Shown here in pieces: positions 1 through 64,000 of a DNA stretch of 64,000 nt. The number at the start of each line of letters is the position of its first letter. Position 1 is the first letter of the stretch. The translations under genes were made by a program, and so were the position numbers. Under the pieces are notes generated by a model. That model searched no databases and had not been told where the DNA came from. It saw only the letters and a list, made by a program, of their open reading frames with translations. The stretch is from SAR202 cluster bacterium (GTDB lineage: Bacteria > Chloroflexota > Dehalococcoidia > Lucifugimonadales > UBA826). Location of the stretch: assembly GCA_022447825.1 (NCBI GenBank), contig JAKUTY010000004.1, positions 6,180 through 70,179 on the forward strand, in the 5' to 3' direction.

Positions 1-1163
1 TAAATGTTGGGACAATAGGTCACGTAGACCATGGTAAGACTACGCTAACTGCAGCTATTTCATCTGTTTTAGCCAGTGAAGGTCTTGCTGAATATAGAGA
101 GTTTGGTTCTATAGACAATGCTCCAGAAGAAAGAGAGCGTGGAGTAACGATTGCTATTACTCATATTGAGTATGAAACTGAATCTAGGCATTATGCTCAC
201 GTTGATTGTCCAGGTCACGCAGACTATATTAAAAATATGATTACTGGCGCTGCTCAGATGGATGGTGCTATTTTGGTAGTAAGTGCTCCTGATGGACCTA
301 TGCCTCAGACTAGAGAGCATATTTTGCTTGCTAGGCAGGTTGAAGTTCCTAGATTGGTAGTGGCTCTGAATAAATGCGACGTGATGGACGATGAAGAATT
401 ATTAGAGCTTGTCGAATTAGAAATGCGAGAACTTTTGACAGAATATGGATTCCCTGGGGATGACATTCCTTTTGTAAGGGTAAGTGCACTTAGTGCATTA
501 GAGGCTGAAGATAAAAGTAGAGATAGCGAATGGGGTAAAGGTGTTTGGGAATTGATGGATGCTGTTGATGAATACGTACCTCTTCCTGACAGACCAAAAG
601 ACCAACCTTTTTTGATGCCTGTAGAAGATGTTTTTGGCATTAAAGGTAGGGGAACAGTTGTTACTGGAAGAGTTGAAAGCGGTGTTGTTAATGTTGGACA
701 AGAGATTGAAGTGGTAGGAATTAAAGAATCTTATACAACTACAGTAACCGGAGTGGAAATGTTTCATAAAACATTGGAAACGGGTGAGCCAGGAGATGCA
801 GTAGGTTTGTTGCTTAGAGGTGTCGATAGAGAAGATATTGAAAGAGGTCAAGTTCTATGTGCTCCTGGTAGTATTACTCCTCATACTTCATATGAAGCCC
901 AAGTTTATGTGTTGGGTAAAGATGAAGGAGGAAGACATACTCCTTTCTTCAATGGGTACAAGCCGCAATTTTTCATTAGAACAACAGATGTTACTGGAGA
1001 AATTCAATTACCAGATGGTGTTGAAATGGTGATGCCTGGTGATAACGTTGAGATGAAAATAAAATTGATCACTCCAGTCGCTTTAGATGAGCAACTTAGA
1101 TTTGCTGTTAGAGAAGGTGGTAGAACTGTTGGTTCGGGTGTAATCACTAAAGTGATTGAGTAA
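1..1163 (+). CDS. tuf: Elongation factor Tu (5' partial, N-terminus upstream of window)
   Basis: Translation from nt 3 reads [15 protein letters not shown]...[26 protein letters not shown], the canonical EF-Tu G-domain motifs. The frame runs to TAA at 1161-1163. Confidence 0.97.
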
Positions 1164-1190
1164 TATCTAAGATAATATTAAGGAATTTAA

Positions 1191-1355
1191 ATGGCTAAAG
1201 GTGATAATAGGATTTTAGTTACTTTTGCTTGCACTGAATGGAAAGATAGAACCTATAACTCTTCAAAAAGCAGACGAAATGATCCTCAACGGTTAGAGTT
1301 GATGAAATTTTGTCCTAAATGTAGGCAGAGAAAACTTTATCGAGAAGTTAGGTAA
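1191..1355 (+). CDS. rpmG: 50S ribosomal protein L33
   Basis: Own translation, too short for the ORF track: MAKGDNRILVTFACTEWKDRTYNSSKSRRNDPQRLELMKFCPKCRQRKLYREVR (54 aa). AAGGA lies upstream of the ATG. Sits in the classical tuf-rpmG-secE-nusG position. Confidence 0.9.
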   Translation: MAKGDNRILVTFACTEWKDRTYNSSKSRRNDPQRLELMKFCPKCRQRKLYREVR

Positions 1356-1360
1356 TATTT

Positions 1361-1564
1361 ATGCAACAACGTTCTTCAGGGCCTAGGCCTAATGTTTTCC
1401 GGTTTTTTAATGAAGTTATAGGAGAACTTCGTAGAGTTACTTGGCCTACGATGCCCGAAACTTTTCGGTTAACTTTAATGGTTTTAGCTGTTGCAGCTTT
1501 TATAGGCGTGATTTTAGGTGTTGCAGATATGTTCTTTGGCTGGATTTTTGAAGTAATTCTTTAG
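1361..1564 (+). CDS. secE: Preprotein translocase subunit SecE
   Basis: 67 aa with one C-terminal TM helix and a GELRRVTWP motif. Located between rpmG and nusG. Confidence 0.9.
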   Translation: MQQRSSGPRPNVFRFFNEVIGELRRVTWPTMPETFRLTLMVLAVAAFIGVILGVADMFFGWIFEVIL

Positions 1565-1577
1565 AAACGGAAAAATT

Positions 1578-2138
1578 ATGGTACAAAATATTCCTAATGA
1601 AAAAAGATGGTACATAATACACTCATATTCTGGTCAAGAAGATAGAGTTAAGAAGAATTTAGAACAACGAATTCATACTATGGATTTAGGGGAAAAAATT
1701 TTCCAAGTTGTAGTGCCTACTGAAGAAGAAATGGAATTTCAGGGTGGTCAGAAAAAGTCAGTATTTAAGAAGGTTTTCCCTGGGTACATTCTTGTAGAAA
1801 TGGAAATGGATGATGAAAGTTGGTATGTAGTTAGAAACACTCCTGGAGTAACTGGATTTGTTTCTGCTGAGGATGAAACTGATAATAGGCCTAAACCTGT
1901 CCCACTTGAACAACATGAAGTTGATAATATTTTGAATTTGAACGAATCTGATCAACCTCGAGTTAAAGTTGGATTAGTGCAAGGTCAAACTGTTCGTATT
2001 GCTGATGGGCCATTTTTGGATTTTATGGGAATTGTGGATGAAATTTACCCGGACAGATTAAAAGTTAAGGTCTTGGTATCATTTTTCGGTAGAGAAACTC
2101 CTGTAGAATTAGATTTTATGCAGATAGAAAAAGCGTAG
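1578..2138 (+). CDS. nusG: Transcription termination/antitermination factor NusG
   Basis: RWYIIHSYSGQE and FPGYILVEM (NGN domain) plus a C-terminal KOW region. Conserved synteny. Confidence 0.95.
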   Translation: MVQNIPNEKRWYIIHSYSGQEDRVKKNLEQRIHTMDLGEKIFQVVVPTEEEMEFQGGQKKSVFKKVFPGYILVEMEMDDESWYVVRNTPGVTGFVSAEDETDNRPKPVPLEQHEVDNILNLNESDQPRVKVGLVQGQTVRIADGPFLDFMGIVDEIYPDRLKVKVLVSFFGRETPVELDFMQIEKA

Positions 2139-2151
2139 GTAGGATAGTAAA

Positions 2152-2574
2152 TTGTCAAAAAAAGTTATTGGATTAATAAAACTTCAAATTGAGGCTGGTA
2201 AAGCAAATCCTGCTCCACCCGTAGGTCCCGCCTTAGGACAACATGGTGTCAATATTATGGGGTTTGTTAAGGAATACAATGAAAGAACCGCATCAATGGC
2301 TGGTGCAATAGTACCTGTTGAAATTACCGTTTATGAAGATAGATCATTTGACTTTATAATTAAAAGTCCACCTGCATCAGATTTACTTAGAAAAGCTGCG
2401 AAAATTTCAAAGGGTAGTGGTAGTCCTTTGGCTGAAAAAGTGGCTACTATTTCAAGAGATCAAGTTAAAGAAATAGCTGAGACTAAGATTAAAGATTTAA
2501 ATGCAGCAGATATTGAAGGTGCTATGAAGATTATTGAGGGAACTGCCCGTAGTATGGGTATTCAAGTACAATAA
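2152..2574 (+). CDS. rplK: 50S ribosomal protein L11
   Basis: [17 protein letters not shown] motif, 140 aa, TTG start at 2152. Confidence 0.96.
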
Positions 2575-2587
2575 TAAAGGTATAAAA

Positions 2588-3301
2588 ATGGTTAAACACG
2601 GAAAAAGATATAACAATGCAGTTGGATTATTAGATGAAGATCGAGTCTACTCTCCTGAAGAGGCAGTCACCTTATCTAAGAAAAATGCTACTGCAAAATT
2701 TGATGAAACAGTTGAGCTGCATTTAAAAACTGGTGCAGATCCTAGGCATGCTGATCAAATGCTTAGAGGTGTGTCTCTTTTACCTCATGGAATAGGTAAA
2801 CAGATTCGTACTTTAGTTTTTTGTCAGGGTGAGGCAGTTGAGATAGCTAAACAGGCAGGATCTGATCATGTGGGAAATGATGATCTGATTCAACAAATTG
2901 AGCAAGGTTGGATAGAATTTGATGTAACTATAGCTACTCCAGATATGATGGGTAAAGTTGGTAAATTGGGACCTGTACTTGGCCGGAAAGGATTAATGCC
3001 TAATCCTAGAACTGGAACTGTTGTTTCTCCAGAAGATTTGCCTCGAGCTATTGAAGATTCAAAAAAAGGCAGAGTTGAATTTAAATTAGATAGAAATTCT
3101 ATAATTCATGTACCTATTGGGAAAGCAAGTTTTGAAGAATCTCAACTTATAGAAAATCTATCAGTTTTGATGGAAAATATTTTAAGAAATCGTCCATCAG
3201 GTGTTAAGGGTCAATTTTTGAAATCTGCATATATCACAACTACTATGGGCCCAAGTGTTCAAATTGATATTGCAGGAATTAGTGATCTTAAAGTAGAATA
3301 G
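2588..3301 (+). CDS. rplA: 50S ribosomal protein L1
   Basis: MVKHGKRYNNA... is a typical L1 N-terminus. I place the start at ATG 2588, after the rplK stop, rather than at ORF-track 2534. Confidence 0.95.
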   Translation: MVKHGKRYNNAVGLLDEDRVYSPEEAVTLSKKNATAKFDETVELHLKTGADPRHADQMLRGVSLLPHGIGKQIRTLVFCQGEAVEIAKQAGSDHVGNDDLIQQIEQGWIEFDVTIATPDMMGKVGKLGPVLGRKGLMPNPRTGTVVSPEDLPRAIEDSKKGRVEFKLDRNSIIHVPIGKASFEESQLIENLSVLMENILRNRPSGVKGQFLKSAYITTTMGPSVQIDIAGISDLKVE

Positions 3302-3368
3302 TAATCCGCCAAAGACCGAAGGTTCTCAAAAAGTATAATTCCTTCCTAGGTGTAATATATGTTTTATT

Positions 3369-3394
3369 ACCTCGGTTTTTGCCGAGGTTTTTTT
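3369..3394 (+). terminator. Intrinsic terminator/attenuator hairpin in the rplA-rplJ spacer (L10-leader position)
   Basis: ACCUCGG (3369-3375) pairs with CCGAGGU (3382-3388), with loop UUUUUG. Seven U follow the core CCGAGG arm (3388-3394), the first pairing with A3369. Lies 17 nt upstream of the rplJ ATG. Confidence 0.7.
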
Positions 3395-3411
3395 ATTTAT
3401 AGGAGAAATTT

Positions 3412-3924
3412 ATGCCTACCGAGAAAAAGGCAGCACTTATAGAAGATTTAAAGGAATGCATTACGGATTGTTCAATTGCTATTGCAACTGACTATGCTGG
3501 AATCAGTGTGTCAGAAATGAGTGAACTCAGAACTGCTATTAGAAACCAAGGTATGAAATTTAAAGTTGTTAAAAATACTTTGATGAAAATTGCAGCAGAA
3601 GAATCTGAATGGCCTGAACTACAAGAATTAGTTGATGGTCCTACTGGTATGGTCTTTGGATATGGAGAAGAACAAGAAGCTGCAAAACTGATTACAAAAT
3701 ACATTAAAGATTCAGGAATTGAGTTGAAATTGAAATCATCTGCTATGGGTTCACAAATTCTTTCTGCAAAAGAATTACAACAATGGGCAAGTCTTCCTGG
3801 TAAGGATGAATTAATAGCTCAATTAATTGGCCAACTGCATGGTCAAATGGCAGCTTTGGTTTATACATTGAATAACCCTATAACAAGATTAGCTAGAACT
3901 TTAAATACTATAGCTAGTAGTTAG
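3412..3924 (+). CDS. rplJ: 50S ribosomal protein L10
   Basis: 170 aa with L10-like sequence (KFKVVKNTL). GGAG SD upstream. Followed by rplL. Confidence 0.95.
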   Translation: MPTEKKAALIEDLKECITDCSIAIATDYAGISVSEMSELRTAIRNQGMKFKVVKNTLMKIAAEESEWPELQELVDGPTGMVFGYGEEQEAAKLITKYIKDSGIELKLKSSAMGSQILSAKELQQWASLPGKDELIAQLIGQLHGQMAALVYTLNNPITRLARTLNTIASS

Positions 3925-3980
3925 TACAAGTGGTAAATCCACGAGTACAACAATTAAATCAGTAAAATTTAGGAGAAAAC

Positions 3981-4358
3981 ATGAACAGAGAAGAGATATT
4001 ACAAGCATTGAAAGACTTACCAGTAATTGAATTAGCAGGTTTAGTTAAAGATTTAGAAGAAGAATTTGGTGTTAGTGCAGCTGCAGCTGCGCCTGTTGCT
4101 GTGGCTGCAGCGCCTGCTGCTGGAGATTCTGGAGCTGCGGCTGAGCAAGAAGACTTTACAGTAACACTAACAGATGTTGGTGATAAAAAGATTAATGTGA
4201 TTAAAGCTGTTAGAGCTGCCACATCTTTGGGATTGAAAGAAGCAAAAGATTTAGTAGAATCTGCCCCTGCTCCAATTAAAGAAGGCGTAGGTAAAGATGA
4301 TGCAGAAGCTTTAAAGAAAGAATTAGAAGAAGCTGGCGCAACAGTAGAATTATCTTAG
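3981..4358 (+). CDS. rplL: 50S ribosomal protein L7/L12
   Basis: Ala-rich hinge plus the C-terminal domain motif [24 protein letters not shown]. Confidence 0.97.
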
Positions 4359-4363
4359 ATTTT

Positions 4364-5626
4364 TTAAATATACGGAATTGTTTGGGGACCCTCTGGTAAC
4401 ACACATATAGATGGGTTCCCTCCGTATTTACTCTTTAAATTTTTGATTGTAGATTCAATATTTTCTATAGGTATCAAATGAGCTTTATAAATGTCTTCGT
4501 TTGAAAGGTAATCTGATTTCAAATATATGTCAGTAGTTTTTTGAATTTGCGCTTGAATTTGTACTTGCCATTGGTCCTGTTGTTTATAAGAAGGATGTTC
4601 TATCATTTTCAACAATTCTTCTGGAGAGTTTCTCGAGGTTAGGATTTCTTGAAATAAACCATGGTTTGGTATACCGTCAGAGCATTCTGCAGCGCAGACG
4701 ATGCTCCCTGAGTCTTTAGTGATCTCAAATGCAGCGGATACCCCTTTAACGCATTGGTAGAGATTCATATCAAGTGGGTATCCGTTATTTGTAGTAATAA
4801 CAATATCAAATAATTTTTCTACTTTTTGCATTGCTGTGTTTTTAACAAATTCACAAGCTTCTTGATGAACTGAAAACATTTCACCTGCAAATATGGAGGT
4901 AATAGATCGTTTTTTGTTAATTGTTACATCCAAAGTGAAATCTGCAGGAAATTTTGTGGCTATTTCTCTGATACTATCATGTATGGGGTTGCCAATAGTT
5001 TTTCCCCATCTAGAATTAGTATCTTTTATCATTTCAGATCCATGAAGCTCCATAATTGTGTCGATTCCAGCTAGCCCTGGTGCAATCATTTTAGGTCCGC
5101 CACTAAATCCCGCAAAAAAGTGAGGTTCTACAAATCCAAGTGTGATTTTGGTATCACATGACATCCATTCTTGATTGAGGAAAATGGGTATCCCATTTGT
5201 AGTGTTGCCTAGGAAATCTAATGATTCTTTGTGATCTGATCTATGATTTATAATACGATACTTTTCTAAAATTTCCTCAGAACCAAACATGTCAGATAAT
5301 TCTTCAATTGTATTTTCTCGATGTGTTCCAGTAGCGATAAAAATATTTATGTCTAAATCCTGAATTTGAGATAATTCTTTTAAAACTATTGGCAAGACCG
5401 TCTTTGTTGGTGAAGGTCTTGTAATATCACACACACTTATTCCAACTTTTTGTCCTGATTTAACTATTTCTCTTAATGGCTTAGAGTTAATAGGATTTCT
5501 AATCGCTGAAATGATTGCCCCACTCTCATCTGGCAACCCGGGAATGAATTGCGGCTCTATTACAGTAGTGTCATCTGGTAATTTGATATCTAATCCTGTT
5601 TTACCATACATAAGTGAGATATTCAT
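4364..5626 (-). CDS. larA: LarA-family nickel-pincer-dependent 2-hydroxyacid racemase/epimerase homolog
   Basis: 420 aa. ATGTHR and GFSGGPKMIAPG motifs resemble the LarA catalytic His and cofactor-tethering Lys regions (from memory of L. plantarum LarA). Confidence 0.75.
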   Translation of the reverse strand: MNISLMYGKTGLDIKLPDDTTVIEPQFIPGLPDESGAIISAIRNPINSKPLREIVKSGQKVGISVCDITRPSPTKTVLPIVLKELSQIQDLDINIFIATGTHRENTIEELSDMFGSEEILEKYRIINHRSDHKESLDFLGNTTNGIPIFLNQEWMSCDTKITLGFVEPHFFAGFSGGPKMIAPGLAGIDTIMELHGSEMIKDTNSRWGKTIGNPIHDSIREIATKFPADFTLDVTINKKRSITSIFAGEMFSVHQEACEFVKNTAMQKVEKLFDIVITTNNGYPLDMNLYQCVKGVSAAFEITKDSGSIVCAAECSDGIPNHGLFQEILTSRNSPEELLKMIEHPSYKQQDQWQVQIQAQIQKTTDIYLKSDYLSNEDIYKAHLIPIENIESTIKNLKSKYGGNPSICVLPEGPQTIPYI

Positions 5627-5631
5627 ATTTT

Positions 5632-6717
5632 TTACACTATTTCATTTCTAAGTAGAGCTTCACACAAATGAGCTGCATCCACTAAATCTGGAATGGTTAC
5701 AAATTCACGTTTTGTGTGCATACCTGTAACTGCCATACCAATGACTACTGCATTAATATTGTTTAATTTAAATACATTTCCATCTGTTCCACCGCCAGAT
5801 TCAACATAATTGGGAGTAAGGCCTAAGCTATTGAGTGAATCACTCACCCTGCGTCTTACAGGATCGTCTTCAGAAATAGTGTATGTCTCAAATTGTTTGT
5901 GAAGATGAGTGTCTAAATTTGCATCTGGATATTTAGTTTTAATGGATTGAACAATTTCTGTGATTTCACTTTGAATCTCGTCCAATTTTTCTATGTTGGT
6001 ACTTCTAAATTCACCTGTGATTGTTGTAGATTCTGCAACAGTATTTCTAGTAGATCCCCCTTCTATTAATCCAACATTGAAAGTAGTGTTTTTATCTAAC
6101 CTGCCTTGTGGTAATTTAGTAATTAAGTCAGCGGCGATCCTGATAGCTGATAATCCTTTTTCAGGTTCTGCGCCAGCATGCGCAGATCTGCCTGTGATTT
6201 CTATAATGAATCCCATATATGTGGGGCTAGATATAGTAATTGTACTAGCAGGACCTTCTCCATCAAATACTATAGCTTCTTTGGCAGAAATTAATGAGAA
6301 GTCTAGATTTTCAGCTCCAACTAATCCTATTTCTTCTTCTCTAGTAAAAACAACTTCCACTGGAGGAATTTTATGGTGGTCTTCAAAAATAGATTGAAGG
6401 CCCTCAAGTATAGCGCTTACTCCTGCCTTGGCATCTCCACCCAGAATAGTTGTGCCATCAGAAACAATCCTGTCTTGTTGTATTTCTGGTTTGATACCTC
6501 TTCCTGGCTCAACTGTATCCATATGTCCAGATAAAATTATTTGAGGATTACCTGATGATTTTGCTATCAAGTTTCCGTATGAATCACGTTGAGTCGTTAA
6601 TCCTAACTTTTCTAGAAAATCAATTAAGAAAAGTGTTACATTTTCTTCTTCTCCAGAAGGGCTATCGATTTTAACTAAATCGCAAAAAGTGTTGATTAGT
6701 CTTTTTTTGTTTATCAT
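5632..6717 (-). CDS. M20-family metallopeptidase (PepT-like)
   Basis: 361 aa with SGHMDTV, GGDAKAG, REEEIGLVGA and GGTDGN motifs typical of M20 peptidases. Confidence 0.8.
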   Translation of the reverse strand: MINKKRLINTFCDLVKIDSPSGEEENVTLFLIDFLEKLGLTTQRDSYGNLIAKSSGNPQIILSGHMDTVEPGRGIKPEIQQDRIVSDGTTILGGDAKAGVSAILEGLQSIFEDHHKIPPVEVVFTREEEIGLVGAENLDFSLISAKEAIVFDGEGPASTITISSPTYMGFIIEITGRSAHAGAEPEKGLSAIRIAADLITKLPQGRLDKNTTFNVGLIEGGSTRNTVAESTTITGEFRSTNIEKLDEIQSEITEIVQSIKTKYPDANLDTHLHKQFETYTISEDDPVRRRVSDSLNSLGLTPNYVESGGGTDGNVFKLNNINAVVIGMAVTGMHTKREFVTIPDLVDAAHLCEALLRNEIV

Positions 6718-6732
6718 ATTAATCTCGCTACT

Positions 6733-6741
6733 TGGTATAAT
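6733..6741 (+). promoter_or_regulatory. Candidate extended -10 promoter (TGgTATAAT), possibly giving a leaderless mRNA
   Basis: TGGTATAAT at 6733-6741 ends 6 nt before ATG 6748, and no SD lies in between. TATAAT-like strings are frequent in AT-rich DNA, so confidence is low. Confidence 0.3.
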
Positions 6742-6747
6742 TAAAAC

Positions 6748-7236
6748 ATGTTTAAATGGTTTCTAATTCTATTATTTATATTCACGGGGTGTTCTCAAGC
6801 TAGTTTACCTCAAATAGATGTAAAAGAAACTTTACCTGAAATTTCACTGATCACTGAATATGGAGAAATTTCTTCTAATGAATTTCTTGATGATAATAGG
6901 CCTGAATTTTTATTGTTCATTTCTCCATTTTGAGGTACTTGTGTTTCCGAGTTACGGAAATTATCTAATAATGATCAGGGCCTTTCAGATATTTCAAATA
7001 TTTATGTAATTGCTATGAATCCTGGTTATTCAATAGAAACAATTCAAAATCTTTCTAATGGACATCCTGAGTGGATATATGCTGTTCCAAAAGATAATGA
7101 TACTTTGAAAACCATCTCAGGTTTAACAAGGTCAACTAAAATTTTAGTTGACTCGCAAAATAATATAATCGAGCGGTATAGAATGGGATTTTGGGATGTG
7201 AATCAATGGATCCAACTCATAGAAGAATCCCTTTAA
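6748..7236 (+). CDS. Thioredoxin-fold (TlpA/Redoxin-like) lipoprotein with in-frame UGA, a predicted selenocysteine in a U-G-T-C redox motif
   Basis: ORFs 6748-6933 and 7015-7236 share one frame. TGA 6931-6933 is the only stop between them. Read-through gives ...EFLLFISPF-U-GTCVSELRKL..., which is the WCxxC position of TlpA/ResA-type proteins. The N-terminus has a lipobox (FIFTGC). SECIS-like hairpin downstream, and selB in the window. Confidence 0.8.
6943..6961 (+). promoter_or_regulatory. Candidate bacterial SECIS hairpin
   Basis: UUUCCG (6944-6949) pairs with CGGAAA (6955-6960), with loop AGUUA containing GU. An optional G6943-U6961 closing pair is possible. The stem starts 10 nt after UGA (6931-6933). 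Confidence 0.65.
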
Positions 7237-8927
7237 TTTGTATATTTATTTGATAAGGGCATTCTTCTGTCGCGATCAAAATTTTTAGAGGTGATTTTGA
7301 TTCCTGGGGCAGATTGACGCCTTTTGTATTCGTTTTTATCTACTAGTTGAATGATGTGGTTAATAGTTTTTCGATCGAATCCTTTATTCATTATTTCATT
7401 TGAGCTGTGATCTTTTTCAACATACAATTCCAAAATTTGATCAAGAATTTCATATGGTGGCAGGCTATCAGAGTCTTTTTGGTCAAATTTCAACTCTGCA
7501 GTAGGCTCCTTTTGAATAATTGATTGTGGAATAATATTTTTTTCATATTTAAGATTTATATAGTTGCTGATTTTGTACACTAAAGTTTTTGGTACATCTT
7601 TAATTACTGCAAATCCTCCAGCCATATCTCCATAAATTGTGGCATAACCAACAGCCATTTCACTTTTGTTACCTGTAGTTAATACTAAATATCCAAATTT
7701 ATTTGAAAGCGCCATTACTAGAGCGCCTCTAATTCTAGATTGTAGATTTTCTTCTGCTATTCCCCAATCTGTATTTTTGAAATCTTCAAATAATGTAGAT
7801 TCAAAAGTTGAGAATATTTCTTCAATAGAGATTTCATTTATATCTATTCCCAGATTGATACATAATTCATTAGCATCACTTCTGCTTGCTTCAGATGAAA
7901 ATCTGGAAGGTAGATATACGCACCTGACATTTTCAGGACCTAATGCTAGCGAATCAATAGCAGTAACTAATGCAGAGTCAATTCCTCCCGATAAGGCTAT
8001 TAAAACTTTTGAAAATCCAGTTTTTTCTACATAATCTTTAGTTCCTAATAGTAAAGCTTGGAGAATTTGGTCTTCTAGAATGTCAGATTCTTGTATGGAT
8101 TTAGGTGTATCTATTTTTTGTTTTTTATTATCGTCTAAATTGATATAAATGGAGTTTGTTGAATAATTAAACGATTTGTTTTGTTGAGTGGTTGGTTGCT
8201 CATACAAATCGTAAATTAAAAGTTCTTCCGTAACCTGAGATCCTATTACTTCTATTGTTCCCTCAAAATTTATAAACATGCTGCCACCATCAAATACAAG
8301 TTCATCTTGCCCTCCAACCATATTTACATAGGCGATATTTACCTGATTTTCTTGAGCTCTTTTAATCAATAGTTTTTTTCTTTCGGCTATTTTACCTATT
8401 TGAAACGGCGAGCCGTTTATATTTAAAATAGTTGAAACCCCACTTGAAGCTAAATTTTTAGTGGGGTTAGGGTACCAAATATCCTCACAAATATTTATTC
8501 CAACTGTCGAATTTTTTAGATTAATTAAAGTATGAGAATCACCTGAGGAAAAATATCTTTTTTCATCAAATACTCCATAATTAGGCAGATAAATTTTTTT
8601 TTGAGTTCCTAAAAATTGATTGTTGCTAGATATCGCAGCTGAGTTATAAATTTGATTGTTTTCTTTTTCAACAAATCCATAAATAGCTGTGATGCTTGAT
8701 GTAGATTTGCTTACTTCTAATGCTGCAGTCACGTTGTCATCAATAAAATGTGATTTATGTAGTAAGTCTTCTGGTGGATATCCTGTGATAGAAAGTTCAG
8801 GAAAAACAACTATATCTGAATCAAAACTTCGAGCTTGTTCAATGAAGTTTTTAATTTTCAAGACATTCCCGTTTAAATCACCAACTGTAGGATTAATTTG
8901 TGCTAGGGCTATTCTTAATTTGCTCAA
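7233..8927 (-). CDS. nadE: Glutamine-dependent NAD+ synthetase
   Basis: 564 aa. N-terminal CN-hydrolase domain (LRIALAQINPTVGD) plus C-terminal NAD synthetase domain (SGGIDSA PP-loop). Confidence 0.93.
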   Translation of the reverse strand: MSKLRIALAQINPTVGDLNGNVLKIKNFIEQARSFDSDIVVFPELSITGYPPEDLLHKSHFIDDNVTAALEVSKSTSSITAIYGFVEKENNQIYNSAAISSNNQFLGTQKKIYLPNYGVFDEKRYFSSGDSHTLINLKNSTVGINICEDIWYPNPTKNLASSGVSTILNINGSPFQIGKIAERKKLLIKRAQENQVNIAYVNMVGGQDELVFDGGSMFINFEGTIEVIGSQVTEELLIYDLYEQPTTQQNKSFNYSTNSIYINLDDNKKQKIDTPKSIQESDILEDQILQALLLGTKDYVEKTGFSKVLIALSGGIDSALVTAIDSLALGPENVRCVYLPSRFSSEASRSDANELCINLGIDINEISIEEIFSTFESTLFEDFKNTDWGIAEENLQSRIRGALVMALSNKFGYLVLTTGNKSEMAVGYATIYGDMAGGFAVIKDVPKTLVYKISNYINLKYEKNIIPQSIIQKEPTAELKFDQKDSDSLPPYEILDQILELYVEKDHSSNEIMNKGFDRKTINHIIQLVDKNEYKRRQSAPGIKITSKNFDRDRRMPLSNKYTN

Positions 8928-8962
8928 AATCTTCTCCAGAATAAGAGTGAAGAAATTGGAAG

Positions 8963-10126
8963 TTAATTTGCTTTAATGAAGGTTTCTATTCTAGATAAAG
9001 CCTCATTCAGATTTTTTTCAGAATTGGCAAATGAAATTCTTAAGAATCCTTCTCCATATTTTCCAAAACACTCTCCGGCTAATAAAGCTACTCCAGCCTC
9101 TTCTAGAAGTCTGTTAGCTAAAAGTCCACTAGAAAATCCTGTCCCTGAAATACTAGGGAAGGCATAAAATGCACCTTTAGGCATGGCACAATTAAATCCA
9201 GGAATTGAGTTTAATCCATCTACTATTAAGTTCCGTCTTTTTTTGAATTCCTGAACCATTAAGTTTGGCTCTTTTTGAGAACCAGAAATTGCTTCAATGG
9301 CTGCTTTCTGGGTAAAACTTGCAGTGCAAGAAACGCTATTTGTAACTAATCTTGAAATTGGCTCCACCAAATTTTTGGGGAATACTCCATATCCTATTCT
9401 CCACCCAGTCATAGCGTAAGTTTTAGAGAACCCATCTAATATAATTGTTTGAGAAAGCATATCGGGGAAAGTAGTAATACTATTATGTTCCCCTTCAAAT
9501 AGAAACCTTGAATAAATTTCATCTGAAAGTACCAAAATATTATTTTCTTTAGCTAAATTCGCTAATTCCTCTAATTCAGTATCTCCTAAAATACTGCCAC
9601 AAGGATTATTTGGAGAGTTAATAATCATAAGTTTTGTTTTTGACGTAATTTGATTACTAACTTCTTTAATATCTATATTAAAATCCCGGTCTCCATGTAA
9701 TTTCATGGGAACCGCTGTGCCTCCACAAAATTCGATCATTGACTCATAAATTGGAAATCCCGGGTTTGGGTACAATACTTCATCACCATTTTCAATCAAT
9801 GCAAGCATGACAAAGAACATAATTGGTTTTCCGCCAGGAGTAACTATTACATTTTCACCTGAAACGTTGATTCCTCTTGATGTATTAATTTCATTAGCAA
9901 TGGCATCTCTTAAATCTCCATATCCTGGTGATGGGTTGTATGAGGTGAATCCATTAGATAAGGCGTTTTGGCCTGCGGTAATGATATTTTCTGGGGTGTT
10001 GAAATCAGGTTCCCCGATTTCTAAGTGGATTACATTTTTACCTTGGGATTCTAATTTTTGTGCTTTAGCTAGAACTTCAAACGCTGTCTCTGTTCCAAGC
10101 CTATTCATTCTTTTAGCTAGTTTCAT
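8963..10126 (-). CDS. Class I/II PLP-dependent aminotransferase (aspartate aminotransferase-like)
   Basis: 387 aa. NPCG and SKTYAMTGWRIGY (PLP-lysine region) motifs. Confidence 0.88.
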   Translation of the reverse strand: MKLAKRMNRLGTETAFEVLAKAQKLESQGKNVIHLEIGEPDFNTPENIITAGQNALSNGFTSYNPSPGYGDLRDAIANEINTSRGINVSGENVIVTPGGKPIMFFVMLALIENGDEVLYPNPGFPIYESMIEFCGGTAVPMKLHGDRDFNIDIKEVSNQITSKTKLMIINSPNNPCGSILGDTELEELANLAKENNILVLSDEIYSRFLFEGEHNSITTFPDMLSQTIILDGFSKTYAMTGWRIGYGVFPKNLVEPISRLVTNSVSCTASFTQKAAIEAISGSQKEPNLMVQEFKKRRNLIVDGLNSIPGFNCAMPKGAFYAFPSISGTGFSSGLLANRLLEEAGVALLAGECFGKYGEGFLRISFANSEKNLNEALSRIETFIKAN

Positions 10127-10201
10127 CTACAATTCCATAAATATGATATTTTAGTATACATCTATATTTGTCACACTACTACAGATTAAACATCTATAAT
10201 A

Positions 10202-11119
10202 ATGGTCAGGAGTATTAATTTGAAAGTTTATTTAGGTGTACCTAGGGGGTTTTGTGCAGGAGTAGTACGTGCTATAGATATAGTTGAATTGGCACTTAAA
10301 AAATTTGGCCCTCCTGTATATGTTAAACATCAAATTGTCCATAATCCACATGTTGTTAATGATTTAGAAAATAAGGGTGCGATTACGGTAGAAAATGTTG
10401 AAGATATTCCATCAGGTAGTAGGGTAGTGTTTTCTGCTCACGGATCATCTCCACAAGATTTTATTAAGGCAAAATCATTAGAATTAAATGTGATTGATGC
10501 TACATGCCCACTTGTGATAAGGGTTCATAATGAAGCTAAAAAATACCACAAAGATGGGAGAAAGATCATATTAGTTGGTCATAAAGGGCATCAAGAAGTC
10601 ATGGGTACTATGGGGCAAACTGATATGGAATTAATTGATGATAGAGATATCTTTACTCCTCCTGACTGGGATTCCAAAACTCCAGTTGCTGTTATTACTC
10701 AAACTACCCTATCTGTAGATGATACAGAACAATCTATCAACAATATTTCCGAAAAATTTGGAGATGTAATTGTTAGGAACGATTTATGTTATGCAACTAC
10801 TAATCGTCAGATGGCAGTAAAAAAGATTTCAGAATTTGTTGATATGTTTTTAGTTATTGGTGCAGACAACAGTTCTAACTGTAATCGTTTGAGAGAAGTA
10901 GCTGAAAAAAAAGGACTCAGGTCTTATTTAATAAACTCTTTAGATGACCTAGATCTCTCATGGTTAAAAAATGTAAAGAATGTTGGCATTACCTCAGGAG
11001 CTTCAACTCCAGAAAATCTTGTCAATGAAATTGTACATTTTTTAAATCCTGAAGAAGTGATTTATATGGGTGGAGAAGAGGAAAATATTACATTTAATCT
11101 CCCTCTTGAACTACGTTAG
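10202..11119 (+). CDS. ispH: 4-hydroxy-3-methylbut-2-enyl diphosphate reductase
   Basis: PRGFCAGVVRAI and ATCPLV motifs. An alternative start is TTG 10220, preceded by AGGAG, which gives MKVYLGVPRGFCAGV. Confidence 0.93.
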   Translation: MVRSINLKVYLGVPRGFCAGVVRAIDIVELALKKFGPPVYVKHQIVHNPHVVNDLENKGAITVENVEDIPSGSRVVFSAHGSSPQDFIKAKSLELNVIDATCPLVIRVHNEAKKYHKDGRKIILVGHKGHQEVMGTMGQTDMELIDDRDIFTPPDWDSKTPVAVITQTTLSVDDTEQSINNISEKFGDVIVRNDLCYATTNRQMAVKKISEFVDMFLVIGADNSSNCNRLREVAEKKGLRSYLINSLDDLDLSWLKNVKNVGITSGASTPENLVNEIVHFLNPEEVIYMGGEEENITFNLPLELR

Positions 11120-11129
11120 GAGTCTTATT

Positions 11130-11819
11130 TTGAAAATTAACTTGTTAAGTCAATTGTCAGGGGCTGTAGAAGCTAAAGGTGTTGCAGTAGTAATAGATGT
11201 CTTTAGATGTTTTACTACTCAAGCAATTGCATTTCAAAACGGTGCTACTGAGATAATTTTGGTTGCAGAAGTTGAAGAAGCAAAAAAAATAAAAAAAGAA
11301 GGCTTGGGAGATGTTTTACTAGGAGAGGTAGGTGGGAAAAAACCAGATGGATTTGATTTTGGAAATTCTCCCACTGAAATCATAAACGAGGATTTTTCAG
11401 GAAAAACCTTGATTCACTCTACTAGAGCAGGAACAGTAGGTGCTACTTCAGTCAAAAATGCTGACATAATTTATGGAGGATCTTTCGCTATCGCGTCAGC
11501 CACTGTTGCATGTGTCAAAACCCATAAGCCCGATACTGTTAGTTTAGTATCTATGGGACTTGAAGGTAAAATTCGTACAGATGAAGATGAACAATGTGGA
11601 TTATATTTACGAAATTTGCTACAAGGGAGATTTCCAGACCCAAAAGCGGTTCGTTCATTGGTTTTGACTAGTGAAGAATCTGAGAAATACGATAATCCTG
11701 ATTTACCTCAATGGCCTGAGAGTGACAGGGAAATTGCATTAACTTTTGATTCACATCAATTTGGAATTAGAATTTTTAATGAAAAAGGAATGGTAGTTTC
11801 TCGGCCTGAATATATTTAA
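11130..11819 (+). CDS. comB: 2-phosphosulfolactate phosphatase family protein (ComB-like)
   Basis: VVIDVFRCFTT...GFDFGNSP is the ComB family signature. Start placed at TTG 11130, with AGGAG 8 nt upstream and after the ispH stop. ORF-track start 11070 overlaps ispH. Confidence 0.8.
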   Translation: MKINLLSQLSGAVEAKGVAVVIDVFRCFTTQAIAFQNGATEIILVAEVEEAKKIKKEGLGDVLLGEVGGKKPDGFDFGNSPTEIINEDFSGKTLIHSTRAGTVGATSVKNADIIYGGSFAIASATVACVKTHKPDTVSLVSMGLEGKIRTDEDEQCGLYLRNLLQGRFPDPKAVRSLVLTSEESEKYDNPDLPQWPESDREIALTFDSHQFGIRIFNEKGMVVSRPEYI

Positions 11820-13696
11820 TCTTGTTTGATATCAAAAAATGTATTTACTAATTCTTCTTTTTGTTTTTGTGTTATGTCTTTCTTGTTGTTTTGCAGAGAT
11901 CTAAGAAACTTATTCACTATACAAACTCCTAATACAAACCCTGAACCGATTACATATATTAAACTCATGGAAATAAATCCATTTACTAGATCCTCTATGA
12001 TCCATTTAGCTACAAAATCCAAGCGTTCTCCAACTAATAATTGTGTAGAAAAGTATGGAGTTCCTTCTGTAATTAATTGAGTGATAGCTAAATTAATTTG
12101 TGATTCAATTAATGGGTATGCATATATTGGGAAAATGAAATTCCAAATTACAAAAATCACTAAACTAGAGATTAATAAAGATGAAGATGCCCAAATAATT
12201 TTGTTGATCAGCATTTTTGCACCCAAAAATCCAAAAATTAAGGCTATCAATATCGGAATTAAGTACAAGAGTATTTGAAAAATGCCAGATAAAGCTAAAA
12301 GACTTCTAATACTTTCTATACTGTTATGTAAAGCTTGTCCTTGAGGTTGTGAGGTTAAAATTTGTTTGTAGTCTTCATCAGAAAATTTAAAACCACCTGT
12401 TAAATAATCTCGTATTTCATTAAATTGTTGAAGATTGCCTGAATCAGATAAAAGTTGTTCAAAATCAGATTCCGTAAAAATATACCCATTTTTCATTACA
12501 TCTCTTACAGATTGTAATTGATCCATTGCATCGGGAGAAATAGATAGTAAAGTTTTTTCGTCAAAATTTATTGAGTCTGGAATATTAGAAAGAATTAAGG
12601 GTTCAATTTGAGACATTACGTTCGCCGTAATTGCATCAGTATCTATAGTTTGTTCAATTAGAGGGTTTAAAGAATCAAATCTTTCTTCAAGTTGGTCTTT
12701 AAGCAAAACTGAAATTCCGTCTACAGAATTTTTTTTAACTGGACTTAATGGAATGACAATATTGAATTCATCTTTTGTTCCTAATATGTACATAGATACA
12801 TCATCTATTACGGATTCAGTTGTAGATTGAATCCATTCAGGGGTAGCACTAGATTTTAATGTTGTAATCAGCTGATCTTCAGGTAGAGAAATTTGATATG
12901 GAAGTTCAGGTATATTTTTTATAGCTGATGAAATTGCAGGAGTGGCTACATTATCAAATATAGAATTGTAAGTATCACCTTGGGACAGTATAGTTTTTGT
13001 TTCAGTAATAGCAGACTGCGAAAATTCTTGAGTATTGATTTTGATAGTGAATGTGTCTGTTCTTCCAACCATATATGGAGTTATTTCAAAAAGTGCACTA
13101 TCAATTTGATTTGTCACCCATTTTTCAGTAATTACATTTTGTACAGAATTCATTAATGAGTCTTCAGAAATTTGAATTCCTAAAGGTAATTCAGTTTTTG
13201 AAATACCTTTTAATTGTGGTCTGATTTGAGTCTCAAATAACCAATCATAAATTTCAGCATTTTTAATGAGTTGACTTATTTCAAGGGATGCAGCCTCTAT
13301 CCTTTCATCGACAGGGATTTGAACAGAGAAAGAGTCAGATTGACCTACAAAGTACGTACCTACTTCAGTAAAAGAGGTCTCTGTATTTGATTGTAACCAA
13401 TCTACAGGAATTATACGATTTAGTGACTCTATAATTTCATCATTCGACAAATTTTTAGATAATATCCACACAGGATCATTGGACTCACTGGTATTTGGGG
13501 GTCTACCTTCTTCTAGTACCGACTTTGGAACATCTTTTAGTATGAAATTGTAAAGGTCACCGGAAGAAATAATTTCTAAGTAGTAGGTAGGGTTAAGTGC
13601 CCTAACTGTGATTTGATTTGTAAAAATTGTTGCTTGTAAAACAACTACTAGTAACAAAAATATGGGTGTTCCAAAAAATCTTCTTATCCAAATCAT
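11816..13696 (-). CDS. Hypothetical large membrane protein with three internal ~95-aa repeats
   Basis: 626 aa. N-terminal TM, an extracytoplasmic region with a triplicated W(L/V/I)Q/N-x-ExY(F/M/I)(V/L)Gx-D-F-x-I module, then a C-terminal cluster of hydrophobic helices. I recognise no family. Confidence 0.7.
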   Translation of the reverse strand: MIWIRRFFGTPIFLLLVVVLQATIFTNQITVRALNPTYYLEIISSGDLYNFILKDVPKSVLEEGRPPNTSESNDPVWILSKNLSNDEIIESLNRIIPVDWLQSNTETSFTEVGTYFVGQSDSFSVQIPVDERIEAASLEISQLIKNAEIYDWLFETQIRPQLKGISKTELPLGIQISEDSLMNSVQNVITEKWVTNQIDSALFEITPYMVGRTDTFTIKINTQEFSQSAITETKTILSQGDTYNSIFDNVATPAISSAIKNIPELPYQISLPEDQLITTLKSSATPEWIQSTTESVIDDVSMYILGTKDEFNIVIPLSPVKKNSVDGISVLLKDQLEERFDSLNPLIEQTIDTDAITANVMSQIEPLILSNIPDSINFDEKTLLSISPDAMDQLQSVRDVMKNGYIFTESDFEQLLSDSGNLQQFNEIRDYLTGGFKFSDEDYKQILTSQPQGQALHNSIESIRSLLALSGIFQILLYLIPILIALIFGFLGAKMLINKIIWASSSLLISSLVIFVIWNFIFPIYAYPLIESQINLAITQLITEGTPYFSTQLLVGERLDFVAKWIIEDLVNGFISMSLIYVIGSGFVLGVCIVNKFLRSLQNNKKDITQKQKEELVNTFFDIKQD

Positions 13697-13788
13697 TTAA
13701 ATTTCTTTTGAATATTGTGTCTGTAAATGGTGAGGCATATTGATCAATAATTCAAGCTTTCTAAACTCCCAGTTTAGTGCTAAAAACT

Positions 13789-14007
13789 TCAACCTACTCC
13801 GTAGTACCCTACTTGAACTGTGTCCCCGTTGACTAAAACTGGGGTAATTCTTTCTCCTCCTGTTAACTTTTCAAGATCAGGTATTTTCTCAGGATTAATA
13901 GATAAATCAATTTCTTCAAAATCAATTGATTGATCATTTAGATCAGATTTGAGTGCATCTGAATAAGTGCAGTCGGGACGTGTGTATAAAAAAATTGTGT
14001 CATTCAT
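13789..14007 (-). CDS. Glutaredoxin/NrdH-like small redoxin with a CxxS motif
   Basis: 72 aa. FLYTRPDCTYSDALK...TPVLVNGDTVQVGYYG has the glutaredoxin-fold pattern. Only one Cys sits in the active-site motif. Confidence 0.7.
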   Translation of the reverse strand: MNDTIFLYTRPDCTYSDALKSDLNDQSIDFEEIDLSINPEKIPDLEKLTGGERITPVLVNGDTVQVGYYGVG

Positions 14008-14044
14008 TTAAACGTAATATTACCATTATTTACCCTAATGTAAT

Positions 14045-14458
14045 CTATTTAAAAAACTTGATTGGCCAAATTCGGATTAGTACAATTTCTGAAATGCTAT
14101 TTTTCTTGATTGAACCTATTTCTCTACTGTCTTTTGAACTTTGTCGCCTATTGTCACCTAGTACATAAAAATTATTGTAGGGGATTGTCAGATCATGGAA
14201 ATCTGTGTAGTTGGATTCTGGTAAACCTTTTAAATAATCATTTGATATTGTCAATTTATTTAAATGTACTTGCCCCTCAGTTATGAGAATATGGTCTCCC
14301 TCAATACCAATAATTCGTTTTATGATTAATGTGTTTTGAAAATTAAAAATTACGATTTGATTTCTTTTGAATTTCTTTGATTTTTTTGTTAATACATAGT
14401 CCCCATTTTTTAATGTAGGCTGCATACTATTATTCTTGATTTTACGGATTTTAATCAT
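14045..14458 (-). CDS. sodX: S26 signal-peptidase-like protease, putative NiSOD maturation protease SodX
   Basis: SMQPTL (catalytic Ser box) and GDNRRQSSKDSR boxes. Divergently adjacent to sodN. Confidence 0.8.
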   Translation of the reverse strand: MIKIRKIKNNSMQPTLKNGDYVLTKKSKKFKRNQIVIFNFQNTLIIKRIIGIEGDHILITEGQVHLNKLTISNDYLKGLPESNYTDFHDLTIPYNNFYVLGDNRRQSSKDSREIGSIKKNSISEIVLIRIWPIKFFK

Positions 14459-14553
14459 GTTGCGATTCTACACGGTTTTAATGTATCTTCTAATTAAGAA
14501 ATAAAAATTTCTGAATAAATTTTTGCTATAAAAAGCTTACAAAGAGGTGAAAA

Positions 14554-15021
14554 ATGAATCTGTTATCTTCTATCGAACAACTATTCGCTATTAAATCTGT
14601 TGAGGCACACTGTGATGTTCCTTGTGGAATCTATGATCCAATTACTGCAAAAATTGCAGCCCAAACTGTTTTGAAAATGGCAGTTAGATTGGAAGCTGTC
14701 GAAATGCCTCCTTCCTCAATTAATACACCAAATAGTGTTGCAAGATACGTTGCTGTAAAAGAAGAACATGCCGAAGCTGTTAAACATGATCTAAGTGTTT
14801 TGTGGTCAGATTACTTTAAACCTGAGCACTTGGAAAAATATCCTAATCTTCATGAATTATTTTGGAATGCTAATAAATTGGCCGGAGCCAATAAGCAGGG
14901 AGTCAGTTCAGAATCTGCCCAAAAGCTAGTAGATACTGTAGATGAGATTGCTTCAATATTTTGGGCATCTAAGGGCGTGGATTACTCTGATCCTAATTCG
15001 TCTGTAAGGTATGGAGCCTAA
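14554..15021 (+). CDS. sodN: Nickel superoxide dismutase precursor
   Basis: Pro-peptide MNLLSSIEQLFAIKSVEA followed by the HCDVPCGIYDP nickel-hook motif. Confidence 0.93.
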   Translation: MNLLSSIEQLFAIKSVEAHCDVPCGIYDPITAKIAAQTVLKMAVRLEAVEMPPSSINTPNSVARYVAVKEEHAEAVKHDLSVLWSDYFKPEHLEKYPNLHELFWNANKLAGANKQGVSSESAQKLVDTVDEIASIFWASKGVDYSDPNSSVRYGA

Positions 15022-15030
15022 CTTTTTAAA

Positions 15031-15064
15031 ATAGGGCTTCTGTTCATAGAAGCCCTATTTTTTA
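15031..15064. terminator. Bidirectional intrinsic terminator between convergent sodN and cupin genes
   Basis: Perfect 11-bp stem: AUAGGGCUUCU (15031-15041) pairs with AGAAGCCCUAU (15048-15058). Flanked by an A/T run upstream and U6 downstream. Overlaps the cupin stop codon. Confidence 0.75.
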
Positions 15065-15387
15065 TAATCCTCTCTAGGCGGACTAAAAATATCTAATGCC
15101 TTTGCAGGAATTGCACCAGTTATTACTTTATGAGGTACGTTGGCTGGAATCATATAATATTCTCCTTTAGAAATTGTTTTGGATTCATTGCCAATAACAA
15201 ATTCGAATTCACCCTCTAGTACTAACCCCGCTTGTTCGTTTTCATGTACGTGTTCTGGAACAATTGATCCAGGTTCTAGCTCTACAAGGCTCATCATGAT
15301 TTTCTCCCCCCACAAAGTTTTTAATACAACTCCTTCAGCTCTATTGATTTCAGTTAAATCAGATTCATTAAAAAAATACATTTTCAC
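15055..15387 (-). CDS. Cupin-domain protein
   Basis: 110 aa with PEHVHENEQ...IPANVPH, the two-His cupin motifs. Confidence 0.75.
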   Translation of the reverse strand: MKMYFFNESDLTEINRAEGVVLKTLWGEKIMMSLVELEPGSIVPEHVHENEQAGLVLEGEFEFVIGNESKTISKGEYYMIPANVPHKVITGAIPAKALDIFSPPREDYKK

Positions 15388-16313
15388 CTCTTAATTATCG
15401 ATATTTTTTGATTATGCAATTGCAAGCATGTGGTTATAATGTCATTGATGGGAGTTTTTACTTTCATTTGTTTCCCCAATTTTGAAACAGCTCCATTAAT
15501 TACTTCGATTTCAGTTAAATTGTTTGATTTTAAATCTTCATACATAGAAGAAATTAGGTTTGAGGAATTTTTTTCAAATTCTCCCATAATATTTTTAACA
15601 ATCTCACTAGATATATTCATATCCATTGCATTGGCTACAGATAACGATTCTTGAAGCACTGAAGACACTAATTTTTTTGATTTTTGTTCAGATAGAATTA
15701 ATTTAAACTCTTGTTGTAATAAACAAGAGATACCACTGAGTGCAGAAATGTAAATGAGCTTTTTCCACAAATTTTCCTGAATATTATTGGAAATTTCAAA
15801 ATTGATTTCTGTATTTTGAAAAATTGAATTAACTAATTCATTCTGTTTGCTAGTTCCACCAAATACTATTTTAGGATTGCCCCCAAATTCTTTTATTACT
15901 CCTGGGGAAATTTTAGTTGCATCAATGTAAGTTGCTCCAGGTATAACATGATTAACTCCAAAATGATTAGATAAGAATTCTTGACTTCCTATTCCATTTT
16001 GAATTGATAATATTTGTGTAGTTTGGCTTAACACCTTTTCTATAATAGGAATAGATGATTCATTTTGATAGGATTTAATGCTGAATAAGACAAGATCAGC
16101 TTGATAGTTTTTAGGGGGTTTTTCAAAAACATTTATTTTAAATGTTTTATTTCCAGTTGATTTACTAATTATTTTTAGTCCATTTTGTTTAATTGCTTCT
16201 AAATGATTGCCTCTTGCAACAAAACTTACCTCATGATTATTTAATAATAAGGATCCAAAATAACTACCAACAGAGCCTGCAGCCATAATTAATACTTTCA
16301 TTTTTCCTCTCAT
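15384..16313 (-). CDS. panE: 2-dehydropantoate 2-reductase (ketopantoate reductase family)
   Basis: MKVLIMAAGSVGSYFG Rossmann N-terminus and ApbA/PanE-like length. The real start may be ATG 16301 (MKVLIM). Confidence 0.8.
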   Translation of the reverse strand: MRGKMKVLIMAAGSVGSYFGSLLLNNHEVSFVARGNHLEAIKQNGLKIISKSTGNKTFKINVFEKPPKNYQADLVLFSIKSYQNESSIPIIEKVLSQTTQILSIQNGIGSQEFLSNHFGVNHVIPGATYIDATKISPGVIKEFGGNPKIVFGGTSKQNELVNSIFQNTEINFEISNNIQENLWKKLIYISALSGISCLLQQEFKLILSEQKSKKLVSSVLQESLSVANAMDMNISSEIVKNIMGEFEKNSSNLISSMYEDLKSNNLTEIEVINGAVSKLGKQMKVKTPINDIITTCLQLHNQKISIIKR

Positions 16314-16353
16314 TAATATTAATTAAAAATATGCTATATAATAATCTAAAATA

Positions 16354-16533
16354 ATTGCGTTGATCAGGATTAGTAACTATTACAGATATTGAAAGAGAGC
16401 TGGATAAGCTGTGAACCAGTGAATTGAGTGTAGTGAATGGACCTGTTAGCAATATAGAAATAAGAGCTTTTCTTTTGAAAAGAAATAGGGTGGCACCGCG
16501 GTATATATCGTCCCTTGAGGGCGATATTTTTTT
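16354..16533 (+). promoter_or_regulatory. T-box riboswitch leader, tryptophan specifier (UGG)
   Basis: Stem I is closed by AUUGC (16354-58) and GCAAU (16449-53). Specifier context GAA-UGG-A has UGG at 16438-40. T-box sequence AAUAGGGUGGCACCGCGG at 16484-16501. Terminator 16505-16527 plus U6 at 16528-33. Possible -10 TATAAT at 16337-42. Confidence 0.85.
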
Positions 16534-16544
16534 GGGAAAAATTT

Positions 16545-17570
16545 ATGACAAATAAACAGATCAGGGTTTTTAGTGGTGTACAGCCTAGTGGAGATCCTCA
16601 ATTAGGAAATTATCTAGGTGCTTTTAAAGGATGGGTTAAAAGACAATCTGAAAAAGACAATTTTTTCTGTATTGTTGATTTACATGCATTAACTGTTACT
16701 CCTTCACCTGAAGATCTCAAAAAACAAACTAGGGAATTGGCCGCAGTATTGTTTGCTTGTGGAATAAACCCAGATCAAAGTACGCTTTTTGTTCAAAGTC
16801 ACGTTACAGCCCATGCTGAGGGGTGTTGGTTATTAAATTGTGTAACTCCCATTGGATGGCTCGAAAGAATGACACAGTTTAAAGATAAGTCAGAAGGTAA
16901 AGAGAGAGTTTCAACTGGGTTATTGGATTATCCTGTATTAATGGCAGGAGATATTCTTTTGTACGATGCTGATGAAGTGCCTGTAGGGGAAGATCAAAAA
17001 CAACATGTTGAACTCTCAAGAGATATTGCTGAGAGATTTAATAGATTGTATGGCGAAACTTTTAAAATCCCTCAACCTATTATTCCTGAAATAGGTGGCA
17101 GAGTGATGGGCTTGAATGATCCAAATGTAAAAATGTCAAAAAGCTTTTCTGATATTAGAGGTCATGCCATTAGGATTTTGGATGATCCTAAGGAGATTGA
17201 AAGATCTTTTATGAGAGCAGTCACAGATTCATCAAATGAAATTGTTTTTAGTAATTCTCCTGAAAAAGCAGGGGTCAATAACATGTTGGGTATATATAAA
17301 GTTATTACAGAAAAATCTGAAAAGGAAGTAGAAAAAGATTTTGCTTCAGCTAGGGGCTATGGTGATTTAAAAAAAGCAGTAGCAGAAGTTGTAATTGAAG
17401 AACTTCGTCCAATTAGAGAAAAATATTTGGACTTGATTCAAGATGTAAGTGAATTAGACAGATTATTGTCTGTAGGAGCTCAACAAGCTTCATCAATTTC
17501 TACTCCAAAACTTGACCAAATGAAAGATAAAATGGGATTAATTTTACCAATAAGTAAGGAATTGTATTAA
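16545..17570 (+). CDS. trpS: Tryptophan--tRNA ligase
   Basis: VFSGVQPSG...GNYLG (HIGH region) and KMSKS present. Start taken at ATG 16545, downstream of the T-box terminator, rather than ORF-track TTG 16515. Confidence 0.95.
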   Translation: MTNKQIRVFSGVQPSGDPQLGNYLGAFKGWVKRQSEKDNFFCIVDLHALTVTPSPEDLKKQTRELAAVLFACGINPDQSTLFVQSHVTAHAEGCWLLNCVTPIGWLERMTQFKDKSEGKERVSTGLLDYPVLMAGDILLYDADEVPVGEDQKQHVELSRDIAERFNRLYGETFKIPQPIIPEIGGRVMGLNDPNVKMSKSFSDIRGHAIRILDDPKEIERSFMRAVTDSSNEIVFSNSPEKAGVNNMLGIYKVITEKSEKEVEKDFASARGYGDLKKAVAEVVIEELRPIREKYLDLIQDVSELDRLLSVGAQQASSISTPKLDQMKDKMGLILPISKELY

Positions 17571-19021
17571 TGTACTCCCCAAGTTTAGAAGAAGTTGAAA
17601 AACTTTCCAGTAGAGGAAATTTGATTCCAATTTTTCTTGAAGTTGATGCTGACTTAGAAACTCCTGTGTCTGCGTATATGAAGGTTTCAAGATCTCCTTA
17701 TTCTTTCTTGTTTGAAAGTGTAGAAGGTGGAGAACACCTTGCAAGATTTAGTTTTATTGGGACTGAACCTGAATCAGTAATTGTTACAGGACCTAATCAG
17801 AAAGATGGAGAAGTTGACCCCTTAATATTACTTGAAAAAACTCTTTCGCAATATCAATTGGTTGACACAGGAGATTTGCCTCGTTTTAGAGGTGGCTCAG
17901 TTGGTTATTTGTCTTACGAGACTATTAGGTATTTTGAAGAAATAAATGTTCCTAAAGAAGATATTCTTCTTGTTCCAGAATCCATATTAATGATGACAAA
18001 AACGTTTTTAGTATTTGATCATGTTAGACATAAAATTCGTGTGGTTAGCCATGCTTATTTACAAGATGACGATATTGAGGGTGCATATAATCAAGCAATT
18101 GGAGAGATTGATAAAATTGTACAACGATTGAATTCACCTTTGAATCCTATGGATATACCTAGAAAATCTGGATATTCTAGTGGTCCAGTGGTATCTAATA
18201 TGGATGAAGAATTTCATAAAGAGATGGTAGAAAAATGTAAAAAGTATGTTGTTGATGGAGATGTTATTCAAGTAGTGGTTTCTCAGAGATTTTCTAAGAA
18301 AACATCGGCACATCCTTTTCATATATATAGATCTCTCAGAGCAATAAACCCCTCACCATATATGTATTATTTAGATTTGAATGGATTTCAAATAGTGGGT
18401 GCATCTCCAGAAATGATGGTGCAAGTTGAAAACAGCACAGTATCTATGCACCCTATTGCAGGTACTAGACCACGTTCTCAGGATTTCAATGAAGATAACA
18501 GATTAGAAGAAGAACTTAAAAATGATGAAAAAGAAAAAGCTGAACATACCATGTTATTGGACTTAGGGAGAAATGATGTTGGTCGAGTGAGTCAACCGGG
18601 TTCAGTTAATGTCACTGAGATTATGGGTATTGAAAGATATTCTCATGTAATGCATTTAGTATCTAATGTTGAAGGTAAACTAAAGGACGATCTTTCGATT
18701 TTTGATGCTTTTAGAGCATGCTTTCCAGCAGGAACAGTTTCAGGGGCTCCAAAAATTAGAGCTATGGAAATTATTGCAGAATTAGAAAAAGATAAAAGAG
18801 GACCTTATTCAGGCAGCGTTGGGTATTTTGATTTTGCAGGTAATATGGATACAGCAATTTCTATTAGGACTATGGTTTATAAAGAAGGTATAGCTCATGT
18901 TCAGGCTGGGGGTGGAATAGTTTTTGATAGCAAACCATCTGTAGAATTTGATGAAACTGTGCATAAATCGAATGCATTGATTCGAGCTATCGAATCAGCT
19001 GAAATGAAGTTAGATTTATAG
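17570..19021 (+). CDS. trpE: Anthranilate synthase component I
   Basis: 483 aa with LESVEGG-like FESVEGGEH and GAPK/GGGIV chorismate-binding motifs. The ATG overlaps the trpS stop (TAATG 17568-17572). Confidence 0.95.
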   Translation: MYSPSLEEVEKLSSRGNLIPIFLEVDADLETPVSAYMKVSRSPYSFLFESVEGGEHLARFSFIGTEPESVIVTGPNQKDGEVDPLILLEKTLSQYQLVDTGDLPRFRGGSVGYLSYETIRYFEEINVPKEDILLVPESILMMTKTFLVFDHVRHKIRVVSHAYLQDDDIEGAYNQAIGEIDKIVQRLNSPLNPMDIPRKSGYSSGPVVSNMDEEFHKEMVEKCKKYVVDGDVIQVVVSQRFSKKTSAHPFHIYRSLRAINPSPYMYYLDLNGFQIVGASPEMMVQVENSTVSMHPIAGTRPRSQDFNEDNRLEEELKNDEKEKAEHTMLLDLGRNDVGRVSQPGSVNVTEIMGIERYSHVMHLVSNVEGKLKDDLSIFDAFRACFPAGTVSGAPKIRAMEIIAELEKDKRGPYSGSVGYFDFAGNMDTAISIRTMVYKEGIAHVQAGGGIVFDSKPSVEFDETVHKSNALIRAIESAEMKLDL

Positions 19022-19029
19022 GAGAATGA

Positions 19030-19605
19030 ATGATATTACTATTGGATAATTACGATAGTTTTACTTACAACATATATCAGTATATGTCTGAGTTAGGAGC
19101 TGATGTGAAAGTTGTTAGGAATGATAAAATTTCATTGTCTGAAATTAAAGATTTGAACCCTGAAAAAATTGTGATATCCCCTGGACCTTGTACTCCTCAA
19201 AAGGCAGGAATTTCAAATGATGTTATCAAAACTTTTGGAGAATATGTTCCCGTACTGGGGGTTTGTTTGGGACATCAATGTATTGGTGAATCTTTTGGTG
19301 GTATTGTTATGGGTGCTGGAGAGATCGTTCATGGAAAAACTTCTCTGATTAATCACGATGGGAAAGGAGTATTTTCAGGAATACCAAGTCCCTTTCGAGC
19401 GATACGATACCATTCCTTAGTAATCCAAAAGGATCATTTGCCTAATGAACTAGAGGTATCTGCTTGGACAGATAATGGCATAATTATGGGTGTTAGGCAC
19501 AAGAGCTTGCCAGTAGAAGGAATTCAATTTCATCCTGAGTCTATTATGACCGAATTTGGTAAAGAATTATTATCTAATTTCTTGAATATGAAAAAGGAAA
19601 TGTAA
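19030..19605 (+). CDS. trpG: Anthranilate synthase component II (glutamine amidotransferase)
   Basis: ILLLDNYDSFTYN, GVCLGHQ and FHPES, the class-I GATase triad motifs. Confidence 0.95.
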   Translation: MILLLDNYDSFTYNIYQYMSELGADVKVVRNDKISLSEIKDLNPEKIVISPGPCTPQKAGISNDVIKTFGEYVPVLGVCLGHQCIGESFGGIVMGAGEIVHGKTSLINHDGKGVFSGIPSPFRAIRYHSLVIQKDHLPNELEVSAWTDNGIIMGVRHKSLPVEGIQFHPESIMTEFGKELLSNFLNMKKEM

Positions 19606-20618
19606 TGAAATCATATTTGGAAAAACTTTCTTCAAATTATGACCTTACTTTCGATGAATCTGCTGATGCTATGCAATTAATTATGTCAGGTCATGCTACT
19701 CCTGCTCAATTTGGATCTTTTGTTACAGCCTTAAGGATGAAAGGTGAAACTGTCGATGAAATTTCTGGGATGGCTTCAGTAATGAGAAAAATGTCATTAT
19801 CTGTAAAGAATAATGATGATTTATTAGACACTTGTGGGACTGGAGGAGATGGTCTTGGAACATTTAACATTTCTACTGCCGCAGCATTTGTATCTGCAGG
19901 TATAGGAATTAAAATTGCCAAACATGGCAATAGAGCTATGTCCAGCCACACAGGAAGCGCTGATGTTTTAGAATCTTTGGGCATTAATATTAATCTAACT
20001 CCTGATCAGGTTTATGAGTGCATTAAAATTTCTAATTTCGGTTTTATGTTTGCTCAAGGGTTTCATCCAGCTATGAAATATGCGGGACCTTCCCGAAGAG
20101 AGATTGGAATTCGAACAGTATTTAACATTCTAGGACCCTTGACTAATCCGGCGGGAGCAAAAAAACAACTGATTGGTGTATCTGATCCTCAAGTTGGAGA
20201 TTTAATGGCACAATCTTTGAGAAAATTAGGATCTGAATCCGCGTTGATAGTACACGGAAATGATGGTTTAGATGAAATAACTGTGTCTGATTCTTCGAAA
20301 ATGTGGATTTTGAAGAATGGAGATATTGCAACTGAAACTTTTTCTCCAGAATCTCTTGGTGTTACCATTCAATCTTTATCAAAACTTAAGGTCAATAATT
20401 CTGAAGAGAGTGCGCAAATGATTGAATCTGTTCTCGAAGGAGCTAATGGTCCTGCAAGAGATATAGTTCTTCTTAATAGTGCTGCAGCGATTTTGATTTC
20501 AGGACATTCAGATAACTTTGAAGATGCTTATGTAAAAGCGCAGAGTTCAATAGATAATGGCTTGGCAATCAAAACATTAAATTTAGTTAGAGACTTTTCA
20601 CAAACATTAAATGATTAA
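19605..20618 (+). CDS. trpD: Anthranilate phosphoribosyltransferase
   Basis: DTCGTGGDG and KHGNRA motifs. Confidence 0.95.
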   Translation: MKSYLEKLSSNYDLTFDESADAMQLIMSGHATPAQFGSFVTALRMKGETVDEISGMASVMRKMSLSVKNNDDLLDTCGTGGDGLGTFNISTAAAFVSAGIGIKIAKHGNRAMSSHTGSADVLESLGININLTPDQVYECIKISNFGFMFAQGFHPAMKYAGPSRREIGIRTVFNILGPLTNPAGAKKQLIGVSDPQVGDLMAQSLRKLGSESALIVHGNDGLDEITVSDSSKMWILKNGDIATETFSPESLGVTIQSLSKLKVNNSEESAQMIESVLEGANGPARDIVLLNSAAAILISGHSDNFEDAYVKAQSSIDNGLAIKTLNLVRDFSQTLND

Positions 20619-21408
20619 ATCTGATTCTCCAAATATTTTAAAAGAAATAGTAGAAGCTAAAAAACTTCGATTAAAAGAGAAGAAAAAAGCTCTATCGCTA
20701 TCTGATTTAGAAAAAAGCATAAAAAAATCCGATTACCCTCTAAACTTTTCAGGAAATTTAATGAGTAATCAAATGCAAATTATTGCTGAAATTAAAAAAG
20801 GGTCTCCGTCAAAAGGGGCTTTTAATATAGGATTAACTGTTCAAGAGTTAGCTGAAATTTATTCTTCCAATGGAGCTTCTGCTATATCAGTTTTAACGAA
20901 TGAAGATCATTTTTTAGGTGATATTAATGATTTGAAATTAGCGCATGAAGTAGCACATAAAAATCGAATCCCTGTTTTAAGAAAAGAATTTATTTTTGAT
21001 CCATATCAGATATATGAATCTAGGGCTTATGGAGCTGATGCAATTTTACTGATAGTTGCAATGCTAGATCCTAATCATCTAAAAGAATTGATGGATATTT
21101 CAAAATCTCTTTGGATACAAAATTTAATCGAAGTTCATGATGAAAATGAATTGCAAATAGCACTGGAAAGTGGAGCTGAAATAATAGGGATTAATAATAG
21201 AGATTTAACCACATTCAATACTACTCTAGAGACTACTAAGAATTTAGCCAATTTGGTTCCAAGAGAAAAAATTTTAGTTAGTGAAAGTGGATTTAAAAAT
21301 AAATTGGAAATTGATTCAGTTAAATCATACGGTGTTAATGCCGTTTTAATTGGTGAATCTTTAGTAGTATCAGATGATCCAGGTAAGAAACTTAGAGAGT
21401 TATTATGA
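20611..21408 (+). CDS. trpC: Indole-3-glycerol phosphate synthase
   Basis: IIAEIKKGSPSKG and GINNRDL motifs. Confidence 0.93.
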   Translation: MIKSDSPNILKEIVEAKKLRLKEKKKALSLSDLEKSIKKSDYPLNFSGNLMSNQMQIIAEIKKGSPSKGAFNIGLTVQELAEIYSSNGASAISVLTNEDHFLGDINDLKLAHEVAHKNRIPVLRKEFIFDPYQIYESRAYGADAILLIVAMLDPNHLKELMDISKSLWIQNLIEVHDENELQIALESGAEIIGINNRDLTTFNTTLETTKNLANLVPREKILVSESGFKNKLEIDSVKSYGVNAVLIGESLVVSDDPGKKLRELL

Positions 21409-22058
21409 CAAAATTTAAAATTTGCGGAATTAAAGATTTGATTAATGCTAAAACTGTTCGAAATGCAAATGCTGATTTCATGGGTTTTGTTTTTGTTCCA
21501 GGGTCTAGGAGAAAACTAGATATGTCTTCTGCTAAAACCTTGATTGATTCATACAGAGATTCCACTGGTTCAGGTGGCCCTGCTTTAGTAGGATTATTTG
21601 CTGACCAGCCCCTAGATTATGTCAATGAAGTGATAGAGCAATGTGGTTTGGATTATGTACAGCTTTGTGGTCAAGAAGCTACTGAATATTGGGCTAATGT
21701 TAATTCAAAAGTGATTAAATCTATCAGTGCAGATATCTCTACTGATAATGTTAAGAATGATTCAAATCTTTTTAAAGATTCAAAAAAAATTTTAGATAAT
21801 GATGCCATTCCTTTATATGATAAGTTTGAAAAAGGTCAGTTAGGCGGTACAGGTAAAAGTTTTGATTGGACAAGTATTGAAGGATTTTCAGATTCAATAA
21901 ATTTCATTCTTGCAGGCGGGTTAAATCCTGAAAATGTTGGAAATGCTATTCAAAGAATAACGCCTTGGTGCGTAGATGTTTCTACTGGGGTTGAAACTGA
22001 TGGAAGAAAAGATCCAGACAAAATATTAAAATTTTCTGAAGAAGTCCAATCTTTATAG
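21405..22058 (+). CDS. trpF: Phosphoribosylanthranilate isomerase
   Basis: KICGI...GFVF...VQLCG pattern. Last gene of the trp cluster. Confidence 0.88.
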   Translation: MTKFKICGIKDLINAKTVRNANADFMGFVFVPGSRRKLDMSSAKTLIDSYRDSTGSGGPALVGLFADQPLDYVNEVIEQCGLDYVQLCGQEATEYWANVNSKVIKSISADISTDNVKNDSNLFKDSKKILDNDAIPLYDKFEKGQLGGTGKSFDWTSIEGFSDSINFILAGGLNPENVGNAIQRITPWCVDVSTGVETDGRKDPDKILKFSEEVQSL

Positions 22059-22067
22059 GGAGATAAG

Positions 22068-22415
22068 ATGGTCTCTTATGATTGTGTTTTTTGTAAAATC
22101 ATTTTAGGGGAAATTCTTTCAGAATTCATTTATGAATCAGAGCTTTTTTTTGCCATCAGAGATATTAATCCCATTGCTTTAACACATATTTTGATAATTC
22201 CAAAGATTCATATTAATTATTTAGAATTAATACATGAGTTTCCCTCTTTTGATTTTAATGAAATGTATGCGGTAGCCTTAGAAATAGCTAGTAAAGAAAA
22301 TATTTTGAATTCAGGATATAGGTTGGTAATTAATCAAAAAGAAGATTCAGGTCAAGAAGTAGAACATTTGCACCTTCATTTAATTGGAGGAAATAAGTTG
22401 AAGGATATTGGATAA
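22068..22415 (+). CDS. HIT-family (histidine triad) protein
   Basis: CVFCKI N-terminus and HLHLHLIGG histidine triad. Confidence 0.88.
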   Translation: MVSYDCVFCKIILGEILSEFIYESELFFAIRDINPIALTHILIIPKIHINYLELIHEFPSFDFNEMYAVALEIASKENILNSGYRLVINQKEDSGQEVEHLHLHLIGGNKLKDIG

Positions 22416-22981
22416 TGCCTGAATTGTTATCAAAACTCAACGATTACTTGAATGGTTTAACTGTTAATTTACAAAACCATTTACATAGAACTGCAAAACT
22501 TGGTAGAGAGCTATCACTATTACATGATGTTAATGATGAGAAGGTTTTTGTTGCTTGTATTGCTCACGATATCGCCAAAAAATTAGATGTTAATGAAATG
22601 TTACAAGAGTCCAAGCTAAATAAGTTAACAATTTCTTATGAAGAAGAGAATTCTCCAATACTAATGCACGGTCCTTTAGCTGCTTCTTGGCTAGAGAAGA
22701 ATTTCAAGTGTAACGATCAAGAAATTCTAGATTCTGTTTTTTTTCATACTACTGGACGACCATACATGTCTCAAGTAGAAAAACTGGTTTTTTTAGCGGA
22801 TAAAGTTGAACCAAACAAAGTTGAAAGAACTCCTGATTTACAGGAAGTTTTAGATTTATGTTTCTTGGATTTGGACGCAGCTATAGTTAAATATATTGAT
22901 ATGAAAATACAACAATTATTAAATCAAGGAAAAATCATTCATCCACTAGCAATTCAGACTAGAAATTTTTATATGAAATAG
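22415..22981 (+). CDS. yqeK: HD-domain protein, YqeK-like bis(5'-nucleosyl)-tetraphosphatase
   Basis: CIAHDIAK (HD) and FLADKVEPN motifs typical of YqeK. Confidence 0.75.
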   Translation: MPELLSKLNDYLNGLTVNLQNHLHRTAKLGRELSLLHDVNDEKVFVACIAHDIAKKLDVNEMLQESKLNKLTISYEEENSPILMHGPLAASWLEKNFKCNDQEILDSVFFHTTGRPYMSQVEKLVFLADKVEPNKVERTPDLQEVLDLCFLDLDAAIVKYIDMKIQQLLNQGKIIHPLAIQTRNFYMK

Positions 22982-22990
22982 AAATAATTT

Positions 22991-23497
22991 TTACGGTTTA
23001 CCTTTTTCAATTATTTTAATGTCTGCATGAAATTTATTGCCATCAATAGTTATAAAAGCCATTGTTCCATCAACCATAAATGATTTGTAGCCTTGGCCTG
23101 GATTAACAAATAATGTCCCTTGAATATATTCGTTTAAGGTTTCATGTGTGTGCCCGAATAAGATTATGTCAGGTTTTACTTCGAAATCCTTGAATAATTC
23201 TTCTGGAGGGAATTCTGGACCTGCCCATGCAGGATGGGTGATCCCTATTTTAACCCCCTCAACATTTATGATTTTTGTATATGGGAGAGATTCTCTAATT
23301 TCAACAGGATCCGAATTCCCATGAACTATATGCCTTTCTTTTGAAGAATTTAAAAAACCATCTACTACTGACTGTCTTACAATATCACCACAATGAATTG
23401 CGATGTCAGCATTTTGGATTTCCATTCTCATATCAGAATTGATATCTTCCCACTTCAAACAATGTGTATCAGAAATTACTGCGATTTTTTTAACCAT
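22991..23497 (-). CDS. YfcE/MJ0936-type metallophosphoesterase
   Basis: ISDTH, GDI, GNSD and GHTH phosphoesterase motifs, 168 aa. Confidence 0.82.
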   Translation of the reverse strand: MVKKIAVISDTHCLKWEDINSDMRMEIQNADIAIHCGDIVRQSVVDGFLNSSKERHIVHGNSDPVEIRESLPYTKIINVEGVKIGITHPAWAGPEFPPEELFKDFEVKPDIILFGHTHETLNEYIQGTLFVNPGQGYKSFMVDGTMAFITIDGNKFHADIKIIEKGKP

Positions 23498-23498
23498 T

Positions 23499-24701
23499 TT
23501 AATTTAATAAAGTTTGGACACGATCTAGAATTTCGTGAGCCAATTCATATTTGGACATTTTAGGTAAATTTTCTACTTCTCCGTATGGATTAATAATGAC
23601 TACTTCGTTGTTATCTGAGTTAAATCCTATGTCAGTTCTTGAAACATCATTACCAACTATTAAGTCTAACTTTTTGTTTGTAATTTTATTTTTGGCATTT
23701 TCAACTAAGTTTTCTGTTTCAGCAGCAAAACCTACTTTAATTAATGAATCATTTTTTATAGATGATAGGATGTCAGGGTTTTTTACCAATTCTATTTCCC
23801 AGTTTTGGTCTTTTAATTTTTTTGTTTTAGTTTTGGCTATTGTTTTGGCCCTCCAGTCTCCTACTGCTGCAGCCATAATTAAAACATCACAATCAATTGA
23901 ATGGTTTTCAATCGATTGTTGCATGTCTATAGCAGACTTAATTTTTTCTACATTTATTCCGATAGGGTTATTTAAACTAGTAGGTGCTGAAATTACAGTA
24001 ACTTCTGCTCCTCGATCTCTAGCTGCCTCTGCAATAGCAAAACCCATTTTGCCAGAAGATCGGTTAGTAATTGTTCTTACGGGATCTAAATCTTCTTGAG
24101 TTCCGCCAGTTGTAATTAAAATTTTCTTTTGTGAATAATCTGAATTTTTACCCAATATCATTGAAGTTACTTGAACTATATCTTGGGTGTTTGATAGCCT
24201 ACCCAACCCCACGAGTCCAGACGCCATTCTGCCAAATTCTGGTCCACATACAAAAAATCCTCTTTGAATTAATTGGGCGAGATTTTCTTGAGTAGCAGGA
24301 TTCTCAAACATTTTTCCATCCATGGCGGGAGCTAGGATTACCGGAGCATTTGTAGCTAAAATTGTAGTCCCTAATGGATCATCAGAAATTCCATGAGAAA
24401 TTTTAGCTAATGTGTGGGCCGTTGCAGGTGCAACAATAATGCAATCAGCTGATTCTGCCATAGCTACGTGATTGACTGCTAATTCGTTATCTAAATCAAA
24501 TAAATTTGTTACTACTTGTCTGTGAGTGATACTTTTAAATGAAATCGGGTTGATAAATTGTTGTGCAGAATCGGTCAAAATAGTATCTACTTTTGCCCCT
24601 AATTGGGTTAGTTTACTAGCAAGATCAATGGCTTTATAGCAGGCGATACTACCAGTAACTCCTAAGATAACATTTTTGTTGTTTAAAGGATGATTATTCA
24701 A
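23499..24701 (-). CDS. coaBC: Bifunctional phosphopantothenoylcysteine decarboxylase/phosphopantothenate--cysteine ligase
   Basis: 400 aa. N-terminal flavoprotein domain (VTGSIACYKA) and C-terminal CoaB domain (NRSSGKMG). Confidence 0.94.
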   Translation of the reverse strand: MNNHPLNNKNVILGVTGSIACYKAIDLASKLTQLGAKVDTILTDSAQQFINPISFKSITHRQVVTNLFDLDNELAVNHVAMAESADCIIVAPATAHTLAKISHGISDDPLGTTILATNAPVILAPAMDGKMFENPATQENLAQLIQRGFFVCGPEFGRMASGLVGLGRLSNTQDIVQVTSMILGKNSDYSQKKILITTGGTQEDLDPVRTITNRSSGKMGFAIAEAARDRGAEVTVISAPTSLNNPIGINVEKIKSAIDMQQSIENHSIDCDVLIMAAAVGDWRAKTIAKTKTKKLKDQNWEIELVKNPDILSSIKNDSLIKVGFAAETENLVENAKNKITNKKLDLIVGNDVSRTDIGFNSDNNEVVIINPYGEVENLPKMSKYELAHEILDRVQTLLN

Positions 24702-25477
24702 GAATGTTCTCCCTCAATATTTAATTGAAATATGATTTCTAAACCTTTTAAGGTTAAATCGATATTAACATCATCAATAATACCTACTTCTTTTTCTAAA
24801 ATATTTGCAAGCCCACCGGTTGCTATAACTTTTGCATCATTTCCTAATTCCTTTTTAAATCTTTTGATCATTCCTTTGATTAGGTCGGCATATCCAAACA
24901 TTAGTCCTGATTGAATTGAGCTAGTAGTGTTTTTACCTATTGCAAATTCTGGGGCATGTAATTCAACTCTTTTAAGTTGAGAAGTTGAATTGTATAAAGA
25001 GTTTGCAGAAACAATCATTCCAGGCGCTATTGCTCCCCCTAGATATTCATTAGATGCATTAATTGCATCAAATACTGTAGCGGTTCCTAAATCTACAATT
25101 ATACAAGGACCACCATAAATAAAGTTTGCAGCTGCAGCATCTACTATCCTGTCAGCCCCTACATCTTGAGGTCGATCGTAAATCACTTTGATTCCCGTTT
25201 TAGTTCCTGATCCCACTATTAATGGATTAATCTTTAAATATTTTTGACAAAGCTGGTCAAATGTTGCTGTAATTGGAGGCACTACACTACAGATACATGC
25301 TTGATTGATATCAGTTAATTTGATTCCAGAGTTTAGAATTATTTGTTGCAGTAATGTAGCATATTCATCTGTTGTTTTTGAGACATCAGTCGAAATACGC
25401 CATGTACAAATTAAATCTTTAGATTTAAATATTCCAACCGATATATTTGTATTTCCTACGTCTATAGCTAATAACAT
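24698..25477 (-). CDS. coaX: Type III pantothenate kinase
   Basis: LLAIDVGNTN and GADR motifs. Overlaps coaBC by 4 nt. Confidence 0.92.
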   Translation of the reverse strand: MLLAIDVGNTNISVGIFKSKDLICTWRISTDVSKTTDEYATLLQQIILNSGIKLTDINQACICSVVPPITATFDQLCQKYLKINPLIVGSGTKTGIKVIYDRPQDVGADRIVDAAAANFIYGGPCIIVDLGTATVFDAINASNEYLGGAIAPGMIVSANSLYNSTSQLKRVELHAPEFAIGKNTTSSIQSGLMFGYADLIKGMIKRFKKELGNDAKVIATGGLANILEKEVGIIDDVNIDLTLKGLEIIFQLNIEGEHS

Positions 25478-25578
25478 AATTATTTGTTAGTTTTGGTATG
25501 AGGAATTATATCATTGGTAATTTATTGATAAGTAAATTCAGGATATAATCGCATTAATAAAATTTGAGGGAGTGAAAA

Positions 25579-26409
25579 ATGGCTACAAAATCCCAGACTA
25601 CAATCCTTACCCCATATCAAGTTAATCGTTATAGTAGACACATAATTATGCCTCAAGTAGGTAGTGTTGGACAAAGAAAACTTTTGGATGCAAAAGTTTT
25701 GATGGTAGGTGCAGGTGGATTAGGTTCACCTATTTCTATTTACCTGACTTTAGCAGGTGTTGGAACTATAGGATTGGTTGAATTTGATAACGTTGACGTT
25801 ACAAATTTACAAAGACAGATTTTGCACTTCAATGATGATATTGGAAAACCTAAAGTAGAATCAGCTTTAGAAACTTTAAAATCTTATAACCCTGATACTA
25901 AAGTGAATATTCACGAAGAACCTATATCATCTTTAAATGCAATGGAAATAATTAAAGACTACGACATCATTGTTAATGGTGCTGATAATTTTCCTACTAG
26001 ATATTTAGTTAATGATGCTTCTTATATGTCAGGTAAACCGTTAGTTGATGGAAGTATTTTGTTGTTTGATGGACAGGCTACTACATTTTTGGCTGGTGAA
26101 GGATGCTACAGATGTTTATTTCCTACCCCTCCTCCTCCTGGAGAAGTGCCAAGTTGTGCAGAAGCTGGAGTGTTAGGTATGTTGCCAGGCATGGTAGGTA
26201 CCATACAAGCTACAGAAGTAGTTAAGTTGATTTTAGGTATTGGGGAAACACTTTCAGGAAGATTACTATTAATTGATGCTCTTAGTATGGAGTATAGAAC
26301 TGTTAAATTAAGAAGAGACCCCAAATGTCCATTATGTGGAGATAACCCAACAGTTACTGAACTGATAGATTATGAAGCTTTTTGTGGCGGAGCTTCCTTA
26401 ATAGGATGA
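25579..26409 (+). CDS. MoeB/ThiF/HesA-family adenylyltransferase
   Basis: RYSRHI, GAGGLGSP nucleotide loop and two CxxC pairs (CYRC, CPLC). Confidence 0.85.
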   Translation: MATKSQTTILTPYQVNRYSRHIIMPQVGSVGQRKLLDAKVLMVGAGGLGSPISIYLTLAGVGTIGLVEFDNVDVTNLQRQILHFNDDIGKPKVESALETLKSYNPDTKVNIHEEPISSLNAMEIIKDYDIIVNGADNFPTRYLVNDASYMSGKPLVDGSILLFDGQATTFLAGEGCYRCLFPTPPPPGEVPSCAEAGVLGMLPGMVGTIQATEVVKLILGIGETLSGRLLLIDALSMEYRTVKLRRDPKCPLCGDNPTVTELIDYEAFCGGASLIG

Positions 26410-26417
26410 GTTTTTAA

Positions 26418-26981
26418 TTGAAAATTTATACTAAAACTGGTGACGATGGAGATACTGGTCTATTCTTTGGTGGCAGAGTTCGTAAAAATGATGTTAGATG
26501 TGAAGCGAATGGATCAATAGATGAGACTGTTTCATCCCTCGGGATAGCAAGATCTTTTTGTCAAAACCCAGAAGTACTAACTATTTTGTTGGAAATTCAA
26601 AACAGCTTGTTTACTGCCGCTGCTGAGTTAGCTACATTACCTGAAAATTATAAAGATTTGAAAAAATATTATAAAATTATTGATTCTGAAAATGTCTCAA
26701 AATTAGAAAAAACTATCGACTATATTGATTCTCAAATCCAATTACCTCCTAGTTTCATATTGCCTGGTGCTTCATCTGGGTCAGCAGCTATAGATTTAAG
26801 TAGATCTATACTTAGGAGAGCTGAACGTGAAATTGTTACTTTGAAAGATGAAGGTAAGCTTGTTAATGAATTTGTACTCAAATATATAAATAGGCTTTCT
26901 GATTTATTGTTTATGTTGGCAAGATTTGAAGATAAAAACTTGCCTTTTGAAATTATTACTGGACAGAAATTAAATGATTAA
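26418..26981 (+). CDS. ATP:cob(I)alamin adenosyltransferase, PduO type
   Basis: KIYTKTGDDGDTGL N-terminal signature. TTG start. The 3' end overlaps hisH by 8 nt. Confidence 0.85.
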   Translation: MKIYTKTGDDGDTGLFFGGRVRKNDVRCEANGSIDETVSSLGIARSFCQNPEVLTILLEIQNSLFTAAAELATLPENYKDLKKYYKIIDSENVSKLEKTIDYIDSQIQLPPSFILPGASSGSAAIDLSRSILRRAEREIVTLKDEGKLVNEFVLKYINRLSDLLFMLARFEDKNLPFEIITGQKLND

Positions 26982-27600
26982 AGAAAAACCTTTAATAGGT
27001 GTAGTTGATTATCAGGCAGGAAATTTAAGAAGTGTTCAAAAAGCTTTAGAAAAATTTGGAGCTCAAGTTGTCATATCATCTGAAAAGCAACATTTGTTAA
27101 ATGCCGATGCCATAGTATTCCCAGGTCAAGGGGCATGTGATGCTTCAATGCAAAATCTTAAGAAAAAATCATTGGATGAATTGCTCATTAGATTGATAAA
27201 CGATCAAGTTCCATTTTTAGGAGTTTGTTTGGGATTACAGCTTTTGTTAGAGAATTCAGAAGAAGGGATTGAAGATTGTTTAGGAGTAATTCAAGGTAAT
27301 GTAAAAAAATTTTCACCTGGTTTAAAAATACCTCATATGGGATGGAATCAAGTTGAATGGAAAATTGATCACCCTGTATTTAAAAATATTCCTAATTATC
27401 AAAATTTTTACTTTGTACATAGTTATTATGCTGATTTAGTCGATGAATCTTTAATAGCAGGAGTTACTCAATACGGGCATAAATTTTCAAGTGCAGTTTG
27501 TTTTGATAATGTTATAGCTACTCAATTTCATCCTGAAAAAAGTGGTAGTTGGGGACTACAAATTTATAATAATTTTATTGAATTTGTAATTGGAGTTTAG
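26974..27600 (+). CDS. hisH: Imidazole glycerol phosphate synthase, glutaminase subunit
   Basis: DYQAGNLRSV, GVCLGLQ and QFHPEKS motifs. Confidence 0.94.
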   Translation: MIKEKPLIGVVDYQAGNLRSVQKALEKFGAQVVISSEKQHLLNADAIVFPGQGACDASMQNLKKKSLDELLIRLINDQVPFLGVCLGLQLLLENSEEGIEDCLGVIQGNVKKFSPGLKIPHMGWNQVEWKIDHPVFKNIPNYQNFYFVHSYYADLVDESLIAGVTQYGHKFSSAVCFDNVIATQFHPEKSGSWGLQIYNNFIEFVIGV

Positions 27601-28329
27601 ATGGAAATTATTCCTGCAATAGATATCAGAGGTGGAATGTGTGTGAGATTGACTCAAGGGGATTATTCTAAAGAAACTATTTTTGAGGAAGATCCCTTAA
27701 ACGTACTTAACAAATGGATCAATGCCGGAGCTAAATCTTTGCATATTGTAGATTTGGATGGAGCAAGATCTGGGAAAGCAATCAACAAAATTCTTATAAG
27801 TAGAATGATTAATTCTAGATCTAATTTAAATATACAATTGGGTGGAGGGATTCGATCTCAAGAAATTATAAATGAATATATTAATTTTGGTGTTAATAGA
27901 TTAATTTTAGGTACTGCAGCTATTAAAGATCAAAATCTGATTCAATGGCAAATTGAAACTTTTGGTACTGACTCTTTAGTAATTGGTGTCGATGCTAGAA
28001 ATGGTTTTGTTGAAATAGATGGATGGACAAGTAATAGCGGAGTTTTAGCTTCAGATTTAATTTCTCAGATGTTGGATTTAGGGGTCGAAAACTTTTTATA
28101 CACTGACATTTTGAAAGATGGGATGTTAACTGAACCAAATTACAAATTTATTGAAAAATTATTAAATCAATTTGATATTAAATTACAAATTGCCGGGGGT
28201 ATTGCTAATATTAATCATTTAAAAAAACTGGATGATTTAGGGGTGACTTCTGCAATTGTTGGTAAAGCAATTTATACTGGAGAGATTGACTTGTCTCAGG
28301 CAACTAAAATTTATAGTAATGGTGATTAA
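27601..28329 (+). CDS. hisA: ProFAR isomerase
   Basis: IIPAIDIRGGMCVRLTQGDY N-terminus. Confidence 0.93.
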   Translation: MEIIPAIDIRGGMCVRLTQGDYSKETIFEEDPLNVLNKWINAGAKSLHIVDLDGARSGKAINKILISRMINSRSNLNIQLGGGIRSQEIINEYINFGVNRLILGTAAIKDQNLIQWQIETFGTDSLVIGVDARNGFVEIDGWTSNSGVLASDLISQMLDLGVENFLYTDILKDGMLTEPNYKFIEKLLNQFDIKLQIAGGIANINHLKKLDDLGVTSAIVGKAIYTGEIDLSQATKIYSNGD

Positions 28330-28868
28330 TGACTGATAAAAATTTTTCTATTTCAAAAAACACTCCAAAATCAATTGATGTATATCATTTGATGTCATTA
28401 TTACCTGTTATGCCTTACTATCAGATAATTGATGTTGGGTGTGCTGACGGTACTTTATCTGTTCAATTAGCAAAATTGGTATACAGAGGAGATTTGCAAG
28501 CATTTGATGAAAATAAAAAAAATTTGACTACAACTAGGCAAAAATTTAAGCAAGCTCGTTTAACTAATGTTAAAGCTAAAGAAATCAAAGACCACGCCCT
28601 TCCTATTAAAAATGACACTATTGATTTAGCAACCTTGTCATATTTAAGTGAAAGGGTTGAAGATCCTAAAAAAATTATTGCTGAATCAGTGAGGGCTCTA
28701 AAATCTAGCGGATGGATTGCAATAATTGATAGAGAAATGGATATGGCAAAACTTCCTAATTCTGTAGAAAATTATAAAAAAATTGCAGAAAAATTAAAAT
28801 TAAAATTTAATATGAAACACAATTTGTCCGATGAAGACTACTTACTTACTTTTACTTTTAGGAAATAA
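28329..28868 (+). CDS. Class I SAM-dependent methyltransferase (unknown substrate) embedded in the his operon
   Basis: [10 protein letters not shown] (motif I-like). Its start overlaps the hisA stop (TAATG). 179 aa. Confidence 0.65.
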
Positions 28869-28873
28869 ATTTC

Positions 28874-29692
28874 ATGCTTACTAAGCGAATTATTCCTTGT
28901 TTGGATGTTGATCAAGGTCGTGTAGTTAAGGGCATTAGTTTTGTAAATTTACGTGATGCTGGAGACCCTGTAGAGTTGGCTAGGTTTTATGATCAAGAAG
29001 GAGCGGATGAATTAGTTTTTCTTGATATTACAGCTTCATCAGATAATCGAAACATTATGGAAAATGTAGTTAAGTCTGTTTCTGAGGAAGTGTTTATTCC
29101 ACTGACTGTAGGCGGTGGAATAAGAAATAAAGAAGATATCCGGTTAATGCTTGAATCCGGAGCTGATAAAGTTTCTTTGAATTCAGCTGTTTTATCAAAC
29201 CCTGACATCATTTATCAATCTGCAGATTTTTTTGGATCACAATGTATTGTTTGTGCAATTGATGCAAAACGAATCTCCGATACGTCTGTAACTTTCAACG
29301 ACCAAATTTCTGAAGAGTATTCCATTGATTCTTCTACAGAATGGGAAGTATATTCTCATGGAGGTAGAAAGCCCACAGGTATTGATGTAGTTAAATGGTC
29401 TAAATATGTAGCTCAAATGGGAGCGGGAGAGATCCTACTGACAAGTATGGATAGAGATGGGCAAGAATCAGGTTACGATATTCAATTATTAAAAGATGTA
29501 TCTAACCAAATTTCCATTCCTCTTATTGCTAGCGGTGGAGCAGGGAAGATTGAGCATTTTAAACAAGCAATTGAACATGGAAAGGCCGATGCTGTTCTTG
29601 CTGCTAGTACATTTCATTTTGGAACTTTTTCTATAAATCAAGTAAAGCAATATTTACAAGATCATCATATACCAATTAGAAAAACTTATTAG
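28874..29692 (+). CDS. hisF: Imidazole glycerol phosphate synthase, cyclase subunit
   Basis: KRIIPCLDV and ASGGAG motifs. Confidence 0.95.
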
Positions 29693-29701
29693 GAGAAAAT
29701 A

Positions 29702-30322
29702 ATGACTAATAAAATACAATTAGATCAAAATGGGTTAATCCCAGCAATTGCACAACATGCTGAGACTTCTGAAGTGTTGATGATGGGATATATGAATCCT
29801 GGTTCTATTAAAAGAACACTAGAGAGCGGTGAAGTATGGTTCTATAGTAGAAGTCGTTCTGATTTATGGCATAAAGGCGAAATATCAGGAAACTTTCTTA
29901 GAACAAAACAGATTATTGTTGATTGTGATGGAGATACGTTGCTCTTAAAAGTAATTCCTGATGGTCCTACTTGCCATACAGGGGAAAAATCTTGTTTTTC
30001 TACACAATTGTCAAATTATGAGTTCGTAGATTTTGATAAAGGATCTAATGTGATTGAAGAACTTTTTGCAGTGATTCAAGATCGTAAATTAAACCCATCA
30101 AATAAATCTTATACTTCACAACTTATATCAGATGGAATAGAAAGAATTGCCCAAAAAATTATCGAAGAAGCTGGTGAAGTTGCTATTGCTGCAGTAACTA
30201 GGCAAGAAAATGAAACTGCTGAAGAAATTTCAGATTTGTTGTATCACACGCTAGTTTTATTATCAGAAATGGAGATGAATCCAGAAAAAGTATGGGAAGT
30301 CTTACGTAGCAGAAGAACTTGA
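29702..30322 (+). CDS. hisI: Bifunctional phosphoribosyl-AMP cyclohydrolase/phosphoribosyl-ATP pyrophosphatase
   Basis: GLIPAIAQ...CHTG (HisI) followed by the EEAGE...DLLYH HisE module. Confidence 0.93.
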   Translation: MTNKIQLDQNGLIPAIAQHAETSEVLMMGYMNPGSIKRTLESGEVWFYSRSRSDLWHKGEISGNFLRTKQIIVDCDGDTLLLKVIPDGPTCHTGEKSCFSTQLSNYEFVDFDKGSNVIEELFAVIQDRKLNPSNKSYTSQLISDGIERIAQKIIEEAGEVAIAAVTRQENETAEEISDLLYHTLVLLSEMEMNPEKVWEVLRSRRT

Positions 30323-31198
30323 AGCGTCTTTGTCAGCTTCTATCGCTGATTGCATAGCTATAACTGCAACTTCGATTTGGTCATCATCTGGTTGTCTTGT
30401 AGTCAATGACTGAAGCCATAAACTTGGAGCTGAGATTGCCTTCATAATAAAATTGTTTTGATAGATACTGCTGAGTCTTATAAATTCATAGCTTAGACTT
30501 GCTATAAATGGAACCAAAACGATCCTAGACCCCACTACTATAAGTAAAGATTGTCGGGGAATTAATATGAATACTATCACTGCAATCAACATAATAGTTA
30601 ATAGAAATGCTGTACCGCATCTGGGGTGTGCTGTAGGATATTTTTTGATATTAGCAAGGTTTAACTCAAGGTTGTTTTCTTGGGCATGAACAGTCATATG
30701 CTCTGCTCCGTGATACATGAATACTCTTTTAATATCGGGCATCAACCCAATTACATAAATATATCCTATAAAAATTAGTAATCTAACAATTCCTTCGATA
30801 ATATTGCTGAAAATGTTTGATCCTAAAAACCCTTCAAATGGTGTACTAATTAATAATGGCAACATAAAGAAAAGGCCTATAGCTAACGTAAATGAAATAG
30901 TTATCATCAGCACTATAGACGCCCTATTAGGATCAGAATTTTCTTCTTCCATTGCTACTGCTGAAGAAAAATTTAATGCATTCATGCCTATAATCAATGT
31001 TTCTATTAAAGCAATTATTCCACGGATTAAAGGAGTCTTTCTGTATTTGGAGCGAAAAATATTTGCAATTGGTTTTATTTGGGTTTTTATTTCGCCCGAT
31101 GGAGATCTTACAGCAACTGATACGTTATTTTGCCCACGTATCATTACACCTTCTAGAACAGCTTGACCGCCATATGTGGGTGCTTGGTTTGAACTCAC
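30302..31198 (-). CDS. DUF1385-family membrane protein
   Basis: YGGQAVLEGVMIRG N-terminus and YHGAEH motif, with multiple TM helices. Its 3' end overlaps the convergent hisIE by 21 nt. Confidence 0.75.
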   Translation of the reverse strand: MSSNQAPTYGGQAVLEGVMIRGQNNVSVAVRSPSGEIKTQIKPIANIFRSKYRKTPLIRGIIALIETLIIGMNALNFSSAVAMEEENSDPNRASIVLMITISFTLAIGLFFMLPLLISTPFEGFLGSNIFSNIIEGIVRLLIFIGYIYVIGLMPDIKRVFMYHGAEHMTVHAQENNLELNLANIKKYPTAHPRCGTAFLLTIMLIAVIVFILIPRQSLLIVVGSRIVLVPFIASLSYEFIRLSSIYQNNFIMKAISAPSLWLQSLTTRQPDDDQIEVAVIAMQSAIEADKDASSSSAT

Positions 31199-31209
31199 GT
31201 ATACTAGTT

Positions 31210-31416
31210 TTAGGAGTTTAGATTATATCGTCGACGTAATCTTTCTACTCTACCTTCAGTATCAACAATCCTTTGTTCACCTGTAAAAAAAGGATGGCAA
31301 GTAGAACAAATTTCAATCTTTAGTTCTTGTTGAGTTGCACCAGTTGTAAATGTGTCTCCACATGAGCAAACTACTTTAGCTTCAGGGAAGTATTTGGGGG
31401 GGATATCAGGTTTCAT
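31210..31416 (-). CDS. rpmE: 50S ribosomal protein L31
   Basis: [23 protein letters not shown]...[10 protein letters not shown]. Start taken at the ATG 1 nt after the rpmA stop. The ORF-track 5' extension overlaps rpmA. Confidence 0.92.
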
Positions 31417-31417
31417 T

Positions 31418-31678
31418 CTACTGGACTCCTGGGTAAACACTTGCATGTTTTTTACCGTTAGAAAAATATTCATATTTAACGCTACCGTCAATTAATGAAT
31501 ACAAAGTATGATCTCTGCCAATGCCAACATTGTTTCCTGGTCGAATTTTAGTACCCCTTTGTCTAACTAAAATTGACCCCGCAGGAACTACTTGGGTATC
31601 GTATATTTTTATTCCTAATCTTTTAGATTTACTGTCTCTGCCATTTCTAGTGCTTCCGCCACCTTTTTTGTGAGCCAT
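31418..31678 (-). CDS. rpmA: 50S ribosomal protein L27
   Basis: [16 protein letters not shown] signature. Confidence 0.97.
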
Positions 31679-31701
31679 CTGTATCTTGTCCTCTAATACG
31701 T

Positions 31702-32019
31702 TTATAAAGTAATTTGTGTAACTCTTAAATCTGTAAAATTTTGCCTATGTCCATTTTTTTTGCGGTATCTAGTTTTAGCTTTGTATTTAAAAACTATTAC
31801 TTTTTTATCCTTACCTTTGTTGACTACTTCTGCAGTCACTTCTGCACCTTCTATGGAAGGTTTACCAATTGTTACTTCTCCATCTTTTGAAATCAACCTG
31901 ACATCATCTAACGTGATAGTGTCACCTTGGTCTCCTGCAAGTGATTCTACTCTAATGGTATCGCCACTTTTTACCCTATATTGTTTTCCGCCAGTTTGAA
32001 CTATTGCAAAATCTGTCAT
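31702..32019 (-). CDS. rplU: 50S ribosomal protein L21
   Basis: [13 protein letters not shown] signature. Confidence 0.96.
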
Positions 32020-32039
32020 TTTTTTCCCTCAGACAAAGA

Positions 32040-32068
32040 ATTTTATATTTGTATTTGGGTTTAGTCAA
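32040..32068 (-). promoter_or_regulatory. Candidate sigma70-type promoter for rplU-rpmA-rpmE
   Basis: On the minus strand, TTGACT (32068-32063), a 17-nt spacer, then TAAAAT (32045-32040). A GAGGGA SD precedes the rplU ATG. Confidence 0.45.
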
Positions 32069-32083
32069 TTAAATCACATGGAA

Positions 32084-32989
32084 TTAAATAAACATTTTGA
32101 CTGGTTTTAAAATATTTTCTTGGTGAATGAATTCAGCTATACCGAAAAAAATATTGTTGTGGTCAAAAACTTTGATGAGTTGATCCTCAGTTATCAAAGA
32201 ATCATGATGTATTTTTTGGCCGTATTTCAGTTTGATGCTTTCGTCTTCAGTTAATTGCTTTTTCTCCATATGGTTTAAAACACTATCTAAATTTGTAATT
32301 AGGCGAGAATAATTTTCTTGCTTAAGTTCTTCGTTGAGTGATTTTAATGAGATAGAATTTTCTATTATCATGTCACCTGCTTGTATTCTATTTAAAGATT
32401 TTAAATAAGCACCAGTGCCGATTTTTGTTCCCAAGTCATTTGCAAAAGATCTAACATAGAAACCTTTAGAGCATTTGATTTTTATAGTTAAATAGGGTGG
32501 GGCGAAATTTTCTAATTCAAGCTTAGTGACTTCAACTTTTCTTGAAGGTATTTCCACATGAATGCCCTGTCTTGCAAATTGATACATTCTTACACCATCT
32601 TTTTTAATGGCGCTATAAATAGGAGGTGTTTGATCAATGATTCCAAGAAATTTTATTAATTCATTTTCAATTCTAGATTTTGTAATGTGTTTATATGGTA
32701 GTTTCTTAGAGAATTCTCCCTCAGAGTCATATGTGTTGGTACTTTTTCCAATTTCAATTTCTGCTACATAGGTTTTTGAATCATCTAAAAGATATTCTAA
32801 TAGTCTTGTCGCATTGCCAATAGCTATTGGCAACACTCCAGTAGCAAGAGGGTCTAATGTTCCACCATGCCCTATTTTTTTTGTTTTTATCTCTTTTCTT
32901 AATTCTCGTACTACATCCATCGAAGTGAGCCCTATGGGTTTATCAATGTTAAAAAATCCGTGACGTAGGTGTGATGGATCTGAATTCAT
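32084..32989 (-). CDS. truB: tRNA pseudouridine(55) synthase
   Basis: GFFNIDKPIGLTSMDVV and GHGGTLDPLATGVL motifs. Confidence 0.94.
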   Translation of the reverse strand: MNSDPSHLRHGFFNIDKPIGLTSMDVVRELRKEIKTKKIGHGGTLDPLATGVLPIAIGNATRLLEYLLDDSKTYVAEIEIGKSTNTYDSEGEFSKKLPYKHITKSRIENELIKFLGIIDQTPPIYSAIKKDGVRMYQFARQGIHVEIPSRKVEVTKLELENFAPPYLTIKIKCSKGFYVRSFANDLGTKIGTGAYLKSLNRIQAGDMIIENSISLKSLNEELKQENYSRLITNLDSVLNHMEKKQLTEDESIKLKYGQKIHHDSLITEDQLIKVFDHNNIFFGIAEFIHQENILKPVKMFI

Positions 32990-33348
32990 TCTCGTGCTTC
33001 ATTTCTTGGCAAATCAATCGAGTCTAGTAAGTCCATGATTTTTTCAGCTTGATCTAGAGATTGATCTAATTTGAATTGAATAGAGGGGACATATTTCAAG
33101 TCTAGATTTTTTCTTAGTTGATTTTGTATGAATCCAGAAGCAGAACGAAGACCTTTTAACGCATTCTTTTGTGTTTTATTGTCTCCAATTACAGAAATAA
33201 AAACAGTTGAATTTTGTAAATTTCTAGAGGTTTTAATATCAATTATAGAGACAAAATCATTGATTCTAGGATCTTTAACTTGTCTATGAATTAAATTACT
33301 GATCTCTTTTTTAAGCAATGAATTTACACTGTTGATTCTATCTGCCAT
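32986..33348 (-). CDS. rbfA: Ribosome-binding factor A
   Basis: 120 aa with RbfA-like sequence (DPRI...VSIIDIKTSRNLQ). Between infB and truB. Confidence 0.9.
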   Translation of the reverse strand: MADRINSVNSLLKKEISNLIHRQVKDPRINDFVSIIDIKTSRNLQNSTVFISVIGDNKTQKNALKGLRSASGFIQNQLRKNLDLKYVPSIQFKLDQSLDQAEKIMDLLDSIDLPRNEARE

Positions 33349-33353
33349 GTAAA

Positions 33354-35117
33354 TTAATTGATTTGGACACTTGTGTATGCTTCTAAAATATCATCTTCTT
33401 TAAAATCATCAAATCCATCTAAACTTATTCCACCTTCAAAACCTGTAGCAACTTCTCTAACATCATCTTTAAAGTGTTTTAAGCTTGTCAGGTTTCCGAC
33501 AAAAATTTCGGATCCGTTTCGGAAAACATGAATACTAGCATCTCTAATTAGTTTCCCGTCAGAAACATAAATTCCTGCTATTCTTCTATGCCTTCCTAAA
33601 TTAAATATTGCCCTTACAGAAGCTCTTCCAATTAATTGCTCTTCAAATTCAGGTTCAAGCATACCAGCTAATGCTTTTTCGATATCTTCTACTAGATGAT
33701 AAATTACATCATATTGCCGGATCTCAATGTTTTCTTGTTTTGCTAAAGAATCTGCACCAGTTTCTGTATTAGAGTTGAATCCTATTATTATAGCTTGAGA
33801 GGCTACAGCTAGCAGCACATCTCTTTCAGAAATTCCCCCGCTTGCAATGTGAATAATATTTACTTTTGAGTCGCTACTATTTAAGTTTTCCAATGCATTT
33901 TTGATAGCATCAATGCTTCCTTGTACATCAGTTTTAATTATTAGGTCTACTTGTCTAATTTCTCCTGGCTGGCTTCTCATATGAACGTCTTGAAGTGAAA
34001 TCGATTCTTGCCTTTGTAATGCCTTTTGATTTTCTACTAATTTTTTGGCCTCTTTTTCGTTTTCGACTACATCAAAAAGTATTCCTGCTTCAGGGACTTC
34101 ATTTAACCCCATAATTTCAACAGGAGATGAAGGTCCGGCAATTTTTATTCTTTCACCTTGATCATCAAACATGGCTCTTATACGACCAAAATGTGAACCC
34201 ATTACTATCGAATCACCTTGTTTTAGTGTTCCTGTTTGAATAAGAATTGTTGCAACTGGACCTCGACTTTTTTCTAATCGAGCTTCTACAACAACTCCCT
34301 TGGCAATCCTGTCTGGATTAGCTTTTAACTCACCCAACTCAGCAACTATTTGAAGATTTTCTAGTAAGTCATTAATTCCCTCACCGGTAATTCCTGATAG
34401 TGGAATGGCTATAGTGTCTCCTCCCCAAGCTTCAACTAGAAGGTTATGCTCAGATAATTGTCTGTATACCTTATCTATGTCTGAATTAGGTATGTCGATT
34501 TTAGTAACGGCAATAATTATTGGAACATTTGCAGCACGTACATGGTCTAATGCTTCTATAGTTTGGGGCATCATTCCATCATCAGATGCTATTACCAAAA
34601 TAGCAATGTCTGTGATCTGTGCTCCCCTTGCTCTCATAGCAGTAAATGCTTCGTGACCGGGAGTGTCTAAAAAGGTCACAAGTTTGTCATTATGTTTGAT
34701 TTGGTATGCCCCGATATGTTGAGTTATTCCTCCTGCTTCTCCTTCAACTACATTGGCTTCTCTGATTTTGTCTAAAAGAGTTGTTTTGCCATGGTCAACA
34801 TGACCTAATATGGTCACAATAGGGGGACGTTCTACTAATTGATCAGGATCTTCTTCTGAGGTATTCAACGCTATAGAAGTAATAGGTTGGTTGTCAGGGT
34901 CATCAAGATCCGTTTTGAATCCGTAAACCTGAGATACTATAGAAGCTAGTTCATATTCGATCACATCGTTAACTGCGAACATATAACCGCCCCGCATTAA
35001 TTCTTTGACAATTTCTACAGGATTTACATCTAATAATTCTGAAAGGTCTGATACTGATATTGCGGAAGGTAGATTTAATTTTTTTGTTATACCGTCTGGG
35101 GAAGATTTAGTATTCAT
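33354..35117 (-). CDS. infB: Translation initiation factor IF-2 (short N-terminal region)
   Basis: [20 protein letters not shown] and TKID G-domain motifs, 587 aa. Confidence 0.96.
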   Translation of the reverse strand: MNTKSSPDGITKKLNLPSAISVSDLSELLDVNPVEIVKELMRGGYMFAVNDVIEYELASIVSQVYGFKTDLDDPDNQPITSIALNTSEEDPDQLVERPPIVTILGHVDHGKTTLLDKIREANVVEGEAGGITQHIGAYQIKHNDKLVTFLDTPGHEAFTAMRARGAQITDIAILVIASDDGMMPQTIEALDHVRAANVPIIIAVTKIDIPNSDIDKVYRQLSEHNLLVEAWGGDTIAIPLSGITGEGINDLLENLQIVAELGELKANPDRIAKGVVVEARLEKSRGPVATILIQTGTLKQGDSIVMGSHFGRIRAMFDDQGERIKIAGPSSPVEIMGLNEVPEAGILFDVVENEKEAKKLVENQKALQRQESISLQDVHMRSQPGEIRQVDLIIKTDVQGSIDAIKNALENLNSSDSKVNIIHIASGGISERDVLLAVASQAIIIGFNSNTETGADSLAKQENIEIRQYDVIYHLVEDIEKALAGMLEPEFEEQLIGRASVRAIFNLGRHRRIAGIYVSDGKLIRDASIHVFRNGSEIFVGNLTSLKHFKDDVREVATGFEGGISLDGFDDFKEDDILEAYTSVQIN

Positions 35118-35168
35118 ATTGACCTTTCAATGACTAGATTAACATTTCAATTCCTTTGATAGTGAATA

Positions 35169-36683
35169 TTAACGTCTTTTTTTGTTTCGATTATTATTTT
35201 TAGTAGATTTTGTTGTTCTGCGTGAAGATACTCCTCCACGTAAATCTTCAATATCTTCTGCAAACCTGATTGGCCCAGAGCCTGACTCTTGTTTCATGCC
35301 TGCCCTATGAATTGACCAAATATCTTCTGGGAGATCAGATATTTCTTTGCCTTCTGATTCCATTTCAATTTCATTTGTTTCTTCTTCAAGGAGCAATAAT
35401 TCTTCTTCAGGTGATAATCCCTCATCTTCTTGAACATCATTTTCTTCTGTTTCAGCCTCTTGAATAGTTAATTCTTCTTCAGCAATTAAGGCTAATAATT
35501 CTTGCTCTTCTTCGTCTATTATTTCTTGGGTTTCTTGAGATTCAACAACATTTTCATTATTTGTTTCTGTCAGATCATCAAGTATTTCTTCTGTAGGTTC
35601 GGTGGAAATTTCAAATACTTCTGGATCGGGCAATTCAGATAAGTCAACGTCCATGTCGCTCTTAATATCAACAGTCCATCCACATAATTTAGCAGCTAGC
35701 CTTGCATTTTGACCTTCTTTACCAATAGCTAAAGATAAATGACGATCAGGAACTACAGCTACAGCTGTTCCATTTTCTGCGTGAACATCTACTCTTAAGA
35801 CTTGAGAGGGACTTAATGCGTTTTGAATAAATTTGTTGGGGTCCTTATCCCACTCTAAAATGTCGATTTTTTCTCCTTGGAGTTCATTGACAATACTTTG
35901 TATTCTAACTCCTCTTAATCCAACACAGGAGCCAACGGGATCAACACCTTGTTGCTTTGCACGTACTGCTACCTTACTTCTAGAGCCGCTTTCTCTTGCA
36001 ACAGCAACAATTTCAACTGATCCACTGTATATTTCGGGAACTTCTTGCTCAAACAGTCGAATTAATAAATCTTCTGAAGATCTAGAAACAATTAATTCAG
36101 GGCCTTTGGTAGAATCTTGATCGATAGCTCTAAGAACCACTTTAATTTTGGCGCCCTGTCTATATCTTTCAGAATGTACCTGTTGGCTAGTAGGCATAAT
36201 TGCTTCAGCTCGTCCCGTGTCTACTACAATTTTGCCCGGTTCAATTCTTTGGATTGTTGCGGTAAATATTTCACCTTCTTTACCTTCATATTCAGCTAGA
36301 ACTAATTCTTTTTCAGCCTCTCTTAATCTTTGTAGCACAACTTGTTTAGCTGTTTGTGCTGCAATTCTACCCGCGCTGTTTGGAATATTTTGAGTTCGAA
36401 TAGTATCCCCAATTTTAGAGTCGGGATTGAATTCTTTTTTTGCGTCTTCAACAGTGATTTCTTGGAGTGGATCTTCAACTACTTCTACTACAGTTTTGAT
36501 AACATCCACTTGAATATCACCTGAACCAGGGTCTAATCTAACAGAAATATTATGACCCTCAGTGACACTATCTTTTTTAAAGGCAGAAACTAGAGCAGCT
36601 TCTATTGCAGACATTACTTTTTCTCGTGGGAGACCTCTTTCGGCAGCTAGCTGAGTTAATGCAACAAGAAAATCACTTTTCAT
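35169..36683 (-). CDS. nusA: Transcription termination/antitermination protein NusA with a long acidic C-terminal extension
   Basis: N-terminal domain, S1 and two KH regions ([30 protein letters not shown]). About 160 extra C-terminal residues, E/D-rich and ending in a basic tail. Confidence 0.95.
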
Positions 36684-36722
36684 CTCGACTGCCTCCGTTA
36701 TAGTGTATAAATTATTCTATAT

Positions 36723-36754
36723 AAAAAAGAAAGTGGGCTTAACCCACTTCTTTC
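36723..36754 (-). terminator. Terminator-like hairpin plus U-tract in the nusA 5' leader (candidate attenuator)
   Basis: The minus-strand RNA reads GAAAGAAGUGGG-UUAAG-CCCACUUUCUUUUUU. The 7-bp core AAGUGGG/CCCACUU extends with one bulge, and U6 lies at 36728-36723. Ends about 39 nt upstream of the nusA ATG. Confidence 0.5.
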
Positions 36755-36776
36755 AAACAAAATAAACTGTCCGAGT

Positions 36777-36805
36777 ATTATAGCATTTGTGTTACTGGTA
36801 AACAA
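36777..36805 (-). promoter_or_regulatory. Candidate extended -10 promoter for the nusA operon
   Basis: On the minus strand, TTGTTT (36805-36800), a 17-nt spacer ending in TGC, then TATAAT (36782-36777). Confidence 0.45.
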
Positions 36806-36837
36806 CATTTAGATAGCTTATTGGGAGTATGTAGAGA

Positions 36838-37581
36838 TTGAATGCTAGAGCTTTAATTTTAGCTTTGTTTTTTATTGCAAGTTTATTTTCTTTTTCGTGT
36901 GCAGATAATGATTCTGAGAATGTTAATATTTCAGCTGCTGCAAGTTTACAAAATGTTTTGAATGATTTGAAATTAATTTATGAAGCTAAATACGACGGAA
37001 ATCTGATTATAAATTATGCCGGATCTTATACTCTTTCGTTCCAAATTAACGAGGGAATGAAATCAGATGTTTTTATTCCAGCAGGTGGTTCTCCTGTACA
37101 AAAATTGGAAAACAAACAATTTGATGTACAGCCTTTTTTGTCTAATAAATTAGTATTGATTTCAAATAAAAAAATATATTTTACTGAATGGAGTTCAGAA
37201 AACTTGAAAATTTTTAAACGTATAGCTATTGCAGATCCAAGATTTTCGCCTGCGGGAGAATATTCTTTAGAGGCTATAAATAGTTTGGATAATAGTTCAG
37301 AGTTAATTAGCAATTTGGTATTCGCCAAAGATGTGTCAGCAACCTTGTCGTACGTTAAAAGGGGGTTGGCAGATATCGGGATAGTTTATTTATCAGACTC
37401 AATTAAAGATTCTCAAATATATACAAGCGATGTCATACCTGAAGATGCTTACTCTCGTATTGAGTATCCGATTGTAACTTTTTCAAATATGTCAAAGAAA
37501 ACGGAACATTTTTTAGAGTTTTTAATTCAAAAAGAATCAATCACAAAAATTAACGAAGAAGGCTTTGTGATTCATGACTAA
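36838..37581 (+). CDS. modA: Molybdate ABC transporter substrate-binding lipoprotein
   Basis: Lipobox FSFSC, ModA-like sequence, followed by modB and modC. TTG start. Confidence 0.85.
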   Translation: MNARALILALFFIASLFSFSCADNDSENVNISAAASLQNVLNDLKLIYEAKYDGNLIINYAGSYTLSFQINEGMKSDVFIPAGGSPVQKLENKQFDVQPFLSNKLVLISNKKIYFTEWSSENLKIFKRIAIADPRFSPAGEYSLEAINSLDNSSELISNLVFAKDVSATLSYVKRGLADIGIVYLSDSIKDSQIYTSDVIPEDAYSRIEYPIVTFSNMSKKTEHFLEFLIQKESITKINEEGFVIHD

Positions 37582-37595
37582 TAAGTAGGAATTAT

Positions 37596-38270
37596 ATGTT
37601 GTTGAATGTGATTTTATTGACTGTTCAAGTTGCAGTGGTGGCTACAGCAATTAATTTGCCACTATCGTTGATTATTGCTAATTATCAAGATAAATTACCT
37701 GTGAAATTCAAATTTGTTTTAGATGTTTTGATTTCATTACCTCTAGCTCTTCCTCCAGTGGTGACCGGATATTTTTTATTGATTCTTTTTTCTCCGAATG
37801 GGTTTTTAGGGGATATGTTTTATAGTGTTTTTGGGTTTGATATTGTGTTTACTTGGTTTTCTGCTTCAATAGCATCTGCCTTAGTATCATTCCCATTAAT
37901 AGTACGACCTATTATGCTTTCGTTTGCGAACATCGATCCTAATTTAGTTAATTCAGCTAGATCGTTGGGAGCAAATAAATTTCAATGTTTTTATAAAATT
38001 AAATTGAATTTAGCTTTGCCTGGTATATTGGCTGGGATAATTTTAGGCTTTACTAGGTCGTTAGGAGAATTTGGAGCTACCATTATGGTAGCTGGGAATA
38101 TACCTGGGAAGACTCAGACATTACCTTTAGCTATTTACACTAGTGTCCAAGTTGGCGATGAATCTAAGATTTATGTACTGGTAGGTTTGTCTATTGGATT
38201 GGCTTTAGTTTCTTTATCCTTATACAACTTGATTTTGTATAGGGATAAAAATTCCAATAAGAATCGATAA
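37596..38270 (+). CDS. modB: Molybdate ABC transporter permease
   Basis: 224 aa, about 5 TM, with an EAA-like loop (ARSLGANKFQ...LPG). Confidence 0.88.
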   Translation: MLLNVILLTVQVAVVATAINLPLSLIIANYQDKLPVKFKFVLDVLISLPLALPPVVTGYFLLILFSPNGFLGDMFYSVFGFDIVFTWFSASIASALVSFPLIVRPIMLSFANIDPNLVNSARSLGANKFQCFYKIKLNLALPGILAGIILGFTRSLGEFGATIMVAGNIPGKTQTLPLAIYTSVQVGDESKIYVLVGLSIGLALVSLSLYNLILYRDKNSNKNR

Positions 38271-38285
38271 GGATATTTAATTCGT

Positions 38286-39332
38286 ATGCATTCTTTCAAA
38301 ATTCAAGTCTTTAAAAAAACGGGAAACTTTTTGTTGGATATATTTATTCAACAACAAGCAGATATCTTGGGACTGTATGGTGTTTCCGGAAGTGGAAAAA
38401 CAACGTTATTAAATTGTGTGGCAGGATTTCAACAACCAGATTCTGGGAAAATTGAAATAGATAATCAGGTTTTTTTTGACGCATCTAAAAATACTAATAT
38501 GTTGATAGAAAAAAGAAGGTTAGGCTATGTTTCTCAATTTTCAACGTTGTTTCCAAATATGTCAGTAAATAAAAATATTTCTTTTGGATTTGATCACACT
38601 CCAAAAAATGAGAGAATTTACTCTCCAGCAGATATCATTTCCTTTTTAGGTATAGGTCATTTGATTGATCGAAATATAAATGGTTTGTCTGGAGGAGAAA
38701 AGCAACTTGTTTCATTGGCTAGAGCTATAGCGAGTTCTCCGAAAGGGTTATTGTTAGATGAACCGTTGTCTTCATTAGATTCTCGATCAAAGATAGGGTT
38801 GATTCAGAAAATCAGGTTAATTAAAACAGAATTAAATATACCTATTTTATATGTTTCTCATTCCCCAAGTGAAATCATGTTTTTATGTGATCAAGTCTCA
38901 GTTATTTCAAAGGGAAACATTATTAATTCAGGAAAATCGTCAATTATTTTTAATTATGATGATTTAAATAATATTGATATAGAGAATTTTTTTGAATGTG
39001 AAGTTATTGATTCTTCAAATTTAAAGCTTGCTCATCAAAAAATTTTTATTTCAAACAAAATTTTTGATACTCAAAACAAAATACCAATATCACTTAACAG
39101 TTCAGATATCATTGTCAGCACAAATAATCCAGCAGGAATTAGTGCTCAAAATGTTTTTTACGGTAAATTAATTGATTATTTTGTATCGGGGAATAGTGTT
39201 TTAATATTGAGTGATATAGGGGAAGAAATCTGGTCAAAAATCACGTTAGATTCTTTTAACAGGCTCAAATTATCTAAAGGTTCAGATATTTATTTGATTA
39301 TCAAAACAAGCAATATAAATTTTCAAAATTAA
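38286..39332 (+). CDS. modC: Molybdate ABC transporter ATP-binding protein with C-terminal TOBE-like domain
   Basis: Walker A GVSGSGKTT, signature LSGGEKQ, Walker B LLLDEP, and a ~120-aa C-terminal extension. Confidence 0.88.
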   Translation: MHSFKIQVFKKTGNFLLDIFIQQQADILGLYGVSGSGKTTLLNCVAGFQQPDSGKIEIDNQVFFDASKNTNMLIEKRRLGYVSQFSTLFPNMSVNKNISFGFDHTPKNERIYSPADIISFLGIGHLIDRNINGLSGGEKQLVSLARAIASSPKGLLLDEPLSSLDSRSKIGLIQKIRLIKTELNIPILYVSHSPSEIMFLCDQVSVISKGNIINSGKSSIIFNYDDLNNIDIENFFECEVIDSSNLKLAHQKIFISNKIFDTQNKIPISLNSSDIIVSTNNPAGISAQNVFYGKLIDYFVSGNSVLILSDIGEEIWSKITLDSFNRLKLSKGSDIYLIIKTSNINFQN

Positions 39333-40546
39333 ACTAGTATTTCATTATCTAACTTAATGATTTCTCCAGATTTGAAAATTGTATGGACATTGTGCATATC
39401 CTCAATATTTGTTGATGGGTCGCCTTGTACAATTACTAAATCTGCTTGCTTACCTTCCGATACACTTCCTATTTGATGCTGAAGACCCAAACATTCAGCC
39501 GATGTAAATGTAGAGGTTTTAATAGCCTCTAAACATGAAATACCCATTTTTTTAACCATGACTTCTGGTATATAAGCGAAATCATTAAAATGCGCATTCA
39601 CCATCCCTGAATCCATTCCTGATACAAACTTGATGCCCTTATCCCACATATTTCTGAGAATTTCATATCTTTTGGAGGGGTCTCTTTTTAACGGAGTTCC
39701 TCTTAATTGGCTTAAATAACTAAGAGCTAAAGTAGGATCTACATAAATACCCTCATTTGCGATTTGATCAGCAATTTCAGGTTGATAATCATAAAATTCG
39801 GCGCTATTTTCAGAAGCTATCCAGGAACAGTGGATCAAATTGTCTACTTTAGCGTTTGTGCAATTTATGATCCCTTTAGTTGCATGACAATGGGTTGCAA
39901 TTTTAAGGCCTAAGCTATGTGCCTCTTCGACTGCGATTTGGATTATTTCTTCAGAATATTGAGGTTCATGGATATTTGTATTTGGAGTGAAGTTCCCACC
40001 AGTTGCAATAATTTTGATCCATTGAGCACCAGATTTTGAAAGAAATCTAATTGATTCAACAACTTCATCTTTTGTATCAGATTCAATCCCAAACATATTG
40101 CAATGCCCTCCAGTAGTAGTAATTGGGCTTCCAGAAGGGATAAGATTGGGTCCAACAATTATTTTAGAATCTATTGCTTTTTTTAGAGGGAAAATCACAT
40201 TATTTTTGCTTCCTAGATCCCTCATTGTTGTTACTCCTGAAAGTAAAGCTTCTCTTGCAGCTTTAGTAGCCCTGATAATTAAAGTTTCATCGGTATCATT
40301 GATTGAGTCATAGTATGCATTTTTTTCTGAACTGACATGTATATGTGAGTGCATTTCAATGAAACCAGGCAACAATGTTGAATTAGTAGTAATGATCTTT
40401 TTGTATGTTGAGTATGTAACATCATCATATGTTGTATTGGGAGATATTTTAGCTATAAGATTTTTTTCAATTACAACAAAATGATCTTTGATTATAGAGT
40501 CTGTTTCAGGGTCAATGATCTTGTCTACAAAAATTACACTATTCAT
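39329..40546 (-). CDS. Metal-dependent amidohydrolase-family protein
   Basis: FIEMHSHIH (HxH) and later His/Asp motifs. Start placed at ATG 40546, with GGGAG 6 nt upstream. ORF-track TTG 40558 is also possible. Confidence 0.8.
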   Translation of the reverse strand: MNSVIFVDKIIDPETDSIIKDHFVVIEKNLIAKISPNTTYDDVTYSTYKKIITTNSTLLPGFIEMHSHIHVSSEKNAYYDSINDTDETLIIRATKAAREALLSGVTTMRDLGSKNNVIFPLKKAIDSKIIVGPNLIPSGSPITTTGGHCNMFGIESDTKDEVVESIRFLSKSGAQWIKIIATGGNFTPNTNIHEPQYSEEIIQIAVEEAHSLGLKIATHCHATKGIINCTNAKVDNLIHCSWIASENSAEFYDYQPEIADQIANEGIYVDPTLALSYLSQLRGTPLKRDPSKRYEILRNMWDKGIKFVSGMDSGMVNAHFNDFAYIPEVMVKKMGISCLEAIKTSTFTSAECLGLQHQIGSVSEGKQADLVIVQGDPSTNIEDMHNVHTIFKSGEIIKLDNEILV

Positions 40547-40613
40547 GATTTCTCCCAACCTGATTCAAAGTTGTGTGTATACTAACCTGAATACAAACAA
40601 TAAGGTAGAAGGT

Positions 40614-41351
40614 ATGTTGTGGAAAAAAAATCAGTTTGACGGAGTAGTTGTAGATCCTGAATCATTATCTGGTGACACAAATATTTTTGCTTCTGATCTA
40701 AAAAAAGCCATCGATGATTGGAGCTCTGATTCAATAAAATTAGTTTGGCTTCAAATCAATATTCAATTTTTTAGCAATATAGCTATTGCTTCTCAATTAG
40801 GATTTATGAATCATCATGCCACAAAAGATTATGTAATGATGACATTAGCGATTGAAAAAAATACATTTATTCCCCCATATTCTACTCATTACGTTGGAGT
40901 TGGTGGAGTTGTAATTAATGATCGCAATGAAATACTTGTTGTGTCAGAAAAATATAGATCTACAGTCAAGCCTTCGTATAAATTGCCTGGTGGTGCATTG
41001 GTGCAAGGAGAACATATTTCTAAGGCTGCTATTAGAGAAGTTTTTGAAGAAACTGGAATTAATACTGAATTTCAAAAGCTTTCATTTTTCCGACATTGGC
41101 ATGGTTATAGATACGGGAAGTCAGACATATACTTTGTTGTTTTATTAAATCCACTGAATTATGAAATTAATAAACAAGAAGAAGAAATTGCAGAATGTAT
41201 ATGGATGGATCTCGAATTATTTTTAAATTCTCCTGAAATTCATGATTTTAACAAAAAAATTGTTCAATCTACATTAAATTCTCCTGGATTACAGATTACT
41301 CAGATTCCAGGATACGGGTCTGAAGATTCGTTTGAATTTTATTCCACTTAA
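40614..41351 (+). CDS. Nudix hydrolase with N-terminal pre-Nudix domain (NUDT6-like architecture)
   Basis: Nudix box GGALVQGEHISKAAIREVFEETGI. Start at ATG 40614, because the ORF-track 40488 start overlaps the divergent amidohydrolase. Confidence 0.8.
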   Translation: MLWKKNQFDGVVVDPESLSGDTNIFASDLKKAIDDWSSDSIKLVWLQINIQFFSNIAIASQLGFMNHHATKDYVMMTLAIEKNTFIPPYSTHYVGVGGVVINDRNEILVVSEKYRSTVKPSYKLPGGALVQGEHISKAAIREVFEETGINTEFQKLSFFRHWHGYRYGKSDIYFVVLLNPLNYEINKQEEEIAECIWMDLELFLNSPEIHDFNKKIVQSTLNSPGLQITQIPGYGSEDSFEFYST

Positions 41352-41355
41352 TAAA

Positions 41356-41384
41356 TTGACACTACATAGGTTGGACAGTAGAAT
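41356..41384 (+). promoter_or_regulatory. Candidate sigma70 promoter for rpmH-rnpA-yidD...
   Basis: Consensus TTGACA (41356-61), a 17-nt spacer, then TAGAAT (41379-84). A GAGGA SD precedes the rpmH ATG. Confidence 0.55.
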
Positions 41385-41408
41385 TTTAATCTTGGAAGTG
41401 AGGAATTA

Positions 41409-41546
41409 ATGCCTAAGAGAACATATCAACCTAAAAACAGACGCAGAATGAGAGTTCATGGGTTTCGATCCCGAATGAGTACAAAAAACGGCAGAAATGT
41501 ACTTAAGAGACGAATGTTTAAAGGTCGACATAAGCTTACAGTTTAG
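41409..41546 (+). CDS. rpmH: 50S ribosomal protein L34
   Basis: Own translation [45 protein letters not shown] (45 aa). Too short for the ORF track. Confidence 0.95.
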
Positions 41547-41575
41547 TTAATCTTATTCCTGTGTAATCTGGATGA

Positions 41576-41944
41576 TTGGGATTGAACAAACAAAATAAAT
41601 TATTAAAAACTAAAGATTTTCATAATGTTAGGAAGACTGGGCAAAGTTGGTCAGATCATAATTTAGTTTTGGTAGTTTCAAAGCATGAATTATTTTTAGC
41701 TGGAAATAATACTAGGATTGGTTTCATAGTCTCCAATAAGATTGGTAATGCTGTTGTCAGAAATAAATGTAAAAGAAGATTAAGGGAACTAATCTCTAAA
41801 ATAGAGATAGTGAATGGCTTTGATTTGGTGTTTATAGCTAGGAAATCTATAGTTTCATCTAGGTATGATGAAATTCAAGCTTCAGTGATATCCTTATTGA
41901 AGAGAGCTAAGTTAATTAAATCTACTGCCATTAATGTTGATTAG
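41576..41944 (+). CDS. rnpA: Ribonuclease P protein component
   Basis: 122 aa, basic, with an RNR-like motif KIGNAVVRNKCKRRLRE. Follows rpmH. TTG start. Confidence 0.9.
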   Translation: MGLNKQNKLLKTKDFHNVRKTGQSWSDHNLVLVVSKHELFLAGNNTRIGFIVSNKIGNAVVRNKCKRRLRELISKIEIVNGFDLVFIARKSIVSSRYDEIQASVISLLKRAKLIKSTAINVD

Positions 41945-41963
41945 TTATTAAAAGATAAAATTT

Positions 41964-42170
41964 ATGAAATTATTACTGTTGTTTATAGTTATTTACCAGA
42001 AGTCAATTTCTCCATTTTTACCAAGTGTTTGTAGGCATATGCCTACTTGCTCGGATTATTCATATGAAGCATTGCAAAAACATGGTTTATTTAGAGGATT
42101 GATTCTTACTGTTAAACGATTGTTAAGGTGTCGTCCAATGGGGACAAGCGGCTATGACCCAGTACCATAA
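41964..42170 (+). CDS. yidD: Membrane protein insertion efficiency factor YidD
   Basis: [27 protein letters not shown] signature. Confidence 0.93.
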
Positions 42171-42180
42171 GAGTAATGTA

Positions 42181-43407
42181 ATGAGATCTATTTATAAAAC
42201 TTTTTTAATTCCTGTTGTTTTATTTATGTTTTCATTAGGATTCATGGGGTGTACAGGTTTAACTACTGCAGAAGGTTGGGGCAGCCCATTAGTTCATGGG
42301 AATAAATTGATTGCTGCAACTATGGATGATCAGATTGTTTTTTTAAATTTAGATGATGGTAGCTCTGTAGCAAATCACATTGACATTAGATACTCAGATA
42401 CTGAAATGAAAAGAGCAATTTACGGTCAACCTGTTGCTTCTCAATTGTATTATGAAGGATCTGAGACATTATCTGAAGAATTAATTTTTGTAGCAACCTA
42501 CAATGGATTTATTCATTCAATTTTAGAATATTCTGATAATGACTATGAAATTGTTGAATCGGAGAAAATTACTGATTCTCAGATAATTGGCGGAATTCTT
42601 ACAAATCACAACAAAATATATGTAGGGACTACCGATGGGAATTTGTATTCATTTAAAATTTCATTAAAGAGAAATGACAGAGGTAATCCCGAAATTTCTT
42701 TTGAAGATGAATGGAAAATAGACTTTGATGGAGGTATTTGGTCTACTCCTTCATTACACAATGAAAGTTTGATACTAACAACCCTTGATGGACAAGTTCA
42801 TTCAGTTGATTTGGATGGCCAAATTAAGTGGAGTAAAAAATTTGACTCTGCAATTTCATCTTCTCCTTTAGTAGCTGATCAACAAGTATTGTTTGGTGGA
42901 TTTGATAGTACTTTTTACTCACTTGATGTGAATACAGGAGAGATAAATTGGACTTTTAGGGATGCGAAAAACTGGTATTGGGCTACTCCTATCTACTCTA
43001 ATGGAATAGTTTTTGCTCCTTCACTGGATGGTAATTTGTATGCTTTAGACATAGATTCAGGTAGAAAAAAATGGGATTTTAAAACAGAAGATGCTATTGT
43101 GGGTTCCCCTTTAATAATTGATGATTTGATTGTTACTGGTTCCAAAGATGGGTCCATATATGTGGCTGAATTAAAATCAGGTGAAATTTTAGGGCAATGT
43201 AATATCGATGAAAAAATTGAATCAAATATAATTACTGATATTAATTTCCCTGGAGTAATATATTTTAGTGCTAGAGATCATTCGATTAGGGCATTAAAAA
43301 TTAAATCAAATGGGAATCCAGATGAATATTGGGAGGCCCCATATTTTTCGGATAAACTAAAAGACGATAAATTAGCCCAACCAACTGATTGGGCCCCAAA
43401 TTGTTGA
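42181..43407 (+). CDS. PQQ-like (BamB/YfgL-like) beta-propeller repeat lipoprotein
   Basis: Lipobox FMGCTG. Repeated DG-x-LYALD/VHSVD blades (GNLYSF, GQVHSVD, STFYSLD, GNLYALD, GSIYVA). Start taken at ATG 42181, with in-frame 42154 also possible. Confidence 0.78.
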   Translation: MRSIYKTFLIPVVLFMFSLGFMGCTGLTTAEGWGSPLVHGNKLIAATMDDQIVFLNLDDGSSVANHIDIRYSDTEMKRAIYGQPVASQLYYEGSETLSEELIFVATYNGFIHSILEYSDNDYEIVESEKITDSQIIGGILTNHNKIYVGTTDGNLYSFKISLKRNDRGNPEISFEDEWKIDFDGGIWSTPSLHNESLILTTLDGQVHSVDLDGQIKWSKKFDSAISSSPLVADQQVLFGGFDSTFYSLDVNTGEINWTFRDAKNWYWATPIYSNGIVFAPSLDGNLYALDIDSGRKKWDFKTEDAIVGSPLIIDDLIVTGSKDGSIYVAELKSGEILGQCNIDEKIESNIITDINFPGVIYFSARDHSIRALKIKSNGNPDEYWEAPYFSDKLKDDKLAQPTDWAPNC

Positions 43408-43414
43408 GGTAGCC

Positions 43415-44356
43415 TTGGAATTTATTGGACAAATATGGAATTCAATTTTAATTCAGCCTATGGTGAATTCACTTGTCTTGCTTTATAGCATGGCCAATTC
43501 TAATTTTGGAATTGCTATTGTGCTTTTTACAATCATCATTCGAGCTGGAATGATGCCATTGACAGTAAAGCAAAGTAGGCAAATGAAAGCTATGTCTGCT
43601 CTTCAACCAAAACTAAAAGAAATTCAGGCAAAGTATAAAAGTGATCGTCAAAGACAATCTCAAGAAACTATGAAAATGTATAAAGATAATGGGGTGAATC
43701 CTATTGGTTGTTTGGGCCCCATGTTTATTCAAATGCCAATTTTTATAGCGCTATACCAAGCAATTATAAAAACAGTTCCGTCAGAACCAGAAAATTTAGT
43801 TGTTTTGTCAAAATATTTATATGGTTGGTTGCCTATGGTGAGACAATCTATTCCTATTGAAAGTACATTTTTTTGGCTAGATTTAGCTAAACCTGATCCA
43901 ACTGTTATACTCCCAATACTAGTTGGTGCATCTATGTTTTTGATGCAAAAAATGACAACTATGCCTGCTATGGATGAAAGGCAAGCTTCTACCAATAGAA
44001 TGATGTTATGGATGATGCCTATTATGTTTGGATTATTTGCATCTGATTTAATTGGACCAGGATTTCCAAGTGGGTTAGCTTTATATTGGGTGATTTCTAA
44101 CTTAGTAGGTGTAGTTATTCAAGGTTTTATTACAGGATGGGATCCATTAATTAAGCTTTTTTCATTTTTAAAATTTAATAAGTCTGAACCCGCAGTTGCT
44201 CTTGCAGGTTCGGCAGCAACATTGATAGAGGAGGAAGAGATTTATGAGAACAGTGAAGACGAGCGGGAAAACAGTGGAGGAAGCAGTAGAGATAGCGTTA
44301 ATAGAGTTAGACGCAAGCAGAAACGAAGTAGAAATAGACGTAATAAGTCAAGGTAA
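43415..44356 (+). CDS. yidC: Membrane protein insertase YidC (short monoderm-type with basic C-terminal tail)
   Basis: GIAIVLFTIIIR, MKMYKDNGVNP and GLALYWVISN motifs. The tail is RRKQKRSRNRRNKSR. TTG start with a GAGGT SD. Confidence 0.92.
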   Translation: MEFIGQIWNSILIQPMVNSLVLLYSMANSNFGIAIVLFTIIIRAGMMPLTVKQSRQMKAMSALQPKLKEIQAKYKSDRQRQSQETMKMYKDNGVNPIGCLGPMFIQMPIFIALYQAIIKTVPSEPENLVVLSKYLYGWLPMVRQSIPIESTFFWLDLAKPDPTVILPILVGASMFLMQKMTTMPAMDERQASTNRMMLWMMPIMFGLFASDLIGPGFPSGLALYWVISNLVGVVIQGFITGWDPLIKLFSFLKFNKSEPAVALAGSAATLIEEEEIYENSEDERENSGGSSRDSVNRVRRKQKRSRNRRNKSR

Positions 44357-44879
44357 GGCTGGTATTTTAGGGATTGGGAGCGAATTAGCAGCAGTAAATG
44401 TCACAAAAATTGATAATGTTGATGATTCTATAAAAATTGGCTATGAAATTGTTAGCCAATTAATTGAACTGATGGGTGTTGATTTAGATCTAAATATTAT
44501 TCATAAATCTGATGAAGGGGAAACCGAATCTTTATTGGAGATAGTGGGAGATGATTCAGGCCTTCTAATTGGAAGAAAAGGAGAAACTCTTAAGGCTCTT
44601 CAATTTTTAACAAATGTTTTGGTTAGTAATAAAACAGGTGTTAAATCTAGAGTTTCCATAGATGTAGAAGGGTATGAAGATCGTAGAAATCAATCTTTGA
44701 TAAATTTAGCTAACAGGGTGGCTCAAAGAGTAACGAAAACAGGCCGTGATATAGAATTAGAGCCGATGAATCCTCGTGAAAGGCGTGTCATTCATATGGC
44801 TTTAGCTGACCATTCATCCGTTGCTACTGAAAGTTCCGGGTCAGGTTTTGACCGAAGAGTGGTAATCTCTCCCATTTAA
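44244..44879 (+). CDS. jag: Jag/KhpB RNA-binding protein (Jag_N, KH, R3H)
   Basis: GKTVEEAVEIALIELDASRNEVEIDVISQGKAGILG (Jag_N) and an R3H-like LEPMNPRERRVIH. GGAGG SD about 10 nt upstream. Overlaps yidC by 113 nt in another frame. Confidence 0.9.
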   Translation: MRTVKTSGKTVEEAVEIALIELDASRNEVEIDVISQGKAGILGIGSELAAVNVTKIDNVDDSIKIGYEIVSQLIELMGVDLDLNIIHKSDEGETESLLEIVGDDSGLLIGRKGETLKALQFLTNVLVSNKTGVKSRVSIDVEGYEDRRNQSLINLANRVAQRVTKTGRDIELEPMNPRERRVIHMALADHSSVATESSGSGFDRRVVISPI

Positions 44880-44906
44880 TGTAAATATATGTGACATCAA
44901 AGAGAG

Positions 44907-46058
44907 TTGCACCTAATGAACAATAATTTTGGTTCTAACAGGCATTATCTAACATTGTCATATATTGCAGTTTCTGTCCTTATAATTGGGGTGGTAATTT
45001 TTTGCATATATATGATCCGAGGTGCTTTTGTTCCTTTTGTAATAGGTTTGATATTAATATATTTGTTTAACCCGTTTTTAGAGTTGATTGAAAAAATCCT
45101 TCCGATTAACCATAAGACTCGACCTAGGCTTACTAGACTTATAGCTGTCACATTTGTAGCCGTTTTGTTGGTGACATTAATTACTATAGCTTTTGTATTG
45201 ATAATTCCTAGTTTAGTTAATCAGAGTTCTGAGTTAATTAAAGTACTTCCCGAGCTTTTAACAAATATTGTTGCATCATTTGATTCATGGACTAGGCAAT
45301 ATATACAAGACATTCCAATTGGCATCAGAGATCAAATTGATTCTAGTTTGGCAAATGCTGGAGAAATGATCATTCAAGCTATAAGTGAAATCTTAAGTAG
45401 AACTGCTGTGGCAGTAGTGAATGCGTTAACCATGGTGTTAGGTTTAGTAGTTCTTCCACTTTTTATATTTTATGGGTTAAAAGACAAGGAAATCATCAGA
45501 ACGTCAGTGATAGGTTTTTTCCCAGCAGATATTCAAATCCATGTAGTTCACGTATTTAGAATTATAGATAGAATTTTGGGCGCATATGTCCGGGCTCAAG
45601 CTGCTATAGCAGTATTTGTGGGAATAATTATTGCAGCAGGATTGACTTTGCTTGATGTAGATTATGGGCTAGTTTTGGGATTGATAGCCGGTATTTTTGA
45701 GTTAATACCAATTGTTGGTTCATATTTGGGTGCGGTGCCTGTTGCCATAATAGTTTTGGCTACTGATCCAGATAAATTTATTTGGGTAGCCTTGTTGTAC
45801 TTGGTAGTTCAAGCATTTCAAGGAGGTATTTTAGCTCCTAGGATTCAAAGTTCTGCTATGAAAGTTCACCCCATACTTTTTTTAGTTTCAATTATGATAG
45901 GGAGCGAGATTGCGGGTGTATGGGGAGTTATTTTGGGGCCCCCTGTAGTAGCTGCTTCTAAAGAATTAATTGCATATTTTCGAGATCAGAATACTCAAAT
46001 AGTTGAATCAAGTGATCAAGTGGCTATTATTGAAGATGTCAAAACATTAAATGAATAA
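44907..46058 (+). CDS. AI-2E family transporter (PerM/UPF0118)
   Basis: 383 aa, about 8 TM, family-like pattern. The start could be ATG 44916 instead of TTG 44907. Confidence 0.8.
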   Translation: MHLMNNNFGSNRHYLTLSYIAVSVLIIGVVIFCIYMIRGAFVPFVIGLILIYLFNPFLELIEKILPINHKTRPRLTRLIAVTFVAVLLVTLITIAFVLIIPSLVNQSSELIKVLPELLTNIVASFDSWTRQYIQDIPIGIRDQIDSSLANAGEMIIQAISEILSRTAVAVVNALTMVLGLVVLPLFIFYGLKDKEIIRTSVIGFFPADIQIHVVHVFRIIDRILGAYVRAQAAIAVFVGIIIAAGLTLLDVDYGLVLGLIAGIFELIPIVGSYLGAVPVAIIVLATDPDKFIWVALLYLVVQAFQGGILAPRIQSSAMKVHPILFLVSIMIGSEIAGVWGVILGPPVVAASKELIAYFRDQNTQIVESSDQVAIIEDVKTLNE

Positions 46059-46060
46059 AT

Positions 46061-46804
46061 ATGATTGCAAACTTTGTTTTAGATAAATCTGGCACAGCAA
46101 TAATTACTTTTGTTGATCAACTTGGATCGAATATTTCTTACCAAGATTGTTTTTGGGAATTAGAAGACTTAGTAGAAAAAATAGAATTTGATCACACTAT
46201 TAAATCGGTGATTTTTACATCAGAATTTGAAGATTTTTTCCCAGTTAATTTTATTGATGGGCATTCAGAGTTTGTTTTGGAAAACTCTATTACTCAATTG
46301 ATTTCAGAAATTAGACAGCCTGTAATTGTGTCTGTAGAGAAAAATGCAAAAGATTATGGGTTTGAATGTATGATAAGTGCAGACATTGTAGTGTGTAATA
46401 ATCAGTCAAATTTCTCATATGAGCAATTGGCTAAAGGTCAACCTCCTCTTGGAGGGATTACGCAAAGATTACCTAGATTAATTGGGGTCGGTAGATCCTT
46501 AGATATAATTTTGACGGGAAAAGAAATTGCATCTGCTGAAGCTTTAGAGATTAATCTTGTTCAATATGTTGCTCAAGCTACATCTATAGATGAAAGTTTA
46601 ACAATATCTCATTCAATTAACCAAATGGCTCCAATAGCTGTTTTTTATATTAAAGAAGCTGTGAAAACTGGAAAAGAAATGACTTTGACTCAAGGAATTT
46701 CTTTAGAAGCGGACTTAAGTTTTCTTTTGCAAAGTACATTTGATAGGAAAGAAGGATTAAGTTCATTTTTTAATAAAAGAAATCCCGAATTTAAAGGCGA
46801 ATGA
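46061..46804 (+). CDS. Crotonase-fold protein, divergent (canonical oxyanion/catalytic motifs not evident)
   Basis: Retains the GGITQRLPRLIG core, but FCAGADL is replaced by EDFFPVNF. Confidence 0.65.
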   Translation: MIANFVLDKSGTAIITFVDQLGSNISYQDCFWELEDLVEKIEFDHTIKSVIFTSEFEDFFPVNFIDGHSEFVLENSITQLISEIRQPVIVSVEKNAKDYGFECMISADIVVCNNQSNFSYEQLAKGQPPLGGITQRLPRLIGVGRSLDIILTGKEIASAEALEINLVQYVAQATSIDESLTISHSINQMAPIAVFYIKEAVKTGKEMTLTQGISLEADLSFLLQSTFDRKEGLSSFFNKRNPEFKGE

Positions 46805-47536
46805 GTGTTGATGAACCAAGATGCTTCAGTTGTTCAATATTCTACCAAAGGAGCTATTGCTTTAATTAGTCTGAATAGGCCCAAACAAATTAATGCATTT
46901 AATGTTCAAATGAGGGATGAATTGTATGAGATTTTATCTCTGTTTCAGAAGGACGATTCTGTAAAAGTTGCCATCATTAAAGGCAATGGCCCAAAAGGAT
47001 TTTGTGCGGGGGCAGATTTAAGTGAGTTTGGTTCAGCCCCTTCACAAATTATAGCTAGAGAAGTAAGGTGGCAACGAGATTTGTGGGGATTGTTTTTAAA
47101 AATGCAGAAACCAATTATTGCTCAACTCCATGGTTTTGTTATTGGATCTGGCATTGAAATTGCTTCGTTTTGTGATTTAAGAGTTGCTACTGAATCAGCA
47201 AAATTTAAAATGCCAGAATCATCTTTAGGATTAATCCCTGCTGCTGGAGGGACTCAGACATTACCTAGATCAATAGGGACAGCAAATTCACTTAAAATGT
47301 TACTCACAAATTTTCAAGTTGATGCTAAAACTGCAAAAACAATTGGCTTGATAGATAGAATAGTCGATGATGAAAAACTGGAACAGGAAGTGTTCCTTAT
47401 TGCTAGACAAATGTGCAATATGCAAACTAATTTGGTGGGGTCAGTAAAAAAGTTAATAAGAAATGCATTAGATCATGATATTTCTAATGGAATTGTAGAA
47501 GAAAAATTTCAATCAAAAAAATTCTTATTAAGTTGA
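46805..47536 (+). CDS. Enoyl-CoA hydratase/isomerase family protein
   Basis: GFCAGADLSEF, GFVIGSGIEIASFCD and PESSLGLIPAAGGTQ motifs. GTG 46805 or ATG 46811 start. Confidence 0.85.
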   Translation: MLMNQDASVVQYSTKGAIALISLNRPKQINAFNVQMRDELYEILSLFQKDDSVKVAIIKGNGPKGFCAGADLSEFGSAPSQIIAREVRWQRDLWGLFLKMQKPIIAQLHGFVIGSGIEIASFCDLRVATESAKFKMPESSLGLIPAAGGTQTLPRSIGTANSLKMLLTNFQVDAKTAKTIGLIDRIVDDEKLEQEVFLIARQMCNMQTNLVGSVKKLIRNALDHDISNGIVEEKFQSKKFLLS

Positions 47537-47540
47537 ATCA

Positions 47541-47614
47541 TGGCTGCCCGGCCAGGATTCGAACCTGGGTCGAAGGAGTCAAAGTCCTTAGTGCTACCAC
47601 TACACCACCGGGCA
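47541..47614 (-). tRNA. tRNA-Gln (anticodon UUG), CCA encoded
   Basis: Manual cloverleaf on the minus strand: UGCCCGG-UG-GUGU-AGUGGUA-GCAC-U-AAGGA-CUUUGAC-UCCUU-CGAC-CCAGG-UUCGAAU-CCUGG-CCGGGCA-G-CCA. U1-A72 and G73 are typical of bacterial tRNA-Gln. Confidence 0.9.
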
Positions 47615-47651
47615 TTTAGATTCAGCTTGATAGTATATCCTAAGTTTCTGA

Positions 47652-48026
47652 CTAGGGTGCAATGATTTTGCCTAAATACAATCCTACAAATGCTGCAATT
47701 AATCCCAATATTAAAGTAGCTAAAATATTGATTGACGCTTTTAGATACTCTCCTTCAGACGCTAATTGTATAGTGTTAACTGTGATTGTTGAAAAAGTTG
47801 TGAATGATGCTAAAAATCCTATAGCTAAAAATAAATTATATTCTGAAGAAAATGTTTGTTTGTTTAAAGAATAACCTATGAATAGACCTAATATTATTGA
47901 ACCCAAAATGTTTATCAAAAGTATACTAATTAAATTAGATTTAAAATAACTGTCAGTAACTAATGTGATTCCATATCTTGAAACTGCACCTAATGCTCCT
48001 CCCAATGCCACCAAAATCCAATTCAT
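47652..48026 (-). CDS. crcB: Fluoride ion channel CrcB/Fluc
   Basis: 124 aa, 4 TM, GGALGAVSRY and TFSTF motifs. Overlaps trxB by 4 nt. Confidence 0.9.
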   Translation of the reverse strand: MNWILVALGGALGAVSRYGITLVTDSYFKSNLISILLINILGSIILGLFIGYSLNKQTFSSEYNLFLAIGFLASFTTFSTITVNTIQLASEGEYLKASINILATLILGLIAAFVGLYLGKIIAP

Positions 48027-48949
48027 TTTTTTGCCGTCTTAGTTATATGTTTATAAGCTGAAATCGCTGCGGTAGCTCCATCACTAGCGGAGGTGATTAA
48101 TTGAGAAAGTGACTTGTGTCTGATATCGCCTGCAGCAAATATTCCCGGTTGATTAGTGTTTAAGTTTTCATCAGTAATTATGTGCCCTGATTGATCAGTT
48201 GAAACAAGATCGTTGAAATGTTGAGAATTAGGGTTTAACCCTACAAATATAAATACTCCATCCATCCGTATTTTACTGATTTCATTATCGGATAAATTGA
48301 CAATTGAAATTTGTTCTACCATTCCATCTCCATGAATTTCTGAAATTTGGACATTGTATTTCACAGAAATTTTTTCATTTGATGCTACACGATCTTTTAA
48401 GATTTGTTGGGCGTGGAGACTTGGTTTGTTGCACAATATTTGTATTTCACTTGCAAATTCAGTAAGTGATAGGGCTTCTTGTAACGCAGAGTCTCCTCCT
48501 CCTACAACGCAAACTTTCTGGTCAATAAAAAAAGCTCCATCGCAAGTTGCGCAGTATGATACACCTCCACCGATTAATTCATGTTCACCAGGTATATTTA
48601 GTTTTGATAGAGTTGATCCTGCGGCGATAATTATTGTTTTGGTAGTTATTTCAGATTCAGATGATTGTATGAGCCAGGAATTTTTGGTTTTTGAAATTTT
48701 TGAAATCTCAGACATTACAAATTCTGACCCATTAGATTCAGCTTGATTTTTAATTAACTCAGTTAGTTCTGCTCCAGATATTCCGTTGGGAAACCCTGGG
48801 AAATCTTCTATTTTTTCTACATTAATTACCTGTCCTCCAGGGATTAAGTTTTCTATAACCTGAGTTTTTAACCCAAGTCTAGAAGAGTATATTGCTGCAG
48901 TCATGCCTGCTACACCTGATCCGATTATGACTACATCAAATTTTTCCAT
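48023..48949 (-). CDS. trxB: Thioredoxin-disulfide reductase
   Basis: VIIGSGVAGMTAA, redox-active CATCDG, and GGGDSA NADPH motif. Confidence 0.94.
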   Translation of the reverse strand: MEKFDVVIIGSGVAGMTAAIYSSRLGLKTQVIENLIPGGQVINVEKIEDFPGFPNGISGAELTELIKNQAESNGSEFVMSEISKISKTKNSWLIQSSESEITTKTIIIAAGSTLSKLNIPGEHELIGGGVSYCATCDGAFFIDQKVCVVGGGDSALQEALSLTEFASEIQILCNKPSLHAQQILKDRVASNEKISVKYNVQISEIHGDGMVEQISIVNLSDNEISKIRMDGVFIFVGLNPNSQHFNDLVSTDQSGHIITDENLNTNQPGIFAAGDIRHKSLSQLITSASDGATAAISAYKHITKTAKK

Positions 48950-49014
48950 GACTTATCTCCTGAAAAATGTATAGAATTGTTTATGAATTATAAAATATTT
49001 CTAGGAATGATTAA

Positions 49015-50193
49015 ATGAACAAACCACTGCAAAGTTTTTTTACCCATTTAGAATGTACATATTGTGGAGAAAAATTTGATAAAAATGTTGTAAATAGACT
49101 ATGTCAGATTTGTGGGAAAGTTTTGTTTGCAAAATATGATTTATTAAGCGCAGCACAATTCATTAATCCTAAAATTATTAAAAATCGTCCTCCTAATATG
49201 TGGAGATATTTTGAGGTGATGCCAGTGATTGATCCTCAATATGTGATTTCACTAGGAGAAGGTTTTACTCCTATTTTGAATTCTACAAATTTGGGTGATG
49301 AAATTGGAATTAAAGATTTACTTATTAAAGATGAAGGTTTAAATCCTACTGCTTCATTTAAGGCTAGAGGCCTATCTGCGGCTGTCTCAAAAGCTAAAGA
49401 ATTAGGTATTAAGTCTATTACTATGCCTTCTGCTGGAAATGCGGCAGGAGCCATGAGTTCATATGCGGCGAGAGCTGGTATTAAGTCTTATGTGTTCATG
49501 CCTAAAGATGCTCCATTTGCTAATAAAGAAGAAGCAGTGATTACAGGCGCTACCGTGGAGTTGATTGATGGGTTAATTAGTGATGCTGGAGTCATATCTA
49601 GAGAGAAAGCTCAACAAAATAATTGGTTTGATGTATCTACTTTACAAGAACCATATAGAGTAGAAGGCAAAAAGACGATGGGATATGAAATTGCAGAACA
49701 ATTGAATTGGGAAATTCCTGATGTCATTATTTACCCCACTGGTGGGGGTACAGGCATTGTAGGTATCTGGAAAGCTTTTGATGAGATGGAACAGATGGGT
49801 TGGATTGGAACCAAAAGACCTAGAATGTACGCTGTTCAAGCAGAAGGTTGTGCTCCTATTGTAAAGGCTTTTTTGAATAATGATGAGTTCGCTGAACCAT
49901 GGATTAATGCAAATACTTATGCATCTGGCATACGCGTGCCGTCAGCAATTGGAGATTATTTGATTTTAGATGCCTTAAGAAAAAGTAATGGTGGAGCGCT
50001 TACAGTTTCAGATAAAGAAATGAAAAGTATGACTAAGGTTATTTCAGAATTAGAAGGATTATTTGTTTGTCCAGAAGGTGCCGCAACTGCAGTAGCTTTG
50101 AAAAAACTGGTTTCGTCTCATGAAATTGATGCAGATGATCAAGTATTACTTCTTAATACAGGATCAGGATTGAAATATTTAGAATATAAATGA
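49015..50193 (+). CDS. Threonine synthase-family PLP enzyme with N-terminal zinc ribbon (ThrC, or possibly a cysteate-synthase-like paralog)
   Basis: CTYCG...CQICG ribbon, PTASFKARG PLP-lysine motif and PTGGGTG loop. Confidence 0.75.
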   Translation: MNKPLQSFFTHLECTYCGEKFDKNVVNRLCQICGKVLFAKYDLLSAAQFINPKIIKNRPPNMWRYFEVMPVIDPQYVISLGEGFTPILNSTNLGDEIGIKDLLIKDEGLNPTASFKARGLSAAVSKAKELGIKSITMPSAGNAAGAMSSYAARAGIKSYVFMPKDAPFANKEEAVITGATVELIDGLISDAGVISREKAQQNNWFDVSTLQEPYRVEGKKTMGYEIAEQLNWEIPDVIIYPTGGGTGIVGIWKAFDEMEQMGWIGTKRPRMYAVQAEGCAPIVKAFLNNDEFAEPWINANTYASGIRVPSAIGDYLILDALRKSNGGALTVSDKEMKSMTKVISELEGLFVCPEGAATAVALKKLVSSHEIDADDQVLLLNTGSGLKYLEYK

Positions 50194-50200
50194 GGATGAA

Positions 50201-52054
50201 GTGTTTGTAATTGGAACAGCAGGACATGTAGATCACGGAAAATCTAGCTTAGTAAATATTTTGTCTGGAATTGATCCTGATAGATGGCAGGAAGAAAAAG
50301 ATCGAGGAATGACTATAGATTTAGGGTTTGCTTGGTTCAAGCTTCCAAGTGGTAATGAAGTGAGTATTATCGATGTTCCTGGTCATGAAAAATTTGTAAA
50401 CCATATGCTTGCAGGAGTGGGGGGGATAGACCTTGCTTTAATGATAATTGCTGCAGATGAATCCATTATGCCTCAGACATTAGAGCATTTTCACATTTTA
50501 GATTTATTAGGGGTTTCTAAATCAATTATTGTTCTGACTAAAACAGATTTAGTTGATAAAGAATGGTTGAATTTAGTAGAGATAGAGTTGCAAGAATTTT
50601 TAGCTGGAACTAATTGGAAGGATTCACCTATCGTTCCCCTGTCAAATCGTACTAAAGAAGGAGTAAATCATTTAATTCATGAAATAGATAAGTGTTTAAA
50701 TATAATTGATACCCCAAAAAATATTGGGCTACCCAAAATATATGTCGATCGTTCCTTTTCAGTTAAAGGATTTGGTACTGTAGTTACAGGAACTTTAATC
50801 AATGGATCTGTTAAAGTGGGAGATGATTTGCAAATCATGCCTCAAGGAACTAAGACTAAAATTAGAGGAATACAAACTCATCAATCTAGCCATGAAGAAA
50901 TTAATCCTGGGACGAGAGTTGCTCTAAATTTGGCGGGTATTGATAAAAATGCTATCTCTAGAGGGGATTTATTAGTAAAACCTGAAACTACAGAAAATAC
51001 TTATGTTGTAGATGCATCATTTGTATTACTTAAAGAATATCCTAATGAACTTCGACATAATTTAAATGTCACTTTTCATGTTGGAAGTAGAGAATTGTTA
51101 GCGAAATTACGATTACTTGAAAAAAGTGTTCCTGTACCTGGAAAAGAACACTTTATTCAGTTTAAATTTGAAAATCCACAACCTATCTCTAAAGGTGAAA
51201 GATATGTGATTAGATCTAACATGAAAACTATTGGCGGTGGGATTATTTTAGATTTAAATGCTAAACGACATAAAAGAGGTGATGATAATTTGATTAAAAA
51301 ATTAGCATCTCTAAAAGAGGGATCTGTAAGTGCAAAAATAGTAAATTCATTAAATGAAAAAAATATAATGACATTCAATGCACTTTTGAGAGATTTGGAT
51401 ATTGATTTTGATGAATTGATTGAAGTGATTGAAGCATTAAAAAAAGAATCTAAGTTGATTCAACTTGGCGACGATTATATTGAATCGGAATTTATTCTTA
51501 ATCAATATCGATTAGAAAAAATTAAAGAAATTGAAAATTGTCTAATTTTATTTCATAAGGAATTTCCCCTTAGAAAAGGAATGAGTTCTCAATCTCTTAA
51601 AATTAATTTAGGAATTAATGAAATAATTTTCACGTATCTTATTGAATTCATGAAACATAAGAACATTTCTGAAACTTCAGGAATTATTTCATTAATAGAT
51701 TTTGTTCCTGAATTGAATAATGCCCAACTAGATTTTGTTAAATCTATGATAGAGGCTTTGAATCTAAACCCATTTAATGTAGAGCACATTACAAAATTTG
51801 ATGATGAAATTTTGAATTTTCTTTTAGTGGAAAATCTATTAGTTAAAATTGATGATGAATTTATAGTCACGCAGGAATTTTTCCAAACGATTCTGTATTC
51901 AGTTTCTGAACATATTCAAATAAATCAATCAATTACAGTTGGTGAATTCAGAGACTTATTCAATACAAGTAGAAAATTTGCTTTATTAATTTTAGAACAT
52001 CTTGATGCTAAGCAAGTCACAAAAAGGGTAGGGGATGTTCGTATATTAAGATAG
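50201..52054 (+). CDS. selB: Selenocysteine-specific translation elongation factor SelB
   Basis: MFVIGTAGHVDHGKSSLV, DVPGHEKF and TKTDL G-domain, plus a ~270-aa C-terminal winged-helix-like extension (617 aa total). GTG start with a GAGGA SD overlapping the upstream stop. Confidence 0.88.
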   Translation: MFVIGTAGHVDHGKSSLVNILSGIDPDRWQEEKDRGMTIDLGFAWFKLPSGNEVSIIDVPGHEKFVNHMLAGVGGIDLALMIIAADESIMPQTLEHFHILDLLGVSKSIIVLTKTDLVDKEWLNLVEIELQEFLAGTNWKDSPIVPLSNRTKEGVNHLIHEIDKCLNIIDTPKNIGLPKIYVDRSFSVKGFGTVVTGTLINGSVKVGDDLQIMPQGTKTKIRGIQTHQSSHEEINPGTRVALNLAGIDKNAISRGDLLVKPETTENTYVVDASFVLLKEYPNELRHNLNVTFHVGSRELLAKLRLLEKSVPVPGKEHFIQFKFENPQPISKGERYVIRSNMKTIGGGIILDLNAKRHKRGDDNLIKKLASLKEGSVSAKIVNSLNEKNIMTFNALLRDLDIDFDELIEVIEALKKESKLIQLGDDYIESEFILNQYRLEKIKEIENCLILFHKEFPLRKGMSSQSLKINLGINEIIFTYLIEFMKHKNISETSGIISLIDFVPELNNAQLDFVKSMIEALNLNPFNVEHITKFDDEILNFLLVENLLVKIDDEFIVTQEFFQTILYSVSEHIQINQSITVGEFRDLFNTSRKFALLILEHLDAKQVTKRVGDVRILR

Positions 52055-52387
52055 ATTAGCACTTGGGGAAATTTGACTTATTAAAGTTTCAGTAATTATT
52101 TTTTTTACCTCTTGTGAGTTAGAGCAAACATTTTCAATAGACTTTTGGAATAGAATGATTTTTTCAGGGATTTGTTTTTCATACCCATAACAATTTTTAT
52201 GAGGAATTTTTTCATGTAGGCTAAGGAGTTCTAAAGGGTCTTCAACTCCTGTGCCTAAAAGTTCTTCAGAAGAAGGTGTTTGCTTTAATTCAACTTCAAT
52301 GTTTTTGCACTTGATTCTGATTGAGGAATCTAGATCTTTAATAGATTCCTCAATCAATAAGTTGAAATCAGTTTGAGTAAATTCCAT
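52046..52387 (-). CDS. Hypothetical protein, resembles the DUF1025/zincin-like family but lacks HExxH
   Basis: 113 aa. The F-x-LIEESI...NIEVEL...EKIILFQKSI layout recalls small zincin-like proteins. The C-terminus reads TLISQISPS where HEIGHH is expected. Confidence 0.5.
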   Translation of the reverse strand: MEFTQTDFNLLIEESIKDLDSSIRIKCKNIEVELKQTPSSEELLGTGVEDPLELLSLHEKIPHKNCYGYEKQIPEKIILFQKSIENVCSNSQEVKKIITETLISQISPSANLS

Positions 52388-52480
52388 AAGCCCTCCAAGA
52401 TCAATTTATCATGATTTGTTATCGATTCATTAATTATGTTTAATTAGTTGATTGTTTGAATCACACAATGTATTCTACCT

Positions 52481-52501
52481 GAGTCTACTAAATGTAGACT
52501 C
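52481..52501 (+). promoter_or_regulatory. Perfect 8-bp inverted repeat, a candidate operator just downstream of a putative promoter
   Basis: GAGTCTAC-taaat-GTAGACTC. A possible promoter is TTGATT (52448-53), 17 nt, then TATTCT (52471-76). Lies 59 nt upstream of the thiolase-like gene. Confidence 0.4.
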
Positions 52502-52559
52502 GCGGGTTCACTTGTTTTTGAGTTTCCTGGTCCTAATATATACATGGAGGTATTAATAA

Positions 52560-53702
52560 ATGACCGATTTAAGAAAAACTGCTGCGATAGTTGGTGTTGA
52601 TGAATCAGATGAAATAGGTAAAGTGCCTGACAAGTCTAATTTACAACATCATGCTGAGGCAGCCCACAATGCTCTAGCAGATGCAGGGCTTTCATTAAAA
52701 GATGTTGATGGACTATTTACTGCTGGGACATCCACTCTTCAATTAGGAGAATATTTAGGAGTTAAGCCTTCTTTTGTTGACACAACTGCAGTTGGAGGAT
52801 CATCTTTTATTATTCATATTGCCCATGCTATTGCAGCCATTGATGCTGGATACTGTGATGTAGCACTAGTTACACATGGAGAGGCGGGAAGAAGCATGAG
52901 GAGTCGACCTGGTGGAAATGCATCAGATCCTGACCCTCAATATCAAACTCCATACGGGTTTATTGGTCAGCCAGTTGCATACTCTATGGCTGCACGCCGA
53001 TATATGCATATGTATGGTGAAGACAAGACTAGACAAGGAATGGCAGAAATTGCAGTGGCTACTAGGAAGTGGGCATTAAAACATCCTAAATCTTACATGA
53101 AAGATGAAATGAGTTTTGATGATTATCATAATTCACGATGGATTTCTTGGCCATTTCACTTGTTGGATTGTTGTTTAGTGACTGACGCTGGTGGTGCATT
53201 TGTCATTACATCTGCAGAAAGAGCTAAAGATACAGCTAAAAAGCCTGGGTATATTTTGGGAGCTGCAGAAGGTCAAACTCATGGAATGATTAGCCAAATG
53301 CCTGATTTGACTCGAACTAATGCTGTGAACAGTGGTCCTAAAGCTATGGAAATGGCAGGTATCACTCATTCAGATATTGATCTAGCTATGATTTATGATT
53401 CATTCACTTACACTGTAATGGCTACATTAGAGAGCTTAGGCTTTTGTGGGCCTGGTGAAGCTGCAGATTTTGTAGCTAATCAAAGAACTGCTCCAGGTGG
53501 TGATTTCGCCATGAATACCAATGGTGGTGGTCTTTCTCATACCCATTCAGGAATGTATGGAATGTTTTTGATACTTGAAGCAGTCCGACAGCTTCGAGGT
53601 GAATGTGGAGATAGGCAAATAAAAGATCATAATATCGCTTTAGTTAATGGAACTGGTGGATCCTTGTCATCTACTGGTACTACAGTTTTAGCGGTAGATT
53701 AA
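52560..53702 (+). CDS. Thiolase-superfamily protein (SCP-x/Ltp-like), nucleophilic Cys motif not evident
   Basis: 380 aa with a thiolase-like fold pattern (NTNGGGLSHTHSGMYG, VNGTGGS). VGGSSF sits where C(A/S)SG is expected. Followed by a DUF35 partner. Confidence 0.75.
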   Translation: MTDLRKTAAIVGVDESDEIGKVPDKSNLQHHAEAAHNALADAGLSLKDVDGLFTAGTSTLQLGEYLGVKPSFVDTTAVGGSSFIIHIAHAIAAIDAGYCDVALVTHGEAGRSMRSRPGGNASDPDPQYQTPYGFIGQPVAYSMAARRYMHMYGEDKTRQGMAEIAVATRKWALKHPKSYMKDEMSFDDYHNSRWISWPFHLLDCCLVTDAGGAFVITSAERAKDTAKKPGYILGAAEGQTHGMISQMPDLTRTNAVNSGPKAMEMAGITHSDIDLAMIYDSFTYTVMATLESLGFCGPGEAADFVANQRTAPGGDFAMNTNGGGLSHTHSGMYGMFLILEAVRQLRGECGDRQIKDHNIALVNGTGGSLSSTGTTVLAVD

Positions 53703-53720
53703 TACAGGAGAAAAATAATA

Positions 53721-54146
53721 ATGGCTTATAACAAACCAATTCCAGTTCCTCAAGGGGAATCAGATGTTTATTGGCAGAATGCGAAAAAAGGCGAACTATG
53801 GTTAAGATATTGTAATAGTTGTAAAGAAGCATATTTCTTTCCTACTGATATTTGTAGAGCAATACCTTGTGCTAATCCAAGAGATACAAAGTGGATCCAA
53901 GCATCAGGCAAGGCTACTCTTTATACTTTTGCAATTGTTGGATATGAGACTGGTAAGGCTCCACATCCAGGTTTTGAAGCTCCCTATGTAACTGCTATAG
54001 TTGAATTAGAGGAAGGACCAACCATGCCTACTAATATAGTTATGGATGATCCAACTCCAGAAAAATTGCAGATAGGTATGCCATTGGAAGTTGTTTTTGA
54101 AGATATTACAGATGAAATAGCTCTTCCTAAGTTTAAACCTGTGTAA
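53721..54146 (+). CDS. DUF35 OB-fold/zinc-ribbon protein (thiolase partner)
   Basis: 141 aa. Four-Cys ribbon CNSC...CRAIPC followed by an OB-fold region (TLYTFAIV). Confidence 0.8.
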   Translation: MAYNKPIPVPQGESDVYWQNAKKGELWLRYCNSCKEAYFFPTDICRAIPCANPRDTKWIQASGKATLYTFAIVGYETGKAPHPGFEAPYVTAIVELEEGPTMPTNIVMDDPTPEKLQIGMPLEVVFEDITDEIALPKFKPV

Positions 54147-54156
54147 ATTAGACTCT

Positions 54157-54190
54157 AATCACCCTGTGAAAATCAAATCACAGGGTGATT
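54157..54190. terminator. Bidirectional terminator hairpin between convergent DUF35 and DUF971 genes
   Basis: Perfect 13-bp stem: AAUCACCCUGUGA (54157-69) pairs with UCACAGGGUGAUU (54178-90), with an 8-nt loop. Confidence 0.7.
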
Positions 54191-54198
54191 ATTTGGGT

Positions 54199-54492
54199 TC
54201 ATGGGCACAATTCGTATAAGACGTTGAAAGGGAAAATTCCTGTGAAATGTCCATCACTCCACAAAAACTGTATCGCATAGTTTCCTATCATTAAGTGATC
54301 TTCAACTTCCAAATCATTGGGAATGCTGCCTGGGTCAAGAAGTTGTCTGTTGCTCCATTCTTCAACACATTCTGCGCATTGGCAGCTAATTCTTAATTCC
54401 CGACAGTCATAAGTACACTCTTTTCCATCATTCCATCTGATTAAAATTTTATTTCTATATAATCCAACTTTGTCTATAGATAATTTATTCAA
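54199..54492 (-). CDS. DUF971-domain protein
   Basis: 97 aa. The RELRISCQCAECVEE and Y-A-I-x-F-x-WSDGH pattern is typical of DUF971. TTG start. Confidence 0.75.
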   Translation of the reverse strand: MNKLSIDKVGLYRNKILIRWNDGKECTYDCRELRISCQCAECVEEWSNRQLLDPGSIPNDLEVEDHLMIGNYAIQFLWSDGHFTGIFPFNVLYELCP

Positions 54493-54610
54493 TATATGAT
54501 CCTATCTTTTGATATGTTGACCAAAGTATATCCGAATGGTAGTCTCGAATCACACCATTTTCCCTTCTTTAGGTTGTAGTTTTAATATAAAGATATAAAT
54601 ACGTTAATTT

Positions 54611-56359
54611 ATGATAAATCAAGAATTATTAGATTTAAGATATAGAATTCGGCATTCTGCAGCACATGTTATGGCAGATGTAGTTACTAAAATGTTTCCT
54701 GAAGCAAAACTTGCAATTGGTCCTCCTACTGAGGATGGGTTTTATTACGATTTTCTGTCAGAGAAACCTTTTACTGAAGAAGATTTAGAAGCAATCGAAT
54801 CTGAAATGAGAAAAATTATTCAAGATGATCATCAATTTATATACAGTGAATATGATAGGGAAGAATTGATTGAATTGAACAGAAATGAACCACTAAAACT
54901 TGAAGTGATTTCTGGTATTTCTCAAAATGAAATTCTTTCAACTTTTAAACATGGTGATTTTGAAGATCTATGTGCAGGTCCACATGTTGAATCTACCAGT
55001 AAAATTGTAGCTTTTAAATTATTAAATGTCGCTGGAGCTTATTGGCGAGGAGATGAAAGTCGTCCTATGTTACAACGGATTTACGGGACAGCGTTTGAAT
55101 CTGAACAAGCCTTAAATGACCACTTACATCAAATAGAAGAAGCTCAAAAACGAGATCATAGATTATTAGGGAAACAATTAGACTTATTTTCAATAAATGA
55201 TGAAATTGGTTCAGGTTTAATTATTTGGCACCCAAAAGGGTCTAGAGTTAGAAATATTTTTGAAGATTATTGGAGACTAGAACATTATCAACGTGGTTAT
55301 GATTTGGTTCATACTCCCAATATTGGGAAATCAAATTTATGGAATACCAGTGGGCATTTAGAATTTTTTCAGGAAAATATGTTTCCAGAAATGGAATCAG
55401 ATGGAGTTGAATATTATTTAAAACCTATGAATTGCCCATTTCATATTATGTATTACAGGTCTAATTTGAGAAGTTACAGAGATTTGCCCATGAAGATTGG
55501 GGAGCTTGGAACTGTATATAGATATGAACGAGGAGGGACTCTTCATGGAATGATGAGAGTAAGAGGTTTTACTCAAGATGATGCTCATATTTTTTGCACT
55601 CAAGAACAAATCGAATCTGAAATTGACCAAGTTTTAGATTTAACTTTTGAAATGCTTTCTGCATTTGGGTTTTCTGAATTTTCATTAAATCTATCTACAA
55701 AACCTGACAAAGCAGTTGGGAATGAAGAACAATGGGAAATTGCAGAAAATTCTTTAAAAAACACATTAAATAAACGAGATTTAGAATTTTCTATTGAAGA
55801 GGGTGGGGGTGCTTTTTATGGACCCAAAATTGATGTAAATATTAAAGATGCCATTGGACGTCATTGGCAGTGTACTACTATTCAATTTGATTTTAATTTA
55901 CCCCAGAGATTTGGTTTAACATATATTGCTGAAGACGGTAAAGAACACCAACCTTATATGGTCCATCGAGCCATTTTTGGATCATTAGAACGTTTTATGG
56001 GTATTTTGATTGAACATTTTGGGGGTGCTTTTCCATTATGGCTATCGCCAATCCAAGTTCAAATTATTCCCATTGCAGATCGTCATATTGAGTATGCAGA
56101 GAACATTGTTCATCAACTTCAATCTGAATCTATTCGGGTAACTATTGACTCAAGAAGTGAAAGAATGAACTCCAAAATTAGAGAAGCTCAAATTAACAAA
56201 ATTCCATATATGTTAATAATGGGAGATCGAGAGATAGAATCAGGTACGGTAGGTGTTAGATTAAGATCAGGAGAAGATTTGGGGCCAATTGAAGTTTCTA
56301 ATTTGATAGACCGAATCAAAAATGAAGTTGATACTAAATATATAGATAGCAAAATTTGA
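54611..56359 (+). CDS. thrS: Threonine--tRNA ligase lacking the N-terminal TGS domain
   Basis: Begins at the editing-domain motif RHSAAHVMA. Class II motifs and a C-terminal anticodon-binding domain are present. 582 aa. Confidence 0.94.
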   Translation: MINQELLDLRYRIRHSAAHVMADVVTKMFPEAKLAIGPPTEDGFYYDFLSEKPFTEEDLEAIESEMRKIIQDDHQFIYSEYDREELIELNRNEPLKLEVISGISQNEILSTFKHGDFEDLCAGPHVESTSKIVAFKLLNVAGAYWRGDESRPMLQRIYGTAFESEQALNDHLHQIEEAQKRDHRLLGKQLDLFSINDEIGSGLIIWHPKGSRVRNIFEDYWRLEHYQRGYDLVHTPNIGKSNLWNTSGHLEFFQENMFPEMESDGVEYYLKPMNCPFHIMYYRSNLRSYRDLPMKIGELGTVYRYERGGTLHGMMRVRGFTQDDAHIFCTQEQIESEIDQVLDLTFEMLSAFGFSEFSLNLSTKPDKAVGNEEQWEIAENSLKNTLNKRDLEFSIEEGGGAFYGPKIDVNIKDAIGRHWQCTTIQFDFNLPQRFGLTYIAEDGKEHQPYMVHRAIFGSLERFMGILIEHFGGAFPLWLSPIQVQIIPIADRHIEYAENIVHQLQSESIRVTIDSRSERMNSKIREAQINKIPYMLIMGDREIESGTVGVRLRSGEDLGPIEVSNLIDRIKNEVDTKYIDSKI

Positions 56360-56376
56360 GAAAATGAACTTTTGAA

Positions 56377-56405
56377 TTGATGCATTCTTATTACTGTGCT
56401 ATATT
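56377..56405 (+). promoter_or_regulatory. Candidate extended -10 promoter for infC-rpmI-rplT
   Basis: TTGATG (56377-82), a 17-nt spacer ending in TGC, then TATATT (56400-05). Confidence 0.4.
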
Positions 56406-56439
56406 TTTTATCTTATTAAATAAATAACGGAGAAATCAA

Positions 56440-57006
56440 ATACCTAAAAATTATAGAGTGAATCAGGAAATTCGAGTCCCTTCAGTTTTAGTCGTAGATG
56501 AAAAGGGTGACCAACTGGGTGAAATTAAATTAGATGAAGCTATAGAGATGGCCACTTCTCGAGGTCTAGATTTAGTGGAAGTTGCACCAGCTGCTAAGCC
56601 TCCTGTATGTCGATTTTTAAATTATGGAAAATTTAAATATGAAGCTACAAGAAAAGAAAAAGAAGCTAGAAGAATATCAAAATCAAAGTCTAACAATCAA
56701 CTTCGTGAAGTTCGAATGAAAACCAGAATTGGGGATCATGATAGGCAAGCAAAGACTAGGATGGTAAAAAGATTATTATTAGAAGGCTCTAAGGTAAAAG
56801 TGTCTATAATTTTTCGAGGAAGAGAATCTCAACATCCTCAGATAGGGATGGAATTATTGAAAAGTGTTGCAGAAGATTTGCAAGATGATGCAGTATTGGA
56901 TTCACCACCGAAATTTGAGGGTAGATTTTTAGCAATGATTTTATCTCCTGGAGCTAATTTAAAGAAAGAAATTAATAATAAGGATTTAGAAAGTGCCAAA
57001 GCTTAA
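56440..57006 (+). CDS. infC: Translation initiation factor IF-3, probable non-canonical AUA start
   Basis: GGAG at 56429-32 lies 7 nt before in-frame ATA 56440. This gives IPKNYRVNQEIRVPSVLVVDEKG, matching the IF-3 N-terminal R(I/V)NxxIR pattern. ORF-track GTG 56458 has no SD. Confidence 0.85.
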   Translation: MPKNYRVNQEIRVPSVLVVDEKGDQLGEIKLDEAIEMATSRGLDLVEVAPAAKPPVCRFLNYGKFKYEATRKEKEARRISKSKSNNQLREVRMKTRIGDHDRQAKTRMVKRLLLEGSKVKVSIIFRGRESQHPQIGMELLKSVAEDLQDDAVLDSPPKFEGRFLAMILSPGANLKKEINNKDLESAKA

Positions 57007-57187
57007 GACTCATAAAGGTGCAGCAAAAAGATTCAAAGTAACCGGTTCAGGTAAATTGGTAAGAATGAAAGGATTGAGGAGTCACCTTAGACGTAAAAAA
57101 TCTAATAAAGTGAAAAGGCAATTTTCTTCTACTATTCCTGTAAGTAGTGCAGACGTTCCTAGATTAAAGAAATTATTACCTAAATAA
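56993..57187 (+). CDS. rpmI: 50S ribosomal protein L35
   Basis: MPKLKTHKGAAKRFKVTGSGK signature. GTG start overlapping infC by 14 nt. Confidence 0.95.
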   Translation: MPKLKTHKGAAKRFKVTGSGKLVRMKGLRSHLRRKKSNKVKRQFSSTIPVSSADVPRLKKLLPK

Positions 57188-57201
57188 CTGGAGAAATTAT
57201 C

Positions 57202-57561
57202 GTGACAAGAGTCAAGACTGGCGTAGTTAGGCGTCGAAGACACAAAAAAACTTTAAATATGACAAAAGGCCACCAAGGCGTTAGACATTCTCTTTACCGA
57301 AGAGCTCACGAATCATTGATACATGCTCTTCAATATTCATATGATCACCGCAAAAAGAAAAAAGGTGATATGAGAAGGTTATGGAATGTAAGATTGAATG
57401 CTGCAGCTAGAGATAATGGGATTTCTTACAGTAAATTGATTCATGGAATGAATTTGGCTGGAATTGAAATCAATCGAAAAGTATTGTCTGAAATGGCTAT
57501 CACAGATCCAGAGGCATTTTCAAATATTGTTGATTCTGCAAAACAGGCTTTAGTTGAGTAA
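57202..57561 (+). CDS. rplT: 50S ribosomal protein L20
   Basis: TRVKTGVVRRRRHKK signature, GTG start. Confidence 0.96.
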   Translation: MTRVKTGVVRRRRHKKTLNMTKGHQGVRHSLYRRAHESLIHALQYSYDHRKKKKGDMRRLWNVRLNAAARDNGISYSKLIHGMNLAGIEINRKVLSEMAITDPEAFSNIVDSAKQALVE

Positions 57562-57565
57562 GGCT

Positions 57566-58162
57566 TTATTCTTTAGATAAAATCTTCATATCACTCACTA
57601 ATTTTTCTGGATCTATTGGCGAATTATGTACAACTTTTGCAGATCCGTTTTTGTTGAAAATATATACAGGTGAAGTATGAATTATTCTGTTTTTTGCAGC
57701 TAAGTTTTTGCTTAATTTTTCCATCGGATGTGTATTAATAGGATTGATAAAATAATTCTTCCAAATGGGCTCTAGCGAATTTTTATTACCTGTAATGTAT
57801 GACCAGTTAGATGTGAGTTCCCATTTTTCTATGAAATTATATACAGCTTCTTCTGTGTCATTTTCAGGATCTACACTGATGAGTATTACAGGAGTTTCTT
57901 TTTCGGAATCATTTAAAATCAATGATTGTTTAATTTGAGATGTTACTATTGGGCAAACATTTGAGCATTCGGTAAAAACAAATGTCAATAAAAATATATC
58001 TTGATTCATGTTTGCTGTATCTATAGATTGCCCTTGATGATCAATTACTTTGAATGGAATTGTATTATGATTATTGAGAGGATTTCCTTGAATTACGTCA
58101 AGATCGAGACAAGAAAAAAAAGACGTTATTAATAAAAATAAAAGAAGTAGTTTGAATTTCAA
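57566..58162 (-). CDS. SCO1/SenC copper chaperone lipoprotein
   Basis: Lipobox FFSC, a thioredoxin fold with the CSNVCP (CxxxC) motif, and adjacency to the oxidase genes. Confidence 0.85.
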   Translation of the reverse strand: MKFKLLLLFLLITSFFSCLDLDVIQGNPLNNHNTIPFKVIDHQGQSIDTANMNQDIFLLTFVFTECSNVCPIVTSQIKQSLILNDSEKETPVILISVDPENDTEEAVYNFIEKWELTSNWSYITGNKNSLEPIWKNYFINPINTHPMEKLSKNLAAKNRIIHTSPVYIFNKNGSAKVVHNSPIDPEKLVSDMKILSKE

Positions 58163-58169
58163 AAAAGAA

Positions 58170-58373
58170 TTATGAATTTGTTCGTTTTTCTAAAAAGTAT
58201 GCGATTACGGGTGTAGATATTAATAAAACTAAACCTAGAAGAATGACTCCTATAGTTCCAAGGGCAGTGTGGTGATGTAGTTGATAAAAAATGAATCCTA
58301 AAACAATTGCATATACTGCTATTGCTACAAAAGATACGAGGGGAACTAAAATAGATAAAACAAAATTATTCAC
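58170..58373 (-). CDS. Small two-TM membrane protein of unknown function in the oxidase cluster
   Basis: 67 aa. GTG start preceded by AGGAG 6 nt upstream. Two hydrophobic helices flank a QLHHHT loop. Confidence 0.6.
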   Translation of the reverse strand: MNNFVLSILVPLVSFVAIAVYAIVLGFIFYQLHHHTALGTIGVILLGLVLLISTPVIAYFLEKRTNS

Positions 58374-58392
58374 TTGTTACTCCTAATAAAAA

Positions 58393-59187
58393 TCACTTTT
58401 TATTCGTTTCTTGATCATACCACTTATAGAATGCAAGCACTATAAGGAATAGGAACATAAATCCACTTCCAACCTTCATAATTATTCCACCAATTTGTTG
58501 ATCTAGTAGAGGAGAAATACCAAAAATCCTTTCTGCCTGAATGTAGTGCTGATAAATTGGTTGGCGAGCAAATGTGACAATTCCAAAAACAATAATTTGG
58601 GCAAGAGACATTAGAAACAAATATACCATTTGTAACGGATATGGGAGTTGAGGTATTTGTTTGATTTGGCTACACAGTGGCCACCACATCATTATTGCAG
58701 CAAACATGAATAATAAATGTTCAAAGACATGGACCCAGTGAAATTTTACAGATAATTCATATAAAACAGGTAAATGCCAAACAGAAAATATGAAATTGAA
58801 AAATACGAGTGTAATTAATGGATGAAAAACTATTTTAAATATTTTTAGTGTAATTTTTTGATCGAATAATGGTGAAATAAGCCATTTAGGAGTTCCTAAA
58901 ATCAATAATGGAGGCGAAAGTAGTGTGATAACAACATGTTGAAACATATGTACGCTAAATAAAAAATCATCACTCAAAACATGTATTGGTGATGAGATAG
59001 AAAGGAAAATCATCAGGTTACCTAATGTAAATAATAAGCTTCGATAGGGAGAGTTTGGAACATCAGGATATTTTCGTTTTCGATATGGGCCTGTGAAGTA
59101 TAAATAAGCTAGTTGAAGAGCTCCGAGTCCTAACACTACCTCTATATGCCCGTGCCAATGTAACCAAATAGAATTAGAATTAATCAA
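58393..59187 (-). CDS. ctaG: Cytochrome c oxidase assembly factor CtaG (Bacillus caa3_CtaG type)
   Basis: 264 aa, multi-TM, with MFQHVVITLLSPPLLILGTP and HVFEH motifs. TTG start. Confidence 0.82.
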   Translation of the reverse strand: MINSNSIWLHWHGHIEVVLGLGALQLAYLYFTGPYRKRKYPDVPNSPYRSLLFTLGNLMIFLSISSPIHVLSDDFLFSVHMFQHVVITLLSPPLLILGTPKWLISPLFDQKITLKIFKIVFHPLITLVFFNFIFSVWHLPVLYELSVKFHWVHVFEHLLFMFAAIMMWWPLCSQIKQIPQLPYPLQMVYLFLMSLAQIIVFGIVTFARQPIYQHYIQAERIFGISPLLDQQIGGIIMKVGSGFMFLFLIVLAFYKWYDQETNKK

Positions 59188-59213
59188 ATTTTAATCACGA
59201 GTGAGTCTTGATA

Positions 59214-59513
59214 TTACCATCTTCCAATTCCAAAACTGAAAAGAGCAACTAGAGCAAAAATCACTATTGTTGCAAGAACAACTCCACTAACAAATAAGTA
59301 TGAAAATAACTTATGTTCATATCTTAGATGCATGTAGTACATGACTACTAGAGCAAATTTTGCTGTAGAGAGTACTACTAAAATCGGTACCATCCAATAT
59401 CCAAGGAATTCCAAGTAAAATATTCCAACTTCAACAGCTGTAATGACACTTAAAACCATTGCTATTCTAAAATACTGTTTTGCTGTTGGGTGATGTGCTT
59501 CTTCTTGACTCAT
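59214..59513 (-). CDS. ctaF: Cytochrome c oxidase subunit IV (prokaryotic CtaF-type)
   Basis: 99 aa, 3 TM, HPTAKQYFRIAMVLSVITAVEV pattern. Follows ctaE. Confidence 0.8.
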   Translation of the reverse strand: MSQEEAHHPTAKQYFRIAMVLSVITAVEVGIFYLEFLGYWMVPILVVLSTAKFALVVMYYMHLRYEHKLFSYLFVSGVVLATIVIFALVALFSFGIGRW

Positions 59514-59522
59514 TTTTTTCCT

Positions 59523-60263
59523 TTAAGAACCTGGGAATGGGAATACACCAAATAAGTAGATAACCGTAAATATAACAATCCATACTACGTCAACGAAGTG
59601 CCAGTATAGGGCAGCCAAATCAACATCGAGGTGCCTTTCCGGTGTGATCATTCCTTTTTTATAAGATAAAAATAATAAAGATAATATCCAAATGATACCC
59701 AATGTCACGTGGGCCCCATGAAATCCAGTTAACGTATAAAAGGTAGTTCCAAACAAATTCGTTTGAGGTTGTAATCCATCGTGGGTTTCTACGTGATCTT
59801 CTTTAGCGTTTGCGCACAATTCTTCTTCGTATTCATCAAATATACCGTGTTTCACTATTTTTTCATTACAGGATTCTATATCTACATGAAAAGTTGAGAA
59901 GCTACTAAATTCATATACTTGAAATCCTATAAATGTTGCTCCCATGATTGCAGTAGAAGCCATCCAAATTCTAAAACCGCTGATTTTATTTTGAGTTAGG
60001 GCTGCGTAAGCTAACACCATACTCATACTACTCATTAATAAGACAAAGGTGCTTACTGAAGTTACAGGTATATCAAAAACATCTACCGGATAAGGACCTA
60101 CAAGACTTTTCCCTTGGTATACCAAGTATGTGGCAATTAGTGCTCCAAAAAACATACAATCTGAACCCAAAAAGGCCCACATCAACATTTTTCGATGATT
60201 TAGTCCTGTCGTTGTGTATTCATGATCATCATGATTTGTATCGTTATTTACTTCTGTAGCCAA
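59523..60263 (-). CDS. ctaE: Cytochrome c oxidase subunit III with an internal insertion
   Basis: FLGSDCMFFG and TGFHGAHV motifs. 246 aa, with an extra Cys-containing segment before the FGTTFY helix. TTG start with a GAGGA SD. Confidence 0.9.
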   Translation of the reverse strand: MATEVNNDTNHDDHEYTTTGLNHRKMLMWAFLGSDCMFFGALIATYLVYQGKSLVGPYPVDVFDIPVTSVSTFVLLMSSMSMVLAYAALTQNKISGFRIWMASTAIMGATFIGFQVYEFSSFSTFHVDIESCNEKIVKHGIFDEYEEELCANAKEDHVETHDGLQPQTNLFGTTFYTLTGFHGAHVTLGIIWILSLLFLSYKKGMITPERHLDVDLAALYWHFVDVVWIVIFTVIYLFGVFPFPGS

Positions 60264-60279
60264 TTTATGTCCTCAATTG

Positions 60280-62136
60280 TTATTCTGGATCGTTCACTGG
60301 TTCTAAAGACCAAGAGTAGACACCGATAAATGTAATTATTAACCCTATTCCTGCTATTAAGTATGGGAAAATCAAGTCATTAAATACTACACCATATGCA
60401 CCGACAAATAACCCCAGTGCTACTACAAATGGCCAGTATGAGGCTTGAGGCATATGGATATCGTGGGTTTCCTCTCCTGAACCACCACTAACAGGAACTG
60501 CCCTGTTTTGAGAATCCTGTTTAGTTACCCACCAGTCATCTAATGCAGTGACTACCGGGATTTCGTCAAAATTATGTTCTGGTGGAGGTGAGGAAATCGA
60601 CCATTCTAATGTTCTTCCATCCCAAGGGTCCGAAGGCGCTGTTGGCCCATTTCTCCAGTGCCTGCCTAAGTTATTGATCATTACAAGAAAACCAGCTATC
60701 AGAATAAATACTCCAGCAGTGGCGACTGCATTCCATAGATCCCAACCCATTCCTTCGGCGTATGTATAAATTCTTCTAGGCATACCGTCTAAGCCTACAA
60801 AGTGCATTGGGAAAAAGGTGACATTTTGTCCAATCATCATTAGCCAAAAATGTATTTTCCCTTCTTTTTCACTGTACATTTTTCCACTGTATTTTGGGAA
60901 CCAATAATAAATTCCAGATAAAATCGCCATTATCGCTCCACCAAAAAGAACATAATGAATGTGAGCAGGTACAAAGTAAGTATCTTGTTGTTGTGCATCG
61001 TGAGCTGATACTGCGTGCATGACTCCACTAAGCCCACCAATTAAGAACATTGCTATAAATCCTAAAGAGAATAGCATTGGGGTATTTAATTTAATTGATC
61101 CACCCCATATTGTCCCTATCCAGTTGAACATTTTAATTCCAGTCGGGACCGCAATCAGCATTGTTGTTATTGTGAAAACGGTATTTGCAACAGGACCTAA
61201 TCCAACAGTGAACATATGATGGCTCCAAACCATCCAACCCATGAATGCAATTATTGCCCCAGCAAGAACAACTGTCGCGTATCCAAAAAGTGGTTTTTTG
61301 GAAAAAACCGGTAGAACCTCTGAGACTATTCCCATAGCAGGAAGTATCAAAATGTAAACTTCAGGGTGCCCAAACACCCAAAACAGGTGTTGCCATAATA
61401 CCACTGAGCCTCCATTGGCTACATTAAAAAAATTGAAACCGAAATATCTATCAAAAGTTAATTCTATTAAAGCTACTGTGATAACAGGAAAGGCTAATAC
61501 TAAAAGAATAGCAGTAATGAAAGTCATCCATGTAAATAAAGGAAGTCTCATCCAAGTCATTCCAGGCGCTCGAAGATTAATTATAGTGACTATAAAATTA
61601 AATGCTGATGCTAGGGATGCTATTCCCAAAATTTGTAGACTAATGATCCAAAAATCTATTCCTTTCCCAGGATTTTGATCTATAGATGTCAACGGAGCAT
61701 ATCCGAACCACCCAGCATCTGTAGCGCCACCTATCCAACTTAATTTAAGCATTAATGCTCCACCTAAAAATGTCCAGTAACTGAACGCATTTAACCTTGG
61801 AAATGCTACATCTCGAGCACCAATTTGCAATGGTATTAAATAATTAAAAAATGCAGCACTTAATGGCATGATGGCCAAAAATATCATGGTTGTGCCATGC
61901 ATGGTAAAAAGTTGGTTATATATGGCTGCAGACACAATCCCTAATTCTGGACCAGCAAGCTGAAGTCTCATTAAAGTGGCTTCGACACCACCTGATAAAA
62001 ATAGAAAGAAGGCAGTGATTCCATACAAAATACCTATGCGTTTATGATCTATTGTAGTAAACCAGCTCCAAATACCCGTAGGGTGAACTGGTCTAGGAAT
62101 TCTAATATTTGGTATTGGTATTGGTAATGAACTCAA
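60280..62136 (-). CDS. ctaD: Cytochrome c oxidase subunit I (14-TM Bacillus-like form)
   Basis: TIDHKRIGILYG, WFGYAPL, LFWVFGHPEVYILILP and HHMF motifs. 618 aa. TTG start. Confidence 0.96.
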   Translation of the reverse strand: MSSLPIPIPNIRIPRPVHPTGIWSWFTTIDHKRIGILYGITAFFLFLSGGVEATLMRLQLAGPELGIVSAAIYNQLFTMHGTTMIFLAIMPLSAAFFNYLIPLQIGARDVAFPRLNAFSYWTFLGGALMLKLSWIGGATDAGWFGYAPLTSIDQNPGKGIDFWIISLQILGIASLASAFNFIVTIINLRAPGMTWMRLPLFTWMTFITAILLVLAFPVITVALIELTFDRYFGFNFFNVANGGSVVLWQHLFWVFGHPEVYILILPAMGIVSEVLPVFSKKPLFGYATVVLAGAIIAFMGWMVWSHHMFTVGLGPVANTVFTITTMLIAVPTGIKMFNWIGTIWGGSIKLNTPMLFSLGFIAMFLIGGLSGVMHAVSAHDAQQQDTYFVPAHIHYVLFGGAIMAILSGIYYWFPKYSGKMYSEKEGKIHFWLMMIGQNVTFFPMHFVGLDGMPRRIYTYAEGMGWDLWNAVATAGVFILIAGFLVMINNLGRHWRNGPTAPSDPWDGRTLEWSISSPPPEHNFDEIPVVTALDDWWVTKQDSQNRAVPVSGGSGEETHDIHMPQASYWPFVVALGLFVGAYGVVFNDLIFPYLIAGIGLIITFIGVYSWSLEPVNDPE

Positions 62137-62154
62137 AATTTCTCTCCAAATTGT

Positions 62155-63261
62155 TTACTTTAAGGTGGTTAAATACCCAACAAGTGCAGATATTTCACCT
62201 TCAGTAAGTTTTCTGTCAGGGTTAGTGTATACAACCCCTTGGGCAGCCATAATATTCCCAGGTTTTATACTATTAGGATCCTGAATCCAATTACGCAAGT
62301 TTTCTTGTAAATAAGAGTCATTTACAAGTCCACCATCTTCAGAGTTTGTTAAAACTCCTGCAGCTAAATGCCTTCTAGACGCTACGTGAGCAAGATTTGG
62401 CCCTATTCTGCCTTTGGATCCTTTGTTAACAACTGTTTTTAGTGCATGACAACCACTGCAACCAGCAGTTTTGAATACTTCTTTACCCTCTAAAGCTAAA
62501 GGGTCAGCTGATTCGGTAGCAGGCGTAGATTGGTAGATTAACCAGTCATTGAACTCATTTTCGGGAACAGCGACAACTCTAAACCTCATATTTGCATGAG
62601 AATCTCCACAATATTCTGCACACTGTCCGTAATAAACTCCAGGTTCATCGGCTTCGAACCACATTGTGTTTCCTTCTGCAGGTACCATATCAACTTTTCC
62701 AGCTAATTTTGGTACCCAAAAACTATGAATTACATCAACTGAATCTAATTCAATGGATACTGGATAACCAACTGGAATGTAAACTTCATTAGCTGTCACT
62801 ATCTCTTTATCAGATTCATTAGGGCTAGGATAACGAAATTCAAACCACCATTGGTGGCCAATAGCTTTTAATGTGTGCTGTTCTAGAGCATGTTTTGGAG
62901 GGTCTGCAGCGTAAAACAATGTGTTGATTGTTGGAATAGCAATAATGATTAACATTAGTGCAGGAAGAGACGTCCAAACAAATTCCAATTTTGCGTTACC
63001 ATGAGTTTGTTTGGGAGTTTCAGATTCATCTTTTCTTCTATATTTGATTATTGAGTATGCTAAAACAGCTTCAACTAATACGAACACTATGGCTGCACCG
63101 GCTAAAATCCACCAAAATACATTTAGTTGTCTTTCAGCTACAGGGCCACTAGCATCAAAAGTGGACTGATTATGTTCTGGATAACAACCTGCTAATACCA
63201 TCGATATTGTTAGTACAAACAGTAAAGGGATCACTTGCTTAAATTTATTAAAATTCAACAT
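62155..63261 (-). CDS. ctaC: Cytochrome c oxidase subunit II with fused C-terminal cytochrome c domain (caa3 type)
   Basis: CuA motif HSFWVP...CAEYCGDSHANM and a C-terminal heme-c site CSGCH. Confidence 0.94.
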   Translation of the reverse strand: MLNFNKFKQVIPLLFVLTISMVLAGCYPEHNQSTFDASGPVAERQLNVFWWILAGAAIVFVLVEAVLAYSIIKYRRKDESETPKQTHGNAKLEFVWTSLPALMLIIIAIPTINTLFYAADPPKHALEQHTLKAIGHQWWFEFRYPSPNESDKEIVTANEVYIPVGYPVSIELDSVDVIHSFWVPKLAGKVDMVPAEGNTMWFEADEPGVYYGQCAEYCGDSHANMRFRVVAVPENEFNDWLIYQSTPATESADPLALEGKEVFKTAGCSGCHALKTVVNKGSKGRIGPNLAHVASRRHLAAGVLTNSEDGGLVNDSYLQENLRNWIQDPNSIKPGNIMAAQGVVYTNPDRKLTEGEISALVGYLTTLK

Positions 63262-63375
63262 CTATACTAAGGCAACCTATCTTTAATTTATTTATGATTT
63301 CACACAAGTGTAAACAGTACAAAATCAAAACGGAATCGTCAATAAAATTTTATCACGAACTGAGGAAGTGAACTA

Positions 63376-64000
63376 CTAAATTATTAAGCTTTCTAATGAT
63401 ATAGCTAAGAATATTGCTGCTAAGTATGCTAGAGAAAATAAATATGTTGGTAGAGCTAGAGAAATTTCCTTATCTTTTAGCAATTTCCATGCAAATACGA
63501 TAAATCCTAAATTAACTAGTAATGTTGTAATTCCATATATGGGACCAAGCTGGTCAACGAATACCCAAGAAATTATTCCAAATATTAAAAGCACTAATGT
63601 GTAAATAAATATTTGAACTTTTGTGTGATGAACCCCTGATACGACAGGTAGCATTGGAATGCCTGCTTTTTTATAGTCATCTTTTAGCAAAAGAGATAAC
63701 GCCCAAAAATGTGGAGGCGTCCACAAAAAAATTAATGCAAATAGAGTGATTGGTGCTAAATGAATAAAATCACCAGTGACAGCGCTCCAACCGATGACAG
63801 GAGGGATGGCACCTGCAGCACCTCCTATTACAATGTTTTGTGAAGTGTAACGTTTTAGTCCAATGGTATAAATGAACACATAAAATAATGTAGCGCTAAT
63901 AGCCAATATGCCACTAATTAAATTTGTATATTGCCATAAAATTGTAAATCCTATGATATTCAATACAATTCCAAAAATTAAAGCACCAATAGGGTTTACT
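63376..64000 (-). CDS. ctaB: Protoheme IX farnesyltransferase (heme O synthase), N-terminus beyond the window end
   Basis: WTPPHFWALS and GGAAGAIPPVIGW motifs. The reading frame stays open to nt 64000. Confidence 0.92.
   Translation of the reverse strand, partial: VNPIGALIFGIVLNIIGFTILWQYTNLISGILAISATLFYVFIYTIGLKRYTSQNIVIGGAAGAIPPVIGWSAVTGDFIHLAPITLFALIFLWTPPHFWALSLLLKDDYKKAGIPMLPVVSGVHHTKVQIFIYTLVLLIFGIISWVFVDQLGPIYGITTLLVNLGFIVFAWKLLKDKEISLALPTYLFSLAYLAAIFLAISLESLII

Follow-up and report, generated by a model that had tools for sequence, protein, structure and literature searches.

Evidence for a UxxC selenoprotein gene with a closely following SECIS hairpin in a marine SAR202 bacterium (Chloroflexota, Dehalococcoidia)

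ResA of Bacillus subtilis, TlpA of Bradyrhizobium and CcmG/DsbE are extracytoplasmic, membrane-tethered reductases of cytochrome c and oxidase maturation. A TlpA-like domain is also carried by Etrx1 and Etrx2 of Streptococcus pneumoniae (PDB: 2yp6, 4hqs, 4hqz), surface lipoproteins of a bacterium with a single membrane, which function in methionine-sulfoxide repair. On the RNA side, SelB recognises the SECIS of Escherichia coli fdhF through a minimal upper stem-loop of 17 nt. Marine metagenomes have yielded TlpA/Prx-like selenoproteins with a UxxC motif since 2005 (PMC1088965; Zhang & Gladyshev 2008, PMC2398784; reviews PMC9312934, PMC13188914), and the SAR202 gene described here is therefore a new or unrecognised case within a known class. 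The first-pass annotation of this locus had called an extracytoplasmic lipoprotein carrying selenocysteine (Sec) unusual, which was overstated: exported or TlpA/Prx/DsbA-like UxxC selenoproteins have long been catalogued in marine bacteria (PMC1088965, PMC2398784, PMC13188914). A literature search on SAR202 together with selenocysteine returned nothing relevant, and Chloroflexi are absent from Peng et al. 2016.

The window analysed here is a 64-kb stretch of DNA from a marine SAR202 bacterium. Two of its ORFs, 6748–6933 and 7015–7236, had been described as one frame broken by a single TGA, and the sequence confirms this: they share a common frame ((7015 − 6748) % 3 = 0), and the TGA at 6931–6933 is the sole stop within the 489-nt frame 6748–7236 ahead of the TAA at 7234–7236. 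Read-through translation of 6748–7236 gives MFKWFLILLFIFTGC...FISPF-U-GTCVSELRKL..., a protein of 162 residues that has full-length homologs at 47–98% identity. The gene and its recoded codon are as follows.

6748–7236, + strand: complete proposed selenoprotein CDS; 162 codons with Sec as codon 62, plus TAA; one frame, one internal TGA
6931–6933, + strand: codon 62, a UGA taken to encode selenocysteine at the first position of U-G-T-C; TGA in 53/53 family loci; aligned with the first Cys of CxxC

Our analysis supports the view that 6748–7236 is one gene, with Sec at position 1 of UxxC and a SECIS just downstream. That Sec occupies this position in a single exported thioredoxin-fold protein was the central proposal of the first-pass annotation, and it is supported by the conserved TGA, the Cys homologs, the hairpin and selB. 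We judge very probable the joint reading in which a single selenoprotein gene, its UGA62 decoded as Sec via SelB and the hairpin, encodes an exported, lipid-tethered, TlpA/ResA-like thiol-disulfide reductase from a probably leaderless mRNA.

Fold and active site

A TlpA/ResA/Redoxin-type fold had been expected from the position of the UGA; the TlpA/ResA-like thiol-disulfide oxidoreductases correspond to cd02966 and to Pfam AhpC-TSA/Redoxin/Thioredoxin_8. Profile searches, AF2 modelling and Foldseek all speak for it, whereas the Pfam scores of the protein stay below their thresholds (AhpC-TSA 15.7 bits, cut-off 26; Redoxin 14.2 bits, cut-off 26.6) and the NCBIfam scan of the protein gave no meaningful match. 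Among solved structures, the profile search retrieved 2m72 (1e-19), Etrx 2yp6 (4e-15) and ResA 4nmu (8e-15), together with CcmG, StoA and DsbF. The profile behind these TlpA/ResA matches includes Cys relatives; the close-family profile alone matched no solved structure in the PDB, so the Cys relatives are needed to reach TlpA/ResA. The structure model was built on P0001, which is 96% identical and has W at the Sec site, and shows a single thioredoxin-fold domain that takes in both halves of the protein (pLDDT 85.9), with helix H63–74 beginning right after U62. Foldseek target TM-scores for this AF2 model are 0.76–0.80 for ResA and 0.73–0.80 across ResA, DsbE and other TlpA-like structures.

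Alignment with ResA places U62, C65 and E68 on C74, C77 and E80, and three elements of the active site can be listed besides the UGA codon itself.

6940–6942, + strand: codon of Cys65, the resolving Cys of UxxC; column without variation in A1, A2 and A3; aligned with ResA Cys77
6949–6951, + strand: codon of Glu68, three residues past Cys65; invariant in A1, A2 and A3; equivalent of ResA Glu80 in C-x-x-C-x-x-E
7129–7140, + strand: R128-S-T-K131 loop, where the cis-Pro loop would lie, with no proline; GLTRSTKIL invariant in the close family

ResA L-P-T-T and 2m72 I-P-A align onto the invariant R-S-T-K, of which S-T-K is also kept in the Cys relatives. With ResA L-P-T-T aligned at R-S-T-K, the cis-Pro position is Ser or Thr here, and because the canonical cis-proline is absent the chemistry may differ from that of ResA/TlpA. 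Overall, the protein has a divergent thioredoxin fold of TlpA/ResA type that lacks the cis-proline.

The same loop bears on an alternative reading, in which the gene encodes a genuine selenoprotein that is a Prx-like peroxidase: Sec62 would be peroxidatic at the cell surface, Cys65 would resolve the selenenic acid, and there would be no protein-disulfide reduction. The cis-Pro loop that typifies thioredoxin-type reductases is missing, archaeal peroxiredoxins are found among the best Foldseek E-values (query TM-score ~0.65), and the weak Pfam matches are precisely AhpC-TSA and Redoxin. The literature moreover places similar marine UxxC proteins under 'Prx-like'. R128 lies three residues ahead of a strand and recalls the peroxiredoxin motif R-x-x-F-I-I-D, to whose Arg we presumptively liken it; R128 is, however, replaced by Gln in most Cys relatives, so there is no family-wide catalytic Arg. 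The Prx signature PxxxTxxC is likewise absent, since in F-I-S-P-x-U-G-T-C the Pro lies at −5 relative to C65 instead of −7, and position −3 has no Thr, while the C/U-x-x-C-x-x-E motif is identical to the pattern of ResA, TlpA and CcmG. Structural comparison separates the two groups as well, with target TM-scores of 0.76–0.80 for ResA-type structures against 0.44–0.50 for Prx, and the profile search puts TlpA/ResA/Etrx-type proteins far above Prx. We consider the peroxidase reading unlikely and retain the TlpA/ResA-like reductase.

Decoding of the UGA codon

Codon 62 is TGA in all 53 related loci, which derive from SAR202/Dehalococcoidia genomes and marine metagenomes and reach down to 23–26% protein identity. 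The set comprises single-cell genomes, MAGs and many metagenomes (protein identity span 23–98%; SAR202 single-cell genomes with the gene include AG-426-M11 and AC-647-P02), and includes 10 species-level SAR202/Dehalococcoidia genomes as well as a metagenome sample seeded on the peptide upstream of the UGA. Homology does not end at the UGA but runs across it, and in the family alignments both halves of the protein are strongly conserved on either side. Even the distant Sec forms (23–26% identity) retain both the TGA and the hairpin, at the same spacing. More distant homologs have Cys at the codon-62 position, aligned with U-G-T-C: the motif is CGTC in P0023, where the codon at the Sec position is TGT, CPxC in P0024, P0025, P0026, P0029, P0030 and P0034, and CFAC in P0027. 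The UGA thus sits, as had been proposed, at the first Cys of CxxC, by alignment with these CxxC homologs and with ResA Cys74.

Immediately downstream lies the candidate recoding element, and its presumed partner protein is encoded further along the window.

6943–6961, + strand: SECIS hairpin with closing pair G6943–U6961, stem UUUCCG/CGGAAA and loop AGUUA at 6950–6954; 7-bp stem; encodes V-S-E-L-R-K
50201–52054, + strand: selB, selenocysteine-specific elongation factor; Pfam GTP_EFTU, GTP_EFTU_D2, Beta-barrel_SelB and SelB-wing_3; NCBIfam TIGR00475 equivalog

A 17-nt hairpin 10 nt after the UGA had been noticed in the first-pass annotation. TTTCCG-AGTTA-CGGAAA is indeed present at 6944–6960, starting 10 nt past the TGA, and the structure extends to 7 bp (6943–6961). 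It forms in context, with the same seven pairs in the single-sequence MFE fold and in the RNAalifold consensus, and folded alone it reaches −6.2 kcal/mol. The 66-nt region folds no better than its shuffles (z = −0.45), and thermodynamics was accordingly set aside as evidence in favour of comparison between sequences. No Rfam model matches the hairpin at either gathering or permissive thresholds, a null result that carries no weight, as none of the bacterial SECIS models gave a match. The distance from the UGA to the apical loop is 16 nt, which fits the range of 16–37 nt for bacterial SECIS (PMC10778597), and the element has the 3' stem-loop directly after the UGA and the small loop with a G that are used to recognise selenoproteins and their SECIS (PMC1088965, PMC10778597).

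Comparison between loci gives a signal well outside chance. The hairpin codons TCC, GAG, TTA and CGG are fixed in 20/20 distinct sequences, whereas every other invariant degenerate column of the alignment uses 2–5 codons; synonymous freezing is confined to the hairpin. These four codons are rare in this genome (5.8%, 16%, 47% and 2% in the window); given that usage, a single sequence would combine them with a joint probability of ~9e-5. Across 27 distinct sequences the inner five pairs and the loop are invariant, and variation is found in the two outer pairs: one of them is UA in 22, CG in three, GC in one and UG in one, with none unpaired, and the other is AU in 13, GU in seven, GC in four and something else in three. 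None of 500 shuffles reaches the observed covariation score of these two pairs, and pairing drops to 15–57% when the stem register is slid. The 11-nt core of the hairpin occurs 52 times in 349 kb, each time 13 nt after the TGA of this gene and nowhere else, and the hairpin is absent from P0023 (CGTC), the closest Cys homolog checked at the DNA level. Judged from these alignments, the hairpin is under selection as RNA, beyond the protein code.

The earlier assignment of SelB to 50201–52054 holds, both by its Pfam domains and by a TIGR00475 score of 345 bits that exceeds the cut-off of 242. TGA was also said to be an ordinary stop elsewhere, and we find that it terminates 13 of the 64 ORFs of the window, the genes flanking selB included; the stops cited at 46802–46804, 47534–47536 and 50191–50193 are all TGA. 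No other convincing gene with an in-frame TGA was seen in the window, and selA, selD and tRNA-Sec were found neither in its 64 kb nor in ~285 kb of related loci.

Could the UGA be decoded without Sec, by an alternative code (Trp/Gly) or by a hairpin-driven, SelB-independent near-cognate read-through (Trp/Cys)? That none of selA, selD and selC is seen in the window would fit such decoding, as would the 'W' that public protein sets write at position 62. The 'W', however, traces to code-4 gene models on short contigs and is an artefact of them; the underlying DNA is TGA. An alternative genetic code is rejected by the 13/64 ORFs that stop at TGA, with no other convincing in-frame TGA, and by the presence of selB, a dedicated factor that argues against non-Sec decoding in general. 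In this fold the catalytic Cys occupies position 62, and putting Trp or Gly there would ruin the redox centre; the spacing and the small G-containing loop of the hairpin are those of a bacterial SECIS. Decoding without Sec is therefore highly improbable. The artefact itself is of practical use: a 'W' that replaces the first Cys of CxxC in code-4 gene models is a minable sign of missed selenoproteins.

That standard gene callers would miss the full gene had been anticipated, and in GenBank records its two halves are annotated as separate adjacent hypothetical proteins; in public SAR202/Dehalococcoidia records one gene fragment carries the wrong label LolB. This annotation is what a broken gene or two small genes would predict, with a nonsense mutation or sequencing error splitting a Cys-type redoxin into a lipopeptide ORF of 61 residues and another ORF of 73, yet the chance of either is practically negligible, being effectively refuted by the identical TGA in 53/53 independent loci (23–98% protein identity), with strong protein-level conservation in both halves, which fold as one domain, and with a downstream ORF 7015–7236 that has no SD and, because 10/48 family loci have Thr or Ile in place of its Met at 7015, no conserved start. 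The annotation is corrected here from two hypothetical proteins to one selenoprotein gene in SAR202/Dehalococcoidia.

Export, transcript start and proposed role

Two further features lie at the 5' end of the gene.

6748–6792, + strand: predicted signal peptide with candidate lipobox (MFKWFLILLFIFTG-C15); basic n-region and hydrophobic h-region; Cys15 is the predicted lipidated mature N-terminus
6733–6741, + strand: promoter-like box TGGTATAAT of the extended −10 type, a candidate promoter for a leaderless transcript; ends 6 nt (TAAAAC) before ATG 6748

The N-terminus is composed of MFK, WFLILLFIF and F-T-G-C15. The candidate lipobox Cys, with G, A, S or N just before it, is shared by 8/8 close homologs and kept in most of the distant ones. 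Position −3 is often non-canonical across the family (F, T, C) when set against the reference pattern [LVI][ASTVI][GAS]C. From this pattern of conservation, Cys15 is predicted to be the lipidated N-terminus of the mature protein.

Upstream, six nucleotides separate the box, a perfect extended −10 element, from ATG 6748, and no SD-like motif precedes that ATG, as originally described, while an SD is present at 32/64 ORFs of the window. The arrangement is conserved in the close subclade: TTGGTATAAT, six nucleotides and ATG recur in the window and in L001, L007–L009, L011 and L012, with a spacer that varies in sequence. The intergenic gap to the divergent gene is just 30 nt, and a consensus scan gave no −35 match for the box at 6733–6741. 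A leaderless mRNA starting at or next to ATG 6748 is plausible.

We propose the following sequence of events for the reductase. Transcription would probably begin from the extended −10 box at or near the ATG and yield a leaderless mRNA, on which SelB with Sec-tRNA(Sec) would bind the hairpin, whose loop has G and U and lies 16 nt past the UGA, when the ribosome arrives, and Sec would be inserted. Signal peptide and lipobox would then route the unfolded chain through the Sec translocon, and lipidation of Cys15 would anchor the mature domain on the outside of the cytoplasmic membrane. There, Sec62 would be the exposed nucleophile and would form a selenenylsulfide with Cys65, the resolving residue, with Glu68 tuning reactivity, and the protein would act as an extracytoplasmic thiol-disulfide reductase. 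Its likely clients would be exported Cys-containing proteins, with caa3 oxidase subunit II and Sco1 as candidates, and a CcdA-type protein is the presumed membrane electron donor.

The choice of candidate clients follows the contents of the window, which holds a caa3 oxidase and Sco1 cluster whose oxidase subunit II has a cytochrome c domain. Within the gene neighbourhoods of the family loci we found no CcdA, ResBC, Msr or Sco partner. These neighbourhoods fall into two unrelated synteny types of housekeeping genes that differ between clades, and the conserved downstream neighbour of the gene is a cytoplasmic coiled-coil protein. Since the neighbourhoods differ and hold no CcdA/ResBC/Msr partner, the client is a guess. 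It seems decidedly unlikely that the selenoprotein, made from a leaderless mRNA, is the ResA/TlpA equivalent for maturation of cytochrome c, caa3 oxidase and Sco in SAR202. If it were, the aerobic respiration of the abundant deep-ocean SAR202 would hinge on selenium supply, and Sec recoding would work on a transcript with no 5' leader.

Comparison with known systems

Like the fdhF SECIS of E. coli, the SAR202 hairpin is a short stem-loop within the coding sequence, directly 3' of the UGA, of similar size and with G and U in the apical loop. It differs in sequence, has no bulged U and carries a 5-nt AGUUA loop; its stem starts 10 nt and its loop 16 nt from the UGA. As a natural SECIS it is unusually clean: the 19-nt element is kept across proteins that are 23–26% identical, with compensatory changes only in the two outer pairs. 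This near-invariance, with changes confined to the outer pairs, makes it a compact candidate for studies of SelB–SECIS specificity.

Compared with ResA, TlpA and CcmG/DsbE, the protein has the same fold (target TM-score 0.76–0.80), the same C-x-x-C-x-x-E pattern and, by prediction, the same tether at the outer face of the membrane. The likeness extends to candidate clients, the SAR202 bacterium encoding a c-type cytochrome, CuA and Sco. Several differences set it apart: Sec replaces the N-terminal Cys, G-T lies between the redox residues, no Trp precedes the centre, Ser or Thr stands in for the cis-Pro, and identity to the structures is 12–15%. The gene is not beside ccdA, resBC or ccs, and a lipid anchor is predicted instead of a transmembrane helix.

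In that anchor the protein resembles Etrx1 and Etrx2, being itself a predicted surface lipoprotein with a TlpA-like domain in an organism with a single membrane, and the profile match to Etrx 2yp6 spans signal peptide and domain (E 4e-15, query 1–157). Etrx, in contrast, has Cys and the cis-Pro, and its genes are adjoined by ccdA and msrAB2, with no such partner here.

The SAR202 protein is also close to the published marine UxxC families, of which MGB1650493.1 ('thiol-disulfide isomerase-like') and the Prx-like 3 GOS sequences are deposited representatives, and no new principle is involved, UxxC thioredoxin-fold selenoproteins being the commonest kind in marine bacteria. Both share an in-frame UGA at UxxC position 1 of a TlpA/Prx-like thioredoxin fold, CxxC homologs, a small downstream stem-loop whose apical loop has a G, a marine origin and weak or sub-threshold Pfam similarity to Redoxin/AhpC-TSA. 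Set beside those families by their descriptions, the SAR202 family has a candidate lipobox, no cis-Pro and a near-invariant SECIS of 17–19 nt. Unlike them, it is here assigned to SAR202/Dehalococcoidia, an abundant dark-ocean clade that would thus appear, from its genes, to use selenocysteine in a cell-surface redox protein.

A single gene with a conserved in-frame UGA

The first-pass annotation had joined two ORFs, 6748-6933 and 7015-7236, across a TGA; they do share one frame, in which this TGA is the only internal stop. The elements concerned are as follows.

6748-7236 (+), selenoprotein reading frame: 162 codons, single internal stop, terminal TAA at 7234-7236
6931-6933 (+), in-frame TGA, sole internal stop of that frame (codon 62)
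6733-6741 (+), TGGTATAAT box, ending 6 nt before the ATG
6944-6960 (+), inverted repeat TTTCCG-AGTTA-CGGAAA, 10 nt past the TGA
50201-52054 (+), selB: Pfam GTP_EFTU, D2, Beta-barrel_SelB and SelB-wing_3; NCBIfam TIGR00475

The read-through product begins MFKWFLILLFIFTGC and contains FISPF-[UGA]-GTCVSELRKL. TGA is otherwise an ordinary stop, as had been argued from three cited stops, all of them TGA; 13 of the 64 long ORFs in the window (34% G+C) end in it, and no other convincing gene with an in-frame TGA was found there. Ten of 48 loci have Thr or Ile instead of the putative start Met of the second ORF, so 6748-7236 is one gene unit. GenBank holds the gene halves from SAR202/Chloroflexota MAGs as adjacent, separate hypothetical proteins (e.g. 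MAR86511.1 and MAR86510.1; KAA1284097.1, MFL2804124.1), and the name "outer membrane biogenesis lipoprotein LolB" given to the N-terminal fragment by one source is a misannotation. That the cluster of N-terminal fragments occurs on >300 contigs shows the gene to be frequent in marine data.

Eight full-length homologs (49-96% identity) came out of a word-indexed protein search, each with W at the UGA position; their contig DNA reads TGA every time, and the spurious W was introduced by code-4 gene models run on short contigs. When one genome per GTDB species was scanned, 10 species proved to carry the gene, always with TGA; all belong to SAR202/Dehalococcoidia/Chloroflexota and are represented by MAGs or single-cell genomes. 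Thirty further loci came from a metagenome scan seeded on EFLLFISP, which lies upstream of the UGA, so that this sample is blind to the hairpin. Overall, TGA is present in 53/53 family loci, one U-A-T-C variant included. An exhaustive HMM search covering 1.84 billion representatives recovered N-terminal fragments stopping exactly at the UGA, two distant W forms with TGA in their DNA (P0012 and P0022, 23-26% identity), a Cys form reading FFFSPY-CGTC (P0023), CPxC Cys forms (P0024, P0025, P0026, P0029, P0030 and P0034) and a CFAC form (P0027). The joint alignment places the first Cys of CxxC in the column of U, with the second Cys and the Glu three residues on invariant; CGTC, CPxC and CFAC relatives thus align to U-G-T-C, where the first-pass annotation had proposed looking for Cys or Sec, and form the Sec/Cys pair that is a classical selenoprotein criterion (PMC1088965).

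W stands for Sec in public ENA and Logan protein sets (proteins P0001-P0008, P0012 and P0022; loci L001-L010, L021 and L022), and protein record P0033 has another W (GWGAC), seen at the protein level. Looking for W where CxxC should have its first Cys is an inexpensive way to spot overlooked selenoproteins.

The TGGTATAAT box does end 6 nt upstream of the ATG, and this ORF lacks an SD, although an SD precedes half of the window genes. An in-frame TAA at 6742-6744 makes a start further upstream impossible, and the divergent M20 gene has its start at a distance of 30 nt. The close subclade keeps TTGGTATAAT followed by 6 nt and ATG, with a variable spacer, and a TAnnnT box occurs at equal spacing in some of the distant family members; from this arrangement, a leaderless start is a plausible candidate.

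The SECIS hairpin and the decoding machinery

The 17-nt hairpin lies 10 nt downstream of the UGA as originally described, and the RNAalifold consensus, synonymous-site usage and covariation all agree with it. Across 20 distinct coding sequences, the S-E-L-R within the hairpin is fixed as TCC GAG TTA CGG, with 2-5 synonymous codons in use at every other invariant residue that has degenerate codons. TCC, GAG and CGG are rare in the genome (5.8% of Ser, 16% of Glu and 2% of Arg codons, respectively) and TTA (47% of Leu) is common, giving a joint probability of ~9e-5. The AGUUA loop and five inner pairs do not vary in 27 distinct sequences. One outer pair is UA in 22 of these, CG in three, GC in one, UG in one and unpaired in none; the other is AU in 13, GU in seven, GC in four and something else in three. 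Their covariation score was reached by 0/500 shuffles, sliding the 3' arm lowers pairing from 98% to 15-57%, and RNAalifold, unaided, returns the identical 7-bp helix. All 52 occurrences of the 11-nt core in the 349 kb examined lie 13 nt past this gene's TGA, with none elsewhere.

The distant Sec forms (L021 286-837 and L022 495-1016) keep the loop, the CCG/CGG core and the spacing, and one carries a U-A to G-C swap; retention of a SECIS across proteins of 23-26% identity is striking. Their contigs have 27-28% G+C. Cys form P0023 has unrelated sequence at the hairpin position. Bacterial SECIS elements are reported to have 16-37 nt between UGA and apical loop (PMC10778597); here the distance is 16 nt, and the loop has the expected G (PMC1088965). 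Folding energy has no thermodynamic significance by itself (z = -0.45) and no Rfam model matches the hairpin. Its substitution pattern indicates that it is a SECIS under RNA-level selection.

The predicted SelB is genuine by its Pfam domains and a TIGR00475 score of 345 bits (cut-off 242). SelA, SelD and tRNA-Sec were not found within the window, nor tRNA-Sec in the related loci scanned. The PALP gene upstream of selB encodes threonine synthase (thrC) rather than SelA; selB begins 7 nt past it, selA and selC do not adjoin (49015-52559), and the 500 bp past selB (52055-52559) contain no ORF of at least 120 aa and no detected tRNA.

Fold, export and genomic context

The window protein on its own stays below Pfam thresholds, and a close-family profile matched no solved structure. 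With Cys relatives included, the profile matches extracytoplasmic TlpA/ResA-type oxidoreductases, among them StoA, CcmG/DsbE and DsbF as well as the following.

2m72, 1e-19
Etrx, pneumococcal lipoprotein (2yp6), 4e-15
ResA (4nmu), 8e-15

U62, C65 and E68 fall on C74, C77 and E80 of ResA. The AlphaFold model of P0001, 96% identical to the window protein, is confident (pLDDT 85.9) and places the redox motif at the start of helix 63-74; Foldseek matches it to ResA-type structures (target TM-score 0.76-0.80) and to archaeal peroxiredoxins (query TM-score ~0.65). Unlike in the canonical thioredoxin fold, the cis-proline is Ser or Thr, inside an invariant R-S-T-K. By these comparisons the family is divergent within the TlpA/ResA type. 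An invariant Cys past a hydrophobic N-terminal segment, with a small residue before it, fits a predicted lipoprotein signal peptide.

We infer that the protein is most likely an extracytoplasmic, lipid-anchored selenol/thiol-disulfide reductase, the main rival being a peroxidase role. Its neighbourhood is of two unrelated types, neither with redox partner genes; a third entry gives an oxidase cluster in the window.

Type 1 (window group): larA - M20 peptidase - [gene] - nadE
Type 2 (another group): CoA-transferases - cmk - plsC - glmS - [gene] - coiled-coil protein - GAF cyclase
57566-63963 (-), caa3-type cytochrome c oxidase cluster: UbiA/CtaB, CoxII with fused cytochrome c domain, CoxI, CoxIII, CtaG, Sco1/SenC

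caa3 oxidase and Sco-type proteins are classical clients of ResA/TlpA-type reductases, and for the reductase reading the products of this cluster are candidate extracytoplasmic clients.

Elsewhere in the window, a LarA-type lactate racemase homolog (4364-5626) adjoins the M20 peptidase, and related contig L007 has a LarC-type Ni-insertion gene upstream as well. The gene for nickel superoxide dismutase, sodN (14554-15021), is divergent from a signal-peptidase-I-like gene (14045-14458) that matches Ni-SOD maturation protease more weakly. ORFs of 626 aa (11816-13696, -) and 298 aa (30302-31198, -) have no Pfam or NCBIfam match; the former keeps its syntenic place in L011 and L012, the two SAR202 genomes most closely related to this one. 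A ribosomal protein L10 leader (3291-3403) lies upstream of rplJ-rplL. A T-box leader (16351-16518, 104 bits) stands immediately 5' of a class-I Trp/Tyr-type tRNA synthetase gene followed on the same strand by trpE, a 191-aa ORF and trpD (16515-20618 region), so that 16351-20618 looks like a T-box-controlled trpS-trp operon.

Relation to known selenoproteins

TGA in every family locus, Sec/Cys pairs, selection on the hairpin and SelB together support the initial reading of an in-frame-UGA selenoprotein with a SECIS. Bacterial UxxC selenoproteins with a TlpA/Prx-like thioredoxin fold have been in marine metagenome catalogues since 2005, among them a "Prx-like protein" and a "thiol-disulfide isomerase-like protein" (PMC1088965), and the same catalogues hold exported DsbA/DsbG-like selenoproteins. 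The marine-enriched "Prx-like 3" reached pfam08534 only above E 0.001 (PMC2398784), and cd02966 families appear in a 2026 review (PMC13188914). Set beside these published families by their descriptions, the selenoprotein was correctly detected and, since such proteins are already catalogued, is of a known kind.
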